From Escherichia phage UPWr_E1, in the sequence record PP418985.1: a stretch of 64,000 bases of DNA. The stretch is one strand, 5' to 3'. The notes under the pieces were generated by a model that had not been told where the DNA came from, ran no database searches, and saw only the letters and a program-made list of their open reading frames with translations. Each line of letters begins with the position of its first letter. Within the stretch, counting starts at the first letter, position 1. Positions 1-64,000 of this stretch are shown piece by piece. The translations under genes and the position numbers were made by a program.

Positions 1-2301
1 CGTAGCGTCATCTTCTCCTGCGTCCGTAAGCTGAGTAGTTGCAACTTTCGCGACACCTTTTGTATCTTCGGTTGCATCAAGACCGCTGATCATGATACCC
101 TGCCACAAGTCACCAGTAAGGTTAAGCCCCTGAGTCGGATCTACTTTCAAACGCTGTGCATTCTCAAAGAAGGTTTTAATCTTCAATGGGGTAGAAATGC
201 GAGCATCGTCACGACCTGCGTCAAACTCCGGTTGAGTTGCAATTTCTGCTAAACCGTGTAAAGTTTCAGTTGCACGGCGAGTATGTAGCTTTTTAGGCGT
301 GATGATATGGTTATCACTTTGACCTAAGTTTGTTTCTTCCTGAGTTGCAATTTCAGCGATACCAGTACGGGATTCGGTAGCAGTACGCTTGGTTAACGTG
401 CGAGTAGTGATCAGCAATGCATCTTGCGGGGTTGATTCAGTAGCCCCTTGCACTTCCGCGTCAGTTGCCAGATACCCAACACCACGAGAAGTTTCAGTAG
501 CTTTAACTTCGTTGATGTTTTGCGGAGTAACGATTTTAGCGTGGTCGTTGATGTTATAGATCCCCGTACCAGCTTCACCCCTTCGAGCGGCAGCATTACC
601 GCCTACCTGAACAATTTCAGCGATACCAGCAAGATCCTCGGACGCGCGACGCTCTTCTAACTTCTTAGGAGTGATTGCGCGAGTATCGTCTAAACCTTCG
701 TTGGTTTCATGTTGAGTTGCAATTTCCATCACACCACGACGGTCTTCGGTAGCAACACAGTCATTTAACTTTTTAGGTGTAACGATAACATCATCCAGGA
801 AGCTGGAACCAGTATCTTGATGCGTTTCCGCTTGAGTTGCAATGCGAGCAATACCGCGTCGAGTTTCGTTGGCTGTTTTATTAGCCAGAACCTTTGGAGT
901 CACCGCAACTTCGTCGCTAGGATTATCTTCATGGTTTTTGTTTGTTTCATCCTGGGTAGCCAGTGCAATTACACCAACACGATCTTTACGAGTCGGATCT
1001 ACTCGTTCTACAATCGGGTGAGCATGTGCCACCAACCAGTGTTTCTTACCATCATCACCTTCTGAATAAGAGAACTCCAGATAAGGTACATAATCATTTG
1101 CAGCGTTGAAAGACAATTCAGACACTTCCGTCCATGTATCGGTCCCATTGAATGGGTACTCGCTACGCTTAGGAAACTGAACCATGTTTTTCTGCATAAG
1201 AATTTTTGTATCTTCTGCGGCGGTAATGATTCGGCAGGTCTGGTTTCCGTGCATATACTGCATAGAAACTTGGATACGATCGCCAGGCTCGACGTTAGAC
1301 GGTAAGGTCAGAGTAACATCATGATCACCAAATACAGCAACATAGCTATTAGGAGATAAGCGAGTATCATTAATGATTGGATTCAAGCGAACTGACTGAT
1401 CACCATCCCACACACGCCATAAGTTTTCCGGCTTGTCAAAGATGAATACTCCGTGACCGCTACGCTTACCAACAATTTCTTTTAACCCGAAAGTACCGAT
1501 TGATTGTTCTTGCGCACCTTCATGCACTTTTACCGTAACATGGTTGGTTGCAGTCAATCCGTCAAGGTCGGTAGTCTGAATCATATCACCGTTATTAGCA
1601 AACTTAGGAAGCATCAAAACGATGTTACCTAAAGAACTACGACGGAATACCTGATCACCGTTTTGCATCTGAATCGGATCAATAGACGGCTGTGCATATA
1701 CCCCGCGCGGCTCTGTTCCCGTCTGGTAAACGTGCCAGCGATTGCGAACAAAAATGAAGTAGTTCATTGCATAAGGGGTAGTACAGTACCATTTGCGGTT
1801 GTTTACCACACCGTTATGATAGAACTCATGACCAGCCGCAAGGAACGATAACTCATTAACACCGCACTTGCCACCGATATCTTTCACTGTTATAGTGTCG
1901 CCCTCTGCCGGATTAGTAGGCATTGAGAATGTTAAGTTTGCAAACTGACAGTCCGCTGCGATATAATCACCGGACTTTAAAGGAGTATCGCCGGAAGTTG
2001 CTGCAACATAATCCCAACGTGGGTCCGTGCGCAGTGCTTGCCATTTAGTCGGGTCAAAATCACCTGCTGGCTTTGTGATATCTTCTTTTGCATAATACGG
2101 ACGGTTTTGATAGATTGTAGTTCCGTATTGATCATAACCGCGAGTTGTGTCATACTGAGTAATACCATTATGGTAATTGAAAAATTCAACGTTGACCGCA
2201 TCGGTGTTGACATTCTTATCAGCCAATGCTACATTGACGACCTTTTCATTACCAGCGTCAAAGCCAAATGTGGCCTTGAAATGTTGAGAAAAATCTGCCA
2301 T
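1..2301 (-). CDS. 34: Long tail fiber proximal subunit gp34, N-terminal part; 3' end lies beyond window start
   Basis: Minus-strand start at 2301 with RBS AAGGAG; N-terminus MADFSQHFKA..DAGNEKVVNVALADKNVNTD resembles T4 gp34; frame spot-checked open to position 1; not in ORF track because no stop in window. Confidence 0.75.
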   Translation of the reverse strand, partial: MADFSQHFKATFGFDAGNEKVVNVALADKNVNTDAVNVEFFNYHNGITQYDTTRGYDQYGTTIYQNRPYYAKEDITKPAGDFDPTKWQALRTDPRWDYVAATSGDTPLKSGDYIAADCQFANLTFSMPTNPAEGDTITVKDIGGKCGVNELSFLAAGHEFYHNGVVNNRKWYCTTPYAMNYFIFVRNRWHVYQTGTEPRGVYAQPSIDPIQMQNGDQVFRRSSLGNIVLMLPKFANNGDMIQTTDLDGLTATNHVTVKVHEGAQEQSIGTFGLKEIVGKRSGHGVFIFDKPENLWRVWDGDQSVRLNPIINDTRLSPNSYVAVFGDHDVTLTLPSNVEPGDRIQVSMQYMHGNQTCRIITAAEDTKILMQKNMVQFPKRSEYPFNGTDTWTEVSELSFNAANDYVPYLEFSYSEGDDGKKHWLVAHAHPIVERVDPTRKDRVGVIALATQDETNKNHEDNPSDEVAVTPKVLANKTANETRRGIARIATQAETHQDTGSSFLDDVIVTPKKLNDCVATEDRRGVMEIATQHETNEGLDDTRAITPKKLEERRASEDLAGIAEIVQVGGNAAARRGEAGTGIYNINDHAKIVTPQNINEVKATETSRGVGYLATDAEVQGATESTPQDALLITTRTLTKRTATESRTGIAEIATQEETNLGQSDNHIITPKKLHTRRATETLHGLAEIATQPEFDAGRDDARISTPLKIKTFFENAQRLKVDPTQGLNLTGDLWQGIMISGLDATEDTKGVAKVATTQLTDAGEDDAT

Positions 2302-2329
2302 TATTGGGTCTCCTTTTATAGTATGTTCA

Positions 2330-2337
2330 TATTTATA
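2330..2337 (-). promoter_or_regulatory. T4-type late promoter TATAAATA upstream of gene 34
   Basis: Plus-strand tatttata about 30 nt upstream of the minus-strand start codon. Confidence 0.55.
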
Positions 2338-2375
2338 AAATGAGGCTTGATAGAAACAAAAGAGGATGATATATT

Positions 2376-2561
2376 ATGGTTAAAGTTGATTTGTCAGACG
2401 GTGCAAAATGGATAGTTGACAGAATCCCAGATAAGGATTACAATTATTTCCGTGCCGAATTAAACAATGCAATTCTGCGAGTTATGGAGAAATACGGGTA
2501 TGATCGTGAAGTATCTAACTCGTTTGGCGAATATGTTGTTGTGAGAGTGGAGAGAACTTAA
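2376..2561 (+). CDS. Hypothetical protein, 61 aa
   Basis: ORF with RBS agagga upstream of ATG; no recognisable motif. Confidence 0.45.
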   Translation: MVKVDLSDGAKWIVDRIPDKDYNYFRAELNNAILRVMEKYGYDREVSNSFGEYVVVRVERT

Positions 2562-2563
2562 TT

Positions 2564-3511
2564 ATGACGTATAACCCGTTTACAAAAACTACCGCTACAC
2601 TTAATGATTTCTTCGATGATCCAGAAGATAAACTGCCGGAAGGTGTGCATTTGATTGATATGTCGCAGCTTATGATTGCTACTATCTCGCATACCTTTAA
2701 ACCGGAAGACCCTATTAATGAAGGCATGATTCGTCATCTTATCCTTGACACCATGCGTTATAATATGACAAAATTCAAAGAGCAATACCCAATTACGGTA
2801 CTTGCCTTTGATTCAAGTAAAGGTTACTGGCGACGTGATATCGCACCTTACTATAAACGCAACCGTAAGGAAAAACGAGACGCAGATCCGCGTGATTGGG
2901 AGATGATCTTTGCTGCGATCAATAAGATCACCGAAGAGTTTAAAGAGAACATGCCTTATCACGTTATTAAGGTTGACAAAGTTGAAGCAGATGATATAAT
3001 CGCTGTATTAACTAAAAAGTTTTCTGTAGAAGGTCGCCAGGTGCTGATCAACTCCGGCGATGGTGACTACACACAGTTGCACAAATACAAAAACGTGAAA
3101 CAGTGGGCGCCAGTACAGAAAGCATGGAAGAAATGCAAATATGGTAGCCCTTACAAAGACCTTATGGTAAAATGTGTTAAGGGTGACGCAAAAGACGGTG
3201 TAGCTTCTGTCAAATGTCGTAGTGATTTCATTATCTCACGACTGGAAGGGGAACGAGCTAAACCAATTGCGACCAAATGGTTAGAGCAAATTTTCGATGC
3301 CGAAGATCCAAAGTCTTTGATGACAGAGGAAGAAGCACGACGCTTTGACGAAAACCGCGAACTTATTGATTTCGATTACATCCCAGATGATATTCAGAAT
3401 CAAATTCTGGAGTCATGGGAAAAATCTAAACCAGCACCACGCGGTAAAATTTATAACTATTTTGTAACAAATGCGTTAGTTAAAATGTTGCAGAAAATTG
3501 GTGAGTTCTAA
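2564..3511 (+). CDS. rnh: RNase H / 5'-3' flap exonuclease
   Basis: 315 aa; T4 Rnh-like size and motifs; position next to gene 34 as in T4. Confidence 0.8.
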   Translation: MTYNPFTKTTATLNDFFDDPEDKLPEGVHLIDMSQLMIATISHTFKPEDPINEGMIRHLILDTMRYNMTKFKEQYPITVLAFDSSKGYWRRDIAPYYKRNRKEKRDADPRDWEMIFAAINKITEEFKENMPYHVIKVDKVEADDIIAVLTKKFSVEGRQVLINSGDGDYTQLHKYKNVKQWAPVQKAWKKCKYGSPYKDLMVKCVKGDAKDGVASVKCRSDFIISRLEGERAKPIATKWLEQIFDAEDPKSLMTEEEARRFDENRELIDFDYIPDDIQNQILESWEKSKPAPRGKIYNYFVTNALVKMLQKIGEF

Positions 3512-3521
3512 GGGTTGACAT

Positions 3522-4121
3522 ATGAAAGAACTTGAATTAAAATACTATGCCCATTCGCAGGATGGTGTAGAAACAATCTGTGATTTGTGGGTGGCAATGT
3601 ATGACGGTTATAATATCGTAGATCGAGATAACATATTAAAACACGAATTTTATTATGATACCGAAGATCATGCGCTACGTCAAAAAGGAATTTATGCACG
3701 ACTTGACTGTAGAAAATCAGAGATCATGGTCAAAATGGGTGATAATGAATCTGGACTATTCAACCGAGAGGAAATTACATTTTCAAATTGGGATGAGTTC
3801 GTCCATTTTATTGATAGTCTAGGGGTAAACTCCGACTATATCACTACAATAATGCAAGTAATGACATATCGCAAGTCATTGACTCTAGATATGGATTGTG
3901 GTATAGTGGAAATGTGCAAAGACACTTTCTATTATGGCAAAGTAGGCGAAGGAATTGGCGACACTGCTCATTATGAACTTGAGTTCGAGTTAAAATCAGG
4001 TGATGAAAAAGCACTTGACATTATCCGAGAAATGATGCTAGAATATATCGGCGATGATTTACGTCCTAGCGAAATCTCAAAAGCTGAACGCGGTTTTCAA
4101 TTAATGACGAAAGAGGGTTAA
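3522..4121 (+). CDS. CYTH-like protein (triphosphate tunnel metalloenzyme / class IV adenylate cyclase-like)
   Basis: 199 aa; N-terminal ExExK (MKELELKYY) and C-terminal acidic strand YELEFELK typical of CYTH fold; assignment by motif only. Confidence 0.45.
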   Translation: MKELELKYYAHSQDGVETICDLWVAMYDGYNIVDRDNILKHEFYYDTEDHALRQKGIYARLDCRKSEIMVKMGDNESGLFNREEITFSNWDEFVHFIDSLGVNSDYITTIMQVMTYRKSLTLDMDCGIVEMCKDTFYYGKVGEGIGDTAHYELEFELKSGDEKALDIIREMMLEYIGDDLRPSEISKAERGFQLMTKEG

Positions 4122-4125
4122 TATT

Positions 4126-4401
4126 ATGACTGAACAGAAAAAAGAAAAAGTAGTATTCGATGAAAATGTACACGGAAATACCCTGGCACAACTGATTAAA
4201 GAAGCCAGCGATCAGAAAACCATTCAAGAAGCATATGGCGATAAGATCAAAGAGATCAAACAGCGTGCTAAAGAAGAATTAGGCGTAGATGGTAAAATGT
4301 GGGGCATTCTGTTTAAACTGTATCACCAGCAACAGCGCGAAACCTTCGAAGCAGAACGCGACGAAGCGGTAGAACTCTATGATCGGGTGTTCAATGCTTA
4401 A
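4126..4401 (+). CDS. dsbA: Small protein at the T4 dsbA position (dsDNA-binding late transcription factor-like)
   Basis: 91 aa, size and position between rnh and gene 33/59 as in T4; sequence identity not verified. Confidence 0.4.
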   Translation: MTEQKKEKVVFDENVHGNTLAQLIKEASDQKTIQEAYGDKIKEIKQRAKEELGVDGKMWGILFKLYHQQQRETFEAERDEAVELYDRVFNA

Positions 4402-4648
4402 TGAACATGCGGTAAAAGCCGCGAACAAAACAGCAAACGGTCTTGCAATCGAAAAAATGGTTGTTGAAGAGGGATTGACTTATCTTGAAGCAACAACGCA
4501 GTTTGTAGAGGAAAACTCTATAGAATATGGTCACTATCAGAAATATATTCCGGTGTCCATTATTGACAAGATCACACAAGAATGTATAGTAAATAGAACG
4601 CTCAGGAAGGGAGTGATCGACGAACCGACCAACACTCTCGATATTTAA
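4379..4648 (+). CDS. 33: Small protein at the T4 gene 33 position (late transcription accessory-like)
   Basis: 89 aa (or 84 aa from the ATG at 4394); synteny only. Confidence 0.35.
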   Translation: MIGCSMLNEHAVKAANKTANGLAIEKMVVEEGLTYLEATTQFVEENSIEYGHYQKYIPVSIIDKITQECIVNRTLRKGVIDEPTNTLDI

Positions 4649-4657
4649 GGGGTATGT

Positions 4658-5338
4658 ATGATCAGAAACCGTCTTCCTCCAGATCCAGATATGCGAATTA
4701 ATGCTAAATCTGTGTATATGTTATATTGCATGATGAAAGCTCATATGAACGGGCGTTATGATTGCGTAAAATATAATTGGAGGATGCGGTTATCTGATGC
4801 CGCATTCAATAAACGCAGAGATAAGTATTATTTCGCGAAATTAGCGGAAAAGTACAATCTAAGAGAATTATACTTCCTATTCCTAAGCAATCTGGTAGCT
4901 AATACCGATGCATGGGTAGGTGAAATCACTGATGTTGACGCATACGGATTTTACATGGAGTATATCGGTAAGATCACTGATGCGGCAACAAGATTTGACG
5001 ACGATATCAAAAGTCTGGTATACTTCTCAGAGAAACGCGGGGTTACTCTTAAAGAGCTAATTACATATAATCCCGCAACCGAAACTAGCGGTATCTTTAA
5101 ACTGCTGCAAAATCGGATTATATCGTTTGAGTCGTTTATGTTGTTAGATAGCTTTCTAAATATAATCGACGAACACGACAAGGTAGCCAAAGACTTGATT
5201 TGGCAAACTTATAGTGTTAAAATGAAGGCGTACAAGAAACTACTTGTTATTGACGCCGCAAAAGCAAGAGCATTATTTGTTAAAGTAGTTAAAGAGTGTA
5301 AAGAAATATCTCAATTAAAAGCCGAAACAAATAGTTGA
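4658..5338 (+). CDS. 59: gp59 helicase loader
   Basis: 226 aa; strong resemblance to T4 gp59 (KSVY.LY.M.K.HMNG.YD..KYNW.MR.SDAA..KRRDKY.F.KL.EKY); RBS aagggg. Confidence 0.85.
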   Translation: MIRNRLPPDPDMRINAKSVYMLYCMMKAHMNGRYDCVKYNWRMRLSDAAFNKRRDKYYFAKLAEKYNLRELYFLFLSNLVANTDAWVGEITDVDAYGFYMEYIGKITDAATRFDDDIKSLVYFSEKRGVTLKELITYNPATETSGIFKLLQNRIISFESFMLLDSFLNIIDEHDKVAKDLIWQTYSVKMKAYKKLLVIDAAKARALFVKVVKECKEISQLKAETNS

Positions 5339-5362
5339 CAAGTAAATTTAAATCTGTATAAT
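5335..5362 (+). promoter_or_regulatory. Sigma70-type early promoter upstream of gene 32
   Basis: TTGACA, 16-nt spacer, TATAAT; followed by AT-rich leader. Confidence 0.5.
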
Positions 5363-5398
5363 AGTCTAGTAAATTAATCAAAAGAAGGAATAGTGAAT

Positions 5399-6367
5399 AT
5401 GTTTAAACGCCAAGATTCTTCCAAACTGCAAGCTCAACTGGCCGCACTGAAAGGTGGCAACGGTTTCTCCAAAGAAGATCCGAAAGAGTGGAAGATTAAG
5501 ACTGATGCAGCAGGTAACGGTGAAGCCCTGATTCGCTTCCTGCCGTCTAAAACAGAAGACGGTCTGCCGATTGTGAAACTGGTAAACCATTCCTTCAAAG
5601 TTAATGGTAAATGGTATTGGGAAAACTGCTCAAGCACCCACGGTGATTTTGATTCTTGCCCTGTGTGCAAATATATTAACGAAAAAGATCTGTACAATAC
5701 CGATAAAACCGAATGGCAACTGATTAAGCGTAAGGCATCTTACTACGCAAATATTCTGGTACTGAAAGATCCTCAAGCACCGGAAAATGAAGGTAAAGTA
5801 TTCAAATTCCGCTTCGGTCAGAAAATTTATGATAAGATCGTTGCGATGGTGAACGTGAATACCGATATGGGCGAAGTTCCGGTCGATGTAACTTGTGTGT
5901 TCTCCGGTGCTAACTTCCTCCTGAAAGCTAAGAAGGTTGATAAACACCAGAACTATGATGATTCTCGTTTCATGCAGCAATCACAGCTTCCGAAAATTGA
6001 AGACGAAGCATATCAGAAATATCTGATGGAAAACATGGTTGATCTGGGCGAGATTGTAGCGCCTAGCCAGTTTAAACCGTTCGATGAACTGGAAACCAAA
6101 TTTAAGAAAACTATGGGCGTTTCTATGGTAGCTGGTGCTGCGGCTTCCAGTGCTGCGGCAGCGATTAACAGCCAGCTTGACGATTTTGACGCTGCTTTAA
6201 ATGCATTCGATTCTGGTATTACCGCAGCTAGCACTGTAGTTGGTATTAACGCAGCTAACACGGCGTCAGATTCTTCCGCTGATGATCTGATGGCATCTCT
6301 GGACCTGGGTGGCGGTACTTCCTCCGCTTCTGATCTGGATGACCTGGACTCTCTGTTAGCGATGTAA
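5399..6367 (+). CDS. 32: gp32 single-stranded DNA-binding protein
   Basis: Start MFKRQDSS at the ATG 6 nt inside track ORF 5393; LIRFLPSK, zinc-binding [11 protein letters not shown], acidic S/D-rich C-terminus; T4 gp32-like. Confidence 0.9.
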
Positions 6368-6378
6368 TGAATTTTACA

Positions 6379-6402
6379 GCCTCCCTTCGGGGAGGCTTTT
6401 TT
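6379..6402 (+). terminator. Rho-independent terminator (UUCG tetraloop hairpin plus T-run)
   Basis: gcctccc-ttcg-gggaggc followed by tttttt. Confidence 0.7.
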
Positions 6403-6429
6403 ATTGCCTAAAAATTTATGAAAAAGGTG

Positions 6430-6457
6430 TTGACATGTTGGCGAGGTAATGTATAAT
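6430..6457 (+). promoter_or_regulatory. Early promoter
   Basis: TTGACA-16-TATAAT then conserved leader catcgaaac and RBS. Confidence 0.55.
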
Positions 6458-6486
6458 GAACTCATCGAAACAACGGAGGATTAACA

Positions 6487-6816
6487 ATGTTTTTGAATGC
6501 TACCCTTTCCCAGAAAAGTGATAAAATCGAACTTCTGTATGTCATTGCTGATGTAGACGTACAACGAAGAAATATAGATTTAAAAATTCACAAATATTAT
6601 ACTATGAGCGAATATCACGAAATCGAGATCCCACATAGTGTGTATCCCGCATTATTGTTAGGAAAAGGAAATCTAAGTGAATATTCTTTGAAAGTCATCA
6701 AAGATTCTAAATCAATGCTTGCTCATATGGAAAAAGATTTTCTTGATGAAGTTTCCGCGCTAGTTATCAAACTGAAAGAAGAAACAGCACCGCTTTTCAT
6801 GGAACAAAAAGGTTGA
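6487..6816 (+). CDS. Hypothetical protein, 109 aa
   Basis: ORF with RBS ggagga; between gene 32 and frd. Confidence 0.55.
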   Translation: MFLNATLSQKSDKIELLYVIADVDVQRRNIDLKIHKYYTMSEYHEIEIPHSVYPALLLGKGNLSEYSLKVIKDSKSMLAHMEKDFLDEVSALVIKLKEETAPLFMEQKG

Positions 6817-6840
6817 CACCGAATACAGATGATGTATAAT
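6813..6840 (+). promoter_or_regulatory. Early promoter
   Basis: TTGACA-16-TATAAT overlapping the stop of the upstream ORF. Confidence 0.5.
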
Positions 6841-6871
6841 ACAAACATCGAAACAAAGAGAGGATTATATT

Positions 6872-7201
6872 ATGTGGACTGTAGAACAAATCGTAGATGG
6901 AACAGTAAGTATTATCTCGTGTGGCACTATTGAAGAATGCCTTAAAGCCGCTAACCGTGAATGTATTACGGTTTATGAAGCCCGTCGCGGTGATGGTACT
7001 GTGTTAACCAGCGACTATCGATATGAACCAAAAATGATTACCTTTCGTTTCTGGGAAAATGGTGTTAATGTTGGGGTATCTCACTTAAAACGTTTTCGTG
7101 ATTATTCTGACCGTTATTTCATCACACCGGATAACGGTCAAGAATTTAAGACAGCAATCACCGAAGAAAATGTAAACGAAAACTTCTTTAAACTGATTTG
7201 A
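6872..7201 (+). CDS. Hypothetical protein, 109 aa
   Basis: ORF with RBS agagagga. Confidence 0.55.
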   Translation: MWTVEQIVDGTVSIISCGTIEECLKAANRECITVYEARRGDGTVLTSDYRYEPKMITFRFWENGVNVGVSHLKRFRDYSDRYFITPDNGQEFKTAITEENVNENFFKLI

Positions 7202-7215
7202 CAGGAGATTATATT

Positions 7216-7797
7216 ATGATTCAATGTGTATTTGCGATTGGTAACACTAAAATGTCGGATGAAAATTGGGCGTTTGGTTTTAAAGGCGGTTTACCGTGGG
7301 GTCGTCCAATCAAAAAAGATATGGAAAACTTTAAAATCCGCACCATTGGTGAGGTTGATTTTGCTGCGGTAGTAATGGGACGTAATACCTTTGAAAGTCT
7401 GCCTAAAGCACTTTGGGGACGTTTGAATGTGGTTGTTAGTACCGATACCAGCAAGCCAGAACCGAAAACAAAAAACGGCGACCAACCCGATGTGTATACC
7501 GCAATTACTAATGATGATGAATTAAAGGATCTGTTAAAAGTCCTGGAGAAAACGCAAGGTTTGGTAAGTGTTATCGGTGGACCTTCCCTGATTGAAAAAG
7601 CGGTTGACTTTGCGGACCGTATTGTGTTAACGTATGTTCAACGTTCAGGAATCAACGATCCATTTGAATATGATGTTGGTATCTCTAAGGAAATGATTCA
7701 TGAATTATATTTTGACTTTGCAACAAAAGAAGAACATAATTACTTCCTTGATAATTACCTGATCAGCGAACAAATTTTAGAACGTAAGAAGGCGTAA
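7216..7797 (+). CDS. frd: Dihydrofolate reductase
   Basis: 193 aa from the ATG after RBS ggaga; DHFR motifs GLPWGRPIKKDMENFK and VMGRNTFESLP. Confidence 0.85.
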   Translation: MIQCVFAIGNTKMSDENWAFGFKGGLPWGRPIKKDMENFKIRTIGEVDFAAVVMGRNTFESLPKALWGRLNVVVSTDTSKPEPKTKNGDQPDVYTAITNDDELKDLLKVLEKTQGLVSVIGGPSLIEKAVDFADRIVLTYVQRSGINDPFEYDVGISKEMIHELYFDFATKEEHNYFLDNYLISEQILERKKA

Positions 7798-7798
7798 C

Positions 7799-7891
7799 AT
7801 GAAAATTCTGACAGATTATGAGTGCAAACATTGTGGTGAATCTTTGATGTTTGCTGGTAGTCGGTGTTTACATTGTGGACGGGAACAATAA
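7799..7891 (+). CDS. Tiny zinc-ribbon peptide, 30 aa (CxxC-x12-CxxC)
   Basis: MKILTDYECKHCGESLMFAGSRCLHCGREQ; start 1 nt after frd stop, stop overlaps next start (TAATG); below ORF-track size cutoff. Confidence 0.3.
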   Translation: MKILTDYECKHCGESLMFAGSRCLHCGREQ

Positions 7892-8160
7892 TGAAAATAA
7901 CCATTATTCAATTATGGTCAGCTACCAGTGAAAACTACGCAGTAGCCGTAGATTATTACGGTTTACAATATCTCTATGATGAAGCTAAAGCGTCATGGCT
8001 TCCAGTACAGGAAAATAGCGACATTTCAAGACCTGTCACTGTATTCGACCCGGGCGTTGTCTTTATCGATATTGACGAGACAGTAGCAAAACTGCGTAAG
8101 AAAGCAATCAACAAGAAAAAGGTGAAGTGGGATGAAAGAATATTTGAAACTGTTGCGTGA
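7891..8160 (+). CDS. Hypothetical protein, 89 aa
   Basis: In-frame ATG at TAATG junction; overlaps td start by 29 nt. Confidence 0.45.
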   Translation: MKITIIQLWSATSENYAVAVDYYGLQYLYDEAKASWLPVQENSDISRPVTVFDPGVVFIDIDETVAKLRKKAINKKKVKWDERIFETVA

Positions 8161-9364
8161 TGTTCTTGATAATGGCTGGCCTCGTGAAGACCGAACGGGT
8201 GTAGGTACGCTCTCTAAATTCGGCGCAGAGATGCGAATCGATTTAAGCAAGGGTTTCCCCTTACTGACCACTAAAAAGATGGCTACAGCCTCTGTAATTG
8301 GCGAGTTGCTATGGTTTATGGAAGGGTCACTTGACCGCCGTCGCTTACAGGAAATTACACGCGGTAAGTTTGACGAAGAAGCCTTTGATATTTGGCGCGG
8401 TAACTGTCTTGATATGAAAGAAAAGAATCCTTTGCGATTCAATGGTTATAATGTCGGCAATATGTATGGTATGGCATGGCGACGCAAACCGATTCATCCA
8501 CACGGGGAAGTCAAAATTAAGCGCGTTAAAAGCAAATACACGCATACATTTAAGCACCCGTGGGTAGAAGACTTTACGCCAACCAATGACACAGAAGACC
8601 GTTTATGTGCTATCTGGCGTGGTATGCGTTATGAAGAGTTTGATTCTGAATATAATCTATTCTTAGTAGCAGACCACTGGAAGACTCAATCTAATTTTGT
8701 TAATGATGCATATTGCTTGTGGGGATTCCAGGAATGGGTAGATGATGGTTATTTCGGTTATCTGCTTGATAGTGATTATCTGGGTGGGGATATGTTCGCA
8801 CCGGATACCACGATCTTTGTTAGTATGGACGTAGACACATCAAGCCATAAAGACGATGAAGAATATGTCTATCGCCCGAAGATTTGGGAAGACCAGTTAC
8901 AAAACGTGATTGAACAAATTAAAAACAATCCAACGGATCGCCGGATCATTATTGACTCATGGAACGTACAAGGAACACATAATGCTGTATTGGGTGTATG
9001 TCATCCGTTCGTACAATTCTACGTCAATGAAGGTAAACTGTCTTGTATGTGGTTTCAGCGAAGCGTAGACAGCTTTTTGGGCTTGCCCTTTAACGTCGCC
9101 AGCTATGCGCTGTTAACTCACATCATAGCGAAAATGTGTGATCTTGAGGTAGGAGAACTGATTTTCTCTGGTGGAGATACTCACATTTACAAAAACCATT
9201 TTGATCAAGTTACGGAACAGTTAAGCCGTGTTCCTTTTGATAAACCAACAATTGAGTTGCCGGAATTTAAATCTTTAGATGAGGTATTGACAAAGACTCC
9301 GAAAGACTTTAAAATTCACAACTATCAAAGCCATCCAGCAATCACCGCTCAAATGGCAGTATAA
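8132..9364 (+). CDS. td: Thymidylate synthase with large internal insertion
   Basis: 410 aa; motifs DRTGVGT, LWFMEG, catalytic Cys in LGVCHPFVQFYV, DRRIIIDSWNV, QRSVDSFLGLPFNVASYALL; about 120 extra residues between the YG.AWRR and DQLQ motifs; no intron. Confidence 0.85.
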   Translation: MKEYLKLLRDVLDNGWPREDRTGVGTLSKFGAEMRIDLSKGFPLLTTKKMATASVIGELLWFMEGSLDRRRLQEITRGKFDEEAFDIWRGNCLDMKEKNPLRFNGYNVGNMYGMAWRRKPIHPHGEVKIKRVKSKYTHTFKHPWVEDFTPTNDTEDRLCAIWRGMRYEEFDSEYNLFLVADHWKTQSNFVNDAYCLWGFQEWVDDGYFGYLLDSDYLGGDMFAPDTTIFVSMDVDTSSHKDDEEYVYRPKIWEDQLQNVIEQIKNNPTDRRIIIDSWNVQGTHNAVLGVCHPFVQFYVNEGKLSCMWFQRSVDSFLGLPFNVASYALLTHIIAKMCDLEVGELIFSGGDTHIYKNHFDQVTEQLSRVPFDKPTIELPEFKSLDEVLTKTPKDFKIHNYQSHPAITAQMAV

Positions 9365-9433
9365 ACAAAGGGGGTCGAAAGCCCCCAATATGGAGGATAA
9401 ACTTGTTCCTGCTAAAATATGAAGTGAGGTAAT

Positions 9434-11677
9434 ATGATTAAAAATGTTGTTAAGTCTTCCGGTCTGACTGTTCCGTTTGAAAAAGAAAAAGTAATGAAAA
9501 TTCTGGAAGCGGCAGCCGAAGGTCATAACGTTGATCCATATGAATTGTTTGATATGGTTGAACCACTTCTGACAGAAGGTATGTCTACCAATGATATCCA
9601 GAAAGTATTGATTAAGGTCGCCGCAGATAACATTACTGTAGAAACACCTGATTATCAATATGTAGCAAGTAACCTTGCAATGTTCGCGCTTCGTAAATCA
9701 GTATACGGTCAATTCCAACCTATTGATTTTTATAGCCATATTGAGCGTAATATTGCAACCGGAAAATATGATCGCGAAATTCTGCAAAAGTATTCCCGTG
9801 AAGAAGTGGAATATCTGGAGAAATTCATTGATCATAAACTTGATTTTAAAATGACCTATGCTGGTGCGATGCAGTTAAAAGAGAAATATCTTGTTCAGGA
9901 TCGCAGCACTAAGAAAATCATTGAAACACCGCAATTTGCGTATATGTTGATCGGTATGTGCTTACATCAAGAAGAGACAGAAAATCGACTTGAACATGTG
10001 ATTGATTTTTATAATGCTGTTGCGAATAAGCAAATCTCTCTGCCTACTCCGATTATGGCGGGTGTGCGTACTCCAACACGACAATTTAGTTCGTGTGTGG
10101 TGATCGAATCTGATGATTCATTGCAGGGTATTAATGAAACCGCAAATGCAATCATCAAGTATATTAGCAAGCGTGCTGGTATCGGTATCAACGCTGGCAT
10201 GATTCGCGCGGAAGGATCTAAGATCGGGCATGGTGAAGTTCGTCATACTGGCGTTATCCCATTCTGGAAACATTTTCAGACTGCCGTTAAGTCATGCTCA
10301 CAAGGCGGTATTCGTGGCGGGGCGGCGACTCTCTATTACCCAATGTGGCATTTAGAATTTGAAAGTCTTATTGTGTTGAAGAATAACAAAGGGGTAGAAG
10401 ACAACCGCATTCGCCATCTTGATTACGGCGTACAGATTAATAACCTGATGGTAGAGCGATTCCTTAAACGGGATTACATTACTCTGTTTAGTCCAGATGT
10501 TGCGGGTGGCTTGTTGTGGGATCTGTACTTCCGAGATGAGGAAGGTTTCCGCCAGCTTTACGAAAAACTGGAAAAAGATCCGAGTGTTCGTAAAACTCGT
10601 GTTAAAGCCGAAGACCTGTTTTTAGCGGTGGCAATTGAACGTTTTAACACTGGTCGAATCTATCCAGCGTTCACAGACAACATGAACAATCACGGGGCGT
10701 TTATTCGCAATGTAGCACCGATTAAACAATCTAACCTGTGTTGCGAAATTGCACTGCCTACTAAACCAATGGGGCGTGATGATTCAGAGATCAGCCTATG
10801 TACTTTGGCAGCATATGTTTTAGGTAATTTCGATATCGAAAACATGGAAGAAGTAGAACGCATTGCTATGGTTATGGTGCGTGCACTTGACAACTTGTTA
10901 GATTACCAGGATTATCCCGTAGAACAAGCTCTGACAGCAAAAAAACGTCGCTCTCTGGGTGTTGGTGTGACTAACTTTGCATCATATCTGGCGGATAATT
11001 TCTTCACATATGAAGACGCCAACGAGTTTACGCATAAAACGTTTGAACGCTTGCAATATGCTCTGATTAAGGCTAGTGTGCAACTGGCTAAAGAGAAGGG
11101 TGCTTGCGAACTGATGCACGAAACACGTTATGGTCGCGGTGAACTGCCTATCGACTGGTACAAAAAGACAGTAGATGAACTGGTTGACCCGGTGTATGAG
11201 ATGGATTGGGAAGAACTGCGCGAAGACCTGAAAAAATATGGCATTCGTAACAGTACGCTTTCGGCGCTGATGCCTTGTGAGTCGTCTTCTCAGGTGTCTA
11301 ACAGCACAAACGGTATTGAACCGCCTCGCGGGATTGTATCGGTTAAAGGATCGAAAGAAGGGCAATTTAATCAGGTTATTCCGAACGTAGAGAATAATGC
11401 TGATGTTATTGACTTGCTTTGGACACTGATCAAGAAAGGTAACAAGCCTTATCTGACACTGGCAGCGATTATGCAGAAGTTTGTCGACCAGGCGATTAGT
11501 TCCAATACATCCTATGATCCAAGCACTTATAAGACTGGTAAAGTCGATATTGCTGATGTATTAGATGATATGTTATTTGCTCAATATTACGGCCTCAAGA
11601 CACTGTATTACGCTAACGTGCGTGATGGTGCTGATGGTACGGAAGACGCTAGCGAATGTTCATCTTGCAAACTGTAA
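9434..11677 (+). CDS. nrdA: Ribonucleotide reductase large subunit
   Basis: 747 aa; class Ia NrdA-like with ATP-cone N-terminus and C-terminal CxxC tail; synteny td-nrdA-nrdB. Confidence 0.9.
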   Translation: MIKNVVKSSGLTVPFEKEKVMKILEAAAEGHNVDPYELFDMVEPLLTEGMSTNDIQKVLIKVAADNITVETPDYQYVASNLAMFALRKSVYGQFQPIDFYSHIERNIATGKYDREILQKYSREEVEYLEKFIDHKLDFKMTYAGAMQLKEKYLVQDRSTKKIIETPQFAYMLIGMCLHQEETENRLEHVIDFYNAVANKQISLPTPIMAGVRTPTRQFSSCVVIESDDSLQGINETANAIIKYISKRAGIGINAGMIRAEGSKIGHGEVRHTGVIPFWKHFQTAVKSCSQGGIRGGAATLYYPMWHLEFESLIVLKNNKGVEDNRIRHLDYGVQINNLMVERFLKRDYITLFSPDVAGGLLWDLYFRDEEGFRQLYEKLEKDPSVRKTRVKAEDLFLAVAIERFNTGRIYPAFTDNMNNHGAFIRNVAPIKQSNLCCEIALPTKPMGRDDSEISLCTLAAYVLGNFDIENMEEVERIAMVMVRALDNLLDYQDYPVEQALTAKKRRSLGVGVTNFASYLADNFFTYEDANEFTHKTFERLQYALIKASVQLAKEKGACELMHETRYGRGELPIDWYKKTVDELVDPVYEMDWEELREDLKKYGIRNSTLSALMPCESSSQVSNSTNGIEPPRGIVSVKGSKEGQFNQVIPNVENNADVIDLLWTLIKKGNKPYLTLAAIMQKFVDQAISSNTSYDPSTYKTGKVDIADVLDDMLFAQYYGLKTLYYANVRDGADGTEDASECSSCKL

Positions 11678-11686
11678 AAATAAGTG

Positions 11687-11715
11687 TTGACGCGGGGAGA
11701 AATCCCCGCTATAAT
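11687..11715 (+). promoter_or_regulatory. Early promoter with spacer hairpin (PeSL-like)
   Basis: TTGACG, spacer hairpin gcgggga-gaaa-tccccgc, TATAAT. Confidence 0.5.
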
Positions 11716-11746
11716 ACAACCATCAAAAACAAGTGAGGATTTTATT

Positions 11747-11914
11747 ATGACCAAATTAAAATGTGTTGCTGTAGATTTTGAACTAGCCGATAGCTTTGTT
11801 GTCGGTGATGTATATGATGCTCGACATGATGGGACTTGCTACTACGTTGAGGATGAATACGGCGTAGAATGGGCTATTCTTCCTGATGATAAATGCTTTG
11901 AGGTTGTCGAATAA
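11747..11914 (+). CDS. Hypothetical protein, 55 aa
   Basis: Start at internal ATG after promoter and RBS gagga. Confidence 0.45.
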   Translation: MTKLKCVAVDFELADSFVVGDVYDARHDGTCYYVEDEYGVEWAILPDDKCFEVVE

Positions 11915-12087
11915 TGGCTACTGTATGGTTATTGATTGCAATCAGCAATTCAATGTATAATTACGGAAATATGTCAAGCATTGAATTTGCAACAAAGCAG
12001 GATTGCGTTAAAGCTCGCGAGATTATCCGCGAAGACAATAAACGCTTTATGAATCTGTACTGTGTTGAAAAGCAGAAGGTGAACTAA
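11914..12087 (+). CDS. Small hydrophobic-N-terminus protein, 57 aa (paralog 1)
   Basis: TAATG overlap start; MATVWLLIAISNS...; paralog of next ORF. Confidence 0.4.
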   Translation: MATVWLLIAISNSMYNYGNMSSIEFATKQDCVKAREIIREDNKRFMNLYCVEKQKVN

Positions 12088-12254
12088 TGGCTACAATATG
12101 GTTATTGCTTTCCGTTAGCGTAGGCTCATATAATAAAGGAACTGTTACCAGCGTGGAGTTTTCATCACATCAAAGTTGTTTTGAAGCCGTGCAGGAATTG
12201 CAACAGGATAACGAAATAAACAGAAATACTAAGTTCTTTTGTGTTAAAAAGTGA
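12087..12254 (+). CDS. Small hydrophobic-N-terminus protein, 55 aa (paralog 2)
   Basis: TAATG overlap start; MATIWLLLSVSVG...; paralog of previous ORF. Confidence 0.4.
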   Translation: MATIWLLLSVSVGSYNKGTVTSVEFSSHQSCFEAVQELQQDNEINRNTKFFCVKK

Positions 12255-12269
12255 TAGTGAGGTGAATTA

Positions 12270-13430
12270 ATGAGCGTATTTAACCGCGAACATGTTGATA
12301 TTATGAACGAACCGATGTTTCTGGGTAGTGGGTTGGGTATCGCTCGCTATGATATTCAGCGTCATCAAGTATTTGAAGAACTGATCGAAAAGCAATTGTC
12401 ATTTTTCTGGCGTCCAGAAGAGATTTCACTTGCAACTGACCGCATACAATATCTTAATATGGGTGACGTTGAAAAGCGTTTCTTTACCGAAAACTTGAAG
12501 TATCAGACATTACTTGATTCTATTCAAGGTCGCGCACCGTCCGCAGCATTTGGTCCAATTGTATCTGATCCGACTCTTGATACATGGTTGCAAACATGGA
12601 CATTCAGCGAAACGATTCATAGCCGCAGTTATACTCACATTATGCGTAACTGTTTCATTGATCCGGCTAGTGAGTTCGACCAGATCATCGATAACCCTGC
12701 TATCATGAAGCGAGCAGAATCTATCGGGCAATATTATGATGATGTTCTCTATTGGATTCGTAAGTACGAGAACACAAAAGAAGATCTCCGCTATTGGGAA
12801 GAACGAGACGACCCGACAGCATTAGATGATGCAAGAAGATTTTTTGAAGATACAAAACGAGATCTGATGGCTTCGATTTATCTGTGTGCACACTGCGTCA
12901 ATGCACTGGAAGCAATCCGTTTTTATGTGTCCTTTGCATGTACTTTCAGCTTTGCCGAACGTGGTTTACTGGAAGGCAACGCGAAGATCATGAAATTTAT
13001 TGCGCGTGATGAACAACTTCACTTAAAAGGCACACAATACATTATTCGTCAATGGCAAACAGGGGCTGATGGTGATGAGTGGAAACAGATTGCGGAAGAA
13101 CTTGAAGACGAAGCAACGAAAATCTTTCTGGATGTTGTCGAGCAAGAAAAAGAATGGGTAGATCACTTATTCGCAATGGGGGCAATTCCTAATCTGTCAC
13201 CGGAAATTCTGAAAACCTATGTAGAATACCTGGCAGATTCCCGTATGCGTGCTGCCGGACTGAAAAACCCGTTTAGTGTTCGTCGTCATCCTTTACCGTG
13301 GATGCGTAAATGGTTAAACTCTGACGAAGTTCAAAACGCGGCGCAAGAAGTAGAGATCATGTATCTGGTATCTCAGGTTAATACCGATTTAACAGACGAC
13401 GACTACAACCGATTCGGGAAATATCTATGA
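12270..13430 (+). CDS. nrdB: Ribonucleotide reductase small subunit
   Basis: 386 aa; di-iron/tyrosyl radical R2 motifs (EEISLA, SETIHSRSYTHI, FACTFSFAERG); continuous, no intron. Confidence 0.9.
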   Translation: MSVFNREHVDIMNEPMFLGSGLGIARYDIQRHQVFEELIEKQLSFFWRPEEISLATDRIQYLNMGDVEKRFFTENLKYQTLLDSIQGRAPSAAFGPIVSDPTLDTWLQTWTFSETIHSRSYTHIMRNCFIDPASEFDQIIDNPAIMKRAESIGQYYDDVLYWIRKYENTKEDLRYWEERDDPTALDDARRFFEDTKRDLMASIYLCAHCVNALEAIRFYVSFACTFSFAERGLLEGNAKIMKFIARDEQLHLKGTQYIIRQWQTGADGDEWKQIAEELEDEATKIFLDVVEQEKEWVDHLFAMGAIPNLSPEILKTYVEYLADSRMRAAGLKNPFSVRRHPLPWMRKWLNSDEVQNAAQEVEIMYLVSQVNTDLTDDDYNRFGKYL

Positions 13431-13903
13431 TATATTTTGTCGATTTAGATTTTACGATCACAGATCCAACGCATCGACTAGCAAAGATGCCAACCGAAAA
13501 TCTTGATAAAGTCGAGTCATGGATCGAATATAACAAGGCATGTGGGGGAGATTCCCCCATTTACGATGTAATCCGTGTTATCAATGCTCTTTCCGACAAC
13601 GGGCATTTGATTTACATCCTCACCGGACGAAGTTCACATGCTTACATGGAAACTGTGGAATGGTTGATCGCTAATGATGTGTGTTTCGATAAAATCTTTA
13701 TGAGAGGTCGCAATGATTCCCGTAAAGACTATCACATCAAATTAGAGGTAATTAAATCCTTTGATAAAGATGAAGTTGTCGGAGTCTTTGAGGATAACCC
13801 AGAAGTGATTAAAGTTCTCAGAGAAAACGGTTATCGTGTCTTTGACGTAGGAAATCACAAAGACAAGACACGAGCGGATATTGCAAATCACGGTCATGAT
13901 TAA
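13427..13903 (+). CDS. HAD-superfamily phosphatase-like protein
   Basis: 158 aa; motif I DLDFTIT (DxDxT), ILTGRS, KDYHIK; ATGA overlap with nrdB stop. Confidence 0.5.
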   Translation: MIYFVDLDFTITDPTHRLAKMPTENLDKVESWIEYNKACGGDSPIYDVIRVINALSDNGHLIYILTGRSSHAYMETVEWLIANDVCFDKIFMRGRNDSRKDYHIKLEVIKSFDKDEVVGVFEDNPEVIKVLRENGYRVFDVGNHKDKTRADIANHGHD

Positions 13904-13915
13904 TGTTTGTTCAAA

Positions 13916-13939
13916 GTCGCCCATAGTGGCGACTTTTTT
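13916..13939 (+). terminator. Rho-independent terminator
   Basis: gtcgcc-hairpin-ggcgac followed by tttttt. Confidence 0.6.
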
Positions 13940-13950
13940 GTTATTGGGTG

Positions 13951-13979
13951 TTGACAATCGGATCTTGCCATAGCATAAT
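13951..13979 (+). promoter_or_regulatory. Early promoter
   Basis: TTGACA-17-CATAAT then conserved leader catcgaaacgg. Confidence 0.5.
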
Positions 13980-14003
13980 ACGCACATCGAAACGGAGGGA
14001 CAT

Positions 14004-14222
14004 ATGGAAACAGAAGAACAAGTTATTGCATATTTTCATCGTAAAAAGATGAAACTTAGAATTGAAAAGCAGTACATCAATCACTACATTGACCGAGTTC
14101 ACTTAACAAATACACCTTACCTATTCCGGTTGATAAACCCTCGAAAACGGTGGGATAAGTTGGACAGAAACACAAAAATAATTGATAAACTCACCCAATG
14201 GTGGAATGAATACAACAAGTAA
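14004..14222 (+). CDS. Hypothetical protein, 72 aa
   Basis: ORF with RBS ggaggga. Confidence 0.5.
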   Translation: METEEQVIAYFHRKKMKLRIEKQYINHYIDRVHLTNTPYLFRLINPRKRWDKLDRNTKIIDKLTQWWNEYNK

Positions 14223-14231
14223 AAAAAGTAG

Positions 14232-14261
14232 TTGACACTGAATAACGGGGGGTAGTAATAT
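14232..14261 (+). promoter_or_regulatory. Early promoter with -10 inside hairpin (PeSL-like)
   Basis: TTGACA; hairpin ggggg-tagtaatata-ccccc containing TAATAT. Confidence 0.5.
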
Positions 14262-14294
14262 ACCCCCATCGAAACGAAACAAAGGAGAATCAAA

Positions 14295-14513
14295 ATGAAA
14301 TTTACTTGCACCGACTCTATCAACAAACACTTTGTAGTAGGCGAAGTATACGAATCTACTACCATTCGCCAGCGTGACCTGATGGGTCGCCTTTACAATC
14401 AGCCAGTATTCATTATTGGCGAAGAATTGTTCTACATTGAAAACCGTCCGTGGGTTGCTTTCAATAAACGAGGACGCAAGGTAGCAAAATTCGAACTTGT
14501 CATTAAAAAGTAG
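14295..14513 (+). CDS. Hypothetical protein, 72 aa
   Basis: ORF with RBS aaggagaatcaaa. Confidence 0.5.
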   Translation: MKFTCTDSINKHFVVGEVYESTTIRQRDLMGRLYNQPVFIIGEELFYIENRPWVAFNKRGRKVAKFELVIKK

Positions 14514-14542
14514 TTGACAGCATGAAACGGGGGTAGTAATAT
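14514..14542 (+). promoter_or_regulatory. Early promoter with -10 inside hairpin (PeSL-like)
   Basis: TTGACA-17-TAATAT, near-identical to the cassette at 14232. Confidence 0.5.
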
Positions 14543-14583
14543 ACCCCCATCGAAACGAAACTAACTTACTAAGGAGTATCAAG

Positions 14584-14982
14584 ATGATTAAATTTCAAAC
14601 TCGCAAAGACGTTCTGGATTTCGTTAAAGTTTTCGGTTACGCTGCATTGCAACATGCAATGGACAAAATGACCATCTCCCCAGATCAGACTATGCTGATC
14701 CGTATGGTTAAAGCAACCGCCTACAAAAACGACATTACCCTCTCAGAAATCAACGACGGTAATACTGTCCGCGAGGTAATTGTTTCTTTCGAATCACCGA
14801 AAATTGGCGGTTTTCATACCACGATGTTAGGTGAAATCACTGTCACTGTATACGGGCAAGGTGGAGGAGTGTTTACCGTCAAAGAAGCAATGGAAAACGG
14901 AACACTGAACAAAGAAAAACTGGAATTTGTCCTGAAAATCATCAAGGAGCGTAACGAAGCTCGCGATATTCTGGAAAGTTAA
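14584..14982 (+). CDS. Hypothetical protein, 132 aa
   Basis: ORF with RBS aaggagtatcaag. Confidence 0.55.
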   Translation: MIKFQTRKDVLDFVKVFGYAALQHAMDKMTISPDQTMLIRMVKATAYKNDITLSEINDGNTVREVIVSFESPKIGGFHTTMLGEITVTVYGQGGGVFTVKEAMENGTLNKEKLEFVLKIIKERNEARDILES

Positions 14983-14989
14983 TAAGGTG

Positions 14990-15015
14990 GGCGGGAGAAA
15001 TCCCGCCTTTGTTGT
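14990..15015 (+). terminator. Rho-independent terminator
   Basis: ggcggga-gaaa-tcccgcc followed by tttgttgt. Confidence 0.6.
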
Positions 15016-15032
15016 GACGTGAGGAAAGGATA

Positions 15033-15494
15033 ATGATTAATGAGCTAATAGAAAACTATGGATTCGTTAAATATTCATGTTTAGAGTGTAAAGATGGTGA
15101 TGTGATTCTACCGCCTCAGAAGAACCGTTTAAATGTTCTTTACGCTATTGTGGTTGCTGATGAACTGGTATATATTGGTCAGACTGTTAATCTCAGAAAG
15201 CGGATCAATTATTACCGGACTAGCATTAACAGACAGACACCAACGGCGGATACTCGCAAGAGTAAGAATATTCATAAGGCGCTAGAGGAAGGGAAGACAG
15301 TAACATTCTATTACCGCCAGTGCTTTGAGTTGTACATAGAGAATCCAACGGGTAAAGATATTATAAGCACTGCCGATATCGAAGAACCTGTTTTGATCAC
15401 CAAATTTAAACCAGAATGGAACACAAATTATGTCAACAAAAGAAAACAACAAAAAAGTTTTAGCATTGTTCAAAAATCTGATGGCACTATGTGA
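15033..15494 (+). CDS. denA: Endonuclease II (GIY-YIG family)
   Basis: 153 aa; NVLYAIVVADELVYIGQTVNLRKRINYYRT resembles T4 EndoII GIY-YIG core; 3' end overlaps rnlA start. Confidence 0.65.
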   Translation: MINELIENYGFVKYSCLECKDGDVILPPQKNRLNVLYAIVVADELVYIGQTVNLRKRINYYRTSINRQTPTADTRKSKNIHKALEEGKTVTFYYRQCFELYIENPTGKDIISTADIEEPVLITKFKPEWNTNYVNKRKQQKSFSIVQKSDGTM

Positions 15495-16599
15495 CGGATC
15501 TGATACGTTCTATTACAAAGATGAAATTACGGCGATGCAAACCCGTATGCGCATTTTTAGCTATCTGTACTTGAGCAAACCGGAAATGTGGAATAAACCA
15601 GATGCGTTAGAGTGTCGCGGGATCATGTTTGAAATTGACGATAAAGGTCGTCCGGTCCGAATTGCATCTCGTCCTATGGAGAAGTTTTTTAATTTGGGTG
15701 AGAATGATCGCGCTCGCTTTAAGCCGGAAGATGTGGAAATGGTCATGGACAAAATGGACGGTAGTCTAGTAAGCACATACATTGATAACGGCTATGTTCA
15801 GTTGAAGTCTAAAGCGGCCTTGTACTCAAGCCAGGCAGAGAGAGCAAACGGTCTTCTGTATTCAGAGAAGTATGCGGATCTACGCGCTAAGATCGCCGAT
15901 ATTGGATCTGATTATACTTTCAACTTTGAATATACAGCACCCAGCAACCGAATTGTTGTAGAATATTCTGAACCGTCGCTAACACTTCTGAATGTACGAC
16001 ATAACGTCACAGGAGAGTATGTACCGCATCAAATGCTATTTGCTGATGCAATCCTACGTCCTCATCTGGTAAATGCGTTACAGGTTGATTCAGCGCGGTT
16101 TAGCAATATTCTTGATGAAGTTCGGGTGGCGGAAGGTATCGAAGGAATTGTTGCACGCACTAAAGACGGTCAAATGTTCAAGGTGAAGAGTGAATGGTAT
16201 ATTGGTGTGCATAACATTAAAAACACATCGATGTTTCCTAATAACCTGATCTACTATGTCGTAGAAAGTGAAACCGATGATTTGCGTGCTGCATATGAAG
16301 GCGAACCGGAAGCACTGGAACGAATTGAGCTATTCGAGGAAGCATTCAGGTCTATTCTTCGCAATGCTTTCACGACGGCAACAGAATTTTATAACGCACA
16401 CGCGGGAGAAGACAGAAAGACATATGCATCCAATGCGACTATCGAATCACGTAAACATGGTGATGCACAAGCATATATTTTCATGTGTCTGATGATTGCA
16501 TTTGATGGTCTTGATTATGACCGTATTCTGGCTTCAATGAAAACTTACTATCTACGGAATTATAAGAAACTGATTCCGGCTGATAAGATTGATTGGTAA
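15430..16599 (+). CDS. rnlA: RNA ligase 1
   Basis: 389 aa; PDALECRGIMFE, RIASRPMEKFFNLGEN, nucleotidyltransferase motif KMDGSL; T4 gp63-like. Confidence 0.85.
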   Translation: MSTKENNKKVLALFKNLMALCDGSDTFYYKDEITAMQTRMRIFSYLYLSKPEMWNKPDALECRGIMFEIDDKGRPVRIASRPMEKFFNLGENDRARFKPEDVEMVMDKMDGSLVSTYIDNGYVQLKSKAALYSSQAERANGLLYSEKYADLRAKIADIGSDYTFNFEYTAPSNRIVVEYSEPSLTLLNVRHNVTGEYVPHQMLFADAILRPHLVNALQVDSARFSNILDEVRVAEGIEGIVARTKDGQMFKVKSEWYIGVHNIKNTSMFPNNLIYYVVESETDDLRAAYEGEPEALERIELFEEAFRSILRNAFTTATEFYNAHAGEDRKTYASNATIESRKHGDAQAYIFMCLMIAFDGLDYDRILASMKTYYLRNYKKLIPADKIDW

Positions 16600-16605
16600 T
16601 AATAA

Positions 16606-16630
16606 GCGGGGCTAGTTCCCCGCCTTTTGT
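16606..16630 (+). terminator. Rho-independent terminator
   Basis: gcgggg-ctagtt-ccccgc followed by cttttgt. Confidence 0.6.
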
Positions 16631-16644
16631 CGTTGGGGGGTAAT

Positions 16645-16968
16645 ATGTCAAAGCTGATATACATTGTTATCATATCTGTGTTGCTGGGGGTAGGTGGCAA
16701 TATGTGGTGGGAAAATAAAAAGGAGGTAGAACGACTGAATCAGGAATTTACAGAGTATAAGAAAAAGACAGATGAGAAGATGAAGATTGTAGACTCGCTA
16801 CAAAAGGAGATGTACGGAATAAGAACTAAGTTTGCCGAAGAACAAAACAAAGCAATGAAAGACGCTACACGAGGCTATGTAGTAGCACAAAAACCCAAGT
16901 TGGTAGAGAAACAGCTTAATGATTCATTTAAGGAGTTTACCGAAGAATTAAAGGAGGCTACTAAATGA
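16645..16968 (+). CDS. Putative i-spanin (N-terminal TM helix plus coiled coil)
   Basis: Start at internal ATG of track ORF 16627; hydrophobic N-terminus LIYIVIISVLLGV then charged helical region; next to pseT as T4 pseT.3. Confidence 0.4.
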   Translation: MSKLIYIVIISVLLGVGGNMWWENKKEVERLNQEFTEYKKKTDEKMKIVDSLQKEMYGIRTKFAEEQNKAMKDATRGYVVAQKPKLVEKQLNDSFKEFTEELKEATK

Positions 16969-17417
16969 GCATAGAAATATTGCCTACACAAGAGCAGATA
17001 AGCAATTTTAATCTGGTTGATTATCTGGGGATAGGCGCAAGCATTATTATCCTGATGGTGTTTTCAATTTTCGTGATACACTGGATGTTTAAGAAAGCGC
17101 ATAAGAATTTTCAGACCGCCATAATCCATGTCTTCGCTGTACCTATTGTATTTGCTCTTTCTTCGTGTACAATGGACCATTATTCACAGGAACCGAAATT
17201 ACATCCTCCACTACCAGCACCAATAGAAAAAGTTGACATTGACCTGAAAGTGGATACAATAGACGGTAAACCTAGAGTTTCTATGTCGTGGGAGGACTCC
17301 CAAAAATTTAGAGTCTGGTTGGCTGATATTAAGAGATATACACTTGAAAGTAAGTTGATCATGTGTTATTATCGCAAAGAACTTAATGAGGAACGGTGCA
17401 AACCGAAGGAGAAATAA
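16965..17417 (+). CDS. Putative o-spanin lipoprotein with N-terminal hydrophobic extension
   Basis: Strong RBS aaggagg; internal lipoprotein signal MFKKAHK..AVPIVFALSSC (lipobox LSSC), proline-rich PKLHPPLPAP; an alternative start at the ATG near 17085 would give a 110-aa lipoprotein. Confidence 0.4.
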   Translation: MSIEILPTQEQISNFNLVDYLGIGASIIILMVFSIFVIHWMFKKAHKNFQTAIIHVFAVPIVFALSSCTMDHYSQEPKLHPPLPAPIEKVDIDLKVDTIDGKPRVSMSWEDSQKFRVWLADIKRYTLESKLIMCYYRKELNEERCKPKEK

Positions 17418-18295
17418 TGCCGAAATGTGAAGTGATTTTAACCGTTGGTTGTTCTGGGTCCGGTAAAACTACATGGGCTATGGAAACATGTAAACGGTTT
17501 AGTAATTATCGTAATGTGAATCGTGATGATCTTCGTCTTATGTTGTTTGGTGTTGACTCACTTTTGAAATACAAATATACTAAGGAAAAGGAAAAGTTGG
17601 TAGAGTCTATTCAGAGAATGATTGCTCGTGAGACTCTATCACGCGGATTAAGTATCATTATCTCTGATACTAACCTGAAAGAAAAACATCGTGTATTCTA
17701 CAAAGAACTTGCAAAAGAATTTAACGCAGTGTATACTGAACAAGTGTTCAATGAATCATTTGAGACACTAAAGAAACGTAATTTCTATCGCGGTGAGAAA
17801 GCAATTCCACTTTCCCATCTGCGCAACCAATTTTATCTGATGCAGGAATATATGGGTCAAGAAGTATACAAACCGAATACCATGCTACCGAAAGCGGTGA
17901 TCTTTGATATTGATGGAACATTAGCGGATAAGGGCGGTCGTCATCCGTTTGACTGGACAAAGGTCAAAGAAGATAAACCGCGTCCGCAAGTGATCGAAAT
18001 GCTTAAACTGTATCGTGATAATGGTTATCGTATAATTACATGTTCAGGGCGTGAGGATGTTTGCGAAGAAGATACTCTGCAATGGCTGCGTGAACAAGGT
18101 ATTGAACCTAGCGATCACTTCCAGCGTGAAACTAATGATCGACGTCCAGACCATGAAGTGAAGAAAGAGATCTTCTTCTCGGAAATTGCACCGCGTTATC
18201 ATGTTGTTTTGGCGGTAGATGACCGTGATCAAGTGGTTGACATGTACCGCTCAATTGGTGTAGAATGTTTTCAGGTTAACTACGGAGACTTTTAA
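17417..18295 (+). CDS. pseT: Polynucleotide 5'-kinase / 3'-phosphatase
   Basis: 292 aa from the ATG after RBS aaggaga; P-loop GCSGSGKTTWA, phosphatase DIDGTLA; T4 PseT-like. Confidence 0.85.
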   Translation: MPKCEVILTVGCSGSGKTTWAMETCKRFSNYRNVNRDDLRLMLFGVDSLLKYKYTKEKEKLVESIQRMIARETLSRGLSIIISDTNLKEKHRVFYKELAKEFNAVYTEQVFNESFETLKKRNFYRGEKAIPLSHLRNQFYLMQEYMGQEVYKPNTMLPKAVIFDIDGTLADKGGRHPFDWTKVKEDKPRPQVIEMLKLYRDNGYRIITCSGREDVCEEDTLQWLREQGIEPSDHFQRETNDRRPDHEVKKEIFFSEIAPRYHVVLAVDDRDQVVDMYRSIGVECFQVNYGDF

Positions 18296-18498
18296 TGTTT
18301 ACCGATAAACTCAAGCAATTAGGCGAAGCACTTGCTAAACGTGGTTTTAATGTTGAAATTGAACCAGCACCAGTTAACCCGTTTAGTGATGAGCGTCGCA
18401 GTGTATATGTCATTATGAGCAATAATCATGGTGTGAATACATTCAATGTAAAACAGTATAGCGACGGATCAGTAGAATACTTTCGCGTATACGGTTAA
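18295..18498 (+). CDS. Hypothetical protein, 67 aa
   Basis: ORF overlapping pseT stop. Confidence 0.45.
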   Translation: MFTDKLKQLGEALAKRGFNVEIEPAPVNPFSDERRSVYVIMSNNHGVNTFNVKQYSDGSVEYFRVYG

Positions 18499-18519
18499 TT
18501 AATATGTGAGGATTATATT

Positions 18520-19026
18520 ATGTTGTCACAGACTTACATGCAGATCGCCTATCTGATCGCAAAGAACTCTAAATGTGTTTCGTGGAAGGTAGGCGCACTA
18601 ATTGAAAAAGACGGGCGAATCATTTCTACTGGATTTAATGGCACTCCAGCAGGGCAAGTAAATTGTAGCTGTCATGCACATAAAAGCGGTTGGCTGGATG
18701 ATGAAGGTAAAATGATCCCAGAAAAACGACCAGAACATAGTGCATGGTCACAGAAAAACGAGATCCACGCTGAATTAAATGCTATTTTGTTTGCTGCCCG
18801 TAATGGTGTATCGATTGAAGGCGCTAGTATGTGGTGTACTGCTTCACCTTGTCCAGATTGCGCTAAAGCAATTGCAAACAGTGGTATTAAACATCTATAC
18901 TATTGCGATACATACGACCGAAATGGTGGGCGTGATTGGGCTGATATTTTGGATAAAGCCGACATTACGGTTACGCGTATTCCAAAAGCATTATTGACTG
19001 ATTTGAAGGGTATTGATAATGACTGA
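18520..19026 (+). CDS. cd: dCMP deaminase
   Basis: 168 aa; zinc motifs HAELNAI and CTASPCPDCAKAI; RBS gtgagga. Confidence 0.8.
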   Translation: MLSQTYMQIAYLIAKNSKCVSWKVGALIEKDGRIISTGFNGTPAGQVNCSCHAHKSGWLDDEGKMIPEKRPEHSAWSQKNEIHAELNAILFAARNGVSIEGASMWCTASPCPDCAKAIANSGIKHLYYCDTYDRNGGRDWADILDKADITVTRIPKALLTDLKGIDND

Positions 19027-19333
19027 ACAAATTGATAATATCGCACTTCGTGAAGCACTAAAGAAAATGTTTGCTGTAGGTACTCACTCTTTACAGTTTA
19101 CTAAGAAAGATGGTACTGTCCGTGACATGATCGCTACGCGAGATCCGGCGCTAATGCCTTTCGAAACATACGAAAAATGGTTAGTGCCGAATGCTGAAAA
19201 ACCGCGTAAAGAATCAGAAACATCGTTGCCAGTATATGAAATTGCAGTTGAAGGTTTTCGTAGCTTTGGTCTTGATAACCTGATTCATGTAGACGGATTG
19301 ACTCCAGCGCAGATCGTCGAAATTTATAAATAA
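19019..19333 (+). CDS. Hypothetical protein, 104 aa
   Basis: ATG inside track ORF 19013; overlaps cd stop (ATGACTGA). Confidence 0.45.
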   Translation: MTEQIDNIALREALKKMFAVGTHSLQFTKKDGTVRDMIATRDPALMPFETYEKWLVPNAEKPRKESETSLPVYEIAVEGFRSFGLDNLIHVDGLTPAQIVEIYK

Positions 19334-19373
19334 TCCATTATTTTATTGTATTGATTTGAAGAGGTAAGAAATT

Positions 19374-19697
19374 ATGACCGTTAAGACTCCTAAAGCACTT
19401 GGTGACTATGTGATCATTGAAGCTAAAGCAGAAAGCGCAGGGACCGAAGTAAAAAGCTCTATGGGGATCATTATTGAGCAAAAGCGCACTATGGGCGAGA
19501 TTCCTTTAGTCGGTAAGATTATTGATATCGGTGATAACGTTGATAAAGAATTGCTGGGCAAGACTGTATTGCTTCCTCATGGGAAACTTAATAAAGTTCC
19601 TCATCCAGACGTTATTAACGGCGTTAAGAAGGAAGAAGAGATCGACCTGAAATGGACTGTAACGCACAAACAGAATATTGTGGTAGTTTACGGTTAA
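19374..19697 (+). CDS. 31: gp31 head-assembly co-chaperonin (GroES-like)
   Basis: 107 aa; GroES-like; T4 gene 31 position next to cd. Confidence 0.7.
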   Translation: MTVKTPKALGDYVIIEAKAESAGTEVKSSMGIIIEQKRTMGEIPLVGKIIDIGDNVDKELLGKTVLLPHGKLNKVPHPDVINGVKKEEEIDLKWTVTHKQNIVVVYG

Positions 19698-19708
19698 TGA
19701 TTTTAAAC

Positions 19709-19735
19709 GGCGGGAAATAATCCCGCCTATATTTT
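19709..19735 (+). terminator. Rho-independent terminator
   Basis: ggcggga-aataa-tcccgcc followed by tatatttt. Confidence 0.6.
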
Positions 19736-19779
19736 GGCTATATGATTTTGTAAGTTATTGATTATTAAGGAATTTTATT

Positions 19780-19944
19780 ATGAAAACTATGAATGTAAAC
19801 ATCCACGAAATCCATACCGAAGTATTCACCGAAGAAGACCAGTTTGGTGTATGGGTAAATCCTCATTCGATTACTATCGATATTCCTAATGACGATTATG
19901 ATCCGTTCTCTCTGATTAGCGAGATTAGTTTCAATGACTTCTGA
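19780..19944 (+). CDS. Hypothetical small protein, 54 aa
   Basis: ATG to TGA, overlaps next ORF start; below track cutoff. Confidence 0.3.
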   Translation: MKTMNVNIHEIHTEVFTEEDQFGVWVNPHSITIDIPNDDYDPFSLISEISFNDF

Positions 19945-20413
19945 AATTGATATCTATGCGGGTGGACCTTATCCATCGGGTGAATTGAGTAATTTCAATA
20001 AAAGACCATTCCGTCTATTTGGTTGCGATATTAACAGCACAGAAGGATTTTTACAGGGGCTAAGATTTAAGAACCCTCAGAGACAAAGAGAAATCTTTTT
20101 GATGCACGGTGGCAAAGCAAAAAGAACCGGAAGAACTGAAAAGATTGAGAATCACATGTTATATTTTCAGGGTCGCCAGATTCATCGAATGAGTGAGCAT
20201 TATTACAGACTGGTACATCTGGCATTTGTTACGATGGCACGGAATAACCCAGAATTTTGTAAAGCATTACTCGCTACAGGAAATAAGAAATTACGTCATA
20301 GTATAGGTGGAACTGATCCGTTAAAGACCATATTGACCGAATCGGAATTTTGTAGTATCCTCAATGATATTCGTGAACGTTTAACAAAACGAGGTGAAAA
20401 TGTCAATTCTTAA
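19934..20413 (+). CDS. NADAR (YbiA-like) domain protein, putative ADP-ribose processing enzyme
   Basis: 159 aa; IYAGGPYPSGELSNFNKRPF..STEGFLQGLRF matches NADAR core pattern; motif-level call only. Confidence 0.45.
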   Translation: MTSEIDIYAGGPYPSGELSNFNKRPFRLFGCDINSTEGFLQGLRFKNPQRQREIFLMHGGKAKRTGRTEKIENHMLYFQGRQIHRMSEHYYRLVHLAFVTMARNNPEFCKALLATGNKKLRHSIGGTDPLKTILTESEFCSILNDIRERLTKRGENVNS

Positions 20414-21896
20414 TATCATTAATCAGCTTGCAGCAACAGACAAAACATCTCTGAAAGAAAAGATTCTGAAAGAATCTGCAAGCAATGAAACACTGAAAGA
20501 ATGCTTTTATCTGGCATATTGCAAACAGGTTACGTTTGGCGTAAAGAAATACGATAAACCATCGCGTTATTCGTCTGTATTGTCTTTATCTGGTGCATTA
20601 CAGGTCTTTAAAAATAAACTTGCCACGCGTCAAGTAACTGGTAATGCAGCATTACAGCTAGTTACCGATACTCTGACTTGCTTGTCAGAAGATGATGCTA
20701 AAGTTGCAATGATGGTCCTGAATCGCGATCTAGAATGCGGTTGTTCCGCTACCACTGCAAACAAGGTATGGAAGAAACTGATCCCCCAGCAACCATGCCA
20801 CCTTGCATCGTCATATTCTGATAAGGCTATTGCTAATATCAAATATCCGGCATATGCACAACTTAAAAGTGATGGCGCTCGTGGTATGGCTGATATTGAC
20901 GGGGAAACATTAGCAATCTATACCCGTTCAGGTAATACCTATCAGGGACTTGATGATTTGTTTGCTGTTTTAGAGCGTCTACGAGGCCGTGGAATTGTTC
21001 TAGATGGCGAATTGGTATATATGCCTACCCTTTCGCAAACACCAGCGCAGAACTTCGTTGAAAGCGTTTATGATGGTACTCTGTCATGGATATTTGAAGA
21101 AGAGGAAATGCCATTAACGCCAGTAGCGGAAGCAGTAAAAGAATCCGTTGTTGCAGATCGTCAGACCGGAAATGGTATCCTCAACAAATCACTGAAAGGA
21201 ACTATTCCAAAAGAAGAAGCCCAATGTATTGTTTACACTGTCTGGGATGTTATCGACCGTGATGTGTATTACGGAAACGAGAAAGCAACGAAGCAATATA
21301 AAGATCGATTCGAAGAACTAAAACAGATTGTTGAAGAACTTAACGATCCTCGTGTGCAGATAATCGAAAATACTGTAGTTAACAATATCGATGAAGCTCG
21401 CGAAGTATATCATCGCTATGTAAACATGGGCTTAGAAGGTATTATCCTTAAAAATTTACATGGTGTATTTGAAGATCGTCGCAGTAAAGATCAGGTTAAA
21501 TTTAAAGAAGTGATTGACTTCGACGCGGAAATTGTTGATGTATATCCGCATAGTAAAGATCCTAATAAGGTAGGCGGTTTTACTGTCCGTAGCGCGTGCG
21601 GACGAATGATGACTAACACCGGATCGGGATTGACAGACACCACAACCGAAAAAGGTGATGATGGTATCGAACGTGTGATTCCGTTAGATCGTCGAAATGA
21701 ACTTGACCGAGAAATGTTATGGGCTGACCGTCATAACCTGATTGGAAAAGTCATCGAGATGACATGCAACGGGTATATCCGCAGCAAATCACGTAAAGAA
21801 GATGAACCGGAGTTCTCTTTATTTCTCCCGATCATCAAACGTATTCGCTACGACAAGACCACTGCAAATACAGTAAAAGAGGTATTCGATGTGTGA
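20400..21896 (+). CDS. 30: ATP-dependent DNA ligase
   Basis: 498 aa; adenylation motif KSDGAR, LDGELVY, EGIILKN; strong similarity to T4 gp30. Confidence 0.9.
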   Translation: MSILNIINQLAATDKTSLKEKILKESASNETLKECFYLAYCKQVTFGVKKYDKPSRYSSVLSLSGALQVFKNKLATRQVTGNAALQLVTDTLTCLSEDDAKVAMMVLNRDLECGCSATTANKVWKKLIPQQPCHLASSYSDKAIANIKYPAYAQLKSDGARGMADIDGETLAIYTRSGNTYQGLDDLFAVLERLRGRGIVLDGELVYMPTLSQTPAQNFVESVYDGTLSWIFEEEEMPLTPVAEAVKESVVADRQTGNGILNKSLKGTIPKEEAQCIVYTVWDVIDRDVYYGNEKATKQYKDRFEELKQIVEELNDPRVQIIENTVVNNIDEAREVYHRYVNMGLEGIILKNLHGVFEDRRSKDQVKFKEVIDFDAEIVDVYPHSKDPNKVGGFTVRSACGRMMTNTGSGLTDTTTEKGDDGIERVIPLDRRNELDREMLWADRHNLIGKVIEMTCNGYIRSKSRKEDEPEFSLFLPIIKRIRYDKTTANTVKEVFDV

Positions 21897-22365
21897 TAAT
21901 GAAGGGGCGAAAGCCCCTAAACCTAAAAAATTGTCAAAGAAAGAGCAACGCCAGATCCTGAAAATGAAATACGGTGGACGTTGTGCCTATTGTGGCGAGG
22001 AACTAGGGGATCGCTGGCACGCAGACCACATCAAACCAGTATTACGACGCTCAAAAGTAGTCTATGATGAAAATGGACGAATTGCCCGTAATGATGATGG
22101 ATCGTGGAAGTATAAGGTTGTAGGAATGCATAAACCGGAGCATGATATACTTGATAACATGAATCCGGCGTGTGTGCAATGCAATCTTTATAAAAGCTGT
22201 ATGGGCTTAGAATACTGGCGTAAGTGTATACGCGAGAACTTCCAGAAGTACATTCAGCGCAATATGGGATTGCGAGCGGCTAAACGCTTTGGCTTACTGT
22301 CAATCCACGATCAGCCAGTAGAATTTTATTTCGAAAAGTACGAGCGCGAGCATCAAGAAAAATAA
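21889..22365 (+). CDS. HNH endonuclease
   Basis: 158 aa; CAYCG..HADHIKP..N..CVQCN HNH/zinc-finger motif; overlaps ligase stop. Confidence 0.6.
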   Translation: MCDNEGAKAPKPKKLSKKEQRQILKMKYGGRCAYCGEELGDRWHADHIKPVLRRSKVVYDENGRIARNDDGSWKYKVVGMHKPEHDILDNMNPACVQCNLYKSCMGLEYWRKCIRENFQKYIQRNMGLRAAKRFGLLSIHDQPVEFYFEKYEREHQEK

Positions 22366-22378
22366 TTCAAAAAAGTTG

Positions 22379-22407
22379 TTGACAGGGGATCACCGATCCC
22401 CTATACT
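22379..22407 (+). promoter_or_regulatory. PeSL-type early promoter (hairpin spacer)
   Basis: TTGACA, 17-nt palindromic spacer ggggatcaccgatcccc, TATACT. Confidence 0.55.
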
Positions 22408-22441
22408 ACACACATACCGAAACGAACTAGGAGAATCAATT

Positions 22442-22621
22442 ATGAACTTCAACGAAATCATCGCTAAAATCCGCTACAACGAAGAAACCATTGAACTGAT
22501 GCAAAACAATATCACCAATGGCTATATGATTGCAGCGTCACAAGAAATCATTGATTTGACAGTAGCAGAAAATGCTCAGTTGAAACATCAACTTTCTACG
22601 GCTGGCGTGATTGTGATGTAA
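22442..22621 (+). CDS. Hypothetical protein, 59 aa
   Basis: ATG after conserved RBS aggagaatcaatt. Confidence 0.45.
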   Translation: MNFNEIIAKIRYNEETIELMQNNITNGYMIAASQEIIDLTVAENAQLKHQLSTAGVIVM

Positions 22622-22640
22622 TTTAACGAGAGGTAACTAA

Positions 22641-22907
22641 ATGAAGACAGTAAAAGATATCGTAGACAATCGCAAAGATGCAGTGGGTAAAATTTTTCAA
22701 TTACCAGAATCACCGATTGGACTTATTATCTACGTAACAGAAGATGATGTGTATGCTATTTGGAACGGCAACGATACATTCCACCCAGGAAACGGTCATC
22801 TGATCAATACTATGGAAGGTGAAGAACCACAACCAGTACACTTACTGGCACACAGTGTCACTATCGACGAACTGGAAGATGCAGCTAAACATATTCGGAG
22901 CATGTAA
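22641..22907 (+). CDS. Small protein, divergent member of HxHW paralog family
   Basis: 88 aa; IIYVTEDDVYAIW strand and His-rich segment. Confidence 0.45.
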   Translation: MKTVKDIVDNRKDAVGKIFQLPESPIGLIIYVTEDDVYAIWNGNDTFHPGNGHLINTMEGEEPQPVHLLAHSVTIDELEDAAKHIRSM

Positions 22908-22908
22908 C

Positions 22909-23229
22909 ATGGCAAAAGTTCAGGTAGGTGAAGTATTCAAAATGGCGGACCATACCGTAGAAGAGATGAAAGGTGCGGTACTGAAAGCAACCAATTCTAT
23001 GATGCGTAGTGTCCTTTACATCAACTTTATCGATGGTGATGTGTGGTGGGCTAGCGATAGTTGCAAATGGGATGAAGATTGTAACTTGGTTATCAAGTTC
23101 GGCAAAGGTCATAATCACTGGCTAGGAACAGAGGATGTTGTAGAAGTGCTGGCGGTTGATATTATGCCTAGCGAGATCGATAATCTTACTGGAACTGCAA
23201 ACGAAGTATTGACACGACATTTTGTGTAA
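22909..23229 (+). CDS. HxHW-family small protein
   Basis: 106 aa; YINFIDGD..GHNHW..VLAVDI. Confidence 0.5.
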   Translation: MAKVQVGEVFKMADHTVEEMKGAVLKATNSMMRSVLYINFIDGDVWWASDSCKWDEDCNLVIKFGKGHNHWLGTEDVVEVLAVDIMPSEIDNLTGTANEVLTRHFV

Positions 23230-23286
23230 TGTAATATAACAATCATTGGGAGGGGCAATACTCTCCCACAAATTGAGGATAATATT

Positions 23287-23589
23287 ATGGAACGTACCAA
23301 TTTGTTTGTAACCGAACCTTTCGTTGAAGGCAACAAGAACCTTGCTAATACGGTTATTCTTTACGAAGATTGGATCTTTTACATCGATGAGAATTTAGAT
23401 GTATATTGTCGTCCAACTCCAAATGACTCATTCTATATCGAAGAAAACGATACCCATAATCATTGGTATGACGGAAACGACGAAACCGATCTTGCTATTG
23501 TTCTCGAATCCGGCGTAGAATCGGAACATGCCGATGAAGTAGCAGACAAATTTATGAAATACGCATATAAAGATAAAGATGAAGAATAA
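23287..23589 (+). CDS. HxHW-family small protein
   Basis: 100 aa; FYIDENLDVY..THNHW..LAIVLE. Confidence 0.5.
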   Translation: MERTNLFVTEPFVEGNKNLANTVILYEDWIFYIDENLDVYCRPTPNDSFYIEENDTHNHWYDGNDETDLAIVLESGVESEHADEVADKFMKYAYKDKDEE

Positions 23590-23596
23590 AAAGTTG

Positions 23597-23625
23597 TTGA
23601 CAGGGGATCGGTGATCCCCTATAAT
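23597..23625 (+). promoter_or_regulatory. PeSL-type early promoter
   Basis: TTGACA, palindromic spacer ggggatcggtgatcccc, TATAAT. Confidence 0.55.
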
Positions 23626-23659
23626 GCACACATACCAACGAGATATAGGAGAATCAAAA

Positions 23660-23827
23660 ATGTTCCAGACTAAAGCAGAATGCGAAGCATACATTGTAGC
23701 AAACCACGGTGAAGACTACCTGAAATTCGATATCGTAGTAGCACAGAAGATCACCGGAATGGTTGCAAAATATCTGGGTGTTAAAGAAGGTTACTATCCA
23801 AGCAACGCACCGGAAATTAACAAATAA
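23660..23827 (+). CDS. Hypothetical protein, 55 aa
   Basis: ATG after RBS aggagaatcaaaa. Confidence 0.45.
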   Translation: MFQTKAECEAYIVANHGEDYLKFDIVVAQKITGMVAKYLGVKEGYYPSNAPEINK

Positions 23828-23830
23828 TAG

Positions 23831-23859
23831 TTGACAATGATTAAAGGGAGTAGTAAGAT
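23831..23859 (+). promoter_or_regulatory. PeSL-type early promoter
   Basis: TTGACA; hairpin gggag-tagtaagata-ctccc containing -10. Confidence 0.5.
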
Positions 23860-23892
23860 ACTCCCATCAAGACAACAAACGGAGAATCAAAA

Positions 23893-24072
23893 ATGAAAGC
23901 TATCGAAGTTCAGAAGTACATGGAAATCATCGTTGAAGGTAAAGCACATACAGTATTGACTACTCACGTAGGATATGATAAAAATGTGCATATGCTGGTA
24001 GACAATATCGGTTGGATGAAGTTTAATCCTAACGAGAATGTACAAGCTCAAGAAATGACCATCCCTTTCTAA
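23893..24072 (+). CDS. Hypothetical protein, 59 aa
   Basis: ATG after RBS ggagaatcaaaa; below track cutoff. Confidence 0.4.
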   Translation: MKAIEVQKYMEIIVEGKAHTVLTTHVGYDKNVHMLVDNIGWMKFNPNENVQAQEMTIPF

Positions 24073-24084
24073 GAGGAATATATT

Positions 24085-24363
24085 ATGATGCGAATTACTG
24101 CAACACTGGATAAGACACACAAAGAAAGATTTTTCGGTATGATCTTAAAAACGCCGATTTTCGATAATTACCTTTATGTTGACTATGAAGGTCACATTAG
24201 CTATAAATGTAAAAATGATATTCGTGATTCCTTTGGTGATAAATCACAAGCTGATATTCATGACCACTGGTGGACCTTCGACGAACCTTTACGGATTATC
24301 GCAGTTGATGTAAAAACAATAAAAGAAGCTGATAAGGTAGTTAACAATTATGAGCAAATTTAA
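24085..24363 (+). CDS. HxHW-family small protein
   Basis: 92 aa; LYVDYEGHISY..IHDHWW..IIAVDV. Confidence 0.5.
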   Translation: MMRITATLDKTHKERFFGMILKTPIFDNYLYVDYEGHISYKCKNDIRDSFGDKSQADIHDHWWTFDEPLRIIAVDVKTIKEADKVVNNYEQI

Positions 24364-24559
24364 AGATTATAAAGCATATCAACAGATCCTGCGAGTATAC
24401 GAACCAGAGTTCGCCGAAAAGATGATGGAAGATGCATCAAAATGCCCGTCCTTTTCTGGAAACAAAAACCATTATTCGACTGGTATTGTGTCATGGAAAG
24501 AAACCGCATATACTCAACAATGGATAGATGTGTTTTCAAAAACTCTTGAGTGGTGTTAA
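24350..24559 (+). CDS. Small protein, 69 aa (MSKFKDY paralog 1)
   Basis: MSKFKDYKAY...MMEDA...W.VF; tandem paralog of next ORF. Confidence 0.5.
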   Translation: MSKFKDYKAYQQILRVYEPEFAEKMMEDASKCPSFSGNKNHYSTGIVSWKETAYTQQWIDVFSKTLEWC

Positions 24560-24561
24560 TT

Positions 24562-24777
24562 ATGAGCAAATTTAAAGATTATCGAGCATATAAAGCGATC
24601 TGCGATATATTCGATGAAAAGACCGCTCATGCAATGATGGAAGATGCAGAACAATATGAATCATTCGTCAATTCCAAAGATTGCACAGTAAACGGGATTG
24701 TGTGCTGGAAAGATACAAAGTATGAAGAAAAATGGATTACCGTGTATTACGGAGAACTAGAATATGAAATTAACTAA
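24562..24777 (+). CDS. Small protein, 71 aa (MSKFKDY paralog 2)
   Basis: MSKFKDYRAY...MMEDA; tandem paralog of previous ORF. Confidence 0.5.
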   Translation: MSKFKDYRAYKAICDIFDEKTAHAMMEDAEQYESFVNSKDCTVNGIVCWKDTKYEEKWITVYYGELEYEIN

Positions 24778-25066
24778 AAAGATTTTCCCAGAATTGCGTA
24801 ACTGTCTGTTATTGGTTACTGAATATAAGCCGTATACGATCTACTTGTATGTTGATGAAAATCTGAAAATCCGTTACTATGATTATACGTCTCCAGTGAT
24901 GAAATCATTTGCTCACTCGATAGCAAATAACTGTATGAATCATAATCATTGGGTATCAGAAACGGATGACGATGCGTCAGAAGTTGTAGTGGTTGCATGG
25001 AATCTATCACCAGCGGAAGCAGATCAAGCACGCATTAAGCATTATGCGAAAAAACAATTGGTTTGA
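24764..25066 (+). CDS. HxHW-family small protein
   Basis: 100 aa; LYVDENLKIRYY..NHNHW..VVVVAW. Confidence 0.5.
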   Translation: MKLTKKIFPELRNCLLLVTEYKPYTIYLYVDENLKIRYYDYTSPVMKSFAHSIANNCMNHNHWVSETDDDASEVVVVAWNLSPAEADQARIKHYAKKQLV

Positions 25067-25089
25067 CCTTATAAGTGAGGACTAATATT

Positions 25090-25368
25090 ATGTTCAAAGT
25101 AGGTGATAAGTTTATTCTTAGTCGTGATATTCTCCCTAATCTGAAAGGTTGTATCATCAATCCTAGTAAAAATTCATGGTTTTATCTGTTTATCGACGAT
25201 TCTCTAAATGTACGCGCCGAATATAAAGAAGGTCTTCGTACTGGCCTCGGTTTCTTTCACGATCACGATCATAGCCATTGGCTAAACGGTGGATTCGAAG
25301 CAACGGTGCTAGCGGTTGATGTGACCTACACAAACATCATAGAAAAATACCAAAAAATTATTTTATAA
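25090..25368 (+). CDS. HxHW-family small protein
   Basis: 93 aa; LFIDDSLNV..HDHDHSHW..VLAVDV. Confidence 0.5.
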   Translation: MFKVGDKFILSRDILPNLKGCIINPSKNSWFYLFIDDSLNVRAEYKEGLRTGLGFFHDHDHSHWLNGGFEATVLAVDVTYTNIIEKYQKIIL

Positions 25369-25374
25369 AAAGTG

Positions 25375-25403
25375 TTGACATAAGATCGGGTGTATAGCAT
25401 AAT
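25375..25403 (+). promoter_or_regulatory. PeSL-type early promoter
   Basis: TTGACA; hairpin gggtgtat-agcataa-tacaccc containing CATAAT. Confidence 0.55.
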
Positions 25404-25449
25404 ACACCCATCGAAACGAGATACACTTTCTAACTAGGAGAATCAAATT

Positions 25450-25737
25450 ATGGCATACATCACTATCACGCTGAAAGTTAACAAATTTGCTCACGCTGCA
25501 CACGAAACCGATAATGCAATCCGTAACAACAAGTTTGCACGTCTGGTACGCGATGCAGTAGCTAAAGAGTTCAACTTCAAATTTGCAGATGGTAAAGTTA
25601 TCACTAAATGGACTCATGGCGGCGAAACTAAAGTAGAACTTGCTGATAACTTCGCAAATCAGGAATATGCACACCGTCGCATTAATGAAATTATCAGCGA
25701 CGAACTCTACTACGGTGTACAGGAAGGACTGTTTTAA
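25450..25737 (+). CDS. Hypothetical protein, 95 aa
   Basis: ORF after conserved leader and RBS. Confidence 0.5.
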   Translation: MAYITITLKVNKFAHAAHETDNAIRNNKFARLVRDAVAKEFNFKFADGKVITKWTHGGETKVELADNFANQEYAHRRINEIISDELYYGVQEGLF

Positions 25738-25743
25738 TATATG

Positions 25744-25764
25744 GGGGCGTTAACGCCCCTTTTC
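25744..25764 (+). terminator. Rho-independent terminator
   Basis: ggggcg-ttaa-cgcccc followed by tttt. Confidence 0.6.
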
Positions 25765-25787
25765 ATCCAACTATTGAGGATAATACT

Positions 25788-26093
25788 ATGAAAGATAATA
25801 TCTTTGAATTTACCCGCGAAAATCTCCCAATGTTCCGAAAGTCTCTGCTTAAACTAGATAACAGTAATTATGATGTATATTTTTACATCACAGAAGACCT
25901 AGAGATCCTTTACGCTGATTACCCTGGTCCGATCCGTACTTTCGAAAAAGCATCAAAGTATAAAAATGTGCACGGTCACACGCACTGGCTACGAGAAAAT
26001 TCAGTCAAGAAAGCGCGCGTTAAAGTGATTGCAATTGACGTAACGCCGGAACATGCTGACCGGATTGCACAGAATGATTATTTGTCTAAATGA
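25788..26093 (+). CDS. HxHW-family small protein
   Basis: 101 aa; YFYITEDLEILY..HGHTHW..VIAIDV. Confidence 0.5.
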   Translation: MKDNIFEFTRENLPMFRKSLLKLDNSNYDVYFYITEDLEILYADYPGPIRTFEKASKYKNVHGHTHWLRENSVKKARVKVIAIDVTPEHADRIAQNDYLSK

Positions 26094-26101
26094 TTTTATT
26101 A

Positions 26102-26124
26102 GCCGACCTTAGTGTCGGCTTTTT
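26102..26124 (+). terminator. Rho-independent terminator (copy 1 of repeated cassette)
   Basis: gccgac-cttagt-gtcggc followed by ttttt; identical hairpin at 26607. Confidence 0.65.
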
Positions 26125-26151
26125 ATTGCCAAAAATTTTTTAAAAAAGGCA

Positions 26152-26180
26152 TTGACACCAGATCCTGTATATAGCATAAT
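26152..26180 (+). promoter_or_regulatory. Early promoter
   Basis: TTGACA-17-CATAAT then acacccatcgaaacga leader. Confidence 0.5.
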
Positions 26181-26207
26181 ACACCCATCGAAACGAGATT
26201 GAGGGAA

Positions 26208-26393
26208 ATGAAGATGAAGATTTTATACAAGCATGGATGGTATAAAGTAAAAGCTATCGCCGATGGAGTCAAATATGAAGTGATTGTATTTGACGGATTC
26301 AACACTTATTGCGAAGATGTTAAATTGCCTTCAATGGGATGTGCTTATGATTATTGCAAACAAAGAATTGATAATAAAGCCAACTGCTTCTGA
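26208..26393 (+). CDS. Hypothetical protein, 61 aa
   Basis: ATG after RBS gaggga; 4 Cys residues. Confidence 0.45.
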   Translation: MKMKILYKHGWYKVKAIADGVKYEVIVFDGFNTYCEDVKLPSMGCAYDYCKQRIDNKANCF

Positions 26394-26606
26394 CCCGCTA
26401 AATGACGTAGAACCGCCAACTTGCAAAGCGGACTGTCCTTATAGACAAGAATTTAGGGGGGTATGATTTGCAAAGAAATGCTCTAAGAACCGAAACGGTT
26501 AGCATGGTCAGCAAATATCGATGCGGTTGGAATATTAAGCCTGGTAGGATTGGCGGTCATCCTCTAGATTATGAGGCTTGCATATATAGCAAGAATTTTA
26601 AAATGT

Positions 26607-26630
26607 GCCGACCTTAGTGTCGGCTTTTTT
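26607..26630 (+). terminator. Rho-independent terminator (copy 2 of repeated cassette)
   Basis: gccgac-cttagt-gtcggc followed by tttttt. Confidence 0.65.
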
Positions 26631-26654
26631 ATTTCCAAAAAATTAAAAAAGTTG

Positions 26655-26683
26655 TTGACACCTGATCACGCCTATAGCATAAT
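26655..26683 (+). promoter_or_regulatory. Early promoter
   Basis: TTGACA-17-CATAAT. Confidence 0.5.
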
Positions 26684-26723
26684 ACACACATCGAAACGAG
26701 ATACCACTTAGGAGAATCAAACA

Positions 26724-26993
26724 ATGGCACTGACTAAAACCACTACCAGCTTTGCAAAACGTCACGGTTTCGACCTTGAAATCAATAGCTTTGAAGATTA
26801 CACCCTTCTGTGTGTATATGAAATCGAAAATGATTGCGAGTGGATGTTCAGCTATCGCGTAAACGAAGACGGATCTTTCACTTGGAACGGAAATATCTAT
26901 CTTGCACAGGAAGTAAAAGAAGAACTTCCGGCGACTATCAAAGATGAGAAACATTTACGTCAAGTTTTAAAATTTATTTCTGAAAATATCTAA
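26724..26993 (+). CDS. Hypothetical protein, 89 aa
   Basis: ORF after RBS taggagaatcaaaca. Confidence 0.5.
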   Translation: MALTKTTTSFAKRHGFDLEINSFEDYTLLCVYEIENDCEWMFSYRVNEDGSFTWNGNIYLAQEVKEELPATIKDEKHLRQVLKFISENI

Positions 26994-27002
26994 AAAAAGT
27001 TG

Positions 27003-27031
27003 TTGACACCAAAGTAAGAACATAGCATAAT
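27003..27031 (+). promoter_or_regulatory. Early promoter
   Basis: TTGACA-17-CATAAT. Confidence 0.5.
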
Positions 27032-27064
27032 ACACCCATACCGAAACGAACGGGAGAATCAAAA

Positions 27065-27346
27065 ATGAAATTCATCAAAGCAACCGAAATCCTGAAAAAC
27101 AAAGAAGCATACATCGGAAACATCGTTGGTATGAACATTCGCGGCGCGGGTAGCCAGTGGACCAAACTGGTTGATGTTAAAGCTAAAGGCGATAAAATCG
27201 AGTTCACTGTAAAAATGCTTACTCATAACGCACATATGGGTATCAAGACAAAAACTATGGCAGCAGATAAAAGCATCAACTATCAAGACCTGGGCGATTG
27301 GCTGAACTGGTGCAAAATGTACAACATCGAAACTAATCACGAATAA
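27065..27346 (+). CDS. Hypothetical protein, 93 aa
   Basis: ORF after RBS gggagaatcaaaa. Confidence 0.5.
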   Translation: MKFIKATEILKNKEAYIGNIVGMNIRGAGSQWTKLVDVKAKGDKIEFTVKMLTHNAHMGIKTKTMAADKSINYQDLGDWLNWCKMYNIETNHE

Positions 27347-27360
27347 TTTTAAAAAAGTTG

Positions 27361-27390
27361 TTGACGGGGGATCGGGAGATCCCCTATAAT
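27361..27390 (+). promoter_or_regulatory. PeSL-type early promoter
   Basis: TTGACG, palindromic spacer ggggatcgggagatcccc, TATAAT. Confidence 0.55.
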
Positions 27391-27430
27391 ACACACATCA
27401 AGACGAGATACTACTTAGGAGAATCAAACA

Positions 27431-27682
27431 ATGGCTAACATCGAAACCGCAAAGAAAATCGCTAAAGACCTGAACGTTAAAGGCTTCCGTAAACTGAAAT
27501 TACAGCGTGTACGCTACACCATCGGCAAACAGTGCTCTTTCATGAGCGAAGAAGTTGCTAACAGCCTCATCGATAATCTGATTGCGGCTGGCTGGGAAGT
27601 TGCGGATCTGAAAACTTGCCGCGAACTGGCTAACAAAGGTCTTTTAGATTCTGTTACTATCAAACCAATGGGGGCAGCGTGA
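27431..27682 (+). CDS. Hypothetical protein, 83 aa
   Basis: Starts MANIE, sharing its first 16 nt with ORF 29565. Confidence 0.5.
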   Translation: MANIETAKKIAKDLNVKGFRKLKLQRVRYTIGKQCSFMSEEVANSLIDNLIAAGWEVADLKTCRELANKGLLDSVTIKPMGAA

Positions 27683-28395
27683 AACAAAAATTAATATTCT
27701 GCAACTTTGACGGATCGGGGATAATGGGGCTAGAATGGGCTAAAGCAGGTCATAAGGTGATCTGCTTTAATGCTGACGATGGCGACCACGGTACATACAA
27801 AAAATATAATACCCGATTTGAACATCCAAACATTACCTATGTAAACACATGGATTGATTTGAACTGGCTGGAAAGAGCAATGGACCTTGAATGGGGGAAA
27901 CCGGATATTATATTTGCATTCCCACCGTGCACCAATTTAGCTGTTAGTGGCGCTGCACACTTTGAACGAAAGAAACGAGAGCAAGGACCATTAATTCAAG
28001 TTCATGATGTAAGGGCAGCTAAAATAACCGCTTATTTGGGCGAATGGTTAGGAGTTCCCTACATGATAGAGAATCCTGTAAGCGTTATCTCTAGCATGTG
28101 GCGTAAGCCTGATTATATGTTCCATCCGTGGGAATATGGCGGTTATTTGCCGGAAGATGATAAACATCCTACGTTTCCTGAGTATATTGCCGCCCGTGAT
28201 ATGTACCCGAAAAAGACTTGCTTATGGACCGGACAAGGCTTTATAATGCCAGAAAAGAAACCGTTGCAGATTAATAAAGGGTACAGTAAACAGCATTCTA
28301 AGCTAGGCGGGAAAGGAACCAGAACAAAGACTATCAGGTCACTTACACCGCGAGGATTCGCAAAGGCAGTATTTGAAGCCAATAAGGATCTATGA
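27679..28395 (+). CDS. DNA (cytosine-5)-methyltransferase-like protein
   Basis: 238 aa; motif I-like FDGSGIMGLEWAKAGHKVICFNADD, motif IV-like FPPCTNLAVSG, motif VI-like ENP; short for a complete C5-MTase. Confidence 0.4.
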   Translation: MKQKLIFCNFDGSGIMGLEWAKAGHKVICFNADDGDHGTYKKYNTRFEHPNITYVNTWIDLNWLERAMDLEWGKPDIIFAFPPCTNLAVSGAAHFERKKREQGPLIQVHDVRAAKITAYLGEWLGVPYMIENPVSVISSMWRKPDYMFHPWEYGGYLPEDDKHPTFPEYIAARDMYPKKTCLWTGQGFIMPEKKPLQINKGYSKQHSKLGGKGTRTKTIRSLTPRGFAKAVFEANKDL

Positions 28396-28724
28396 TGAGA
28401 TTGTTTAAGTATTCGCTAACGTCAAATTACGATAAACAAGGTCATTGCATCCGTTGCCCTGATTGCCATAGCCATAACATCGAAAGCAGGATCACCGATC
28501 ATATTGATGGACTTTGGTCGCCAGCAAGCGAGATAGAATACTATTGCGCTGATTGCGGAATTGTAGTAGCATATTGGGCATACGGATCATATGATCCCTA
28601 CTTCCAGATGGGAGAGCGTTCAATCCCTGCGCTTATCTGGAGAATTAAGAACAATATCCGCCATTCATGGGATGAGTTCTTAAAAGATATTGATTTACGT
28701 GATGATCCATTCAGGAGACTATAA
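28392..28724 (+). CDS. Zinc-ribbon protein, 110 aa
   Basis: CIRCPDCHSH ... CADCG cysteine pairs. Confidence 0.45.
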   Translation: MMRLFKYSLTSNYDKQGHCIRCPDCHSHNIESRITDHIDGLWSPASEIEYYCADCGIVVAYWAYGSYDPYFQMGERSIPALIWRIKNNIRHSWDEFLKDIDLRDDPFRRL

Positions 28725-28725
28725 C

Positions 28726-29244
28726 ATGAACCGTTTAACACCTAAACGCCGTTACTATACCAATACTAAAAACTTTGTCATCTCTGTTTATGAGGCGTGG
28801 TTAGAAGATGGCTATATCAACATGAACCCAGATTATCAGCGTCCTTTAGTATGGGACACCGAAAACAAACGTATGTTTATCGAAAACCTGATTAATGATT
28901 TTCCGGTTGGTGCTATCGCAATGGCTAAGATTGATGATGGCTCTCGCTATGAGATCGAAATCGTGGACGGTAAACAGCGTTTAAACGCAATATTCTCCTT
29001 TATGAAGGATGAGTTTAGCATTGCTGGTAATGATGATTCTATGCTGTATTACAGTGATTTTACGCCAGCAGAAAAGCGACGTTTCCGAAATCTCGGACTA
29101 CCCGCGATCATGATGGAAGAGAGCACAAGAGAAGACCGATTAGAGTATTTCTACAAAACAAACTTTTTCGGTGTTCCTCAATCGGAAGAACATCGCCAGC
29201 ATGTGATTGCCCTATTGCAAGATGAGCAATTAAAAAATAACTAA
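28726..29244 (+). CDS. DUF262 / ParB-like nuclease-domain protein
   Basis: 172 aa from ATG after RBS caggaga; NPDYQRPLVW and VDGKQRLNAI match the DUF262 signature (compare DGQQR). Confidence 0.45.
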   Translation: MNRLTPKRRYYTNTKNFVISVYEAWLEDGYINMNPDYQRPLVWDTENKRMFIENLINDFPVGAIAMAKIDDGSRYEIEIVDGKQRLNAIFSFMKDEFSIAGNDDSMLYYSDFTPAEKRRFRNLGLPAIMMEESTREDRLEYFYKTNFFGVPQSEEHRQHVIALLQDEQLKNN

Positions 29245-29252
29245 AAAAGTTG

Positions 29253-29281
29253 TTGACAGGGGATCATCGATCCCCTATAAT
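29253..29281 (+). promoter_or_regulatory. PeSL-type early promoter
   Basis: TTGACA, palindromic spacer ggggatcatcgatcccc, TATAAT. Confidence 0.55.
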
Positions 29282-29313
29282 ACACACATACCGAAACGAA
29301 AGGAGAATCAAAC

Positions 29314-29493
29314 ATGAAACACTTAACCATCGAATCGGCAATCATCGCAATCGCTAAAGTTCAAGCGGCTTATAATTGCACTGACATTGAAGCCATTTCA
29401 AAAATGCAAGCAGAAGCCGCAAAAGCAGGTGACGAGAAATCTTTAGATGTTCTCTGCGAAATCAAAGCAGAATTAATTTCAAAAATGTTCTAA
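29314..29493 (+). CDS. Hypothetical protein, 59 aa
   Basis: ATG after RBS aaggagaatcaaac; below track cutoff. Confidence 0.4.
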   Translation: MKHLTIESAIIAIAKVQAAYNCTDIEAISKMQAEAAKAGDEKSLDVLCEIKAELISKMF

Positions 29494-29499
29494 AAGTTG

Positions 29500-29528
29500 T
29501 TGACATAACAGAGGGTGTATATCATAAT
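29500..29528 (+). promoter_or_regulatory. PeSL-type early promoter
   Basis: TTGACA; hairpin gggtgtat-atcataa-tacaccc containing CATAAT. Confidence 0.55.
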
Positions 29529-29564
29529 ACACCCATACCGAAACGAACTACTAAGGAGTATCAA

Positions 29565-29777
29565 ATGGCTAACATCGAAATCATCGTTACCGACGTAACT
29601 TATGACCGCATCAATGAAATCGGTACTGCTTTGCTAGAAGATGGAACAACTCGCACCATCAACTACGCAGAATACGTTGAAATGCGCGGTTGGATTAAAC
29701 GAGTAGGAAAATATATCCTGATTGAAAAAGACTATTCAGGATACACCTTAGAGCAATTGCTTGATGGTGCATTATAA
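29565..29777 (+). CDS. Hypothetical protein, 70 aa
   Basis: Starts MANIE; RBS aaggagtatcaa. Confidence 0.5.
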   Translation: MANIEIIVTDVTYDRINEIGTALLEDGTTRTINYAEYVEMRGWIKRVGKYILIEKDYSGYTLEQLLDGAL

Positions 29778-29782
29778 TTTAA

Positions 29783-29802
29783 GGGGCGTAAAGCCCCTTT
29801 TT
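29783..29802 (+). terminator. Rho-independent terminator
   Basis: ggggc-gtaaa-gcccc followed by ttttt. Confidence 0.65.
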
Positions 29803-29843
29803 CATAAATATAGGTTTATAGGTTATCAACTAGAGGATATAAA

Positions 29844-31895
29844 ATGTTTAACTTAGAAATCGACGATCTAATGATTGAATCTTTCGAGAAATGGCTGTTG
29901 ACGGAAGAGGAAGAAAACTTTGGTAGTATTGCTCCGGTACAGTGCTTAAAGCCTAAGCAGAACCCTAAACAGCTTTTTGCAGTACAGACACGCGATAAAG
30001 ATGTGATTGTCCGTCTTTGTAACTTCACCAACAAAACACCTAAAATCATTCGTCTTGGTGACAAGACCGCACATGTTGTACTGTGCGAAATGAACAAAAG
30101 CGGTCGTATTGTACAGCTTAAAAATGGTCTAGGCGATAACCCGATTGCAGTTATGGCAAGTGCTTTTGATGTGGTTATGGAAACAGCCCGTAAAGCGCAA
30201 TTAGACGCTGTTATGTTCCGTTTTAACGTATCCCGCATGAAAGGTAAGACCGAACTGGTTAAGCGCGTTATAGAGCGTTTGGTGCGTCGTACACCTAAGT
30301 TTGAAGTATTCCAGCAGGAAGTAATGACCAGCAAAAAGATCGCTTTAGTTGTTGTCAAGCGTCGCGGGATGGCGATTGATAAGATTAAAGGGATTAAACT
30401 TGATGATTCCCTGTTCACTAAAGTAGAAAGTGATTTAGGTGATCGCTGGGTATCTAAAGCTACTGGCGAATCTCTGACTAAAGATGAAGCGTATGCGGCT
30501 AGCCTTGCATCAGAAGAAGAACGAAACGCAGAAGCGGAACAACGTGTAGCGGCTAAGTCTCGTTTGACTAAAGAAGAAATGCTGAAAACTCAAGCGACCT
30601 ATAACAGCGACTATGTGAATCATCCAGAAAAAATTAATCTTAAACCGGAAGAAGATATCACCGAAGCCGAACCTAAGAAACAGTTTAATACTCTGATTGA
30701 TCGTCAAGCCTTAGAACGTTCAACCGCTCGTTCTCTGAATGACTGGACAAGTGATATTATCACTCGCTACGGTTTCATGCGTACTATTTTTGAAAGCGAA
30801 GCCGATGCAAAATACGCAGTAAGCGAACTGGTAAAAGTTCAGGACCAATATGATCCGTTGTCTGCGGAAGTTATTGCAGCATCAATCAAACGCTTAAAAG
30901 AAATCATGAGCGAGGAAGTATTCGAAAACAAGATCACCGCCCTGGCAATGGATCGAGTAGACCAGTCTATGCCAGCAGATGTAAAAGCTGAAATGCTTCG
31001 TAGTCACATCACACAGATTAAAACCGATGCCCTACGTAATGTTGCTTCCGGTATGTTTGAAGCAATTGCTAGCAACATGGGTGAAATGATGGCAAATATT
31101 GATCTTGATCTGCCGGGCGCGGAAGGTTTTGTGTTGAGCGAATATGCCGATGCAGCATACATCAATATGAACAACTTCCTAACCGACCGTAAGCTGGAAG
31201 AGTTTGACGGCATCGCAGATCCAGAAGAATTGGTCAAGATGTGCGATGCACTGGATAATGCCTTCTCTAACTATGGCGTTAAACTTGATCCGGGTACTAT
31301 TCTGTATCGTGGTATGGACTTCCGGTCTCAAATGTGGGAAACTGCACGTAAGCAAAAAGCGTTTTACTTTAAAAACTATGTGAGCACTTCCCTTGCACCT
31401 AACATTTTTGGTGGCTGGAATGCAAACGTGGCTAGTGCCGTTGCTGGTGTAGATTCTATGGCTGGATCTCGCGGTGAAGGTGGCGCTAATGTTGCTTTCT
31501 CCATTGCTGGCGCGGAAAACATCCCTGTATTGCCAGTAGGTAACAAGGCATTTGCTTACAAAGAATGCGAGATTTTACTTCCTCGCGGTGTTGTGTTATC
31601 CTTTGATACGGTAACTCGTGCTACGGCATCGACGGATTCACAAGAAACTTATTACATTGAGGCACATATTATGAACAAAAATGAACTGGCAGCATTACAA
31701 GAATCTGGCGAGATGATCGCGGACGGTGATGCATTCATCCGTGAAGGTGTTGTTAAACCTGCTTCTGACCTGTCTTTCTCCAGCTTTATTACCGAAGCTA
31801 AAACCGAACGTAAGAAAGCAGATAAGGCAACTCTACGTCAGCTTATCGCTGATCTGGTATCTGTAGACGCAATGCCAGATAAATTTAAAATGTAA
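29844..31895 (+). CDS. alt: Alt-like ADP-ribosyltransferase (packaged, modifies host RNA polymerase in T4)
   Basis: 683 aa (T4 Alt is 682 aa); C-terminal R-S-E type ART motifs LYRG, YVSTSL, ECEILLP. Confidence 0.7.
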   Translation: MFNLEIDDLMIESFEKWLLTEEEENFGSIAPVQCLKPKQNPKQLFAVQTRDKDVIVRLCNFTNKTPKIIRLGDKTAHVVLCEMNKSGRIVQLKNGLGDNPIAVMASAFDVVMETARKAQLDAVMFRFNVSRMKGKTELVKRVIERLVRRTPKFEVFQQEVMTSKKIALVVVKRRGMAIDKIKGIKLDDSLFTKVESDLGDRWVSKATGESLTKDEAYAASLASEEERNAEAEQRVAAKSRLTKEEMLKTQATYNSDYVNHPEKINLKPEEDITEAEPKKQFNTLIDRQALERSTARSLNDWTSDIITRYGFMRTIFESEADAKYAVSELVKVQDQYDPLSAEVIAASIKRLKEIMSEEVFENKITALAMDRVDQSMPADVKAEMLRSHITQIKTDALRNVASGMFEAIASNMGEMMANIDLDLPGAEGFVLSEYADAAYINMNNFLTDRKLEEFDGIADPEELVKMCDALDNAFSNYGVKLDPGTILYRGMDFRSQMWETARKQKAFYFKNYVSTSLAPNIFGGWNANVASAVAGVDSMAGSRGEGGANVAFSIAGAENIPVLPVGNKAFAYKECEILLPRGVVLSFDTVTRATASTDSQETYYIEAHIMNKNELAALQESGEMIADGDAFIREGVVKPASDLSFSSFITEAKTERKKADKATLRQLIADLVSVDAMPDKFKM

Positions 31896-31912
31896 TTTTT
31901 AAGAAATAATGG

Positions 31913-31941
31913 TTGACTCAAACGGGGACTAGTTTTATACT
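31913..31941 (+). promoter_or_regulatory. Early promoter embedded in terminator-like hairpin
   Basis: TTGACT-17-TATACT; hairpin cggggactag...ctagccccg followed by tttt may also terminate alt transcripts. Confidence 0.45.
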
Positions 31942-31973
31942 AGCCCCGTTTTCTGTTATATGGGAGGTTTAAA

Positions 31974-32798
31974 ATGTTCAAACAATTACAGGATTTTCGT
32001 CTTTCAGAAGAATCACGCGAATCAATGATGGAACGTATGGATAATTACATCGAAACATATGGCATTGAGGGGATTAATGGTTACATGATCACTGAGATGA
32101 TCAGCGATCAGATTAACTTTGATGATTATGTGAAGATTATCCGCTTCCTTGAGCGCGAGACACAAGATTATGGATTTGTCAAGAAAATCATTAATGTGAT
32201 GTATGAAGTACACTCCGAAGATTTTGGAGATAATGTATTCAAATATTACAAACATAACAACATAACCCCCGCAGAATATAATGCAATCTGTGATTATGTG
32301 TCTGAACAATACGAATGGGTAAATGGTGCTCTCTTAGGCGAGGAAGACATGACCGACGAGATATCAGAGATTGTCGATTTGATGGATTGTGTCATGGATA
32401 AAACCGAAAAGTTAAACGGTACTCTTTATCGTGGTCAACATCTTGACATTCAAACAATAGAGCGTATTATTGAAGATAAGGAATTTACCTTTAAAAACTT
32501 TGTGTCGACCAGCATGACACCGATCATTTTTGGAGGATGGCTTTCAAACAGCACTAGCCTTTATTGTGAGAATCGATATGAATCGATGACCGGAAAGATG
32601 CAACATTCTTGTAATGTATCATGGGTAATTGACGTAAAAGATCATAAAGGTTTTGTTGTTGGGTCGATTGCATGGAATCCTTGCGAATGTGAAGTAATTT
32701 TACCGCGCGGGACTTGCATAAAGGTAAACGACGTAGTAGAATCCTTCGGCGATGAGAATCGTAGACAATTTACAATTTTCGGTGAGGTGACTAAATGA
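31974..32798 (+). CDS. ADP-ribosyltransferase, Alt C-terminal domain paralog
   Basis: 274 aa; GTLYRG, FKNFVSTSMTPIIFGGW, CECEVILPRG aligns to Alt catalytic domain. Confidence 0.6.
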   Translation: MFKQLQDFRLSEESRESMMERMDNYIETYGIEGINGYMITEMISDQINFDDYVKIIRFLERETQDYGFVKKIINVMYEVHSEDFGDNVFKYYKHNNITPAEYNAICDYVSEQYEWVNGALLGEEDMTDEISEIVDLMDCVMDKTEKLNGTLYRGQHLDIQTIERIIEDKEFTFKNFVSTSMTPIIFGGWLSNSTSLYCENRYESMTGKMQHSCNVSWVIDVKDHKGFVVGSIAWNPCECEVILPRGTCIKVNDVVESFGDENRRQFTIFGEVTK

Positions 32799-33280
32799 AA
32801 ATGATTAAACTGATTGGTCTTGCGGCTGCATTCATGCTTACTGGTTGTGCTAACATGGAAGCTATGATGAATGCTAAATCAGATCCGGTTTTCTTGCTTC
32901 GTGAATGTAAAGCAGCATATGCAAGCGATGATCAGATCGAATCGTGCTTTATTTCTAAAATGGAACGTCGAGACGTGGATCGCGTTAAAGTTGGTTTAGC
33001 ACCACAGACGCAGATGTTCAAGGATGCAATCAAAGAAGCGCGGGAAAAGAAAGCACGAGAAGAAAAGAAGCGTCAAGAAGAATTGCGCAAGCAGAAAGAA
33101 GAGTCTATACAACTTGAGAAGATGAAAGCACGCGATCGTTGTATTATCATGTCTGACATGCAGATAGAGCAAGAAGCAAGAAAGGCAGCATTAAACGGTG
33201 ATTATGACCGTTATGAAGAACTTAACAGCGCAGAATTTCAAGCTAAGGCACTAAAATATTGCAATGATTTAGCAAAATAA
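32795..33280 (+). CDS. Putative lipoprotein
   Basis: 161 aa; signal peptide with lipobox LTGC; lysine/glutamate-rich helical C-terminal half. Confidence 0.5.
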   Translation: MKMIKLIGLAAAFMLTGCANMEAMMNAKSDPVFLLRECKAAYASDDQIESCFISKMERRDVDRVKVGLAPQTQMFKDAIKEAREKKAREEKKRQEELRKQKEESIQLEKMKARDRCIIMSDMQIEQEARKAALNGDYDRYEELNSAEFQAKALKYCNDLAK

Positions 33281-33282
33281 AA

Positions 33283-33301
33283 AGGCGGGGATAATCCCCG
33301 C
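33283..33301. terminator. Bidirectional terminator between convergent genes
   Basis: ggcgggga-taa-tccccgcc flanked by A-run upstream and T-run downstream. Confidence 0.6.
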
Positions 33302-33311
33302 CTTTCGCTTA

Positions 33312-34244
33312 TCAGAACCAGTTAGTGACAGTATTCACCACACGCCCACCAACGCCATTTAGACGCGATAAAGCATTACCAGCAGCAGATAACCCACTAT
33401 CAAGTAAATTGTTCCCGAAAGTGTTTGTTATTGCGTTTATGGCCTTATCCTCAATCCATTCCCGCGCGGCTTGCTCGCCTACTGCACCAGTTTGCATAGA
33501 ACGATATGCAAAAGTAACATCGAATGTTGTGATTTCGTTGTTATTTTCATAGGTTAATTCCGGTGCACTCACACCAACAGGAACACAACCACTAAACATC
33601 ATGATCGTGTGAGGAACACCCATCCTATTATGCAAATTGACCTGAATATCTGCTTCAACGTCAACAGGAAGCGCACGAAGCCCTGTAACGGGGTCTTCTA
33701 CTGAGTTAACCCAATCCTGCATTGCTCTATAGTTTGATGCGCTAGAGTCCATTCTAAAGCTCAATACAAGAGGATCAAAATCACGTCCGGTAATTCGAAT
33801 GTTTGGCGCATTGTGGTTACGGTCCATTTCATAACTCAATCTGTTTTCTGGAACCTTAACTGCATACACCAGAAGACCGCTTGTCTTATATGCCATATTG
33901 AACCAATCAAGAGCATATGTACCAACATCAAATTGCCCCAGAAGAGATTGAACTACGCGGGATGACATTGCACCCAAAAGATATTTTTTGACACCGGATG
34001 AATCAACCGCACGCCTAACGCCCTGTACAGCAAGATTAGTCAATGCGTCAGTATAATCACCACGAGTAATCCCGAAATAGTCATTTAATGCATTTGGTAT
34101 AATATCATATACCGCACCACCCATACTTTCTAGGATCGCTTGTGTCTTATTACTTGGTGTGGTGGCAAATGCCACGCTGAATAAGTTAGATCGCTGAAAG
34201 TCAAGGTTAGCGGCTTGTTCGTTAAAATCATTTAAATCAAACAT
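33312..34244 (-). CDS. 54: Baseplate tail-tube initiator gp54
   Basis: 310 aa; size and order 51-27-28-29-48-54 as in T4. Confidence 0.6.
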   Translation of the reverse strand: MFDLNDFNEQAANLDFQRSNLFSVAFATTPSNKTQAILESMGGAVYDIIPNALNDYFGITRGDYTDALTNLAVQGVRRAVDSSGVKKYLLGAMSSRVVQSLLGQFDVGTYALDWFNMAYKTSGLLVYAVKVPENRLSYEMDRNHNAPNIRITGRDFDPLVLSFRMDSSASNYRAMQDWVNSVEDPVTGLRALPVDVEADIQVNLHNRMGVPHTIMMFSGCVPVGVSAPELTYENNNEITTFDVTFAYRSMQTGAVGEQAAREWIEDKAINAITNTFGNNLLDSGLSAAGNALSRLNGVGGRVVNTVTNWF

Positions 34245-35302
34245 TATGCCGCACTCCCAAATATAGTACCACGGGAAAGTGTCAAGATCTCCCTAAATGA
34301 TACTTCCAGAACAAAGGTACTAGGCAAGTTAGGAGAAATAGCAAGGCCATTAAACTTACCATCAGGCGACTTGTCCAGACGTACACTTGAGATCTGAGCG
34401 GGACCAAATGCATCGCTACGCCCTTCAAATGATGTACGCTTACCGAAGTTAGAGATCATCCATATTGTCGGGTTAGATACAGTAATCACGTTGGATAGGA
34501 AATCAGTGATCCCCTCAAAAAGAGTATCATTTTTCTTTGCTTCGGCTGGCGTCGATTTGCTCAACAGCGTATTTTTATACCATGCATCAACTTCCGCTTT
34601 TAATTCTTTTGCGGTGCTGGAAATACCGCTAGAACCATAAGACAATTCTAAAAACGTTTCGTATATGATCAGAATATTGCGAAGGTCTTCAATACTACGT
34701 GGGGTTAGATGCCATACATAGTTTTTAGTTCGTGCGTCAGCACCAGCATACATGCTTCGAGCAGTATTATAAATCTGTTCACCGTGATCGGCAAGGTATC
34801 CACCAGTAATACTTTCTATACCACCAAAAACGGCAGTAGATGCCATATTTGATAGAGCGCCACCTAAAGTACCGCCACCACGAGAAATAACAGATTCGCC
34901 AACATCATTAAACTTATGGCTTGCGGCGTCAACGTCAGATTGACTACGAGGAAGAAGAATATTAGCAATTGCCTCGCGGTCAAATGCAGTATTTCTTCCG
35001 CCCAGATTTAAATCAAAACCAGCAATATTAACGCTACCACCAAAACCACTAGCAACATTTTTCTTTTTTCTGAAATCACGCAATGATCCAGTTGTGCGAG
35101 ATGTATAATCATATGCAGTGAATAACAGACCATTATTATATAAGTCGTTGATATAATAACCGCTAGCATCATTACCGCTAGCACGTTCAGCGGGGAATTG
35201 AGCGGTTAATGTTTTCCCTTTATTTTTTGAGGTAAAACCAGCGGAGGTTTTAACCCCCGCTTTAAAGCTATCAACGGCATCATTGATAACACTAATTTTC
35301 AT
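34244..35302 (-). CDS. 48: Baseplate tail-tube cap gp48
   Basis: 352 aa; synteny and size. Confidence 0.6.
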   Translation of the reverse strand: MKISVINDAVDSFKAGVKTSAGFTSKNKGKTLTAQFPAERASGNDASGYYINDLYNNGLLFTAYDYTSRTTGSLRDFRKKKNVASGFGGSVNIAGFDLNLGGRNTAFDREAIANILLPRSQSDVDAASHKFNDVGESVISRGGGTLGGALSNMASTAVFGGIESITGGYLADHGEQIYNTARSMYAGADARTKNYVWHLTPRSIEDLRNILIIYETFLELSYGSSGISSTAKELKAEVDAWYKNTLLSKSTPAEAKKNDTLFEGITDFLSNVITVSNPTIWMISNFGKRTSFEGRSDAFGPAQISSVRLDKSPDGKFNGLAISPNLPSTFVLEVSFREILTLSRGTIFGSAA

Positions 35303-37035
35303 TAAAAGATCCCCATATTAATTGTACCGGGTGCATCAATTCGAGTTGTAGGCGCGCCCTGTTTAATAGTTCTATTGTTTGTTACAATTTGTGTATTATT
35401 TACATTTGCCGTCTGGTTTGTCGTTTGTTGCTGGATTGCAGCTTGTTTCTGCATTTGTTCAGTACGGTCCGCTTGTCTTGCTGTTTCCGTTTCAGTTGCA
35501 GGAACAGGTTTAGTTTGAATCACACCCTTAGTTTTATCAGCATACATCTCATCAAATTTTTCAATAAGACGCTCTAACTGAGAACGATCACTTTCAACTA
35601 ATGTAGGATCTTGAACTTGCTCACGGTAAACATCAATATCCTTTTTCAACTCTCCCATTTTTTCTTTGTCATAATCACCGCTCAAGTTCTCCATAACTTC
35701 ATTAATATTATTGATCGCACCCTCGCTTTTAATTCTAAGTTTACGACTAGCAGATCGTTGTTCAGCAGAAACAGACTCATATTCCCCGCGCTTTAATTCT
35801 TCTTGTCGCTTCTCTGCGTCAACATCCTTTTGATCTCGCCAACCCAGACTAACAAGTCCTTCATTAACTTTATCTTTAATGGAGTCACCGATAGCCTCAC
35901 CAATATCACGGGCTTTTCCGGTCCAACCAGTACGCTCTCCGTATTTGTCCTCTTCATGCTCGGATTCAACTTTATCCATCAATTCAAGTTCTCTTTCGGT
36001 TGGCGTATATCCCTGTGAAACAGCAGACTTCAAAGCACCATATTCTAACTGATCAGCATAATCACCCATACCAGGGATCATGCGAAGAATTTTAGCAATA
36101 CCGGTAGTGATAATTCGATCAAGTTGGATAAAGGTTTTATAGAATGCATCACCAATACCCATAACAAGAGATTTAATTAATTCTCCATATTCACCCTTAG
36201 ACCAATAATCTCGAACTTGACGAATAGTTGTTAAAATATCGCTAATAGGACCAGCCCATTCTCCGGCCTTATCCATAAATTCATCGAATTTTGTTTCGAA
36301 TAAATCACTCCAATATCTGAAATGAATCATCAGGGTATCAATGGCAAAAACAACACCCATCAAAATAGCACCCCATTTTGCGGCTTCTGCCATAGCGGTC
36401 AAGGTGATCTTAAATAACATCCCTAAGACCTTATTAGAGATACCTATGGTTTCTTTAAATCCTCCACGAACAACTTTAAGAAGATTTTCCATAGAATCCG
36501 CATTGCGCTTATCTGCGGCGTTCTTTTTCTTCCGTTCCTCAACATCTGGTTTTTTCTTTGGAAGACCTTGATAGTTGTCATTATTAGGCTGTTCCGGTAC
36601 AGTAGGCAAAACTGGCTGAGGTGATGGCATTGTTTGCGGTTGTTCCGGTTTTTTCAGTGCTTCTTCAATCGCACCAATACCGCTAGCCATTTTACTGACA
36701 ACACCAAATCTACGTTCCATCATAACACCAAAACCACGTAATTTCTCATTCATCTGAGAAGAGAAATTATTGAGTTTTTGCAATTCTTCATAAGTTTTTT
36801 GGGTATTGCCAGCGGTAGATTGTGTATTTTCTGCCGTCAATTCATTGGCTGCGGTGTTATCCTCTACCGCACCAACAACTTCATTAGATTTTTGTTCTAC
36901 TGTCTCCGCCACCAATTCGGTAGCGGCTTGCAAATTATCAATAGAATCAAGTTTATCTAATTTGTTAAGTTTATCAATCGGATTTTCTTCCGCTTCCTTG
37001 CGCATCCCGCGAAATGATGTTAATGCGTCATTCAT
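35302..37035 (-). CDS. 29: Baseplate hub / tail length determinator gp29
   Basis: 577 aa; extended helical protein; synteny and size (T4 gp29 590 aa). Confidence 0.6.
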   Translation of the reverse strand: MNDALTSFRGMRKEAEENPIDKLNKLDKLDSIDNLQAATELVAETVEQKSNEVVGAVEDNTAANELTAENTQSTAGNTQKTYEELQKLNNFSSQMNEKLRGFGVMMERRFGVVSKMASGIGAIEEALKKPEQPQTMPSPQPVLPTVPEQPNNDNYQGLPKKKPDVEERKKKNAADKRNADSMENLLKVVRGGFKETIGISNKVLGMLFKITLTAMAEAAKWGAILMGVVFAIDTLMIHFRYWSDLFETKFDEFMDKAGEWAGPISDILTTIRQVRDYWSKGEYGELIKSLVMGIGDAFYKTFIQLDRIITTGIAKILRMIPGMGDYADQLEYGALKSAVSQGYTPTERELELMDKVESEHEEDKYGERTGWTGKARDIGEAIGDSIKDKVNEGLVSLGWRDQKDVDAEKRQEELKRGEYESVSAEQRSASRKLRIKSEGAINNINEVMENLSGDYDKEKMGELKKDIDVYREQVQDPTLVESDRSQLERLIEKFDEMYADKTKGVIQTKPVPATETETARQADRTEQMQKQAAIQQQTTNQTANVNNTQIVTNNRTIKQGAPTTRIDAPGTINMGIF

Positions 37036-37550
37036 GATAGGCGATCCAATATGTTAATTCCACCATAGATAGTGCCTTCCGGCGTATCCAGCGCAATAGT
37101 TTTTCTTAATCCGGTAGCCCAATCCATAATAAAAGCTGGAAAATCATGGAAGTCTACGCTAGGATCGTGATAATGATGACTCAAGAAATCAGCGTCATCG
37201 ATAATGGGGTCAGAAGTGTACATTGGATTTTTAAATTTAAAGACTTTACCATTTAAAGTAAATTCCGTCTCTGTACAAATATACACATCACACAACTTAA
37301 GACCATCCTTTTCTTCCAGACATTTACCATTAAACGCACAAAGGTTAAGCATAACCAATTCAGACTCGGCAGCGTTTAACCCAGGACAGATTGAATCAAG
37401 AAGAATCTTTAATGTTTCATCACAGCTACGAACATCTTTTAATAATCGATGTTGCTTAATCCCCATTTTTGGGATCTTGATATGTTTCCCGTTTATCTCT
37501 AATTTTTTTACAGGAACAACAAATTTTAACATAGGTTTAGTTTCTGTCAT
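37032..37550 (-). CDS. 28: Baseplate hub distal subunit gp28
   Basis: 172 aa; synteny and size. Confidence 0.55.
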   Translation of the reverse strand: MTETKPMLKFVVPVKKLEINGKHIKIPKMGIKQHRLLKDVRSCDETLKILLDSICPGLNAAESELVMLNLCAFNGKCLEEKDGLKLCDVYICTETEFTLNGKVFKFKNPMYTSDPIIDDADFLSHHYHDPSVDFHDFPAFIMDWATGLRKTIALDTPEGTIYGGINILDRLS

Positions 37551-38659
37551 TATATCTTACCTTCAAATTTGACTTCCTGCAATTCTTCGCTGTTACCGAT
37601 CATATACAGGTGAGTTAATGATTGCTCTCGGCTAATTTCATGCACAACTTCGTCAACAATAAAATCATTGCGTGCTTGTTGCTTCTCATCAAAGAATCGA
37701 ATAACCATACCGGGGCGCAACGAAAAATTACCGTGACACACGGCGGTAGCATACGAATCATATTGTTCTATTGTGGCAAGTTTAGAACCTTCCAAAAACG
37801 CATTCTTATAAGTTAAATCGCCGTAAGCGCCACCATGAGCAAAGTGTGCAATATTATCCCCATTACCAACAACAATTTTATTATACTGCTTAGTAACAAA
37901 ATCAATAGCTGTGTATGTCACATTGCTAAATGAATTTTTAACTTTAGCATTGCTCTTAGTCTGCCACTCGAAATTAAAAACCATCAGATTAGGCGACATA
38001 TCAATAAATTGCCCCATGAGTCTAGGCTCACAGATTATAGCTGGTATTGGCTCATTTTTTAATATTGTATCGTGTCCAGCGATCGTTATACCATCAAAAT
38101 CTTCCCAGCAATACACGAAAGACTCGGTTTCTACGCTTTGCCCGTATGCCCTCACAAAATCCATATAGTCATTTATGGTACTAACCCACGGACAACGAGG
38201 AATAACAACGTTATCACCCTTTATACTAGGTTTCCATAAAGGAACTTCCTTATAGATGGCATCAATCATGCTAGTTACGTTATTAACAGCGTTATTTGTT
38301 AATGAGCGAGAAAATTTAAGGTTTAGTGTTTCGTGATAGCTCTTTAACTGGAATGTTAAAATGTTGTCGGATTTTTGGTCAATTGTTACATTACTATGAG
38401 AGATCCCATAGATTCGGTTAAACACTTCATCTGTATTAGCAGTGGATAGCGAAATCTGAATGATCTCTCTCCCGTTTAATTTTGTATGCATCGCCTTATT
38501 ATCATAGAATTGCAACAATCCTTCGTTCACCCCACGAATCGAATCACGCAGAGTCATTGTAACAAAGGTAGCACCCAATTCTATAAAGCGATGATTTAGA
38601 AATGCCTCATAATCCTGATAAAGTTTTATTGAGACATTAGGAAACCCCGTTCTTTGCAT
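37550..38659 (-). CDS. 27: Baseplate hub subunit gp27
   Basis: 369 aa; N-terminus MQRTGFPNVSIKLYQDYEAF resembles T4 gp27. Confidence 0.7.
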   Translation of the reverse strand: MQRTGFPNVSIKLYQDYEAFLNHRFIELGATFVTMTLRDSIRGVNEGLLQFYDNKAMHTKLNGREIIQISLSTANTDEVFNRIYGISHSNVTIDQKSDNILTFQLKSYHETLNLKFSRSLTNNAVNNVTSMIDAIYKEVPLWKPSIKGDNVVIPRCPWVSTINDYMDFVRAYGQSVETESFVYCWEDFDGITIAGHDTILKNEPIPAIICEPRLMGQFIDMSPNLMVFNFEWQTKSNAKVKNSFSNVTYTAIDFVTKQYNKIVVGNGDNIAHFAHGGAYGDLTYKNAFLEGSKLATIEQYDSYATAVCHGNFSLRPGMVIRFFDEKQQARNDFIVDEVVHEISREQSLTHLYMIGNSEELQEVKFEGKI

Positions 38660-39407
38660 TGTTTGCCTCTTTTACGTCTTTCTCGACCAGTGTCAGTGCA
38701 ATGTTTCTCTCGACGGGTAACATATCCATAAGATCACTGATAGAATAATTTGATTTTGCCAATAGATGGTTTATTCGATAAAAGATGAATAACTCATCTG
38801 GATTCAACAACAATTTGAATAATGGAAGAAGACCTATGTATTTCAGGTCATGACTTTCACAACAAGATATCTTTTGTTCGATCTTGATCGTGTGCATCTG
38901 CTTAACAACTTCTTCAAATTCAGCAAATGAGATTGAATCGATAACCTGTTCTCTAACTTCTTCCGGTAATTCAGTCCATAGATAATCATTAATACCATCA
39001 GATACACGCTCTATCGCATCCAGAAACGTTTTTGCATAGTCGGTTGATGGTTTAACATACCGGAAAGTTATTTTAAGCCCTGCGGCCTCCAGAACGATTG
39101 GTTTTAGTGCTTCGACCTGTAAGTTGAGCAACATTTTTCTTTCTTTGTTGCAAGTCGGGCAAGTAAAGCAAAGCGGTATCTTAGTTTTACCAATTGAGCT
39201 AGTAAAAACGTTCAGGAAAATGTATTCACGAAATGCAGGGTCTACATCTGGATATATTTCTTCTAGTAGCTCATCCAGAATCGTTTGTTCTTCTTCTGGA
39301 TTCATCTTAATTTCAGTTGACACCAGAAGGAAATCTCTATAATCTTTTACCGTGAATGGTTTAAATCTCTGCACACCTTCCGGCAGTTTTATTCGGATAA
39401 TATTCAT
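38637..39407 (-). CDS. 51: Baseplate hub assembly catalyst gp51
   Basis: 256 aa; synteny; CFTCPTCNKERK motif shared with gp26. Confidence 0.6.
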   Translation of the reverse strand: MNIIRIKLPEGVQRFKPFTVKDYRDFLLVSTEIKMNPEEEQTILDELLEEIYPDVDPAFREYIFLNVFTSSIGKTKIPLCFTCPTCNKERKMLLNLQVEALKPIVLEAAGLKITFRYVKPSTDYAKTFLDAIERVSDGINDYLWTELPEEVREQVIDSISFAEFEEVVKQMHTIKIEQKISCCESHDLKYIGLLPLFKLLLNPDELFIFYRINHLLAKSNYSISDLMDMLPVERNIALTLVEKDVKEANNAKNGVS

Positions 39408-39427
39408 GGTATAATCCCCCTTTCGGG

Positions 39428-39435
39428 TATTTATA
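39428..39435 (-). promoter_or_regulatory. Late promoter TATAAATA for gene 51
   Basis: Plus-strand tatttata about 20 nt upstream of the gene 51 start. Confidence 0.5.
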
Positions 39436-39477
39436 AAATACTAAATAATTCTATGTGTTTATAAAGGGTGTTTTATT

Positions 39478-40107
39478 ATGCAATACTTTTTCAAGATCCA
39501 ATTAGGCGAAAAGTTAATACACGCCCGTGCTTTCACCTTCGGCGAATTTCAAAAACTGGTAGCAGCAAAAGAGACTGGCAAGCTGTCAGATGTTGTTATC
39601 GAGATCATATACGAATGTACGGGGATCAATGCATTAGAGCTAGAGAAATGCGAAGCAGAATATATTTTTCTTCTCTTATGGTGTCACAGCCTCAATAAGA
39701 TGAAAATTGATGCTACTTGGGTATGTGGAGTATGCAATAAAGAGAAAGTATATTCTCTTGATGTTTCACGCACACAGATACCAGAAGTAGAACCGTATAT
39801 TCTGGACTTAGGCCAAATAAAAATCAAATTTCGTCAACCTAAGTTTACAGAAGATGTTGATATTATGCAGATGGTAATTGCATGTATCGAATATATCGTG
39901 ATCGGCGATCAACAATTCAATATAGACGACCTGAACGTACAGGACTTTGACCGCGTGCTGGATATGCTTACCACGGATAAAGTGGAAGAAGTGATCGACG
40001 AGCTAACAAGAAATCAAATCACGCTGGCAGTACCGATCAAGTGCGAATGCGGGGAATCTGGTGTATATTCATTATCAGGTCTATCCAGTTTCCTTAAAAT
40101 TCTTTGA
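39478..40107 (+). CDS. 26: Baseplate hub subunit gp26
   Basis: 209 aa; synteny; VCGVCNKEK motif. Confidence 0.6.
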   Translation: MQYFFKIQLGEKLIHARAFTFGEFQKLVAAKETGKLSDVVIEIIYECTGINALELEKCEAEYIFLLLWCHSLNKMKIDATWVCGVCNKEKVYSLDVSRTQIPEVEPYILDLGQIKIKFRQPKFTEDVDIMQMVIACIEYIVIGDQQFNIDDLNVQDFDRVLDMLTTDKVEEVIDELTRNQITLAVPIKCECGESGVYSLSGLSSFLKIL

Positions 40108-40115
40108 GGTATAAC

Positions 40116-40502
40116 ATGGCAACTATTAATCAGATGTATACTGATTTGGATCTCAATATATCCAGATCGTGGAATAACGACGTTAAAAAGAACATAGGGA
40201 TTAAAGCGGTTAAGGATTCTATTCTACTGATCGTTACTACTCGCAAGGGATCTCGTCCATTTGATCCACTGTTTGGATGTGATCTCAATAAATCACTGTT
40301 TGAGAACATGAACCCACTGACAGTGGATACCTTATCAAAAAACATCAATGAGGCGATCCGAAACTATGAACCACGGGTCCGAAACCTGACAGTAGAAGTA
40401 ACCCCGCAGTACGACGATAATTCAATCATAGTATCAATCTACTTTTCGGTAATAGATAACCCAGATGATCTTGAACAACTACGCATAAGACTTGCAAAGT
40501 GA
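40116..40502 (+). CDS. 25: Baseplate wedge subunit gp25
   Basis: 128 aa from MATINQMY; TTRKGSRPFDP.FGCDL and SVIDNPDD closely match T4 gp25. Confidence 0.85.
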   Translation: MATINQMYTDLDLNISRSWNNDVKKNIGIKAVKDSILLIVTTRKGSRPFDPLFGCDLNKSLFENMNPLTVDTLSKNINEAIRNYEPRVRNLTVEVTPQYDDNSIIVSIYFSVIDNPDDLEQLRIRLAK

Positions 40503-40549
40503 TTTTGTGTGTGATATGATATAGGTCTTAGTGTGAATAAGGGGATATT

Positions 40550-40957
40550 ATGGACCTAAACGATTTGAAAGAACAATTAGAAGCTGACATGAAGATCGAT
40601 GCGACTAAATTGCAATGGGAGGCGCTGAATAATCCGGTAGTATACTCAAAGTGGTTAAGGATTTACAGCGAGGCGAAGCGAGAGACGATTGCTCTTGAGG
40701 CTAAAAAGAAAAAGGCTATGAAAAATCGTCTTGACTTTTACACTAACCGTAGTGATGACTGGTGTCGCGCTGAATATGAGAAATCAGAATTGAAAGTTGT
40801 TATGGCAGCAGACGACGAGATATTACCACTTGATACGAAAATTGCATATTACCAGATGGTAATGGATTTCGCTGGTCGCGCACTTGATATCGTTAAATCT
40901 CGTGGATTTGCGATCAAGAATGCTATAGAATTGCGTATGCTGGAATCTGGTCGCTAA
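40550..40957 (+). CDS. uvsY: Recombination mediator UvsY
   Basis: 135 aa; YSKWL and KSRGFAIK motifs as in T4 UvsY. Confidence 0.85.
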   Translation: MDLNDLKEQLEADMKIDATKLQWEALNNPVVYSKWLRIYSEAKRETIALEAKKKKAMKNRLDFYTNRSDDWCRAEYEKSELKVVMAADDEILPLDTKIAYYQMVMDFAGRALDIVKSRGFAIKNAIELRMLESGR

Positions 40958-40977
40958 ATACATGCAGGAGGAATTTT

Positions 40978-41154
40978 ATGAAAATCTGTATTTGTTGTAA
41001 ACAACCTGTCGAGGATGCGTTAGCCGTCCAGACAGAAAACGGCGTTGTTCACACTGGCTACTGCTTACAGCTAGTAACAGAACGTTCGATTAGTGAAAAT
41101 GCGAACGGCGAAGAACAAGAACAACTCGTAGAGCAAACAATGCTGTTAATGTAA
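40978..41154 (+). CDS. Hypothetical Cys-rich small protein, 58 aa
   Basis: RBS caggagga; MKICICCKQP...; below track cutoff. Confidence 0.4.
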   Translation: MKICICCKQPVEDALAVQTENGVVHTGYCLQLVTERSISENANGEEQEQLVEQTMLLM

Positions 41155-41187
41155 TTTGTTGATAACCGATTTTAATTGGTTTATTTT

Positions 41188-41212
41188 GCCCCATCATTGA
41201 TGGGGCTTTTTT
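41188..41212 (+). terminator. Rho-independent terminator
   Basis: gccccatca-ttga-tggggc followed by ttttt. Confidence 0.6.
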
Positions 41213-41217
41213 ATATC

Positions 41218-41454
41218 TTAAAAATCCTCTTCTGGCTCTTCTTCTGGCTCGTTGTCCGCTTCCAATTGCTTACGGCGTCCAGCGATGGCGTCACGGATCG
41301 AAATATCATCAGCAGGTTTCAATTCTGTTTCTTTCTTGCGCTTCTCATAATATGCCTCAAGTTCATTTAATCCCTCGATAGTATTACAAGAATAAATCTT
41401 ACTCATGAAACCATCAATAGCGGCCTCAACCAAAAAACGTTTAAAGCTAATCAT
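41218..41454 (-). CDS. uvsW.1: UvsW.1-like small protein
   Basis: 78 aa immediately downstream of uvsW on the same strand; acidic C-terminus. Confidence 0.5.
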   Translation of the reverse strand: MISFKRFLVEAAIDGFMSKIYSCNTIEGLNELEAYYEKRKKETELKPADDISIRDAIAGRRKQLEADNEPEEEPEEDF

Positions 41455-41468
41455 TTTTTAATCTCCGT

Positions 41469-41492
41469 AGAATAAAGGGGCATTAAAGCCCC
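41469..41492 (-). terminator. Hairpin with T-run downstream of uvsW (minus strand)
   Basis: ggggc-tttaat-gcccc followed by tttatt on the minus strand. Confidence 0.45.
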
Positions 41493-41498
41493 TATTTA

Positions 41499-43001
41499 TT
41501 AAATCTCGATTGTTTTCGTGGCATATTCGAATCGATCGGTGTTGTAAATTTTTATTCTTTCAAGCGCGTGTTTAAGAGCATAATTAAGGTGGCTAAACTG
41601 TTTCTTAGCATTCTTGCTCTTTGTCTTAACCGCCAAATGATCGATAAGATCCCAAACGGTAGCAATATCCTTAGAACCATGTTTACGCAATGCACGACCG
41701 ATACTCTGACGAACGATAGTTGATTCCTTCACTGGATGACCGAAAATAACATGATGCAAGTTCTTGATGGAAACACCAGTAGAGAACACACCATAAGACG
41801 CAACACAAATGATCCCTGTTTCCCCTTCCGCTAATTTCTTAAATTCATCACGTTCTTCTGTCTTAACTCCACCGTCAATATAATAAACCTTGTCGTGTAC
41901 CTTCTGCAACGCATCATACATAAGTTTTCCGTGCTTAGTATTGCGGAACATCAGGAATACGTTTTCGCCCTTCTTAGCGAGTTTTAGCGCCAAATTGCAA
42001 GCAAACTTATTTCGTCGTGGGTTAGACGTAATATACTTGATCTCTTCCGCATATTCTCTCCCCTTAACCGCGCTACATTCCTCATCGGTATAACGAAGGA
42101 AAAGACAGTTAATTTTCAGTTTTGTCACTTGGCCTTCTTCCATCAGGCGGTCAATACTCACGATCTTAGAAATATCACCGAAAAGCCCGACATACTGCAT
42201 CATGTTAGCTTTCCCGTCACGAGGGGAACCAGTCATGCCGATCTTAAATTGGCAATGATCCATATCAGTAACGATGTTTAGCAGGTTTTTAGCAGTGGCC
42301 TTGTGACATTCATCAACAATCACCATCCCGAATTGTTTAAACCATTCACGAGGTTGTTTACATGCTGATTGCCACGTACTAACAACGATCAGGCGATCTC
42401 CTACATTCTTAGTAGTACCACTCATGATAGTATGAATTGCCTCATAAGGAAACTGGCGATAATCAACAAAATCATCACGCATTTGCAGCACTAGCGACGT
42501 GGTAGGAACGATGATCAGCACTTTCCCTTCGTAGTTCTCTAAGTACCAGCGAGACAACATACAAGCAATCGCAGATTTACCAGCGGACGTAGGCAAAACT
42601 AACATACGGCGTTTATGATGAATACCTTCAAAGACAGCCTTTGATTGATACCAATGCGGGGTGATCCTGTTAGCACCGGAATATAATTCTAAGTCGTTAC
42701 ACCATTTTGTAATTTCTTCTTCTGTAACCTGTTCTTTCTCGAATAAGCGAGGGTCTACCCATACGCTATAGCCCATATTTTTAGCGAATATTCCCACGGT
42801 TTTAGTTAGGCCGATTGGCAACTTTCCATTGTAATCTAAAAGACGAATACGCCCATCCCATCCGCCGTATTTTACTCGTTTTTGAAACCGTGCACCTTCA
42901 ACTTCAAAGCTAAAATAATCCCTCATTTCTAATAAAATTGAATCGCTACATTCAATTTGAACATGGGAGTAGTTCAGAAAGTGAATTTTAATATCTTGCA
43001 T
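41499..43001 (-). CDS. uvsW: UvsW DNA helicase (SF2, DExH)
   Basis: About 500 aa from MQDIKIHF (track ORF begins at an upstream GTG); Walker A LPTSAGKS, DECH box, RKHGSK; T4 UvsW-like. Confidence 0.85.
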   Translation of the reverse strand: MQDIKIHFLNYSHVQIECSDSILLEMRDYFSFEVEGARFQKRVKYGGWDGRIRLLDYNGKLPIGLTKTVGIFAKNMGYSVWVDPRLFEKEQVTEEEITKWCNDLELYSGANRITPHWYQSKAVFEGIHHKRRMLVLPTSAGKSAIACMLSRWYLENYEGKVLIIVPTTSLVLQMRDDFVDYRQFPYEAIHTIMSGTTKNVGDRLIVVSTWQSACKQPREWFKQFGMVIVDECHKATAKNLLNIVTDMDHCQFKIGMTGSPRDGKANMMQYVGLFGDISKIVSIDRLMEEGQVTKLKINCLFLRYTDEECSAVKGREYAEEIKYITSNPRRNKFACNLALKLAKKGENVFLMFRNTKHGKLMYDALQKVHDKVYYIDGGVKTEERDEFKKLAEGETGIICVASYGVFSTGVSIKNLHHVIFGHPVKESTIVRQSIGRALRKHGSKDIATVWDLIDHLAVKTKSKNAKKQFSHLNYALKHALERIKIYNTDRFEYATKTIEI

Positions 43002-43036
43002 AGCGAATAGCCTCACTCAATAAATACAGTATACAA

Positions 43037-43044
43037 ATATTTAT
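43037..43044 (-). promoter_or_regulatory. Late promoter TATAAATA upstream of uvsW
   Basis: Plus-strand tatttata about 35 nt upstream of the uvsW start; coordinates +/-1. Confidence 0.45.
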
Positions 43045-43071
43045 ACAAACACCCCCAATCAGGAGAATAAC

Positions 43072-43797
43072 ATGTTTGATAAAGAATATTTCGAAGAACT
43101 CCGCGCTATTGCGGCGTCCGACGACAAAGAAGCACAGAAAACAGCTAAAACAGAATTAGCTGACTACGCAAAACAATTTGATATCAAGGTCAAAAAGACG
43201 TTATCACTAGAGAACATGATCGAGTTCGTAGAAACCGAATTAACTAAACTGGCTTCCGAAATGGAAGAAGAAACTCCGGCAGAAGGAACCAGTATTAACG
43301 ATCTTATTCTGGCAGCAGATACCGCAGATGATAAAGTGGTATTCGACGAAGTTGATCCGTCTCTGGTTGAAGCAATGAAAGAACCCGAGATCGTCATTGA
43401 AGAAACAAAAGAAGAATCTCCAGCAGTTGAACCAGTGGTCGAAGAAGTTAAGTCAGTTGTTGAAGAAGCGCCGGAAGTTAAAGTGGAATCTCCGGTAGCC
43501 AACATTTTCTCCGACGAAGCAGAGCATCGTTCCCCAGCACATGACACTGATTCATTTTGTGATCTTACTGGTTTCCGTCCGACCATTTGCTTGATCGGTG
43601 GCGGTCGTGGTTACTACTCCTGCCCGTGGTGGATTTTCGACTGGATTGTTAATACTCCAGATTGGAAGAAGTACCCAGAGCGTTTCCCGCACGCGTATGT
43701 ACACGACACCCTCAAGTCACTGATCTATTATATCAAACGCGATGGGTCTGTCAAGGTGCGAGAGACTAAACACAGCCAATTCCACACTCTTAAATAA
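43072..43797 (+). CDS. Hypothetical protein at the T4 inh position (acidic N-terminal half, Cys/Trp-rich C-terminal domain)
   Basis: 241 aa; located upstream of hoc-like gene as T4 inh; identity not verified. Confidence 0.5.
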   Translation: MFDKEYFEELRAIAASDDKEAQKTAKTELADYAKQFDIKVKKTLSLENMIEFVETELTKLASEMEEETPAEGTSINDLILAADTADDKVVFDEVDPSLVEAMKEPEIVIEETKEESPAVEPVVEEVKSVVEEAPEVKVESPVANIFSDEAEHRSPAHDTDSFCDLTGFRPTICLIGGGRGYYSCPWWIFDWIVNTPDWKKYPERFPHAYVHDTLKSLIYYIKRDGSVKVRETKHSQFHTLK

Positions 43798-43875
43798 TAA
43801 GAGTGTAAAAGTTGTGAAATATTTGTTATGTTTTTAATTGTAGTTCCGTTATGCAATTAAAAAAGAGGATATTAC

Positions 43876-46419
43876 ATGTCTAACAAAATCAATGTATTAC
43901 ATCAAACAGAAGGTCCGGTTTATGGTTCCGTTGGTCGTCCACTTCTGTTAAAGATTGTTGTCAGTACAGCAGATTTTAAAGATTTTATAGCAGAATGGAA
44001 GCTGAACGGTGTAAATGTGCCAGCAGAACAAATTTCCGACGCGGATCAGTCTCTGTATATTGAGGAAATGCGAGAAAATCAATTTGGTACATATACATGT
44101 CACATTAAACTGAAAGACGAACCACAGGTCGGTGTAGATATTAAGCCTATTCTTGTACAGCGTAGATTTTTTATTGCACCGCAAGATCAGTCTCCGACGT
44201 ATATTAAAAAACGAATCGGCGAAGAATTAACCCTATTCGCAACACCAGCAATTGAACTAGGTCAACACCCAGAGTTTCAATGGTATCGAAATCATATTCC
44301 GGTAGAACCAGAAAAAATCGAGGACAACCGAACCGTTCATATTGCCCGTGTTGGTCTTATTGATTTTGGCAATTATACGTGTCGTGTTACTGTCCGTGGT
44401 GAACCAGCATCACAATATTGGATTAATCCAATTATTGTAGAAAAGAATGATACCCCTCCTGTAGTGCATCTTAGCGAAGAATATCCTAGCTCTATTACAG
44501 TAGCAGAGGATTCAGCGGTACATCTCAATGTACTTGTTACATCAGATGATAAAGTATCGCCTATTGAGTATACGTGGATTCATAACGGTAGGATTGTTAT
44601 CGAAGAAAACGGAAACTCTTTGGCAATTCCGCATATTCGAAAAGATCAGGAAGGTATCTGGCGTCTTGAGGTAAAACAAGGTGACACTACGGTGTATTCT
44701 AAAGATTGTCATATTGAGGTTGATAGTCAACCATTCTTTAGGATCACACGTCAACCGCAAACTCTTAACGTGTCTGGCGGTGCTTTGGGTTTATTCAGCG
44801 TTGATTATAGAACAAACTATTCACCTGTAAAGATCCAGTGGTATCGTAAAAAGAATACAGAACAGGAGTTTACACCAATTGTAGGTGAGACTAATAAAGA
44901 TCTTCATATTACACCAGCTACTACTGAATTAAACCGAGCACGCTACAAAGCTCGTATCACGTATGGCACAGACCAATACAGAGATTCAGAAGAAGCTGAA
45001 TTGCTAGTAGGTGAAGCATTAACTATTAGAATCACCAAACAACCACAAGCTCTACAAAACGTCCGAGTTTCTTCCTCACAGACGATCACTTGTGAAGCTG
45101 AAACAAACTATGAACATTATCGCTTAGATTATCAGTGGTATAAAGATAACGAATTAATGCCAGGCAAAACATCTAATGTATTGCACTTCTCATCAATCAA
45201 AAAGACAGATGAGGGGCAATATAAGTGTATTGCATCAATGGGTATTTCTGGTCATCGAATTACCGCAGAATCATCACCAGCACAGGTGACAGTAGACAAT
45301 TCAAAGGCATCACTGACTATCACTAAACAGCCAACTGGTGCAACAATTCGCACTGGTGGGTCGTGGTCTATTTCGGTCGAAGCAACATCAAACGATGCAC
45401 TACCGATTCGCTATCGCTGGTTTAAAGACGGCGAAGATCTATTCCCACAAGGCGTTGAACAAAAAAACGTTTACGGTGAAGACCATGCTCAACCTGATTC
45501 GACTGGTGTATATACTTGTCGCGTTTCGGTTGGTTTTGGTGATCACCGAGCGTCTCAAATGTCACATCCAGCAAGGGTGCTAATTAGCGATAATGTGGAA
45601 ATTGTGCCGAATGACTTACAGGTCACCGCACATCCTCATGATAATGACGTTAAGTATAATCAGCGTGTTATCTTAACAGCAAGATCTCAAAATAGCATCG
45701 GGTTAAAACCACATATTCAATGGAAAAAGGATGGTGTTGCTATTCCGGGTGCAAATTCAGAGACTTTAGTCATTGAGCACGCGAAACCATTGGATGCAGG
45801 GGTTTACACCGCAGATATTACCGCAGCAGAAAAAACGGTAACAACCAATCCGGCTACAGTTACTGTAGCAGAGCACAGCAATATTAATATCTTAAAACAT
45901 CCAGTGGATGTGGTTGCAAAAGAAGGACAAACCACCGACATTGTATTGGAAGCTCATGCGGAACATTCTGACGGTGAAACCGAAGTTAGTTATCAGTGGC
46001 ATAAAATTAAAGATGGCGTAGACACTGAAATAAGAGATGCAACAAATAAAACTTTAGTTATCCCTCATGCACAGATCAGCAAGCAAGCTCATCAAGCGAC
46101 CTATTACGCCGAGATAAAAGAAGAGAATGGACACGTTAAACATAGCGAAAAAGTTCGAGTGGTGTTTACTACCGCGAAATTAAAACGCTATGTTCACCCG
46201 ATCCCGTGGCGACGTACATCCTTCCAGTATCAAGGCTATTGGGTTATGGATGAGATTGATCGCTGTAATCGTGAAGGGCTTAACTGGCTTGAGGACTTTA
46301 CGCACACCAAATATCCAGAAGAGATCGAAACTATTGCTGCATCATTGCATCATTATTCAAATACTCATGTATTAGAATCTCGTAATGGTTATCTGGTTGA
46401 TGGTACTCAACTATTTTAA
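43876..46419 (+). CDS. hoc: Hoc-like capsid decoration protein with multiple Ig-like domains (long form)
   Basis: 847 aa; repeated I-set Ig-like units (W[YF]K[DN]G...Y.C); C-terminal capsid-binding-like YVHPIPWRRTSF domain shared with next gene. Confidence 0.65.
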   Translation: MSNKINVLHQTEGPVYGSVGRPLLLKIVVSTADFKDFIAEWKLNGVNVPAEQISDADQSLYIEEMRENQFGTYTCHIKLKDEPQVGVDIKPILVQRRFFIAPQDQSPTYIKKRIGEELTLFATPAIELGQHPEFQWYRNHIPVEPEKIEDNRTVHIARVGLIDFGNYTCRVTVRGEPASQYWINPIIVEKNDTPPVVHLSEEYPSSITVAEDSAVHLNVLVTSDDKVSPIEYTWIHNGRIVIEENGNSLAIPHIRKDQEGIWRLEVKQGDTTVYSKDCHIEVDSQPFFRITRQPQTLNVSGGALGLFSVDYRTNYSPVKIQWYRKKNTEQEFTPIVGETNKDLHITPATTELNRARYKARITYGTDQYRDSEEAELLVGEALTIRITKQPQALQNVRVSSSQTITCEAETNYEHYRLDYQWYKDNELMPGKTSNVLHFSSIKKTDEGQYKCIASMGISGHRITAESSPAQVTVDNSKASLTITKQPTGATIRTGGSWSISVEATSNDALPIRYRWFKDGEDLFPQGVEQKNVYGEDHAQPDSTGVYTCRVSVGFGDHRASQMSHPARVLISDNVEIVPNDLQVTAHPHDNDVKYNQRVILTARSQNSIGLKPHIQWKKDGVAIPGANSETLVIEHAKPLDAGVYTADITAAEKTVTTNPATVTVAEHSNINILKHPVDVVAKEGQTTDIVLEAHAEHSDGETEVSYQWHKIKDGVDTEIRDATNKTLVIPHAQISKQAHQATYYAEIKEENGHVKHSEKVRVVFTTAKLKRYVHPIPWRRTSFQYQGYWVMDEIDRCNREGLNWLEDFTHTKYPEEIETIAASLHHYSNTHVLESRNGYLVDGTQLF

Positions 46420-46426
46420 TATTATT

Positions 46427-46446
46427 GGTCGCCCTTCGGGGCGACC
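46427..46446 (+). other. UUCG-tetraloop RNA hairpin between the two hoc-like genes
   Basis: ggtcgccc-ttcg-gggcgacc; no clear T-run. Confidence 0.35.
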
Positions 46447-46463
46447 TTAACGGAGTTATTTTT

Positions 46464-47696
46464 ATGGCATTTACAGTAGCACTAAAATCAAATAAAAAAT
46501 GTTTCCTTGCTGGCGATACATTTAAATTAACGGCTACATTAGCTGGGGTGGAAGATGGTCCGGTCCCATCAAATGTTACCTATGCATGGACTAAAAATGA
46601 TCAGCCAATTGAAAATGAATCAAATGTATTAACGGTCTCTAACGCAACAGCCGAGAGCGCCGGAAAATATAAAGTATCCGTTACTGACACAGACACACAA
46701 GAAGTGGTAGAATCTGCGGTTGTGTCAATGGCAGAAGCAGAATTAGTAGTTAAAATTAATCATCCATCTAGCTACGTCGCATTCGATGAGGCGGTAGAAT
46801 TAACAACTACGGTTTCATATTCAACCGGATTTGCACCGTCTAGCAATTACCAGTTGCATTATAAATGGGAACAAGATCAAACAAATTTAAACCATAGCGA
46901 AAGCACATTATCGATCAGCAACTTCGTCGATGACAACAATGGCGTTTATAAGGTTACTGTATGGGGCGAGTCAGAAACATCAGCGGACAGCGCCAGTGTT
47001 AAACTTGCAGCAATCTCTATATCTGTAGTTGAAGATGTACCACTGGCAAAAACCGTCGCAATGGGTAAACCGATCACACTACCTTATCGCACGATGGGTG
47101 TTTCTATCGGTGACACGTCAGGTCTTCCGGCATTATCAACTAAACAGTCATGGTATTTGCAGCGAGAAGGACAACCGCGCCCGACACTGATCGGGAGTGA
47201 GGTTGGGGAGGCATTGGAAGGGTTTTCTATCATGCCTAACGGCTATTTGCACAAAGAAGCTGCAACAATGGACGACACCGCTAACTTTTGGTGTATCGTA
47301 GAGTTGCTTCAAGAAATTGACGGGCAGCCAGTACCAATCGAAGAAAAAGGTAGCTCTCATTGCGCACTGGAAGTTGTAGAATCACTTCATAAGATGTTCC
47401 GGTATGTGCACCCGATCCCGTGGCGCAAAACTTCGTTTATCTATATTGGATGGTGGGTATTCGACGAGATCGTTAAATTCAATGAGGCAGGGTTAGAATG
47501 GAGAAACCGTGAAGTTTACGAGGATAGCAAATATGCAAGCGACATCGAGACGATCGCGGCAGCGGAAGAAAAATATAGTGATTGCACTTGCATGGAATCT
47601 CGCAATGGTTTCATGTATCAGTCCAAAGAGTTCCATAAACTGGACCGAGAGACATTAGAGCGTGTCCTGCGCATTCGTGAAACGCCTCCTGCTTAA
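46464..47696 (+). CDS. Second Hoc-like protein (short form)
   Basis: 410 aa from MAFTVAL; Ig-like repeats plus the same C-terminal YVHPIPWRKTSF domain. Confidence 0.6.
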   Translation: MAFTVALKSNKKCFLAGDTFKLTATLAGVEDGPVPSNVTYAWTKNDQPIENESNVLTVSNATAESAGKYKVSVTDTDTQEVVESAVVSMAEAELVVKINHPSSYVAFDEAVELTTTVSYSTGFAPSSNYQLHYKWEQDQTNLNHSESTLSISNFVDDNNGVYKVTVWGESETSADSASVKLAAISISVVEDVPLAKTVAMGKPITLPYRTMGVSIGDTSGLPALSTKQSWYLQREGQPRPTLIGSEVGEALEGFSIMPNGYLHKEAATMDDTANFWCIVELLQEIDGQPVPIEEKGSSHCALEVVESLHKMFRYVHPIPWRKTSFIYIGWWVFDEIVKFNEAGLEWRNREVYEDSKYASDIETIAAAEEKYSDCTCMESRNGFMYQSKEFHKLDRETLERVLRIRETPPA

Positions 47697-47707
47697 TGAA
47701 ATCTATC

Positions 47708-47732
47708 AGCCATCCTTCGGGGTGGCTTTTTT
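47708..47732 (+). terminator. Rho-independent terminator
   Basis: agccatcc-ttcg-gggtggc followed by tttttt. Confidence 0.6.
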
Positions 47733-47743
47733 GTTTTTAGTGC

Positions 47744-47771
47744 TTGACAGTGTGATTTAGTGGCTTATAAT
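47744..47771 (+). promoter_or_regulatory. Early promoter
   Basis: TTGACA-16-TATAAT. Confidence 0.5.
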
Positions 47772-47811
47772 GACACACATCAACAGGGCGTTACCCTATG
47801 AGGAAAATATT

Positions 47812-47883
47812 ATGAATATGGGGTTGAAAATGGCTTTAATAACTGTTACTGTCCTATTCGTTGTTGTGTTTATGAATGTATGA
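47812..47883 (+). CDS. Tiny hydrophobic peptide, 23 aa
   Basis: RBS gaggaaaa; MNMGLKMALITVTVLFVVVFMNV. Confidence 0.25.
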   Translation: MNMGLKMALITVTVLFVVVFMNV

Positions 47884-47891
47884 GGTGAAGT

Positions 47892-48089
47892 ATGAATGAG
47901 ATTGTACGATTGATCAAAGAAACACCAATCGAGATGTATTTTCTGGCTTTGGTTGCAACAATGGTCTATCAGCTAGTCGCATGTCATGTATGGAAATCAG
48001 AAAATGCGTTTATCCGGTTTTTTGGTACTGTCATGATCCAGTTTCCGGTACTGATCACTATCCTGTTAATCGTCAATGAGGCGAAGTAA
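47892..48089 (+). CDS. Small membrane protein, 65 aa
   Basis: RBS gaggtgaag; two hydrophobic segments. Confidence 0.5.
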   Translation: MNEIVRLIKETPIEMYFLALVATMVYQLVACHVWKSENAFIRFFGTVMIQFPVLITILLIVNEAK

Positions 48090-48364
48090 TGGACAAGAAA
48101 ACAGCGTTAATGGTTTACATGCTACGCGAAGACCACGGTCTTAATTTTGTTGATATTGCTAAAAAGATTGGCGGGTTCAGCGGACAAGATGCGGCTAAGG
48201 CATGGTTGATGGTAAAAGATGCACGAGAGGCTTACGCCAACCGTGAAAAGGTTGTTTATCGTAAACACCACATCAACAAAAAATTTAAAAATAAAGTTCA
48301 AAAACGTGTTGACAAGCCAAATAACACTGTTATAATGGACGCATTCAAACGGGCAATGTCCTGA
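48089..48364 (+). CDS. Small basic protein, possible helix-turn-helix DNA-binding protein
   Basis: 91 aa; LNFVDIAKKIGGFSGQDAAKAW segment; lysine-rich C-terminus. Confidence 0.4.
   Translation: MDKKTALMVYMLREDHGLNFVDIAKKIGGFSGQDAAKAWLMVKDAREAYANREKVVYRKHHINKKFKNKVQKRVDKPNNTVIMDAFKRAMS
48309..48336 (+). promoter_or_regulatory. Early promoter inside 3' end of upstream ORF
   Basis: TTGACA-16-TATAAT. Confidence 0.45.
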
Positions 48365-48410
48365 TTTGTAATTAATATTCTGAATAACTAATCAATAGAG
48401 GTGACTAATT

Positions 48411-48848
48411 ATGAAATTCCGCAAAAACCACGTAGCAATGAAAAAAGCAATGTTTGAAGCATTCAAAGCAGTTGATCAGGGCGGTGTTACTCTGATTGAG
48501 CAAATTAATGTTGATGTTTGGCAGTCTCCGGCGATCACTTGCTCACGTCTGGCGACGGCTGGTCTTCTGAATGTTCACAGCTCTACAGCATACGACGAAG
48601 CATTGCAAGTTATTAAGGCTTTCGCTGGCGACGTTACCAGCAAGTGGGTCTATGAGAATAAAGGTGAAATTGCGGTTGCTCACGTAGGCAACAATATCCA
48701 GATGGAAATCAAGATTAAGGAAGGGTCTAAACGCAATCAGATGCTTGTTCGCTTCCAGCCATACAAAACTAACGTAGTGCCGGATGATCTGGTCATCTCT
48801 AAGAGTAATGTTACCATTCGCCGAAATCAGATCGTTATCAACAAATAA
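48411..48848 (+). CDS. Hypothetical protein, 145 aa
   Basis: ORF with RBS agaggtga. Confidence 0.55.
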   Translation: MKFRKNHVAMKKAMFEAFKAVDQGGVTLIEQINVDVWQSPAITCSRLATAGLLNVHSSTAYDEALQVIKAFAGDVTSKWVYENKGEIAVAHVGNNIQMEIKIKEGSKRNQMLVRFQPYKTNVVPDDLVISKSNVTIRRNQIVINK

Positions 48849-48857
48849 TTAACATTA

Positions 48858-48881
48858 GCCGTCCTTCGGGGCGGCTTTTTT
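48858..48881 (+). terminator. Rho-independent terminator
   Basis: gccgtcc-ttcg-gggcggc followed by tttttt. Confidence 0.6.
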
Positions 48882-48934
48882 GTATATATCATTAACATAA
48901 TTTTAGTTTACATATGCACATTATTAATACAGTT

Positions 48935-48960
48935 TGATTAAATTATGATCAAAACGAAGA
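48935..48960. repeat. 26-bp direct repeat, copy 1, in AT-rich intergenic region
   Basis: tgattaaattatgatcaaaacgaaga; same 26-mer at 49084. Confidence 0.7.
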
Positions 48961-49083
48961 AAGATCTTTAGAACATAGAAAATGTATCTTTGATTAATTA
49001 TTAATCACCACATATTGTAACGCAAATGTTATACTCCGTAGGAGTTCGCGAAGCGATATCCTTTTGTGTAGTTTTTACATATA

Positions 49084-49109
49084 TGATTAAATTATGATCA
49101 AAACGAAGA
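49084..49109. repeat. 26-bp direct repeat, copy 2
   Basis: Identical 26-mer; flanks also similar (tttacatat). Confidence 0.7.
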
Positions 49110-49262
49110 CTTATCTTATAGAATAATAAAAATTTGTTTCGAACATTTATTAATCAATTACTAGAAGTGTTTTATTGCTCGCTGTGCTCGCTTCCGCTAC
49201 GCGGATACTTGTATTTGTTATTAACTTGTAGTATGATATTGCTTTCTATGGAGGAAAATATT

Positions 49263-49850
49263 ATGTTTGACCAGTTACAAGATCTATTTGGAGTAAAACC
49301 ACTTCGTAGATGTGCTTTAATCGGCTCTAGAAAAGCGCCTAGCGACATTTTGATAATGGCTAGTACCATTGGGAGGGTATTGTCAGAAAATCGCGTTGTA
49401 GCGCATTCTGGAGGGGCTTACGGTATGGACAATGCTTTCATGAAGTATTACGATCCAGATTATAGAAAAATTTTCATTCCAAATTGGAAGTTTTATGACC
49501 ACAAGCATAACGGTCATGATGTGATTGCATGGCAAACCTTAGAACAAAAGAATCTGGCGATGGATGAATTAGAACACGTTTATGATAATCCTCGTTCTAT
49601 ACCGTTATACATGCAAAATTTATTTTCTAGAAATGTTGCTCAAGTCTTAGGTGAGACACTTGATGATCCTGTAGATTGTGTGTTATTCTGGGCGAAAGAA
49701 GTTAATGGAATCGTTTCGGGAGGAACTCGAATTGCTGTTTATGTTGCCCGTAGACATGGGATACCATGTTTTAACTTATATCATCAAGAAAATAGATCCG
49801 CCGTCGAAAAAATCTTGGGCGGATCTGATTTGTCTTGGTTAGATATTTAG
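49263..49850 (+). CDS. DprA/Smf-like Rossmann-fold protein
   Basis: 195 aa from ATG after RBS ggagga; ALIGSRKAP..VAHSGGAYGMD and NLFSRNV..SGGTRIAV match DprA core motifs. Confidence 0.45.
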   Translation: MFDQLQDLFGVKPLRRCALIGSRKAPSDILIMASTIGRVLSENRVVAHSGGAYGMDNAFMKYYDPDYRKIFIPNWKFYDHKHNGHDVIAWQTLEQKNLAMDELEHVYDNPRSIPLYMQNLFSRNVAQVLGETLDDPVDCVLFWAKEVNGIVSGGTRIAVYVARRHGIPCFNLYHQENRSAVEKILGGSDLSWLDI

Positions 49851-51092
49851 TTAAGCGTTGTCAATCTCAAGTGGTGGCAGTTCGATTCCTAAAATGTAGG
49901 ACATTTCAGAGCGTCCAGCCATTTTACCCCAATCGTCACCCTTGATGATCTGGTGTTCTTCCTGATCAACTTTTGATGTATATGGGTTGACAGAGAGTGA
50001 ATAACGATTCATAATAGCTACATGATGCTGGAAGCTATTAGGATCAATTACGCTCTTATACGCGCCAGCGCCATCGGCTTCTGTGTATGGGGAGTAGAAC
50101 AGCGAACCTACGCTCTCCATATCACCGATCATGTGCTTACAGCCAACTAGCATATAATCGAACGGCGTTACCGTGTCTGCGTACACTTCCAGACCGCAAC
50201 GTAGACGTCCTTCGCTTAGAGCGTTGTCGGTTTCTTCCATCCATCCGGTAGACTGCAACAGACCAACTACGCGAGAAGATGCTAAAACGTATGTGCCAGC
50301 AAAGGAGGAAGTACGCAACATTTGATTGCTCATTTCGCAAGCATAGCGGTAAAGTTCACGAGCTTGTTTTGGTGCATCCTGAACGCCAACGAGAGAAAGT
50401 ACACCATCAGTGGTGATTCCTTTAATTTTATAGCGAGTTGATACAGTGATCAACTTCTGCATAATATCTTTGTTGATCTCTTCGGAAGCGACAGTAGCCA
50501 GAAGGTCGATCACAGAATTTTCAGAATTGATTTGGCTTGCCTCAAGATCCTGCATTAATTCAGTGGTGAACGAGGTTTTCAGTTTACGAGAACCTACATT
50601 AACTTGCCACTTGTCAAACTGCATAGAGGTAGACGCAATTTCGGTGTTTTTATCTTCAAAGTATTCTACCGATGCACAATCGCTATAGAAACGAATTTTG
50701 TTTGTCATTACGCCTTTAAAGATCGCAGCTTCTGGAGTTGCGGAATCTTCGCTAACTCGACCAGCAACAACAGCTTGATAAACTACGTCGCCAGATTTAA
50801 ACAGATCACCGATCTTGTATTCTTTTTCCTGTGAAAATTCTTCGATCTCTGTACGATCACCAGCCGCGCCACCGTAGGTTGCAGCAGTTCGGAAAGTCAT
50901 CTGACCATCACGATTAAGATAACGTAGGCCGTACAATGCAGATACTGGTTGATCCGTTGGCTGGATTGCTACCAGATCAGAGAAAATCAGGTTGTTTACC
51001 GCGCGAGTTAATGATAATAGTTGCGGTCGCGCTGTCTGGTTAGCTACTGAGGAAGTAGATTCCCGCAACAGTTCAGTAAAAATATGAGTCAT
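49851..51092 (-). CDS. 24: Head vertex protein gp24
   Basis: 413 aa from MTHIFTELL; gp23-like capsid fold; position downstream of gene 23. Confidence 0.75.
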   Translation of the reverse strand: MTHIFTELLRESTSSVANQTARPQLLSLTRAVNNLIFSDLVAIQPTDQPVSALYGLRYLNRDGQMTFRTAATYGGAAGDRTEIEEFSQEKEYKIGDLFKSGDVVYQAVVAGRVSEDSATPEAAIFKGVMTNKIRFYSDCASVEYFEDKNTEIASTSMQFDKWQVNVGSRKLKTSFTTELMQDLEASQINSENSVIDLLATVASEEINKDIMQKLITVSTRYKIKGITTDGVLSLVGVQDAPKQARELYRYACEMSNQMLRTSSFAGTYVLASSRVVGLLQSTGWMEETDNALSEGRLRCGLEVYADTVTPFDYMLVGCKHMIGDMESVGSLFYSPYTEADGAGAYKSVIDPNSFQHHVAIMNRYSLSVNPYTSKVDQEEHQIIKGDDWGKMAGRSEMSYILGIELPPLEIDNA

Positions 51093-51129
51093 GTTTATGA
51101 ATCCTGTATTTGCCTTAATGGATATATCA

Positions 51130-51137
51130 TATTTATA
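51130..51137 (-). promoter_or_regulatory. Late promoter TATAAATA for gene 24
   Basis: Plus-strand tatttata about 40 nt upstream of the gene 24 start. Confidence 0.55.
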
Positions 51138-51140
51138 CAA

Positions 51141-51168
51141 AAAGAAAAGGGAATCCCGAAGGATTCCC
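51141..51168 (-). terminator. Rho-independent terminator (minus strand)
   Basis: gggaatcc-ttcg-ggattccc followed by tttt on the minus strand. Confidence 0.6.
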
Positions 51169-51176
51169 AAATAAAA

Positions 51177-51329
51177 TTACTTCTTCCTAGAAACATTATC
51201 AACGCTACGGTTAACTTTGTTTACAAGATTAATTGCATGATCAGAACGAATAATTGCATAAGCTAATGCTAACATCAATTCGTCGTATTCCTTACGAGTC
51301 ATAACATAGCTGTTTTCTTTCTTACTCAT
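51177..51329 (-). CDS. Hypothetical small protein, 50 aa
   Basis: Strong RBS AAGGAGG; MSKKENSYVMTRKEYDEL...; below track cutoff. Confidence 0.4.
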   Translation of the reverse strand: MSKKENSYVMTRKEYDELMLALAYAIIRSDHAINLVNKVNRSVDNVSRKK

Positions 51330-51339
51330 GCATTCCTCC

Positions 51340-52272
51340 TTATGGAGAATTTGGGGTTAATTCAGGGAACAGCGTGCCAAAACCAAAATTACCGCTAGCG
51401 TCACGCTGGAATGTCATAACAAGGTCGACATAAACCGGATCTGTAAATCTATCAAATCTATCCGACCCAATATCAACCATGAACGCTAATTTAATCTCAT
51501 TAGAATTTGAGATCGCAGCGTCAGCACATGCACCAAAAATTACCTGAGTATCTTTTGCCGTATATGCATTGACCTGTATGTTGGTTGGTTTCATTACATC
51601 GTTAGACAAACCAGATAGTTCTACTCGTCCATTAAATGACGCCAGACTTTGACCACCGCCTAGATAATGAATATGACCACCTTGTGAAGATTGTGTCCAG
51701 TCCATTAGCATAACCTTAAATCTAGCCTCAAAACGCCCTTCCACGTAATATCGACCAGTTTCAAAGTTTTGTCTAATTGGTGTCCATGTGATGTGTGGTT
51801 TTCCGCTTACAGGATCGACAAGAGTCACACCTACGGCTGGCTTAATACTGACACTATCAAATGAACGTGATAGCCAATTCCATGTTTGATTGTCTAGGTT
51901 TGGCAATTGTGGAATATTCAATCCATCTAATCGGCTGTGTGCTCGTGCTGCTTCCGATTCTGCGGTAGTCGCTTTAGTCAGTGCATCAGTTGCTTTGCTC
52001 ATGGATTGCCCTGCCGTTCGATCGGCAACATCAGCAGTTGATTTTGCAATCTCTGCCGTTCGATGTGCTGAACTTGCTGTTTCTGTTATTACGTCATCGC
52101 ACGCAATAACAAAATCAATTACAGGATCGATCAATTGAGTGTTGATTGAGTTGGAAATTCGTTCAACATCACTTTCCATTAGAGCATTAGATTCATTTCC
52201 TGTGAAATGAGTAATTTCACCTTGAACAAAATCATTTTGCAACTTGCTGATCTTTGCTTTAATATCGGTCAT
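51340..52272 (-). CDS. Fiber-like protein (helical N-terminus, beta-rich C-terminal domain)
   Basis: 310 aa; Ala/Thr-rich helical N-terminal third then globular domain; RBS GGGTGA. Confidence 0.55.
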   Translation of the reverse strand: MTDIKAKISKLQNDFVQGEITHFTGNESNALMESDVERISNSINTQLIDPVIDFVIACDDVITETASSAHRTAEIAKSTADVADRTAGQSMSKATDALTKATTAESEAARAHSRLDGLNIPQLPNLDNQTWNWLSRSFDSVSIKPAVGVTLVDPVSGKPHITWTPIRQNFETGRYYVEGRFEARFKVMLMDWTQSSQGGHIHYLGGGQSLASFNGRVELSGLSNDVMKPTNIQVNAYTAKDTQVIFGACADAAISNSNEIKLAFMVDIGSDRFDRFTDPVYVDLVMTFQRDASGNFGFGTLFPELTPNSP

Positions 52273-52287
52273 GAATCACCCCGCTAA

Positions 52288-54006
52288 TTATTGTGCTTGC
52301 TCTGGAAGTGCTTGTATATTTTCTATAGTAGCACCCCATTTAACGGCATTTAAACGAGCTTTGTGCATATCGTCTTCTCCGACTATTGCCGCAAAACCCT
52401 TTTTAGCGTGGAAATTCGCCCATGTGTTATATGCTAGTGCACCTACGCGTTTTGCTGTGTCGTGTTCAACTTCATCAACCATCAGCATTGTGCGGAAAGG
52501 TGCAAATGCTACATCTGGGTTATCGTCTTGTGTCCATGAACCACCATTAAACGACACCTGCCACCTGAACATCTCACCAGACGGAATTTGATTAATTCTC
52601 AACTTTAGAGATCTTGTTTTCTGGTTTTTCTGAGTTACGTCTAGTGGAACCTGATATCTAGCCGCTTGTCGTTCTCTACCATCATTCATCCTATGCCATG
52701 CGGTAACAACAAGCATAACCGGAATTGTGTTTGATGTTTTAATAAAACTAACATCAACTAAAAGTTCCATATCATAGCTACCAGATTTAGGCGCAACCCA
52801 CCAATGGTCGGCATCAGCTTGTCGATCTGGCTCTTTAATCTGTGGTGTGCATCCATAGTTATCATGAATGACATACTTCCACGGAATGTAAAAAGCACCA
52901 CCGCCAGTTCCTGGATTTGTAACTTCGAGTAGATTTTGTGCAGTGGTAAACACGCTTGACACGCGAGGGAAAGCATAAATGGTAGCACCACCAGTGTGAT
53001 CGCTGATCTGTAACCATTCGGTCCATCGATCAGTTCTCTTTGTATAGGAACGGTGATACATTACGCCATCAATGCTTGTTGCGATCTGCAATACATGATC
53101 TTTACATGCATGAACATCTACAGAACCATGTGTTTGTGTTCCATTTGGACGGTTTGCCGACCCCTCAAAGTAACAGAAACGGCCTTGTTTAGTCAAGGTG
53201 TTTAGGTCTAGCGTTTCTGGCGAAATTTCCGGTAGACGTTTACCCAGACTGGTTAACATCGCCTCCTGATCACCATTTAAACCACCGCCACCACTTCCTT
53301 CCCCGCTTTGAGAGTTCCACTCACGCCATGCACCATTGTGTCGGATGCGAGAGTAAACACCACCATCAATAGAACGGACCACTTGAAGAATGCTACCATC
53401 GACGACATATACATCTGCGGACCCCTTATTCGCCATCATTGGAGGTTTGCCATAGGTTGCATCACCTACCGGATAGCGTCCGGGTGATGTGGTTACATCC
53501 AGATTGTTAATTGGATTCGTCGTAGTCCATTTTACCTCAATTGCAGATAGACGCTGCGCAACGTTCGCTAATACTTCTGGTACTGGAAATACAAGAGATT
53601 CCTGTGTTCCGTCTGAGTACGTGACTTCTAGAGTCCAGTTGCGATCGTCCTCGGACAAATTCGCTTCGATTCTAGCAATGCCACGACCATTTTCGCCCTT
53701 CTCACCAGGAATACCCTGTTCACCCTGAATAACCCAGGTCATATCGACCCATTTTGATTTATCGTAGGGAGATTGTGCTGTTTTACCAGTCCATAATTGG
53801 AGTTTTTCGCCACAAACAATAATTGTTTTTAGTCTTTCCAATTCTGGAAAATGTTCGGTAAAATATTCATCCCTAGCTTCTTCATTTTCGAAACGGTGAG
53901 TATTTTTAATTCCGCTAGGTACGTTAGTTCCGATCTGAATACCACCACCAGAACAACCACCACTCACGGAACCAGCATTAATGATAGCTTGTGGATTTAG
54001 CTTCAT
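52288..54006 (-). CDS. Fiber/receptor-binding-like protein with short collagen-like G-X-Y stretch
   Basis: 573 aa from ATG (track ORF begins at an upstream TTG); GEQGIPGEKGENGRG triplets, glycine-rich linkers SGGCSGGG and GEGSGGGG. Confidence 0.55.
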   Translation of the reverse strand: MKLNPQAIINAGSVSGGCSGGGIQIGTNVPSGIKNTHRFENEEARDEYFTEHFPELERLKTIIVCGEKLQLWTGKTAQSPYDKSKWVDMTWVIQGEQGIPGEKGENGRGIARIEANLSEDDRNWTLEVTYSDGTQESLVFPVPEVLANVAQRLSAIEVKWTTTNPINNLDVTTSPGRYPVGDATYGKPPMMANKGSADVYVVDGSILQVVRSIDGGVYSRIRHNGAWREWNSQSGEGSGGGGLNGDQEAMLTSLGKRLPEISPETLDLNTLTKQGRFCYFEGSANRPNGTQTHGSVDVHACKDHVLQIATSIDGVMYHRSYTKRTDRWTEWLQISDHTGGATIYAFPRVSSVFTTAQNLLEVTNPGTGGGAFYIPWKYVIHDNYGCTPQIKEPDRQADADHWWVAPKSGSYDMELLVDVSFIKTSNTIPVMLVVTAWHRMNDGRERQAARYQVPLDVTQKNQKTRSLKLRINQIPSGEMFRWQVSFNGGSWTQDDNPDVAFAPFRTMLMVDEVEHDTAKRVGALAYNTWANFHAKKGFAAIVGEDDMHKARLNAVKWGATIENIQALPEQAQ

Positions 54007-54013
54007 ATAATAA

Positions 54014-54322
54014 TTACCCCCGTTTAGCAAGATACACGGTTACAGTAGAATCATTGGAAACAGATTTTACTTTTGCCCTAATAAATGACCATAATGTTTC
54101 AAACGCTCCACCATCAGTTGCATATTCATTACCATCAGCTTTCAATTCTGAAATAGTGAACCAACCTTTGCCATCTAAGGAACCTTCTAACGAGGCTTCC
54201 GCAATGACTTTTTGCCCTTCCCGTGCACCCTCTACGGTCATCTGTACTGTCATGTGCGTACTATGAACGCAGTTTACCGACGCGGAAACGGCTGGAGTTT
54301 TGGTCTTTATAAGTGTGTGCAT
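54014..54322 (-). CDS. Hypothetical protein, 102 aa
   Basis: RBS AAGGGGAG; preceded by a late promoter. Confidence 0.55.
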   Translation of the reverse strand: MHTLIKTKTPAVSASVNCVHSTHMTVQMTVEGAREGQKVIAEASLEGSLDGKGWFTISELKADGNEYATDGGAFETLWSFIRAKVKSVSNDSTVTVYLAKRG

Positions 54323-54360
54323 CTAATTTTCGCTCCCCTTAGAATATAGGCTTGCAACCT

Positions 54361-54368
54361 TATTTATA
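54361..54368 (-). promoter_or_regulatory. Late promoter TATAAATA for the three-gene insertion
   Basis: Plus-strand tatttata about 40 nt upstream of the start at 54322. Confidence 0.55.
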
Positions 54369-54382
54369 ACGGGATATAATAC

Positions 54383-54413
54383 GCAAAAAGGGAAGACCCT
54401 TTCGAGTCTTCCC
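54383..54413 (-). terminator. Rho-independent terminator downstream of gene 23
   Basis: gggaagac-tcgaaagg-gtcttccc followed by ttttt on the minus strand. Confidence 0.6.
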
Positions 54414-54483
54414 TTTGGAATTAACACTTTACACTGTCATAAGGTTTATGATAAGTCGGGCATTGCACCCGACCGGAGTTTAA

Positions 54484-56082
54484 TTAGCAACCTTTAACCC
54501 ATACACGGCGGAAGTATGCGTTTTTACCTACGCTGTCTTTGCTCAACATACCGGAGGTGATGCGAGCGGACGGTGCCTGGGTTTTGCTGTCTGCAAACGG
54601 GTTAATACCGATGCCGTAGCGAGTCTTGAAGCCCAGAACCGGGTGGAAAGACTGCGGATCGGTTGCACGCAGCGGAGTCAGAGCAACATACGGCGCATAG
54701 TAGATACCAGCATCCATTTCGTTGTCGCCTTTGTAGCCTACGGTGAAGTAGTCCTGACGAGCATACTGGTCGATGAATACTTTGTACTTACCAGCCAGAA
54801 CACCAGCGAAAACAGCTTTAGTGGTGTCGGTATTCAGACCTTTTGCAGCACCCTGCATAGCAACACTGATACCCTGATCAGCAGAAGCCAGAATGTTTAC
54901 AACGTTACGGGAAGCGATAACAAAGTTACCAGCACCGCGACCAGTCTGACGAGCGATTTCAGCAGCTTCTTTGTCGATCTGGTAGATCAGAGATTTGAAG
55001 GATTCACCAGCCCAACGAGCACCGCGAGTATCGATCGGGTCTTGCAGGTCAAATACACCAGCTTTAGAACCAACGGTCTGAGTCATACCAGTCTTACCAA
55101 CCTGTGCGGTAAAGTTGATAACGTCAACGATTTCACGGTTGATTTCCAGCAGAACTTCGTTAGCCAGGATAGCATTCAGTTCAGCGTCAGCATCCATACC
55201 GTGTACAGCACGCAGATCCTGCGCAACTTCGATAGAATAACGAGCTTTCAGTTGGCGAGATTTCGCTTCAACAACCTGTTTGTCAATACGCATCGACATT
55301 TCAGCCCACGGGTTATTGCTGGAACCGTTAAAGCCTTCCTGAATTTCGGCAATGGAAGTAGCCATACCGAAAGCGATTTCAGCCAGTTTACCTTCTTCCA
55401 TCAGCTTCATGACCACTTCATCTTCGGATTCATCACCTGATTTCTGCGGAGTTACTGCGCTAGAAGTTACGTTTTGCAGATATGCAATACCAGTGTCTGC
55501 AAACGTGTGATGTACAATGTCTCCCGGTTGGATCTGGGTAGATAATGCCAGTTTAGCGAATGCAGTACCAGTAGGAGAACCAGTCGTTGCATTTTTTGCT
55601 GCCAGAGAGCTATGGAACACATCTGGCGCATACATCGGGTGGAATGCTTCACGAACATTTTTAGGATTACCACCAGCCAGCGGGTCTGGACCGTATACAG
55701 AACGGATTGCAAAGATCTGGCTAGTCGGGGTGCTCATAGGCTGAACGCCACAAATATCAAATGCAATCAGGTTAGGAATAGCACGGCGAACCATACCGAT
55801 AACAGCCGGACCTACGTTAGTGATTGCACCGCTAGTCTGACCTGCCGCAATCTGGGATGCGTCGTAACCGTGGTCGCCAGCAACTTCGGCTTCGGCGATA
55901 AAACCACCGAATGCTTCAACAACTTTTTCATCCTTATAGATCGGATCTACAGCAAAATCCGCTTCCTGAGATTCCAGAATTTTAGCAACCAGTTTCTGCT
56001 TAGACGCAGTTGCGATTTCCGGCAGTTTTTCGTTCTCCAGCAGCGGGGACCATTTTTCCATCAGTTCTTTGGTAGTTTTCAT
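54484..56082 (-). CDS. 23: Major capsid protein gp23
   Basis: 532 aa; long stretches match T4 gp23 (MVRRAIPNLIAFDICGVQPM, NPWAEM, AKSRQLKA.YSIE.AQDLRAVHGMDADAEL, YFTVGYKG.NEMDAGIYYAPYVALTPLR). Confidence 0.95.
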   Translation of the reverse strand: MKTTKELMEKWSPLLENEKLPEIATASKQKLVAKILESQEADFAVDPIYKDEKVVEAFGGFIAEAEVAGDHGYDASQIAAGQTSGAITNVGPAVIGMVRRAIPNLIAFDICGVQPMSTPTSQIFAIRSVYGPDPLAGGNPKNVREAFHPMYAPDVFHSSLAAKNATTGSPTGTAFAKLALSTQIQPGDIVHHTFADTGIAYLQNVTSSAVTPQKSGDESEDEVVMKLMEEGKLAEIAFGMATSIAEIQEGFNGSSNNPWAEMSMRIDKQVVEAKSRQLKARYSIEVAQDLRAVHGMDADAELNAILANEVLLEINREIVDVINFTAQVGKTGMTQTVGSKAGVFDLQDPIDTRGARWAGESFKSLIYQIDKEAAEIARQTGRGAGNFVIASRNVVNILASADQGISVAMQGAAKGLNTDTTKAVFAGVLAGKYKVFIDQYARQDYFTVGYKGDNEMDAGIYYAPYVALTPLRATDPQSFHPVLGFKTRYGIGINPFADSKTQAPSARITSGMLSKDSVGKNAYFRRVWVKGC

Positions 56083-56115
56083 GTTCTTTAAACCTTGTTT
56101 GTTGTTAACCTAAAG

Positions 56116-56123
56116 TATTTATA
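56116..56123 (-). promoter_or_regulatory. Late promoter TATAAATA for gene 23
   Basis: Plus-strand tatttata about 35 nt upstream of the gene 23 start. Confidence 0.6.
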
Positions 56124-56141
56124 AAGTAGATTTGAATTACA

Positions 56142-56936
56142 TTAGATGAAATTCAGGTAGCGGGATACGCCGGAATCTACAGTTGCCTTTTTCTCTGATT
56201 CTTCGACAGCTTCTGCAATAACATTCAGCTTGTCGGCATCAGTATTTAGTGATTCTTCAATCTTCGCTGGTTTGTCTTCTTTCTTAGCAACCATTTCGAC
56301 AATTGCAGTTAATTTCTTATCGAAAGTTTCGCTATATTCCAGACCTTCAATCAGCGCGGTTACTTTTTCTTTCTGAGTATCGGAAAGATCACGAGTGCTT
56401 TCATTGATCGCTTGTTCGCGCTTCATACCACGAATTTCGCTTTCAAGTTGCAGTTTGGCATCAAAGAGTTCAGAGGTTTTTTCTTTTTCTTCTTTGAGTG
56501 CTTCGTCAAGTTCAGCAACAACGTCTACAGATTCTTCCGGTACTACAACATTGTGAGTAACGAAAACATCTTTCAGAGAACCAATCAGGGATTCGCACAG
56601 ATCCGCTTTAATATTACGGGTAACGGCTTCTTTATTTTCTGCCAGCCATTTAGCGCCTAAGTGATTCAGGAATTTATCCGCATCTTCGTACAGTTTGGTT
56701 TCAATCTCGGTGCGTGCTTCTTCGACCTTTGATTCTACCAGTTCATCGGCTTTAGCGGCGATTTTTTCAATGTGGCTTTCTGCCAGAGCAACAGCATTAG
56801 CTTTCACCGCTTGAGCGTAGATAGTACCAAAATTTTCTTTTACTTCCGGCGACAGTTCGACGGATTCAAACAGGTCATCGAGAGCAACGTCTACGGTGAT
56901 CTGTTTTGCTTCTTCGAGCAGCATTTCTTTAAGCAT
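56142..56936 (-). CDS. 22: Prohead core scaffold protein gp22
   Basis: 264 aa; acidic helical protein; synteny 21-22-23. Confidence 0.7.
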   Translation of the reverse strand: MLKEMLLEEAKQITVDVALDDLFESVELSPEVKENFGTIYAQAVKANAVALAESHIEKIAAKADELVESKVEEARTEIETKLYEDADKFLNHLGAKWLAENKEAVTRNIKADLCESLIGSLKDVFVTHNVVVPEESVDVVAELDEALKEEKEKTSELFDAKLQLESEIRGMKREQAINESTRDLSDTQKEKVTALIEGLEYSETFDKKLTAIVEMVAKKEDKPAKIEESLNTDADKLNVIAEAVEESEKKATVDSGVSRYLNFI

Positions 56937-56967
56937 GGTTATAACCTTCTTGTTGATAACGACGTTA

Positions 56968-57663
56968 TTATTTATAGCGTTTAGATAACGCTTCTGCGAG
57001 CGCCATAAACGCGCTATTATTCGATTCTACGATGTTTTGTTGTGAGGCTGTAGGGTTAGTCACTTTTTCGGTTTTATCGCTTTCTGGTGCGTCTGACGCG
57101 CTAGAATCGCTATCCGTTGACTCAACCACCGGAGTTACCCACGCATCTGGTGCGCTCGGACCCCATACAACATCAACACCAACCGTCAACACAAAACCTT
57201 CCTGTACAATATTGTATCCGCGACCTGAGTCTTTTAAACGACCCAACCCACGGGATGAAACGCCAGGAATCCAGCCAGCGCGAATCAGTGCAGCAAGTTT
57301 ATCACCTGCGCCTTTATCCCCTTCAATAACACGGGCTTTACCCATCACGTTATTACCTTCCCACCACAATTTTTCAATTATGATGCAAGCGTTAGATGGA
57401 TCTGGCATTGCTCTTGCTGGGTGATTAAGTTCGCCTAGAGCTTGATGTGTCTCAACTTGTTCATGTATGTATTTAGTAACCGCATTTTCTAGAACGCTGC
57501 GAGGATACCAGCGTTTATTACGGTTTACTGTTTCGGCTTGCAGGAAAATCCCTTGAATATAGAGATTTCCTGTAGCCTTATCATCAAATGATTCAAGCAA
57601 TGACGAACTACCGCGAGCACAAGGAACGCCCCATTGTTCGATCAGTAATTCGTTCTTTTCCAT
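56968..57663 (-). CDS. 21: Prohead protease gp21
   Basis: 231 aa; LGELNHP and WWEGNN.MGKAR motifs as in T4 gp21. Confidence 0.85.
   Translation of the reverse strand: MEKNELLIEQWGVPCARGSSSLLESFDDKATGNLYIQGIFLQAETVNRNKRWYPRSVLENAVTKYIHEQVETHQALGELNHPARAMPDPSNACIIIEKLWWEGNNVMGKARVIEGDKGAGDKLAALIRAGWIPGVSSRGLGRLKDSGRGYNIVQEGFVLTVGVDVVWGPSAPDAWVTPVVESTDSDSSASDAPESDKTEKVTNPTASQQNIVESNNSAFMALAEALSKRYK
56969..56976 (-). promoter_or_regulatory. Late promoter TATAAATA for gene 22 (inside 3' end of gene 21)
   Basis: Plus-strand tatttata about 35 nt upstream of the gene 22 start. Confidence 0.45.
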
Positions 57664-57674
57664 GTTGTTTCCTG

Positions 57675-58082
57675 TTATAATCCTAACGCCTTACGTTTAC
57701 GCATTGCTTTTTTGCGCTTACGTTCCGCATGACGTTCGATAGATGGATTTGCACGTTTGGTTTTTGCAGCACGACGGGCAATTTGACGGCGTTTAGCTTT
57801 GCTTAGGCCAGTAGTCATGTAAGCATTACGCTCACGGGTTTTGCGATCTTTCTTACGTGCAACTTCCCCGCGTGCGTTTACATGTTTAACCATTGCTTCG
57901 TTTACAGTAATTCCGTCGATAATAGACAGCATTGCTACCGCCAATTCCGGCTCATCCTCGGAGATACCTTCAACGATTTTCAATAGTTCTTCTGACTCAA
58001 ACATAGCCAACATGTCCAATTTTTCCTGTGCTTCCGGCAGAAAAGTTTCCAAGTCAGCTTTAGGAGTAAAATCTTTAATCAT
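57675..58082 (-). CDS. 68: Prohead core protein gp68
   Basis: 135 aa; basic C-terminus; synteny. Confidence 0.6.
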   Translation of the reverse strand: MIKDFTPKADLETFLPEAQEKLDMLAMFESEELLKIVEGISEDEPELAVAMLSIIDGITVNEAMVKHVNARGEVARKKDRKTRERNAYMTTGLSKAKRRQIARRAAKTKRANPSIERHAERKRKKAMRKRKALGL

Positions 58083-58094
58083 GTTGGCTTCCTA

Positions 58095-58319
58095 TTATTC
58101 GTCGTCTTCTTTGTCTTTTTTATCGTCTTTGCGATCTTCGTCTTCGTCGTCCTCATCATCGCGGTCTTTTTCTTCTTCACCTTCGATCATGACACTGGAT
58201 GCGATTTCGACACGCTGGGATTCGATGATCTGGGCTTTTTTAGCCTCCATGATCTTATCAAATTCTTTTTCGATCAGCGTTAGATCGCGAGTTTTAATTG
58301 CTTCGATAAATTGTTTCAT
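58095..58319 (-). CDS. 67: Prohead core protein gp67
   Basis: 74 aa with highly acidic C-terminus; synteny. Confidence 0.6.
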   Translation of the reverse strand: MKQFIEAIKTRDLTLIEKEFDKIMEAKKAQIIESQRVEIASSVMIEGEEEKDRDDEDDEDEDRKDDKKDKEDDE

Positions 58320-59885
58320 TTAAAAATCCTCTATTTCATCGGGAGTTTGTTTAAAGCGCGGATCGTTCGCTTCTTCTTCGATCTGTTTCTTCTCGGTGTC
58401 CATCTGGTCATCGGTATATTTCAGAATGTCACGCATCACTGTCTGGTTAGAGAAATACTTACCAATGTAAGGGGCGATACGTTCGATTAGACCGATTCGA
58501 CGTTCTAAAATTTCCGCGTCTTTAACTTCTGTATAATAAGAGTCCCGATGGAAAACCACCTTGATATTATTTATTTCACGATCCCAATCGTCTTCCGTAA
58601 TTACATTTTTGAGAATCAGATTATATTTAAGCGGATCGCGCAATACTTCCGAAAACTGTGATTGCAGAGTTCTAATGAATTTCGAAAATTCCAACTCATC
58701 GCGAGTAATTTCTGAACCGTCACCGCCAATAACCATATTAGCATCGGAGAGATTGCTACGTGACAATGGCACACGCAACGCTTCATACAATTTACGGTTA
58801 AAGTAGCGAATATCATCGATATCACTCATACCAGATGCACCAGGTAAAGTAGTAACATCGGTGATTGCTTTACCATCTCGACGCTGTAACCAGTAGTCCT
58901 CTGTCATTGATAGGTTTGCTTGCTGGTTTTTAAGTTTACCAGTCGATGCATCATAAACAACGCGGTTTTTAAAAGACTGTGCCACTGAGTTCATGTGCTG
59001 TGCAGCCTTGCGGTTGTTCATGTTTCCGGTATCAATAAAGAATACTCGACGTTCCGGTGCACGCGTGATACGATAAACGACCATTGCGTCTTCAAGCAAT
59101 TTAAGCTGGTTTGCTGGCTTAACCGCCCGATGCAAATAACCAATGATATATTTATCATCGCAATCCATCAAGCCGCTGTGAGCGTATGTAATAGCACTAC
59201 GCGGGATTTTAACGCGACTATTGGGAGAGAATACTTGACCACCCGCGCAATAAGAACTATTGCCTACGGTGTAAATGAAATATTCTTTCGTTGCTTTATA
59301 AATTTTACCTTCCGGTGTGTCTTCTGTAATGATCTCGCGAACATATTCAAGATTTCGTGGATCAAGCTGGCGTAATTCTACGATACCATCTTTTGGATTT
59401 TTACCGATGATTTTATGGAAGAAAATACGCGAATCGACATACCAGCGACGGAACATATCCTGACCGCGCTTATCAAACTGGATAGTGTTTAAAAGATCTT
59501 TAAATTCTTCATGAATGCGCTCTTTCACAGATTCACTAAAACCAGTCGCCTCAAGATTTAATGAAACAACGTCATGACCTTCTTCAAATACAATCGCATC
59601 GTTAACGATATTCTGTACAGCGTTTTCGACTTCATGGTTATTCATCAAACCGCGATATGTGTTAACCAATTGCTTAGTTGTACTGATTTTCTGGTCGGTG
59701 CTGTAAAATTGCTGGGTAAGAGAGTTCCACGCGCTAGCCGGAGAGTTATCATTAATTTCTACTTCCGTAGCACCATCATTGTTTTTAGGTGCGGCGATAG
59801 ACTCTGCTTTATCTTTAATTTGTTCTTCGTATTTGTCGTTGTCAAAATCAGCCCAACGCGCAAGCATTTTTAATCTACTAAACAT
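58320..59885 (-). CDS. 20: Portal vertex protein gp20
   Basis: 521 aa; size and position between 19 and 67. Confidence 0.8.
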   Translation of the reverse strand: MFSRLKMLARWADFDNDKYEEQIKDKAESIAAPKNNDGATEVEINDNSPASAWNSLTQQFYSTDQKISTTKQLVNTYRGLMNNHEVENAVQNIVNDAIVFEEGHDVVSLNLEATGFSESVKERIHEEFKDLLNTIQFDKRGQDMFRRWYVDSRIFFHKIIGKNPKDGIVELRQLDPRNLEYVREIITEDTPEGKIYKATKEYFIYTVGNSSYCAGGQVFSPNSRVKIPRSAITYAHSGLMDCDDKYIIGYLHRAVKPANQLKLLEDAMVVYRITRAPERRVFFIDTGNMNNRKAAQHMNSVAQSFKNRVVYDASTGKLKNQQANLSMTEDYWLQRRDGKAITDVTTLPGASGMSDIDDIRYFNRKLYEALRVPLSRSNLSDANMVIGGDGSEITRDELEFSKFIRTLQSQFSEVLRDPLKYNLILKNVITEDDWDREINNIKVVFHRDSYYTEVKDAEILERRIGLIERIAPYIGKYFSNQTVMRDILKYTDDQMDTEKKQIEEEANDPRFKQTPDEIEDF

Positions 59886-59943
59886 TATTCACCTCGAATT
59901 GGGAGAAATTAAGCGGGGAACTTCTCCCCGCATGATAATATAT

Positions 59944-60438
59944 TTATTCTACCCAATCGATAGCAAAAGTAACTTCAAACGTTTCAACTTCGTTGTTTTG
60001 TTCCCAATCGAGGGTTACTTCACCAACGTTGGTCGGGAAAATACCGTACAATGTTTTTTCGCTAGTTGATTCGGTGTTACGGTTAAGTTGACGAACAATA
60101 GCTTGTTTCTTATATTGTGCAGGAGTTGCACCAGTGATCGCCGATCCAGTACCATGTGTTTGATCGCTCCACGCAACGATAGCATCACGGATCTTGTGTG
60201 CGTCATCGTTGAATACAGTGATGGTCCAGTCGTCATATACACGGTCGCCAGCGATGTTAATTTTACGGTTTTGATAACCTACAGAGATTTTTTCTACGGT
60301 TGCAGCCGGGACAGTTGCCGCTTTACACATCAGCTTAAAGTTTTGCCCCAGATAAGGGATCTCAACTTCAAACAGGTTAGGACGAGCAAAATCGCCAGAC
60401 TCGAAACCGCGTGTAATATCATTCAAATCGAGTGCCAT
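59944..60438 (-). CDS. 19: Tail tube protein gp19
   Basis: 164 aa; size and synteny. Confidence 0.8.
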   Translation of the reverse strand: MALDLNDITRGFESGDFARPNLFEVEIPYLGQNFKLMCKAATVPAATVEKISVGYQNRKINIAGDRVYDDWTITVFNDDAHKIRDAIVAWSDQTHGTGSAITGATPAQYKKQAIVRQLNRNTESTSEKTLYGIFPTNVGEVTLDWEQNNEVETFEVTFAIDWVE

Positions 60439-60680
60439 AATTGATATTCCTTAATAGAGCGGGGATTTTATCCCCGCTTGATTTAACTTTTAATCTATGC
60501 TAATTTACTGATTATGCCTGGTTAGCTGGACCGATAATTTCGTCAAAATCAGCACCAGTTGCAACAGCAGTGAAATTGAGCATGATATAGTTGATCGATT
60601 TTGCTGGTTTGATGAACATACTAGCAACAAATTCGTTACGATCAATTACATCCGGCGTGTTGTTCGTGGTGTCGCATTGT
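60408..60680. repeat. Tandem duplication unit 1 (273 bp): gene 19 5' end, intergenic hairpin, copy of gene 18 3' end
   Basis: Identical to 60681-60953 by eye. Confidence 0.8.
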
Positions 60681-60953
60681 CGCGTGTAATATCATTCAAA
60701 TCGAGTGCCATAATTGATATTCCTTAATAGAGCGGGGATTTTATCCCCGCTTGATTTAACTTTTAATCTATGCTAATTTACTGATTATGCCTGGTTAGCT
60801 GGACCGATAATTTCGTCAAAATCAGCACCAGTTGCAACAGCAGTGAAATTGAGCATGATATAGTTGATCGATTTTGCTGGTTTGATGAACATACTAGCAA
60901 CAAATTCGTTACGATCAATTACATCCGGCGTGTTGTTCGTGGTGTCGCATTGT
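60681..60953. repeat. Tandem duplication unit 2 (273 bp): copy of gene 19 5' end, hairpin, authentic gene 18 3' end
   Basis: Identical to 60408-60680 by eye. Confidence 0.8.
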
Positions 60954-62791
60954 ACTCGGAAGTCATAAATGCCACCCAGAGAGCGAATCGTGCTGAGATA
61001 TTGCGAAACCTCCATACGGAAGGAAGCGCGAGTAAAGTTATCGTTGTTTTCAAACAGTTTGTATTTGCTTGAATCGCCGATATTCTTTTTCAGCATGTTA
61101 AACAGACGACGAACGTTAATGCGGTCAAACGGGCTAGGAACAGTAGTAGCGGTTTTATCACCCATCAGGATAAACCCTTCACCACCAGCACCAATTACCG
61201 GGTTAATTGCAGCCTGATACAGACGATCACGGTGTGCCTTGCGAGGCTCAATAGCCAGTTTAACTACGTTCATGATCTGACCACGGTTATAACCTGCCGG
61301 ACTCATCCACGGTTGAGATACCGCATCAGTGCGAGCACACAAACCAGCAATATCAGCAGCCAACGGAACCCAGCGGTTTACATCGTTGTATTTGTCATAC
61401 TGATATTTGTAGTTACCATCAATAACCGCGTAAGTGGTATTAATGTTCATGTTGTTGTCTGAATAATTGCTCTTTCCTTCTCGCCATGCGATCAGGTTAT
61501 CAATTGCGGTAGTGACCGGAATATTAACAACAGTGCTACGCGGCGGAGAAACCATCACTAAGCAATCCTGACGCTCATCACCGATGGAAACAGCATGTTT
61601 CTGTACGGTGGAGAATGCATCACCTTCACCCGCACACGCACCAGCAATCAGCAGGTTTACATGAATAGACTCACGTTCAGCAAACAGATCCCAGCCTTTC
61701 ATCATTGCGCCAATAAACGGATCAGCACCAACACCAACACCCGCAGTTGCGGATTCGTTAGCAGAAACACCACCAACCAAAGAGATGATACCACTGAAAC
61801 CATCTACCCAGCCCTGAGCGGTTGCATAGATGTACTGACTAGCACCACGAGCAAAGAAGTCGTCCATATAGATAGAATTGCCGTAAACGTCTTTATCCCC
61901 TTTCAGAGTAGACAGTACATAGGATTCTACCACAACACCATCTCGACGAACAATAAACGCATATTGATTATCATTCTGCGGTGCATATGGAATCAGGTTG
62001 CGTGCTGCGGCACGAGTTCCACCGAACGGATACAGTGTCAATTCAGGTGCTGCCGCTCCGCTAAACGCGCTACGTGCCAGAATCTCAACTTCCAGAGAGT
62101 TACCAATCTCACCAGCATAGATTGCACTTACCGCTGGCATATCATACTTTTTGAGCTTAGTCAAAAATTCTTGATTGGTGATATTGGCGCGGGAAGTCTC
62201 CAGATCCGTTAAGAGAAGACCGGAATCGGTAACAATTTTAGAAATGGTGATCGCCGCATTTGAGTTACCAGTGCCGGAAGTGATTTCTACGGTAAACCCA
62301 TCCAGATTAGGATACACGCCAACGGATTTAGCCAGAGCAATGATTTTCCCGGTTGGGATGAAAATACCTTTAATTTTACCTTCTGTATCTACTTTGGTTA
62401 CTTTACCAGCGGTTTCAACTTCCTGACGATTGTATTTTACTTTAATTGAATCGCCTACTTTGTAGTTAGAACCTTCGTTGGTAATATTAAATTCTACGTT
62501 ACCCGCGAGAGTGGTGGAGTTTTTCGCTTTTTCTGTATTCAGTACACGAACAACACGCAGGTCGTTACCATACTGGAGGAAGTTAGCCCCGCTCATGAAA
62601 TAGTCTGCGGTGTTATTATCCGGCTGACCAAATTTATTAACTAATTCAACTTCATTAGTTACTTGAATAATCTGGAAAGCTGGACCCCATTGAAATTTAC
62701 CTACCAGCGCCGCGCGACCAGTCGCAGATTGTACAATGGTAGTGGAGAGAGTAGTTTCTTTCGTTTCGAAACCCGGTGATAATAGAGTCAT
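60785..62791 (-). CDS. 18: Tail sheath protein gp18
   Basis: 668 aa; size and synteny with 17 and 19. Confidence 0.85.
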   Translation of the reverse strand: MTLLSPGFETKETTLSTTIVQSATGRAALVGKFQWGPAFQIIQVTNEVELVNKFGQPDNNTADYFMSGANFLQYGNDLRVVRVLNTEKAKNSTTLAGNVEFNITNEGSNYKVGDSIKVKYNRQEVETAGKVTKVDTEGKIKGIFIPTGKIIALAKSVGVYPNLDGFTVEITSGTGNSNAAITISKIVTDSGLLLTDLETSRANITNQEFLTKLKKYDMPAVSAIYAGEIGNSLEVEILARSAFSGAAAPELTLYPFGGTRAAARNLIPYAPQNDNQYAFIVRRDGVVVESYVLSTLKGDKDVYGNSIYMDDFFARGASQYIYATAQGWVDGFSGIISLVGGVSANESATAGVGVGADPFIGAMMKGWDLFAERESIHVNLLIAGACAGEGDAFSTVQKHAVSIGDERQDCLVMVSPPRSTVVNIPVTTAIDNLIAWREGKSNYSDNNMNINTTYAVIDGNYKYQYDKYNDVNRWVPLAADIAGLCARTDAVSQPWMSPAGYNRGQIMNVVKLAIEPRKAHRDRLYQAAINPVIGAGGEGFILMGDKTATTVPSPFDRINVRRLFNMLKKNIGDSSKYKLFENNDNFTRASFRMEVSQYLSTIRSLGGIYDFRVQCDTTNNTPDVIDRNEFVASMFIKPAKSINYIMLNFTAVATGADFDEIIGPANQA

Positions 62792-62822
62792 TAGAATTTC
62801 CTCATCTTTTTATGCATTATCG

Positions 62823-64000
<1,178 letters not shown>

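What the first reader, a model, noticed from the sequence alone, without database searches (positions are those of the whole stretch)
22366..29540. Array of conserved early-expression cassettes with a hairpin in the promoter spacer (PeSL-like)
At least 20 sites share a roughly 75-bp cassette: A-rich upstream tract, GTTGACA, a 16-18 nt spacer that is itself a GC-rich palindrome or hairpin (for example ggggatcaccgatcccc or gggtgtatagcataatacaccc), TATAAT/CATAAT, a conserved leader acacacatc/cgaaacga, and RBS aggagaatcaaa before the ATG. Copies also occur at 6430, 6813, 11687, 13951, 14232, 14514, 31913 and 47744. Three sites (6379, 26102, 26607) add a terminator directly upstream. This matches the promoter-early stem-loop elements described for RB49-like T4-type phages. 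The RBS contains GGAG, the cleavage motif of T4 RegB, which would apply only if this phage encodes regB.
Basis: partly seen in the sequence, partly recalled or inferred. Interest (0 to 1): 0.55.

Follow-up and report, generated by a model that had tools for sequence, protein, structure and literature searches.

The report
Known PeSL promoter–hairpin cassettes, RB49-type phage
The repeated ~80-bp units are real, but they are the promoter-early stem-loop (PeSL) cassettes already described and partly tested in phages RB49 and phi1, here in a close relative, so the finding is a correct recognition of something known.

Summary
The window comes from a Krischvirus (RB49/phi1/GEC-3S group, 93-98% identical). 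The flagged interval is the hyperplastic region between DNA ligase/HNH and alt, the same region where Arbiol et al. 2010 defined PeSLs and tested three of them. I find 11 cassettes in the interval and about 21 in the window, all on the + strand. Each has an A-rich tract, a near-perfect TTGACA-N16-18-TATAAT/CATAAT promoter, a conserved leader, the site GGAGAATCAAA and an ATG. The hairpin lies inside the spacer in only 5 of the 21. In 6 it straddles the -10, and 10 have no strong internal hairpin. Across 12 genomes the hairpin is retained in orthologous cassettes, with compensatory stem changes. Internal hairpins and upstream intrinsic terminators are mutually exclusive (0/23 versus 9/16), which fits an insulator or terminator role. 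Four of seven indels between genomes break inside cassettes. Close relatives encode RegB, and the cassette ribosome-binding site matches the 11-nt RegB/S1 target at 10 of 11 positions, only at the first gene after a cassette. The PeSL papers do not mention that point. Verdict: real, correctly interpreted, already known, low interest.

The parts
22366..22444 (+). Cassette 1. A-tract; -35 at 22379-22384; spacer hairpin AGGGGATCaccGATCCCCT at 22384-22402; -10 TATACT at 22402-22407; leader; GGAGAATCAAT at 22430-22440; ATG 22442 (ORF209 homologue).
   Evidence: MFE -12.8 to -13.8, z -2.6 to -4.1. This cassette is the breakpoint of the ORF210 presence/absence difference.
23209..23289 (+). Variant cassette. 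-35 at 23209; -10 TAATAT at 23232-23237; hairpin downstream in the leader (GGGAG...CTCCC, 23248-23267); GAGG-type ribosome-binding site; ATG 23287.
   Evidence: Corresponds to the published subclass with the stem-loop downstream of the -10.
23577..23662 (+). Cassette homologous to phi1 PeSL206/205. -35 at 23597; spacer hairpin GGGGATCggtGATCCCC at 23602-23620; -10 TATAAT at 23620-23625; GGAGAATCAAA at 23648-23658; ATG 23660.
   Evidence: The phi1 orthologue gave about 13,000 Miller units as a promoter (PMC2839356).
23820..23895 (+). Cassette. -35 at 23831; stem GGGAGTA/TACTCCC at 23846-23865, straddling the -10 TAAGAT (23854-23859); GGAGAATCAAA at 23881-23891; ATG 23893.
   Evidence: MFE -12.2 to -12.6, z about -3.5 to -4.0. 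Hairpin kept in 11 of 12 genomes.
25355..25452 (+). Cassette. -35 at 25375; stem GGGTGTAT/ATACACCC at 25388-25409, straddling the -10 CATAAT (25398-25403); GGAGAATCAAA at 25437-25447; ATG 25450 (ORF198 homologue).
   Evidence: MFE -13.8, z -3.7 to -4.9. Orthologues carry the compensated stem GGGGATAT/ATATCCCC.
26101..26216 (+). Cassette with an upstream intrinsic terminator (AGCCGACCttagtgTCGGCT + T-run, 26101-26125). -35 at 26152; -10 CATAAT at 26175-26180; degenerate internal stem; GAGGGA ribosome-binding site; ATG 26208/26214.
   Evidence: Left copy of the duplicated terminator-plus-promoter that bounds the ORF195/196 block.
26607..26726 (+). Cassette with an upstream intrinsic terminator (GCCGACCttagtgTCGGC + T-run, 26607-26630). 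-35 at 26655; -10 CATAAT at 26678-26683; no internal hairpin; GGAGAATCAAA at 26711-26721; ATG 26724.
   Evidence: Right copy bounding the ORF195/196 block.
26984..27067 (+). Cassette with neither a hairpin nor an upstream terminator. -35 at 27003; -10 CATAAT at 27026-27031; GGAGAATCAAA at 27053-27063; ATG 27065 (ORF193 homologue).
   Evidence: MFE 0 to -2, z about 0. Hairpin-less in all 12 genomes.
27341..27433 (+). Chimeric cassette. -35 TTGACG at 27361; spacer hairpin GGGGGATCgggaGATCCCCT at 27366-27385; -10 at 27385-27390; GGAGAATCAAA at 27418-27428; ATG 27431 (ORF190 homologue).
   Evidence: The 5' half matches PeSL193/191 of relatives and the leader matches PeSL191/190. ORF191 is missing here and in phage Brandy.
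29234..29316 (+). Cassette. -35 at 29253; spacer hairpin GGGGATCatcGATCCCC at 29258-29276; -10 TATAAT at 29276-29281; GGAGAATCAAA at 29302-29312; ATG 29314.
29483..29567 (+). Cassette. -35 at 29500; stem GGGTGTAT/ATACACCC at 29513-29534, straddling the -10 CATAAT (29523-29528); GGAGTATCAAA at 29555-29565; ATG 29565.
   Evidence: In OZ035808 and KFS-EC it is fused with the preceding cassette and ORF186 is absent.
6379..6489 (+). Outlying cassette: upstream terminator (AGCCTCCCttcgGGGAGGCT + T-run) followed by the promoter at 6430; ATG 6487.
6795..6874 (+). Outlying cassette: promoter at 6813, no strong hairpin, ATG 6872.
11670..11749 (+). Outlying cassette: promoter at 11687 with spacer hairpin GCGGGGAgaaaTCCCCGC; ATG 11747.
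   Evidence: MFE -15.1, z -4.5.
13917..14006 (+). Outlying cassette: upstream terminator (GTCGCCcatagtGGCGAC + T-run) followed by the promoter at 13951; ATG 14004.
14215..14297 (+). Outlying cassette: promoter at 14232; stem GGGGGTA/TACCCCC straddling the -10 TAATAT; GGAGAATCAAA; ATG 14295.
14497..14586 (+). Outlying cassette: promoter at 14514; the same -10-straddling stem; GGAGTATCAAG; ATG 14584.
31895..31976 (+). Outlying cassette downstream of alt: promoter at 31913 with a long stem straddling the -10. It is the only internal hairpin followed by a U-tract (CCCCGTTTTCTGTT). ATG 31974.
   Evidence: MFE -18.9, z -4.0 to -6.2.
47710..47814 (+). Outlying cassette: upstream terminator (GCCATCCttcgGGGTGGC + T-run), promoter at 47744, small leader hairpin; ATG 47812.

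Best explanation
These are PeSLs (promoter-early stem-loops), the composite regulatory cassettes of RB49-type T4-like phages. Each unit is a self-contained early-expression module placed in front of a small accessory gene or short operon.

(1) Promoter. An A-rich UP-like tract and a near-perfect sigma-70 -35/-10 recruit unmodified host RNA polymerase immediately after infection. This is shown for orthologues in the literature and inferred here from sequence identity.

(2) Stem-loop. A G(n)-loop-C(n) stem-loop sits in the spacer or across the -10, and its 3' arm ends just before the predicted +1. It is therefore absent from the cassette's own transcript and present only in RNA reading through from upstream. 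There it acts as a terminator or attenuator that insulates each unit. A canonical upstream terminator substitutes for it in other copies. One phi1 stem-loop has been tested; the rest is inferred here from covariation and from the mutual exclusivity with upstream terminators.

(3) Leader and ribosome-binding site. A short, weakly structured leader ends in GGAGAAUCAAA. This is both the Shine-Dalgarno sequence and a near-consensus RegB/S1 cleavage site, so the first gene of each unit is probably switched off after transcription once RegB accumulates. This step is inferred.

(4) Recombination. Because about 80-100 bp are nearly identical between copies, the cassettes serve as sites of homologous recombination that delete, insert and swap the flanked ORFs. 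This is visible directly in the comparison of 12 genomes.
For: Identity of the region: 93-98% identity to Krischviruses, and the interval equals phi1 ORF212..185. The published PeSL definition and assays are in PMC2839356. The follow-up paper PMC4122927 gives TTGACA-N17-TATAAT and a G(n)-loop-C(n) stem for RB49/phi1.

Promoter: far above chance and restricted to one strand. GEC-3S annotates 10 promoters at the homologous sites. The RB49 early consensus, with T or C at -12 and C at -3 to -1, agrees with 5' end mapping of early transcripts (PMC1524935).

Stem-loop:
- MFE -12 to -19 kcal/mol, z between -2.4 and -6.2.
- Hairpin status is conserved within each orthologue group in 12 genomes, through different stems.
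- Covariation: 3 of 8 pairs changed on both sides, 97% of cells paired, score 0.288 against 0.087, 0 of 500 shuffles as high, and the signal collapses when partners are slid. The second register shows an AU/GC swap.
- Internal hairpin and upstream canonical terminator never co-occur: in GEC-3S 0 of 23 hairpin-bearing cassettes against 9 of 16 hairpin-less ones have an upstream terminator (Fisher p = 5e-5). In the window the figures are 0 of 11 against 4 of 8.

RegB:
- GGAGAATCAAA matches GGAGRAYARAA at 10 of 11 positions.
- 8 of 17 cassette-first genes match at 10/11 or better, against 0 of 45 internal genes.
- A RegB homologue is present in GEC-3S and RB49 RegB is reported active.
- The 11-mer is mostly unpaired in predicted leaders.

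Recombination: 4 of 7 indels in this region break inside cassettes (ORF210, ORF195/196, ORF191, ORF186). The cassette at 27361 is a 5'/3' chimera of two cassettes found in relatives.
Against: - Ten of 21 cassettes have no strong internal hairpin, and 4 of the 8 scored also lack an upstream terminator (for example 27003, hairpin-less in all 12 genomes). The stem-loop is therefore not obligatory.
- Apart from 31913, the internal hairpins are not followed by a U-tract: 1-3 U in the next 8 nt, and 1 U for the stems that straddle the -10. The consensus terminator scan did not call them on the + strand. Termination has been shown experimentally for a single spacer-type stem-loop in a lacZ reporter and never for the -10-straddling type.
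- The cassette site has C at position 8, where A is strongly preferred in T4 RegB/S1 sites. RB49 RegB is divergent and differs from T4 RegB in its activity on GGAG/GGAU motifs.
- Copies are paralogous and exchange sequence, so the Fisher tests overstate independence.
- The covariation sets were selected by predicted structure.
- regB, and indeed the rest of this particular genome, lies outside the window.
Confidence: 0.9

Rival explanations
1. The stem-loop acts on RNA as a 3'-end stabiliser or processing signal for upstream messages rather than as a terminator. Read-through transcripts are cut downstream, for example by RegB or RNase E, and then trimmed back to the hairpin.
For: Internal hairpins lack U-tracts (sequences; not called on the + strand). 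They lie in read-through RNA only, 25-45 nt upstream of a RegB-like site. RB49 transcripts are reported to be processed by both RegB and RNase E (my own recollection of Piesiniene et al. 2004; that paper was not read here).
Against: The phi1 PeSL211/210 stem-loop reduced downstream lacZ as much as rrnB T1, which is more easily explained by termination. The mutual exclusivity with canonical terminators suggests functional equivalence. A terminator hairpin also stabilises 3' ends, so the two roles do not exclude each other.
Confidence: 0.2
2. The palindromes are DNA-level control sites: operators for a dimeric phage or host protein, or Dam-methylation-sensitive spacers that tune promoter activity.
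For: Four in-interval cassettes carry the perfect palindrome GGGGATCnnnGATCCCC with two GATC sites. GATC occurs 12 times in the 21 spacers against 2.1 expected, and also in hairpin-less cassettes (ccaGATC, cctGATC, taaGATC) at the same spacer position. GEC-3S encodes a dam methylase.
Against: Stem sequences differ widely between copies and orthologues (GGGGATC, GGGGAG, GCGGGGA, GGGTGTAT, GGGGATAT, GCGGTTAT) while pairing is preserved. That argues for structure rather than sequence-specific protein recognition. GATC is not depleted or enriched genome-wide beyond the Markov expectation (377 against 363). The enrichment in spacers can be explained by common descent of the copies.
Confidence: 0.08
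3. The hairpin has no function of its own. The cassettes are simply very strong sigma-70 promoters kept alike by duplication and gene conversion, and the GC palindromes hitch-hike.
For: Half of the cassettes lack a hairpin. Copies are near-identical and visibly chimeric. Broken stems are tolerated in FL20 and kaaroe.
Against: Compensatory double changes at 3 of 8 stem pairs. Hairpin status is conserved per locus in 12 genomes. Internal hairpins never co-occur with upstream terminators. The reporter result is published.
Confidence: 0.07
4. The palindromes work mainly as DNA hairpins or cruciforms that trigger the recombination responsible for cassette shuffling.
For: Indel breakpoints lie in cassettes. 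The loop variants acc and ggt are reverse complements of each other in otherwise identical orthologous cassettes, as expected from hairpin-mediated loop inversion. The authors report that the stem-loops block sequencing polymerase on single-stranded template.
Against: Stems of 7-8 bp are short for cruciform extrusion. Published mini-circle crossovers map between the -10 and the SD/ATG, or in the AT-rich tract, not at the stem. The chimera at 27361 also switches between the -10 and the leader. Hairpin-less, terminator-type cassettes bound an indel too (26101/26607). The loop flip could equally be a short gene conversion from another cassette.
Confidence: 0.08

Closest known systems
PeSL (promoter-early stem-loop) cassettes of coliphages RB49 and phi1 (Arbiol et al. 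2010, PMC2839356; Comeau et al. 2014, PMC4122927)
   Same: Same phage genus and the same hyperplastic region (ORF212..ORF185). Same architecture: AT-rich tract, TTGACA-N17-TATAAT/CATAAT, a G(n)-loop-C(n) stem between -35 and -10, overlapping the -10, upstream or downstream, then SD and ATG. Same density (11 in about 7 kb here; 8 in about 5 kb in the paper). Same association with indels and chimeric cassettes.
   Different: Nothing essential. This genome shows further allelic states: ORF210, ORF207, ORF191/192 and ORF189.1 are absent, while the ORF195/196 block and an extra 88-aa ORF are present. Three points noted here are not mentioned in the two papers (text searches): internal hairpins and upstream terminators are mutually exclusive, the ribosome-binding site resembles a RegB/S1 site, and GATC recurs in the spacers.
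T4 early promoters and RegB/S1 target sites (Durand et al. 2006, PMC1702504; Uzan and Miller 2010, PMC3014915)
   Same: Strong early promoters with A-rich upstream tracts. GGAG Shine-Dalgarno sequences of early genes followed by an A-rich stretch. The cassette's GGAGAAUCAAA against the consensus GGAGRAYARAA, and against the commonest T4 site GGAGAAUAAAA.
   Different: The -35 is TTGACA rather than T4's GTTTAC. There is no MotA or middle mode in RB49. The site has C at position 8. RB49 RegB is divergent. Cleavage at these particular sites has not been shown.
Rho-independent (intrinsic) terminators
   Same: GC-rich stem-loops at the ends of transcription units. The upstream terminators at 6379, 13917, 26101, 26607 and 47710, and the hairpin at 31913, are canonical.
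   Different: The hairpins that lie in the spacer or straddle the -10 lack the U-tract (1-3 U in 8 nt) and are embedded in the next promoter.
Repeated promoter or terminator 'boundary sequences' that mediate module exchange in other phages (for example the PmSL/PeSL variants of T4/PST and KVP40/nt-1 in Comeau et al. 2014)
   Same: Short conserved regulatory repeats between accessory genes that act as recombination sites.
   Different: Different promoter consensus (TTTACW or TTGYVH) and different stem consensus in those phages.

Membership tests
PeSL (Arbiol et al. 2010) | AT-rich tract upstream of the -35 that holds the stop codon of the upstream gene | tested here: met
   The 30 nt upstream are 77-87% A+T in 9 of 11 in-interval cassettes and 63% in 23209 and 23831, against 59% for the window. 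Stop codons are visible in the tracts.
PeSL (Arbiol et al. 2010) | Near-consensus sigma-70 promoter, TTGACA-N17-TATAAT | tested here: met
   10-12 of 12 hexamer matches with a 17-18 nt spacer in all 11 in-interval cassettes. 8 against 0.04 expected for the strict pattern.
PeSL (Arbiol et al. 2010) | Stable G(n)-loop-C(n) stem-loop in one of five positions relative to the promoter | tested here: met
   10 of 11 in-interval cassettes: 4 in the spacer, 3 across the -10, 2 upstream (terminators), 1 downstream in the leader. Cassette 27003 has none. Window-wide, 11 internal hairpins and 5 upstream terminators among about 21 cassettes.
PeSL (Arbiol et al. 2010) | Shine-Dalgarno sequence and start codon of the downstream ORF at the 3' end | tested here: met
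   All 11 end in an SD and ATG 26-50 nt after the -10.
PeSL (Arbiol et al. 2010) | Located in hyperplastic regions in front of ORFans, co-oriented with early genes | tested here: met
   The interval lies between ligase/HNH and alt. The downstream ORFs are 'hypothetical' in all records, and six paralogues have no Pfam match. All cassettes are on the + strand.
PeSL (Arbiol et al. 2010) | Association with insertions, deletions and replacements between related genomes; chimeric cassettes at junctions | tested here: met
   4 of 7 indels break in cassettes. Cassette 27361 is a chimera.
PeSL (Arbiol et al. 2010) | Promoter activity in vivo | not testable with these tools
   Literature only: phi1 PeSL206/205, the orthologue of the cassette at 23597, gave about 13,000 Miller units. 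The RB49 early consensus agrees with 5' end mapping.
PeSL (Arbiol et al. 2010) | Terminator or attenuator activity of the stem-loop | not testable with these tools
   Literature: the stem-loop of PeSL211/210 reduced lacZ as much as rrnB T1. Indirect support here comes from covariation and from exclusivity with canonical terminators.
PeSL (Arbiol et al. 2010) | Formation of mini-circles by recombination between neighbouring cassettes | not testable with these tools
   Needs inverse PCR on infected cells. The deletion alleles seen here (ORF210, ORF191/192) are the products that model predicts.
RegB/S1 cleavage site | [quoted passage not shown] | tested here: inconclusive
   10 of 11 positions match in 8 cassettes, with C instead of A at position 8. 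Mean predicted unpaired probability of the 11-mer is 0.59. No cleavage data exist for these sites.
RegB/S1 cleavage site | The phage encodes RegB | tested here: inconclusive
   regB is not in the window. It is present in the 93-94% identical GEC-3S (Pfam REGB_T4, 1.1e-48) and reported for RB49. Its presence in this genome is inferred.
Intrinsic terminator | GC-rich stem-loop immediately followed by a U-tract | tested here: not met
   Applies to the internal (spacer and -10) hairpins: 1-3 U in the 8 nt after the stem, and not called on the + strand by the scan. The feature is met by the upstream terminators at 6379, 13917, 26101, 26607 and 47710, and by 31913.

The most novel reading that the evidence does not exclude
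The PeSL is a three-function mobile timer rather than a two-function promoter-terminator. Its conserved 3' module GGAGAAUCAAA would be a dedicated RegB/S1 cleavage site found only at the first gene after each cassette. Any ORF captured between two cassettes would then automatically acquire early ON (sigma-70 promoter), insulation (exactly one hairpin or terminator per unit) and programmed OFF (RegB). A weaker add-on is that the recurrent GATC at spacer positions 4-7 makes these promoters sensitive to Dam methylation.
Probability: 0.4. Interest if true: 0.3.

Novelty: already known. Interest (0 to 1): 0.15.

Why it matters
The finding matters mainly as a check on the first-stage reader, which recognised from sequence alone a documented class of phage regulatory and recombination cassettes. 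PeSLs are thought to drive the modular gain and loss of accessory genes in T4-type phages, many of which are used or proposed for therapy.

This genome adds further alleles of the best-studied PeSL region. Three small refinements could be tested cheaply:
- There is one insulator per cassette, either an internal hairpin or an upstream terminator, never both.
- The hairpin ends just before +1, so it acts only on read-through RNA.
- The cassette-specific ribosome-binding site is a near-consensus RegB/S1 site.

None of these changes the picture of what the elements are.

Tried and rejected
- A scan of IMG/VR viral contigs with the ORF198 leader, meant to collect many orthologous cassettes, returned a single contig. 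I fetched 11 annotated genome regions from GenBank phage records instead.
- Desplats et al. 2002, the paper with the RB49 5' end mapping, is not held. I relied on Nolan et al. 2006 citing it.
- An Rfam search of 21500-32500 at E <= 1 found nothing.
- Pfam on the downstream ORFs found nothing useful for the paralogue family.
- I considered whether the GGGGATC...GATCCCC palindromes are protein operators or Dam switches. This was rejected as the main explanation because stem sequences vary with compensation. GATC enrichment is kept as a side note.
- I considered hairpin-driven recombination. Published crossovers, and the chimera found here, map outside the stem.
- I considered filing the internal hairpins as plain intrinsic terminators. 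The U-tract criterion is not met.
- My first ORF coordinates for the paralogue alignment were out of frame and were corrected.

Full report
**Source and context.** A megablast of 22366-29540 hits 63 phage records. All are Krischviruses (RB49, phi1, JSE, GEC-3S, FL20, Brandy and others) at 80-99% identity, 58 of the 63 at 90% or more. A second search with one cassette plus its gene gives 92-98% identity, again only in this genus. The window's + strand is the reverse of the GenBank orientation. The flagged interval lies between DNA ligase/HNH endonuclease (HNH at 21889-22365) and alt (29844-31895). The phi1 record keeps the ORF numbers used by Arbiol et al. 2010. The interval corresponds to ORF212..ORF185, the hyperplastic region in which that paper defined PeSLs and tested PeSL206/205, PeSL193/192 and PeSL211/210.

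- GTTGACA-N15-19-TATAAT occurs 8 times against 0.04 expected.
- A looser promoter pattern occurs 26 times on the + strand and once on the - strand.
- Exact GGAGAATCAA occurs 9 times, always in a cassette ribosome-binding site on the + strand.

Filtering for intergenic sites followed by a leader, SD and ATG gives 11 cassettes inside the interval: 22379, 23209, 23597, 23831, 25375, 26152, 26655, 27003, 27361, 29253 and 29500. The whole window holds about 21. The three upstream terminators are confirmed, and there are two more, at about 13917 and 47710.

**Anatomy of the hairpin.** Folding the segment from the -35 to 14 nt past the -10 shows three situations (confirmed with the folding tool).
- Five cassettes have a palindrome wholly inside the spacer: GGGGATCnnn(n)GATCCCC at 22379, 23597, 27361 and 29253, and GCGGGGAgaaaTCCCCGC at 11687.
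- Six have a stem that straddles the -10, with the hexamer in the loop and the 3' arm immediately after it: GGGTGTAT/ATACACCC at 25375 and 29500, GGGGGTA/TACCCCC at 14232 and 14514, GGGAGTA/TACTCCC at 23831, and a long stem at 31913.
- Ten have no strong internal hairpin (MFE above -6 kcal/mol, z about 0).

The hairpin-bearing copies fold at -12 to -19 kcal/mol with z between -2.4 and -6.2. In both registers of the -10-straddling class the 3' arm ends 6 nt after the -10, just before the predicted +1. In the spacer class the stem lies upstream of the -10. In no case is the hairpin part of the cassette's own transcript, so it can form only in RNA arriving from upstream. Its second example (gggtgtatagcataatacaccc) includes the -10 hexamer itself.

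I grouped cassettes by the downstream gene, which is independent of structure. Hairpin status is a stable property of each locus.

| Group | Hairpin status across genomes |
|---|---|
| ORF209 | 12/12, with three stem types (GGGGATC-acc-, GGGGATC-ggga-, GGGGAG-gttaaa-) |
| ORF198 | 11/12: GGGTGTAT/ATACACCC in 7, the doubly compensated GGGGATAT/ATATCCCC in 4; FL20 carries a hybrid of the two arms with a weakened stem |
| ORF204 | 11/12 |
| ORF190 | 12/12, with two stem types |
| ORF193 | hairpin-less in 12/12 |
| ORF194 | hairpin-less in 10/11 |

The pair-count tool was run on 14 distinct stems of one register. It gave 97.3% of cells paired, 3 of 8 pairs with changes on both sides, 9 such cells, and a covariation score of 0.288 against 0.087 for shuffles (0 of 500 as high). 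Sliding the partner collapses the signal. The second register shows one AU/GC swap, 5 against 5. One caveat applies: these two sets were picked by predicted fold, which inflates the percentage paired but not the count of double changes.

**What the hairpin is for.** I classified cassettes by internal hairpin (MFE <= -9) and by a canonical terminator within 60 nt upstream.

| Set | Both | Hairpin only | Terminator only | Neither | Fisher p |
|---|---|---|---|---|---|
| 116 kb of GEC-3S | 0 | 23 | 9 | 7 | 5.4e-5 |
| Window | 0 | 11 | 4 | 4 | 0.018 |

The two sets are orthologous, and copies within a genome are paralogous, so the p-values overstate independence. Even so, the pattern 'never both' is clear. 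It fits the published view that the stem-loop terminates or attenuates transcription coming from the preceding unit, and that an upstream stem-loop is simply another PeSL subclass.

Two points count against a simple intrinsic-terminator mechanism. The internal hairpins lack a U-tract (1-3 U in the next 8 nt; only 31913 is canonical). They were also not called on the + strand by the consensus scan. Experimental support exists for one spacer-type stem-loop only (PeSL211/210 in a lacZ reporter).

**Promoter evidence.** I cannot test promoter activity. The orthologue of the cassette at 23597 (phi1 PeSL206/205) was a very strong promoter, giving about 13,000 Miller units. Most clones of such cassettes picked up -35 or -10 mutations. 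[quoted passage not shown] GEC-3S annotators marked 10 promoters at the homologous sites.

**Recombination.** Pairwise alignment of the window's region with five relatives, extended with the other genomes and the RB49 reference, gives seven indels.

Four have breakpoints inside cassettes:
- ORF210 is absent here; the junction is cassette 22379.
- The ORF195/196 block at 26199-26607 is bounded by a duplicated terminator plus promoter.
- ORF191 (and ORF192) are absent here and in Brandy.
- ORF186 is absent in OZ035808 and KFS-EC.

The cassette at 27361 is a chimera. Its -35, hairpin and -10 match PeSL193/191 of relatives and its leader matches PeSL191/190. This is the product predicted by the excision model, and its switch point lies where Arbiol et al. 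mapped mini-circle crossovers, between the -10 and the SD. The ORF193-ORF190 junction exists in at least four states among these genomes.

Three indels are not cassette-bounded: an 88-aa ORF at 22641-22907, ORF207 and ORF189.1.

**RegB.** The window does not contain regB. GEC-3S encodes a RegB homologue (Pfam REGB_T4, 1.1e-48), and the T4 post-transcriptional review reports a divergent regB in RB49 whose own SD sequence was found to be cleaved by RegB in vivo. Durand et al. define the RegB/S1 target as 11 nt, GGAGRAYARAA, with GGAGAAUAAAA the commonest T4 form. They state that the sites mapped in RB49 and three other relatives also have the A-rich tail.

The cassette's GGAGAAUCAAA matches at 10 of 11 positions, with C at position 8. 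On a crude gene call, GGAG is in the SD of 13 of 17 cassette-first genes against 9 of 45 internal genes. A match of 10/11 or better occurs in 8 of 17 against 0 of 45 (the paralogy caveat applies again). Predicted leaders are 26-40 nt long, weakly structured, and leave the 11-mer mostly unpaired.

Neither PeSL paper contains the words RegB, GATC, Dam or leader. This link may therefore be a small addition, but it remains an inference.

**Comparison with the known family, and verdict.** All sequence-level defining features of PeSLs are met, in the very region and genus where they were defined. The activity features cannot be tested here but have been shown for orthologues. The finding is therefore real, correctly interpreted and already known. 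The refinements above are incremental. Interest is low.

Noticed in passing
window 22909-23229, 23287-23589, 24085-24363, 24764-25066, 25090-25368, 25788-26093 (+): Six paralogous ORFs of about 92-106 aa (20-26% identity) share an invariant H-x-H-W motif and a conserved (V/I)(L/I)A(V)D(V) stretch. None has a Pfam family above threshold. They make up much of the cargo between cassettes.
   Followed up: partly
window 23248-23289 and 25733-25790 (+): A second repeated initiation module without a promoter: a GC hairpin (gggag..ctccc, or ggggcgttaacgcccc plus a T-run) followed by (A)ATTGAGGATAATA(T/C)TATG. The deletion of ORF207 in this genome has its breakpoint in the 17-bp repeat attgaggataatattatg (23273-23289).
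   Followed up: partly
window 23602-23620 compared with L012 (KFS-EC), L014 (W115) and L001 (GEC-3S) ORF205 cassettes: The 3-nt loops acc and ggt of GGGGATCnnnGATCCCC are reverse complements of each other. The window and KFS-EC/W115 cassettes are otherwise identical over 43 nt. This looks like a hairpin loop inversion, though a very short gene conversion is also possible.
   Followed up: partly
promoter spacers of window cassettes 13951, 22379, 23597, 25375, 26152, 26655, 27361, 29253: GATC occurs 12 times in the 21 spacers against about 2 expected. It is usually at spacer positions 4-7 and is also present in hairpin-less cassettes. Relatives encode a Dam methylase. The enrichment may be just common descent.
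   Followed up: partly
window 27431-27447 and 29565-29581 (+): Two different ORFs (the ORF190 and ORF185 homologues) start with the same five codons, MANIE (ATGGCTAACATCGAAA). This string repeats the conserved leader motif ACATCGAAAC, so cassette homology seems to extend into, or be echoed in, the coding sequence.
   Followed up: partly
L007 (FL20) 5236 and 9347; L010 (kaaroe) ORF204 cassette: Natural broken stems. FL20 has the 5' arm of one stem variant with the 3' arm of the other (GGGTGTAT/ATATCCCC, -7.5 kcal/mol), which implies a crossover within the loop/-10. kaaroe has a point change in the 3' arm (ACTCAC). Damaged hairpins are therefore tolerated.
   Followed up: no
window 24350-24559 and 24562-24777 (+): Tandem paralogous small ORFs that both begin ATGAGCAAATTTAAAGATTAT (MSKFKDY).
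   Followed up: no
window 27679-28395, 28392-28724, 28726-29244 (+): A promoter-less three-gene block. The first is annotated in relatives as a DNA (C-5 cytosine) methyltransferase but has no Pfam hit at E < 0.01. The second is a 110-aa protein with a weak zinc-ribbon match. The third is a 172-aa protein that is only a GmrSD_N/DUF262 domain (4e-20). The window lacks the ORF189.1 that precedes this block in all five relatives aligned.
   Followed up: partly
window 25410-25387 and 29534-29513 (- strand): The -10-straddling hairpins are called terminator-like on the opposite strand, where they are followed by a T-rich tail. They might also stop antisense transcription.
   Followed up: no
L006 (OZ035808.1 'Krischvirus RB49') compared with L016 (NC_005066.1 RB49): The assembly labelled Krischvirus RB49 lacks ORF192 and ORF186 of the RB49 reference, both at cassette-bounded sites. 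It is a different isolate or a derivative with a deletion.
   Followed up: partly
window 26199-26606 (+): The cassette-bounded ORF195/196 block holds only short overlapping ORFs (about 46-64 aa), some with TTG starts, and a weak GAGGGA ribosome-binding site. It is present in this window, in RB49 (both records), Brandy, W115 and MIZ2, and absent from phi1, GEC-3S and FL20. Its coding status is unclear.
   Followed up: no

What the first reader, a model, noticed from the sequence alone, without database searches (positions are those of the whole stretch)
22641..26093. Tandem array of seven small paralogs with a conserved HxHW motif
ORFs at 22641, 22909, 23287, 24085, 24764, 25090 and 25788 (88-106 aa) share a common architecture: an N-terminal hydrophobic strand ending Y(V/I)D-E/D (LYVDENL, FYIDENL, FYITEDL, LFIDDSL), a His-rich motif H-x-H-W (GHNHW, THNHW, IHDHWW, NHNHW, HSHW, HTHW), then (V/I)(L/I)A(V/I)DV. 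The family has diversified heavily inside the promoter-cassette island. I do not recognise the fold; the histidine cluster suggests metal binding. Diversifying paralog arrays in phage early regions are often host-takeover or anti-defence factors.
Basis: seen in the sequence. Interest (0 to 1): 0.6.

Follow-up and report, generated by a model that had tools for sequence, protein, structure and literature searches.

The report
Small early-gene paralog family in RB49-like phage
Seven small neighbouring genes in the early accessory region of an RB49-type (T4-like) E. coli phage are real, conserved copies of one protein family of unknown function. No known family or solved structure resembles it, so it is typical phage "dark matter" rather than a recognisable system.

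Summary
The window is a Krischvirus (RB49-like) phage, about 92% identical in DNA to RB49, GEC-3S and FL20.

- **Core family:** six ORFs (22909, 23287, 24085, 24764, 25090, 25788) form a statistically solid paralog family. In leave-one-out HMM tests each is recovered at E 4.5e-5 to 4e-13. H-x-H-W occurs 6 times here against about 1.4 expected in the whole six-frame window.
- **Seventh ORF (22641):** a divergent member that lacks HxHW but keeps the one invariant His. Profile-profile probability is 92% (E 7e-7), and there is a Foldseek hit consistent with its JSE ortholog.
- **Real genes:** Shine-Dalgarno sites are present and dN/dS is 0.06-0.25. The six core genes keep the same order in all six relatives examined.
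- **Single array:** it lies in the ligase-alt hyperplastic region, behind PeSL early promoters.
- **Narrow distribution:** an exhaustive HMMER scan of 1.84 billion representatives gave 19 clusters. All whose source was traced come from Krischvirus-type phages. The 22641 subfamily also occurs at Salmonella prophage ends.

Function is unknown. My best guess is diversified target-binding modules for host takeover or anti-defence. Metal binding is possible but weakly supported, because only one His is invariant.

The parts
22641..22907 (+). p1: divergent family member, 88 aa. It has GNGHL in place of HxHW and keeps the invariant His. It is an accessory gene, found in only 8 phage records. Its closest outside relatives sit at Salmonella prophage ends.
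22909..23229 (+). p2: family member, 106 aa, motif GHNHW. Ortholog of RB49 ORF208. PHROG 16486.
23287..23589 (+). p3: family member, 100 aa, motif THNHW, very acidic (pI 4.1). Ortholog of RB49 ORF206. PHROG 15965.
24085..24363 (+). p4: family member, 92 aa, motif IHDHWW. Ortholog of RB49 ORF203. PHROG 15972.
24764..25066 (+). p5: family member, 100 aa, motif NHNHW. Ortholog of RB49 ORF200. PHROG 9345.
25090..25368 (+). p6: family member, 92 aa, motif HDHDHSHW. Ortholog of RB49 ORF199. PHROG 17255. AF2 model has pLDDT 89.2.
25788..26093 (+). p7: family member, 101 aa, motif GHTHW. Ortholog of RB49 ORF197. PHROG 9345. It lies between two terminator hairpins. Only shortened forms (85 and 80 aa) were found for phages kvi and JSE.
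22358..22426 (+). PeSL early-promoter cassette (TTGACA-17-TATACT with a GGGGATC...GATCCCC stem). It heads the unit made of the 59-aa ORF, p1, p2 and p3.
   Evidence: PMC2839356
23576..23644 (+). PeSL cassette after p3 (TTGACA-17-TATAAT, 12 of 12 matches). It sits between the orthologs of RB49 ORF206 and ORF205, so it probably corresponds to PeSL206/205, which gave about 13,000 Miller units in a lacZ fusion.
23831..23859 (+). Sigma-70-like early promoter. It heads the unit made of the 59-aa ORF, p4, two MSKFKDY ORFs, p5 and p6.
25354..25422 (+). PeSL cassette after p6. It heads the 95-aa ORF at 25450-25737.
25743..25763 (+). GC hairpin followed by a T run (GGGGGCGTTAACGCCCCTTTT), directly upstream of p7. 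A terminator is annotated at the equivalent place in GEC-3S. The consensus scan here did not report it.
26101..26120 (+). Terminator-like hairpin after p7, followed by the next PeSL at 26131-26199.

Best explanation
This is an old, lineage-restricted family of small (88-106 aa), soluble, early-expressed accessory proteins of Krischvirus (RB49-type) phages. It arose by tandem duplication inside the hyperplastic region between DNA ligase (gene 30) and alt.

Shown:
- There are seven members in the window, six canonical and one divergent.
- They form a single array in the genome.
- Each paralog is conserved and under purifying selection.
- AF2 models of two members (p7 and p6), each built on a family alignment, give the same order of secondary-structure elements: five beta-strands, with a variable loop and a short helix carrying H-x-H-W inserted between strands 4 and 5, then a C-terminal helix.
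- No detectable relative has a known function or a solved structure.

Inferred mechanism: each paralog is a cytoplasmic binding module, an inhibitor or adaptor. It is made in the first minutes of infection from sigma-70 PeSL promoters and docks onto a different host macromolecule or ligand, or a phage one. The conserved Tyr/His/Trp core holds the fold or forms a common contact. The fast-evolving loop just before the motif, the residues just after it, and the strongly diverged surface charge (pI 4.1-7.9) would set target specificity. The most likely role is host takeover or counter-defence. The genes are probably dispensable individually, since only shortened p7 forms were found for two isolates and p1 is present in only some phages.
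For: - **Family reality:**
- **Coding and selection:** Shine-Dalgarno sites. dN/dS is 0.06-0.25 for all six core genes across seven genomes.
- **Conserved order:** the same order holds in GEC-3S, RB49, FL20, SFHK24, kvi and PHB13.
- **Single array:** there are no other members in the 64-kb window or in the rest of RB49.
- **Early expression context:** PeSL promoters. PeSL promoter and terminator activity was shown experimentally in RB49 and phi1 (PMC2839356).
- **Fold:** the p6 AF2 model has pLDDT 89.2 and pTM 0.84, and the p7 model 79.8 and 0.76, with the same order of elements. BFVD Foldseek recovers the paralogs at TM 0.7-0.8.
- **Soluble, with diverged surfaces:** no transmembrane segment, net charge from -19 to +1.
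- **Variable loop:** within ortholog groups, variability and indels concentrate in the loop before HxHW in p2, p4, p5 and p6 (3-6 times the rest). The same is seen by eye in p3 in the profile. In p7 the segment after the motif is the more variable one.
- **Fusion and tandem arrangement in a distant relative:** contig L003 carries a 203-aa natural fusion of two domains next to two further members. This fits modules that act side by side or as oligomers.
- **Accessory nature:** only shortened p7 forms (85 and 80 aa) were found for kvi and JSE. p1 is in only 8 phage records. p1-like genes sit at the outer end of Salmonella prophages, next to host genes.
- **Neighbourhood:** the same region holds an HNH endonuclease, a DNA methyltransferase, a GmrSD_N-domain protein and Alt.
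Against: - There is no direct evidence for any target, for toxicity or for an anti-defence effect.
- No paper on these ORFs was found.
- Overall dN/dS is below 0.25, so there is no gene-wide positive selection. The variable-loop pattern could simply reflect relaxed constraint on a surface loop.
- An invariant His is unusual for a pure scaffold and could indicate catalysis or metal or ligand binding instead.
- Expression timing is inferred from promoters, not measured in this phage.
Confidence: 0.45

Rival explanations
1. The proteins are small metalloproteins or metal-dependent mini-enzymes. The two His of HxHW, with carboxylates from Y(V/I)D(E/D) and A(V/I)DV, would hold Zn, Fe, Ni or Mn and either catalyse a reaction or stabilise an oligomer.
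For: - The second His is invariant in all 41 aligned members. The first His is conserved in the core subfamilies (at least 90% of the 23-sequence alignment).
- At least one acidic residue always follows the conserved Tyr strand.
- p6 carries an alternating His run, HDHDHSHW.
Against: - Only one potential ligand is invariant.
- The first His is Ser in P0083/P0084, is missing in P0088, and is Asn or Gln throughout the p1 subfamily.
- The Asp of AVDV is Asn in p5, Gly in p3, and Ser or His in p1-type proteins.
- There are no Cys ligands.
- No Pfam or PDB relative is a metalloprotein.
Confidence: 0.2
2. The proteins are KOW/SH3-like modules that dock onto the host transcription or translation machinery (RNA polymerase or the ribosome), as NusG/Spt5 KOW domains and SH3-like ribosomal proteins do. 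On this view they reprogramme host gene expression early in infection.
For: - One public record names a p6 ortholog "KOW2-KOW3 domains of Spt5" (P0057).
- The N-termini of p6 and p2 read FKVGDK...LKG.II, which looks KOW-like by eye.
- From general knowledge of T4, many of its early proteins target RNA polymerase.
Against: - The Pfam KOW model is not hit even at E up to 10 in any of 41 members.
- The KOW-like N-terminal motif is absent from p3, p4, p5 and p7.
- There is no interaction evidence.
Confidence: 0.1
3. The proteins are sponges or enzymes for nucleotide immune signals, working like Tad1, Tad2, Acb2 or Acb1. Each paralog would sequester or cleave a different second messenger, using the His and Trp as the binding pocket.
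For: - They are small, soluble, early-expressed phage proteins with a conserved His/Trp pair next to variable loops.
- A natural tandem fusion hints at oligomeric pockets.
Against: - The structural scores are not significant.
- There is no sequence similarity to any known sponge family.
- The distribution is very narrow, with 19 clusters worldwide. From general knowledge, known sponge families are more widespread.
Confidence: 0.07
4. The ORFs are not functional genes. On this view the shared motifs are chance or leftovers of duplicated non-coding DNA.
For: None, beyond the lack of any annotation or experimental data.
Against: - Leave-one-out E values reach 4e-13.
- The motif is enriched at 6 occurrences against about 1.4 expected.
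- dN/dS is 0.06-0.25.
- Shine-Dalgarno sites are present.
- The genes are conserved in 50+ phage records and in metagenomes.
- The AF2 models are confident.
Confidence: 0.01

Closest known systems
PHROGs 9345, 16486, 15965, 15972 and 17255 (all "unknown function"): the hypothetical proteins RB49 ORF197, 199, 200, 203, 206 and 208 and their Krischvirus orthologs
   Same: The window proteins are full-length members. Their E values against their own PHROG are 3e-45 to 1.5e-64, and most are 78-100% identical to the orthologs.
   Different: The databases split them into five unrelated-looking families and leave p1 unassigned. Here they are joined, with p1, into one superfamily. No function is attached to any of them.
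PeSL + ORFan cassettes of RB49/phi1 hyperplastic regions (Arbiol et al. 2010, PMC2839356)
   Same: This is the same kind of genomic region. That paper places RB49 ORFan192, from the same ORF cluster, in HPR3. The same ~70-bp early promoter and stem-loop cassettes flank the transcription units that hold the family.
   Different: The family genes are never the PeSL-proximal gene and are not individually flanked by PeSLs. Their order is fixed across the Krischvirus genomes examined, so they behave as stable residents rather than shuffled cassettes. Searches of the paper for "paralog" and "gene family" found no mention of a paralog family.
SH3-like small beta-barrels (KOW, Tudor, Sm/LSm, ribosomal L2/eL14/mS34)
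JAB/MPN (JAMM) metalloproteases and RadC, whose motif is H-[STN]-H-P
   Same: There is a superficial motif resemblance: HSHW, HNHW and HTHW against HSHP, HNHP and HTHP (the JAB motifs are recalled from memory). The p6 group hits PROCT at E 0.002, below the gathering score. As I recall, PROCT is the C-terminal domain of Prp8, which also contains an MPN domain.
Small phage inhibitor and bacterial immunity proteins (Tis1, the immunity protein of the type VI effector Tas1; AcrIIA7; Tad2)
   Different: All scores are below significance. There is no sequence relationship and no functional test.

Membership tests
Krischvirus HxHW small-protein superfamily (PHROGs 9345, 16486, 15965, 15972, 17255) | Significant full-length profile match to the family, built without the tested member | tested here: met
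   Leave-one-out E is 4.5e-5 to 4.1e-13 for p2-p7. PHROG matches are E 3e-45 to 1.5e-64. For p1, hhalign gives probability 91.9% and E 7e-7.
Krischvirus HxHW small-protein superfamily (PHROGs 9345, 16486, 15965, 15972, 17255) | H-x-H-W motif between strand 4 and strand 5 | tested here: met
   Present in p2-p7. Not met for p1, which has GNGHL and keeps only the invariant His.
PeSL + ORFan cassette (Arbiol 2010) | An ORFan directly flanked by PeSL promoter and stem-loop motifs | tested here: not met
   PeSLs lie at 22358, 23576, 25354 and 26131. No family gene is directly flanked on both sides, and all are second or later genes of their units.
KOW domain (NusG/Spt5, Pfam PF00467) | Match to the KOW profile | tested here: not met
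   No KOW hit at E up to 10 in 41 members.
KOW domain (NusG/Spt5, Pfam PF00467) | SH3-like five-stranded barrel | tested here: inconclusive
JAB/MPN (JAMM) metalloprotease | The E...HxH-x7-S-x2-D motif on an MPN fold | tested here: not met
Metallo-beta-lactamase fold (HxHxDH) | The alpha-beta/beta-alpha sandwich of 200+ aa with the HxHxDH motif | tested here: not met
HNH endonuclease | Match to an HNH nuclease profile | tested here: not met
   No HNH Pfam hit. The letters H-N-H in HNHW are coincidental: other members read HSHW, HTHW and HDHW.
Known anti-defence proteins (Tad2, AcrIIA7) and known defence-system components (PADLOC) | Sequence or significant fold similarity | tested here: not met
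Structural or catalytic metal site | At least three conserved ligand residues in a geometry able to coordinate a metal | not testable with these tools
   Only one His is invariant. Model coordinates are not returned by the tools, so geometry could not be measured.

The most novel reading that the evidence does not exclude
The family could be a previously unrecognised fold class of phage counter-defence or host-takeover effectors. The invariant His, with or without a bound metal or nucleotide, would be the common warhead. The hypervariable flanking loops would retarget each of the seven paralogs to a different host immune sensor or signal. It would then be a small "effector repertoire" fixed in Krischvirus and shared with Salmonella prophages.
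Probability: 0.15. Interest if true: 0.7.

Novelty: new variant of a known kind. Interest (0 to 1): 0.35.

Why it matters
RB49-type phages are used in therapy cocktails. Their hyperplastic regions are thought to hold adaptive genes, yet almost none of these has a known function.

This work collapses five "unknown" PHROGs and one unassigned ORF into a single seven-member superfamily. The superfamily has one invariant His, a confident predicted fold with no solved relative, and a link to Salmonella prophage accessory genes. That gives a compact, testable target set: seven genes, one point mutation each. It can be used to ask what T4-like early ORFans do.

If the genes turn out to be counter-defence or takeover effectors, the array would be a clear example of an ancient gene expansion fixed as a repertoire. 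If not, it remains ordinary phage dark matter.

Tried and rejected
- **Family libraries.** Pfam (E up to 1 for the seven, E up to 10 for 41 members), NCBIfam and PADLOC gave nothing above cut-off. The sub-threshold hits were PROCT, the MSC_0621 epsilon subunit and SIR2.
- **PDB sequence profile search.** Only chance hits appeared at E 0.5 or worse: GFP, PhtD and IsdC.
- **AFDB50 Foldseek.** The library was not available.
- **HNH idea.** Rejected, because the middle residue varies.
- **Extra members.** None were found elsewhere in the window or in the rest of RB49.
- **Pseudoalteromonas N4-like phage pYD6-A.** Its 87-aa protein is a Foldseek hit with probability 0.98. hhalign does not support homology (probability 4.5%), so I treat it as a structural analogue only.
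- **The search for related loci.** The family alignment failed for lack of a conserved 7-mer. A single distant member found nothing in IMG/VR.
- **Literature.** Searches for Krischvirus, RB49 and the RB49 locus tags returned nothing on these ORFs.
- **Compensatory ligand swap.** I looked for a swap between the first His and the AVDV Asp. The p1 subgroup contains N with D, N or Q with H, and N with S, so the pattern is not consistent.


Full report
**1. What the window is**

The 22-27 kb stretch is about 92% identical in DNA to RB49-like T4-type coliphages (genus Krischvirus: FL20, RB49, GEC-3S, kvi, JSE and others). There were 58 matching phage records.

The finding lies between DNA ligase (gene 30) with an HNH endonuclease, at 20394-22365, and the Alt ADP-ribosyltransferase, at 29844-31895. 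This is an ORFan-rich hyperplastic region of RB49. The region is punctuated by ~70-bp PeSL cassettes, each an early sigma-70 promoter plus a stem-loop. These were described and tested experimentally by Arbiol et al. 2010 (PMC2839356). I find such cassettes at 22358, 23576, 25354, 26131, 26634, 26982, 27348, 29232 and 29479. The promoter hexamers are near-consensus.

**2. Checking the observation**

All seven ORFs exist with the stated lengths. Each is preceded by a GGAG/GAGGA Shine-Dalgarno sequence. The quoted motifs are present.

Pairwise identities are low, 14-31%, so I tested significance in three ways.

- *Leave-one-out HMMs.* For each of the six HxHW ORFs, a model built from the other five ranks the omitted one first among all 590 six-frame ORFs of the window. 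E values are 4.5e-5 to 4.1e-13, and the next ORF scores E 0.012 or worse.
- *Motif count.* H-x-H-W occurs 8 times in the six-frame translation of 64 kb. Six of these fall in these ORFs, within 2.9 kb. Shuffled sequence gives 1.4 +/- 1.2.
- *PHROGs.* The six fall into five PHROGs of unknown function, with cross-hits between them.

The seventh ORF (22641) has no HxHW and fails the simple HMM tests. Four other results support it as a divergent member:
- Its own profile, built from five homologues, aligns colinearly with the family profile over 71 columns. Probability is 91.9% and E is 7e-7.
- It is the top non-member among 363 ORFs scanned by hhalign.
- The family HMM, which lacks any p1-type sequence, hits its Salmonella homologue at E 0.0012.
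- The p7 model matches an 88-aa JSE protein in BFVD with probability 0.97. JSE encodes an 88-aa p1 ortholog. I did not check that these are the same protein.

**3. Are they genes?**

Yes. Orthologs of the six occur in the same order in GEC-3S, RB49 (ORFs 208, 206, 203, 200, 199, 197), FL20, SFHK24, kvi and PHB13. Identities to the window proteins are mostly 78-100%, and 56% for p4 in GEC-3S. Pooled Nei-Gojobori dN/dS is 0.15, 0.20, 0.25, 0.22, 0.06 and 0.22 for p2 to p7.

The proteins are soluble, with no hydrophobic segment. Their pI ranges from 4.1 to 7.9.

**4. Anatomy and transcription**

The units, read, are:
- P(22379), then a 59-aa ORF, p1, p2 and p3.
- P(23597), then a 55-aa ORF.
- P(23831), then a 59-aa ORF, p4, two MSKFKDY paralogs, p5 and p6.
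- P(25375), then a 95-aa ORF, a hairpin at 25743, p7, and a hairpin at 26101.

No family gene is the promoter-proximal gene of its unit.

p7 sits between two terminator-like hairpins with no promoter of its own. Only shortened p7 forms were found for kvi (85 aa) and JSE (80 aa), so it is dispensable in those isolates. p1 is present in only 8 phage records.

**5. Distribution**

- A word-indexed search of 5.8 billion proteins found only orthologs of the six. The long contigs carrying them are 163-176 kb, the size of Krischvirus genomes.
- An exhaustive HMMER scan of 1.84 billion cluster representatives found just 19 clusters at E up to 1e-3.
- The more distant clusters I traced come from Krischvirus-like metagenome contigs.
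- In contig L003 the proteins are only 30-47% identical to the window's. It still carries a p2-like gene, a 203-aa fusion of two family domains, a p4-like gene and a p5-like gene side by side. The duplications are therefore older than this divergence.
- Contig L014 has a further variant in the p6 slot.
- No other member exists elsewhere in the window or in the remaining two-thirds of RB49. The family is a single array.
- The p1 subfamily is also common at the outer end of degraded lambdoid-type prophages in Salmonella enterica, next to host genes. Identity is 59-66%, the motif is G-(N/Q)-x-H-L-I, and the neighbours include lambda-type terminase (GpA) and Rha genes. This indicates horizontal exchange between temperate and virulent phages.

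**6. Structure and similarity to known families**

- The AF2 model of p7, built on 23 sequences, has pLDDT 79.8 and pTM 0.76. The model of p6, built on 41 sequences, has pLDDT 89.2 and pTM 0.84.
- Both show the same order of elements. These are strand 1, a short helix, strands 2, 3 and 4, a variable loop, a short helix carrying HxHW, strand 5, and a C-terminal helix.
- The Y(V/I)D(E/D) motif ends strand 3. The A(V/I)DV motif ends strand 5.
- The lower hits are mainly two kinds. One is SH3-like barrels (mS34, eL14, L2, Tudor, LSm, MazF). The other is domains of papain-like proteases.
- BFVD Foldseek returned only family members, plus one 87-aa protein of the N4-like Pseudoalteromonas phage pYD6-A. 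hhalign does not support homology with that protein.
- Pfam, NCBIfam, PADLOC and PDB-sequence searches were negative.
- One public record calls a p6 ortholog "KOW2-KOW3 of Spt5". The Pfam KOW model is not hit.

**7. What is conserved and what varies**

Across 41 members only the second His of the motif is invariant. The Tyr of the strand-3 motif is at least 90% conserved. In the 23-sequence core alignment the Trp is also invariant and the first His is at least 90% conserved.

The first His is Ser in P0083/P0084, is missing in P0088, and is Asn or Gln in the p1 clade. The Asp of AVDV is Asn, Gly, Ser or His in whole subgroups.

Within ortholog groups, substitutions and indels pile up in the loop immediately before HxHW. 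That loop is 3-6 times more variable than the rest in p2, p4, p5 and p6, and the same is visible by eye in p3. In p5 and p7 the residues just after the motif are also variable. The strands and the motif itself are fixed.

**8. Interpretation**

*Shown:* this is an ancient, selectively maintained, lineage-restricted family of small soluble proteins. It sits behind early promoters and has no recognisable relative.

*Inferred:* the proteins act as binding modules, inhibitors or adaptors, whose specificity comes from the variable loops and surface around a conserved Tyr/His/Trp core. They would serve host takeover or counter-defence. I put this at about 0.45.

The rivals, in order, are:
- a metal-dependent mini-enzyme or metalloprotein (0.2)
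- a KOW/SH3-like binder of the transcription or translation machinery (0.1)
- a nucleotide-signal sponge (0.07)

The remaining probability is for something I have not thought of. "Not genes" is refuted.

**9. Novelty and score**

The proteins are already in databases as hypothetical proteins in five separate PHROGs, and the region and its PeSLs are published. Four things appear to be new:
- unifying the five PHROGs, plus p1, into one seven-member superfamily
- the single invariant His
- the absence of any solved fold relative
- the link to Salmonella prophages

None of this is surprising for a T4-like hyperplastic region, and no function follows from it. Interest is 0.35.

Noticed in passing
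window 24350-24559 and 24562-24777 (+): A second paralog pair (69 and 71 aa, both starting MSKFKDY...) sits between p4 and p5. Their first 43 nt are 88% identical (repeat D7). The first has no Pfam hit; the second was not scanned. In RB49 and kvi the annotated genes at this position have different boundaries.
   Followed up: partly
window 25743-25763 and 26101-26120, around p7 (25788-26093): p7 is bracketed by two terminator-like hairpins and has no sigma-70-like promoter of its own. Its expression would need read-through or an unrecognised middle or late promoter. Only shortened p7 forms were found for kvi (85 aa) and JSE (80 aa).
   Followed up: partly
L010-L013 (Salmonella enterica contigs), gene at 10001-10294: Homologues of p1 (59-66% identical) are the last gene at the edge of degraded prophages with lambda-type terminase and Rha genes, next to host genes for a PHP-domain protein and a 2-hydroxyacid dehydrogenase. 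They occur in many Salmonella serovars. This implies gene flow between temperate prophages and virulent T4-like phages.
   Followed up: partly
L003 823-1434 (metagenome contig SRR8048117_15661): This is a 203-aa natural fusion of two family domains, each with its own HNHW motif. It sits directly before two further single-domain members. It hints that the domains work as dimers or side by side.
   Followed up: partly
L017 (Pseudoalteromonas phage pYD6-A, N4-like) about 1.3-8.5 kb: The early region holds a long run of genes for proteins of about 74-106 aa. Many end in a similar helix (...M..LL), and at least two are clear paralogs (2215 and 2482, both starting MQVHLY). One of them matches the p7 model in Foldseek (probability 0.98) without detectable sequence homology. 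It is an analogous small-protein array in an unrelated phage.
   Followed up: partly
window 23230-23286: The window lacks the 63-aa ORF (RB49 ORF207 and its orthologs) that lies between p2 and p3 in RB49, GEC-3S, FL20, SFHK24, kvi and PHB13. Only a short GC hairpin-like sequence (GGGAGGGGCAATACTCTCCC) remains there.
   Followed up: no
window 27679-29244 (+): The same hyperplastic region encodes a 238-aa protein annotated as a DNA methyltransferase in relatives. It also encodes a 110-aa protein with a weak zinc-ribbon hit and a 184-aa protein with a clear GmrSD_N (DUF262) domain (E 5e-20). This is a nucleic-acid-modification or restriction-type module inside a phage early region.
   Followed up: partly
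window 22358-29547: Nine PeSL cassettes lie within 7 kb, in two sequence subtypes. One has a GGGGATC...GATCCCC stem and the other an ATAGCATAATACACCC type. Copies are up to 90% identical (repeat families D1-D4). Some are preceded by a shared terminator module (26102 and 26607, 80% identical).
   Followed up: partly

What the first reader, a model, noticed from the sequence alone, without database searches (positions are those of the whole stretch)
27679..29244. Methyltransferase-like, zinc-ribbon and DUF262/ParB-like gene trio in the accessory island
Three overlapping ORFs form an apparent operon. The 238-aa protein carries C5-cytosine methyltransferase-like motifs (FDGSG..., PPC..SG, ENP) but is too short for a canonical enzyme. 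The 110-aa protein has paired cysteines. The 172-aa protein has the DYQRP and DGKQR signatures of DUF262, a domain found in GmrSD-type modification-dependent nucleases. Such a combination could act in DNA modification, anti-restriction or exclusion of competing phages. The window shows no alc homolog and no introns in td or nrdB, consistent with unmodified cytosine, where a methyltransferase would be relevant.
Basis: inference. Interest (0 to 1): 0.6.

Follow-up and report, generated by a model that had tools for sequence, protein, structure and literature searches.

The report
Compact phage Dcm methylase plus two neighbours
The three genes are real early genes of an RB49-like T4-type phage: a compact, already-described phage cytosine-5 DNA methylase, a small zinc-ribbon protein and a nuclease-less DUF262 protein. 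They sit together only in this phage genus, so they look like three separate accessory genes rather than a new three-part system.

Summary
ORFs 27679-28395 (238 aa), 28392-28724 (110 aa) and 28726-29244 (172 aa) exist, are translationally coupled, and carry the motifs described. Together with an upstream 83-aa gene they form one early transcription unit between two promoter-stem-loop (PeSL) cassettes.

The window is a Krischvirus (RB49/JSE-like, 98% nt identity).

- **238-aa protein.** It belongs to a very large family of about 230-aa phage C5-cytosine methyltransferases (1587 phage records). The model is confident, and its best structural matches are DNMT3B, a prophage MTase and M.HhaI. It is 56% identical to the Dcm of phage KarlJaspers. 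A preprint reports that the Dcm of the closely related phage K42 makes 5mC and triggers retron Ec86.
- **172-aa protein.** It is a complete stand-alone DUF262/ParB-fold domain with no nuclease domain, so it is not a GmrSD-type enzyme.
- **110-aa protein.** It is a CxxC...CxxC zinc ribbon of unknown function.

None of 80 diverse methylase loci has either partner within 5 kb, and homologues of the other two genes have different neighbours. The trio is therefore a lineage-specific juxtaposition.

Published data show no bulk cytosine modification in RB49 or TB34 virions, so any methylation is sparse. Interest is low to moderate.

The parts
27361..27390 (+). Early sigma-70-type promoter with a GGGGATC...GATCCCC stem-loop in its spacer (PeSL cassette). 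It marks the start of the transcription unit.
   Evidence: TTGACG-18-TATAAT scores 11/12. The pattern TTGACNGGGGATC..GATCCCCTATAAT occurs 3 times in the window and 0 times in 100 shuffles. The equivalent promoter is annotated in GEC-3S. PeSLs are described in PMC2839356 and PMC4122927.
27431..27682 (+). 83-aa gene of unknown function, first gene of the unit. It is the homologue of RB49p190.
   Evidence: phrog_14908 at E 5e-59. Identical to RB49p190. Its stop overlaps the methylase start.
27679..28395 (+). Compact Dcm-like C5-cytosine DNA methyltransferase, 238 aa, GTG start. Homologue of RB49p189.
28392..28724 (+). 110-aa zinc-ribbon protein (C22xxC25 ... C52xxC55) of unknown function. Homologue of RB49p188.
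   Evidence: phrog_2993 at E 7e-34. Weak Zn_Ribbon_TF match, 19.2 bits, below the cut-off of 29. All five cysteines are conserved in the Nonagvirus JenK1 homologue. Homologues occur in 292 phage records.
28726..29244 (+). 172-aa stand-alone DUF262 (ParB/sulfiredoxin-fold) protein with no nuclease domain. Homologue of RB49p187.
29253..29281 (+). Next PeSL early promoter, a perfect TTGACA-17-TATAAT. It marks the downstream boundary of the unit.

Best explanation
The region is one early transcription unit of an RB49-like (Krischvirus) phage. It is bounded by two PeSL promoter cassettes and carries four small accessory genes that were assembled by modular shuffling. It is not a dedicated multi-component system.

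1. **The 238-aa protein** is an active, compact, DNMT3-like C5-cytosine DNA methyltransferase of the widespread 'phage Dcm' family. Expressed early, it uses SAM and the Cys84 nucleophile to put 5-methylcytosine on a short, infrequent motif in replicating phage DNA, and incidentally in host DNA. The likely benefit is protection of progeny DNA from type II/III restriction. The cost is that retron Ec86-type sensors can detect it.
2. **The 172-aa protein** is a stand-alone DUF262/ParB-fold nucleotide-binding domain. Without a nuclease domain it cannot be a GmrSD-type restriction enzyme. It most likely acts on its own as an NTP-dependent DNA-binding or regulatory protein.
3. **The 110-aa protein** is a small zinc-ribbon protein of unknown role.

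Shown here: gene structure, folds, family membership, conserved catalytic residues, and lack of co-occurrence. Inferred: methyl transfer by this particular protein, its target motif, the anti-restriction benefit, and any function for genes 2 and 3.
For: **Phage identity.** The region is 98% nt identical to JSE, G2248 and JK32, and 97.5% to RB49.

**Methylase.**
- PHROG 757 matches at E 2e-90.
- The family has 7317 hits in the 90%-cluster database and 1161 50%-cluster representatives, typically 210-260 aa.
- It occurs in 1587 phage records across Drexlerviridae, Dhillonvirus, rV5-like, phi92-like and Webervirus phages.
- C84, G91, E131, P133, K178, T180, W183 and R220 are invariant in 55 sequences.
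- It is 56% identical, E 4e-92, over its full length to KarlJaspers bas06_0055, a 711-bp 'Dcm-like' gene.
- The homologue in tunus has C82/E128/K175/K176 exactly as numbered for phage K42 Dcm.
- A preprint reports that K42 Dcm adds 5mC to msDNA and triggers retron Ec86, and that the C82A/E128A/K175A/K176A mutant is inactive.

**Early expression.**

**Independence of the three genes.**
- None of 80 diverse methylase loci has a DUF262 or zinc-ribbon ORF within about 5 kb, by phmmer or by profile HMM.
- The closest non-Krischvirus methylase (63% identity, 152-kb contig) is flanked by HNH and SIR2 genes.
- Short DUF262 homologues in RB43, Matisse, the P22-like UPF_BP1 and three metagenome contigs have unrelated neighbours.
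- Zinc-ribbon homologues occur in Nonagvirus and FelixO1-like phages.

**DUF262 without nuclease.**
Against: - No activity has been measured for the Krischvirus protein itself.
- RB49 DNA is cut by the 5mC-sensitive enzymes HpaII and NheI.
- TB34 carries the same operon, yet no modified nucleoside was detected by HPLC-MS. Any methylation is therefore sparse, absent from virions, or directed at another substrate.
- PF00145 scores only 13.9 bits, below its cut-off of 22. No PDB sequence match is significant.
- The motif II acidic residue, Asp in 52 of 55 homologues, is Asn31 here. KarlJaspers and tunus share that Asn.
- CCWGG, the motif assumed for K42 Dcm, is depleted 2.5-fold in the window. 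That is not what a reliably self-protected site would show.
- Tight translational coupling of the three genes in all 56 Krischvirus records is compatible with a functional link. Comparative genomics alone cannot exclude one.
- The retron evidence comes from a preprint, and it used a host that has its own Dcm.
Confidence: 0.7

Rival explanations
1. The three proteins form one functional module. The methylase lacks a target-recognition domain, so the zinc-ribbon and DUF262/ParB-like proteins act as its DNA-binding, loading or specificity subunits. This would be analogous to the ParB-N::methyltransferase fusions common in phages.
Against: About 1500 other phage genomes carry the same methylase family without either partner, and 80 of 80 sampled loci lack them. 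By the preprint's report, the K42 homologue worked when expressed alone from a plasmid. The DUF262 and zinc-ribbon families occur in phages with other neighbours.
Confidence: 0.1
2. The stand-alone DUF262 protein is an anti-defence factor. As a nuclease-less mimic, it would poison or titrate host DUF262-containing defence enzymes (GmrSD/BrxU, SspE, Dnd-associated proteins) by forming mixed oligomers or competing for their ligand.
For: It is a complete DUF262 domain with the DGKQR motif invariant and no effector domain. It matches defence-system models only over their N-terminal domain: NsnA at 1e-20, PD-T4-2_A at 5e-12. It is expressed from an early promoter. It recurs as a short protein in many T4-like and temperate phages.
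Against: There is no experimental or literature support. Krischvirus DNA is unmodified, so it is not a natural GmrSD target. The conserved NTP-site motifs suggest the domain has its own enzymatic or binding function rather than acting as a passive decoy.
Confidence: 0.1
3. The methylase-like protein does not make 5mC in DNA. It either transfers a different group, as the C5-carboxymethyltransferase 8yf3 does, or acts on RNA, as DNMT2 does. In this lineage it might also be an inactive relic.
Against: The product of the 56%-identical K42 enzyme matched the 5mC standard by LC-MS. The catalytic residues are strictly conserved, and the protein is 96.6-100% identical across Krischvirus records. That argues against decay. 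DNA methyltransferases outrank the RNA enzymes in the fold search.
Confidence: 0.1

Closest known systems
Phage K42 / KarlJaspers (Bas06) 'Dcm', the trigger of retron Ec86 (bioRxiv 10.1101/2023.08.16.553469)
   Same: Same family and same length (236 against 238 aa), with 56% identity over the full length. The mutated residues C82, E128, K175 and K176 correspond to C84, E131, K177 and K178 here. Both share the unusual Asn in motif II, both are DNMT3-like in predicted structure, and both are early accessory genes.
   Different: The host phage is different: a T4-type Krischvirus rather than a T1-type Drexlerviridae phage. Here the gene is followed by zinc-ribbon and DUF262 genes that are absent in KarlJaspers. 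Activity, motif and retron triggering are untested for this protein. RB49 is routinely grown on E. coli B, and the B derivative BL21(DE3) carries retron Ec86 natively.
DNMT3A/3B catalytic domain and bacterial C5-methyltransferases (M.HhaI, M.HaeIII, prophage 3g7u)
   Different: It is only 238 aa with almost no target-recognition domain. It falls below the Pfam PF00145 threshold. It has a family-specific conserved insert, WRKPD..F.P.EYGGYLP..D.HP.
GmrSD / BrxU / SspE modification-dependent defence enzymes
   Same: The N-terminal DUF262 domain with its DGQQR-type motif.
   Different: There is no DUF1524/His-Me nuclease domain, and the protein is 172 aa against 560-820 aa. It is phage-encoded and expressed early. 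It therefore cannot work as a restriction enzyme by itself.
PeSL (promoter-early stem-loop) mobile regulatory cassettes of T4-type phages (PMC2839356, PMC4122927)
   Same: The unit is bounded by two copies of the TTGAC-GGGGATC..GATCCCC-TATAAT element, in the hyperplastic region upstream of alt.
   Different: Nothing differs. This is the described architecture, and it explains why unrelated accessory genes end up adjacent.

Membership tests
C5-cytosine DNA methyltransferase superfamily | Motif IV Pro-Cys with the catalytic cysteine | tested here: met
   F81-P-P-C84 is present. Cys is invariant in 55 of 55 diverse homologues.
C5-cytosine DNA methyltransferase superfamily | Motif VI Glu-Asn-Val type | tested here: met
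   E131-N132-P133 is present. Glu is found in 55/55 and Asn in 53/55.
C5-cytosine DNA methyltransferase superfamily | Motif I F-x-G-x-G and the motif II acidic residue (SAM binding) | tested here: inconclusive
   The window protein has F10-D-G-S-G14, but the family consensus is F-D-x-T/S-G. The motif II position is Asn31 where 52 of 55 homologues have Asp. The K42-type relatives share the Asn.
C5-cytosine DNA methyltransferase superfamily | Catalytic-domain fold | tested here: met
C5-cytosine DNA methyltransferase superfamily | Pfam PF00145 gathering score | tested here: not met
   It scores 13.9 bits against a cut-off of 22, and only the motif I-IV region aligns.
C5-cytosine DNA methyltransferase superfamily | Sizeable target-recognition domain between motifs VIII and IX | tested here: not met
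   About 35 residues lie between the K178-T180-W183 strand and R220.
Compact phage Dcm family (K42/KarlJaspers type) | Full-length homology, and conservation of the residues whose mutation abolishes activity | tested here: met
   56% identity at E 4e-92, 238 against 236 aa. C, E and KK are conserved.
Compact phage Dcm family (K42/KarlJaspers type) | 5mC formation on DNA and triggering of retron Ec86 | not testable with these tools
   This is reported only for K42 Dcm. Published virion data for RB49 and TB34 show no bulk modification.
GmrSD-type modification-dependent nuclease | N-terminal DUF262 domain | tested here: met
   PF03235 scores 73.2 bits against a cut-off of 33.2. DGKQR is invariant.
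GmrSD-type modification-dependent nuclease | C-terminal DUF1524 / His-Me-finger nuclease domain | tested here: not met
   The protein ends at residue 172 with the DUF262 C-terminal motif. Pfam finds no second domain. Only the N-terminal parts of the defence models match.
ParB/sulfiredoxin-fold (DUF262) domain | Fold similarity to ParB-N and to solved DUF262 structures | tested here: met
Zinc ribbon | Two conserved CxxC knuckles | tested here: met
   C22xxC25 and C52xxC55 are conserved in the JenK1 homologue. Pfam Zn_Ribbon_TF scores only 19.2 bits, below its cut-off of 29.
Conserved multi-gene system (methylase + zinc ribbon + DUF262) | Co-occurrence of the genes across unrelated lineages | tested here: not met
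   They are adjacent only in 56 Krischvirus records. None of 80 other methylase loci has the partners, and the partners occur alone elsewhere.

The most novel reading that the evidence does not exclude
The two uncharacterised neighbours may not be passengers. The nuclease-less DUF262 protein, possibly together with the zinc-ribbon protein, could be a new kind of phage counter-defence factor. One version is that it mimics and poisons host DUF262 defence enzymes. Another is that it shields the phage from the consequences of carrying a Dcm, for example retron Ec86 activation, given that RB49 grows on E. coli B and the B derivative BL21(DE3) carries that retron. A third version is that it supplies DNA targeting to the methylase, which lacks a recognition domain.
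Probability: 0.12. Interest if true: 0.6.

Novelty: new member of a known kind. Interest (0 to 1): 0.25.

Why it matters
The finding gives names to three 'hypothetical' early genes of a widely used phage group (RB49, JSE, phi1, and therapy candidates).

It links the Krischvirus methylase to the phage Dcm family that retron Ec86 reportedly senses. That predicts an interaction between these phages and retron-carrying hosts.

It also removes a tempting but unsupported reading of a methylase/GmrSD-like 'system'. The operon is identical in TB34 and SAP, so it cannot explain the published puzzle that SAP DNA is reported as modified while TB34 DNA is not.

Two questions stay open and are testable. 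How does a 238-aa C5-methyltransferase with almost no recognition domain choose its sites? What do stand-alone DUF262 proteins do in phages?

Tried and rejected
- **Sequence searches of the methylase against solved structures.** The single sequence and the 55-sequence profile gave nothing significant. Only the fold search was informative.
- **NCBIfam.** No hits for the methylase or the DUF262 protein.
- **Word-indexed homologue search.** It found almost nothing for the zinc-ribbon protein (1 cluster) and little for DUF262 (7 clusters). tblastn against phage genomes was needed instead.
- **The RB43/Matisse gene upstream of DUF262.** I checked whether this roughly 110-aa gene is a hidden zinc-ribbon homologue. 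It is not: it has no cysteine pairs and has a C-terminal hydrophobic helix.
- **CCWGG as a signature of self-methylation.** The motif is depleted 2.5-fold, but so are several unrelated 5-mers, and the deamination products are not enriched. This is uninformative about specificity.
- **Link to the reported hmC/glucosyl-hmC DNA of Krischvirus SAP.** Rejected, because the operon is base-for-base identical in SAP and in the unmodified TB34.
- **Literature on stand-alone phage DUF262 proteins.** The search found nothing relevant.

Full report
**What the window is.** The 1.9 kb around the finding is 97.5-98.1% identical at the nucleotide level to Escherichia phages JSE, G2248, JK32, RB49, GEC-3S and about 50 others of the genus Krischvirus, the 'pseudo-T-even' RB49 group. 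The next large gene downstream (29844-31895) is the Alt-like ADP-ribosyltransferase. In RB49 the three genes are RB49p189, p188 and p187. RefSeq already calls p189 'DNA methyltransferase', and some records call it Dcm or C-5 cytosine methylase. One record labels p187 'DUF262 domain protein'.

**Checking the observation.**
- All three ORFs are at the stated coordinates.
- The methylase ORF begins with GTG at 27679, inside a GTGA that overlaps the stop of an upstream 83-aa gene, behind a GGGGG Shine-Dalgarno.
- The zinc-ribbon ORF begins at ATG 28392 and overlaps the methylase stop.
- The DUF262 ORF begins at ATG 28726, one base after the previous stop, behind AGGAG.
- The unit has four genes, not three. 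A near-consensus early promoter at 27361-27390 precedes the 83-aa gene (27431-27682), and the next such promoter lies at 29253-29281. GEC-3S carries the same annotation.
- Both promoters hold a GGGGATC...GATCCCC stem-loop in the spacer. The composite pattern occurs 3 times in the window and never in 100 shuffles. These are the PeSL 'mobile regulatory cassettes' described for RB49/phi1, which mediate modular shuffling of accessory genes (PMC2839356, PMC4122927).

**The 238-aa protein: family and fold.**
- Pfam sees only a sub-threshold match to the motif I-IV part of PF00145 (13.9 bits against a cut-off of 22). NCBIfam sees nothing.
- PHROG 757 'DNA methyltransferase' matches end to end at E 2e-90.
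- The family is very large. There are 7317 hits among 90%-identity clusters, the best 120 of which are 219-259 aa. There are 1161 representatives at the 50% level. It occurs in 1587 phage records spanning T1-like Drexlerviridae, Dhillonvirus, rV5-like, phi92-like and Klebsiella Webervirus phages, among others.
- In an alignment of 55 diverse members, the invariant residues include C84 in F-P-P-C, E131 in E-N-P, K178, T180, W183 and R220.
- An AlphaFold model built on this alignment is confident (pLDDT 91.7, pTM 0.90).
- By eye, the sequences after motif VI resemble the DNMT3 versions of motifs VIII and X. This reading is my own and was not tested with a tool.
- Only about 35 residues occupy the place of a target-recognition domain.

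**The 238-aa protein: link to a studied enzyme.**
- A 2023 preprint (10.1101/2023.08.16.553469) isolated escape mutants of phage K42, which is 95% identical to the BASEL phage KarlJaspers. The mutations mapped to a 711-bp 'dcm' gene.
- The preprint reported that expressing this gene is toxic only when retron Ec86 is present, and that it adds 5mC to the msDNA by LC-MS. A C82A/E128A/K175A/K176A mutant was reported inactive.
- I retrieved KarlJaspers (MZ501090). Its 711-bp 'Dcm-like C5 cytosine methyltransferase' is 56% identical to the window protein over the full length, E 4e-92.
- The homologue in phage tunus carries C82, E128, K175 and K176 at exactly those numbers.
- The window protein is therefore a member of a family with one experimentally supported methyltransferase. 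It also shares with these relatives the Asn that replaces the near-invariant motif II Asp.

**What limits the methylase claim.**
- RB49 DNA is cut by HpaII and NheI, both blocked by 5mC (PMC4041780).
- HPLC-MS found no modified nucleoside in Krischvirus TB34 (PMC13390438), although TB34 has the same operon.
- Methylation, if it occurs, must therefore be at rare sites or be incomplete. If the motif were CCWGG, the window's 30 sites per 64 kb would mean well under 1% of cytosines by my rough estimate. That could escape bulk analysis.
- CCWGG is depleted 2.5-fold, but so are unrelated 5-mers, so this says little.

**The 172-aa protein.**
- PF03235 (GmrSD_N/DUF262) matches at 73.2 bits, E 4e-20.
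- Defence-system models (NsnA, PD-T4-2_A, REase, Orf5, HEC-05/06) match only through their N-terminal domain.
- A profile of the short family hits the solved DUF262 proteins 9jfl, 20yv and BrxU 7p9k.
- The motifs YQR..VW, DGKQRL and NF.GVPQSEEH are invariant.
- The protein ends with the DUF262 domain and has no DUF1524/His-Me nuclease, so it fails a defining feature of GmrSD-type enzymes.
- Similar short proteins are found in 324 phage records, including RB43, Slopekvirus, Pectobacterium and Erwinia myoviruses and a P22-like temperate phage.

**The 110-aa protein.** It has a C-P-x-C ... C-x-x-C zinc ribbon that is conserved in its Nonagvirus homologue. It gives weak, sub-threshold zinc-ribbon matches and a strong PHROG 2993 match of unknown function. 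Homologues occur in 292 phage records: Krischvirus, Nonagvirus, FelixO1-like phages and some podoviruses.

**Are the three a system?** The comparative evidence says no.
- I fetched 80 diverse viral loci that encode the methylase family (39-63% identity). I searched every ORF of 40 aa or more with single sequences and with profile HMMs of the DUF262 and zinc-ribbon families. Only the Krischvirus loci scored.
- The nearest non-Krischvirus methylase, on a 152-kb contig, is flanked by HNH and SIR2 genes.
- The short DUF262 genes of RB43, Matisse, UPF_BP1 and three metagenomic contigs have unrelated neighbours.
- The JenK1 zinc-ribbon gene sits among small hypothetical genes near dUTPase.
- The complete trio occurs only in the 56 Krischvirus records.
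- Together with the flanking PeSL cassettes, the simplest reading is three independent accessory genes joined by modular shuffling and kept together by descent.
- A lineage-specific functional link cannot be excluded, because the coupling is tight. I give it about 10%.

**Mechanism, with steps marked.**
- Shown: an early promoter drives a four-gene message; the fold and catalytic residues are those of a C5-methyltransferase; the protein is a close homologue of an enzyme with reported activity.
- Inferred: Cys84 attacks C6 of a flipped-out cytosine and a methyl group is transferred from SAM. The target is a short, infrequent motif. The benefit is protection from restriction, and the liability is detection by retron Ec86-type sensors.
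- Speculative: the stand-alone DUF262 protein is a nucleotide-dependent DNA-binding or regulatory protein, or alternatively a decoy for host DUF262 defence enzymes. No role can be proposed for the zinc ribbon.

**Relation to the SAP/TB34 puzzle.** A 2026 paper reports that Krischvirus SAP has hmC-derived modifications while the 99.96%-identical TB34 has none, and that no pathway is known. The promoter-to-stop stretch of this operon is identical in the two phages, so these genes do not explain the difference.

**Verdict.** However, the genes are already annotated, the methylase belongs to a known and partly characterised phage family, and the proposed three-part system is not supported. This is a new member of a known kind, of low to moderate interest.

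Noticed in passing
window 27660-27700; L001 (RB49) 3280-3525: RB49, GEC-3S, TB34 and most relatives carry an extra 246-nt gene (RB49p189.1, 81 aa) between the 83-aa gene and the methylase. This window lacks it, as do JSE, G2248 and JK32. The junction here is the ribosome-binding site and GTG of p189.1 fused to codon 2 of the methylase. The two gene starts share TGAAAnnAAAATTAAT, so the indel arose by recombination between similar 5' ends. This explains why the methylase starts with GTG here and with ATG in RB49.
   Followed up: partly
window 23597-23625, 27361-27390, 29253-29281: There are three copies of the PeSL element: an early promoter with a GGGGATC..GATCCCC stem-loop in the spacer. None was found in 100 shuffles. 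Weaker promoter-like sites of the same type lie at 26655, 27003 and 29500.
   Followed up: partly
L099 (phage SAP) about 5075-5233, against L002 (TB34) 5075-5155: SAP and TB34 are identical across the operon. SAP has a 79-bp tandem duplication of the PeSL promoter and ribosome-binding site immediately downstream of the DUF262 gene. This is one of the few differences between the phage reported as 'modified' and the 'unmodified' one. It could also be an assembly artefact.
   Followed up: partly
whole window: Several G+C-rich short motifs are strongly under-represented against a Markov expectation: GGCC 20 observed against 68 expected, CCWGG 30 against 74, CCSGG 15 against 38, GGCCC 0 against 6. 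GATC is not depleted (377 against 363). This suggests restriction-site avoidance in a phage with unmodified cytosine.
   Followed up: partly
window 27679-28395 (residue 31): The motif II position that is Asp in 52 of 55 family members is Asn in the Krischvirus protein. It is also Asn in the KarlJaspers and tunus proteins. This subgroup therefore contacts the SAM ribose differently, or uses the following Asp-Asp.
   Followed up: no
literature, not sequence: RB49 is routinely propagated on E. coli B (PMC4041780). The B derivative BL21(DE3) carries a native retron Ec86, which a homologous phage Dcm reportedly triggers. Either the Krischvirus Dcm does not trigger the retron or the phage tolerates or counters it.
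   Followed up: no
window 29844-31895 and downstream: The Alt-like RNA polymerase ADP-ribosyltransferase (683 aa; PF03496 at E 2e-9, phrog_802 at E 4e-180) lies directly downstream. In RB49 it is followed by a second, shorter ADP-ribosyltransferase gene.
   Followed up: no
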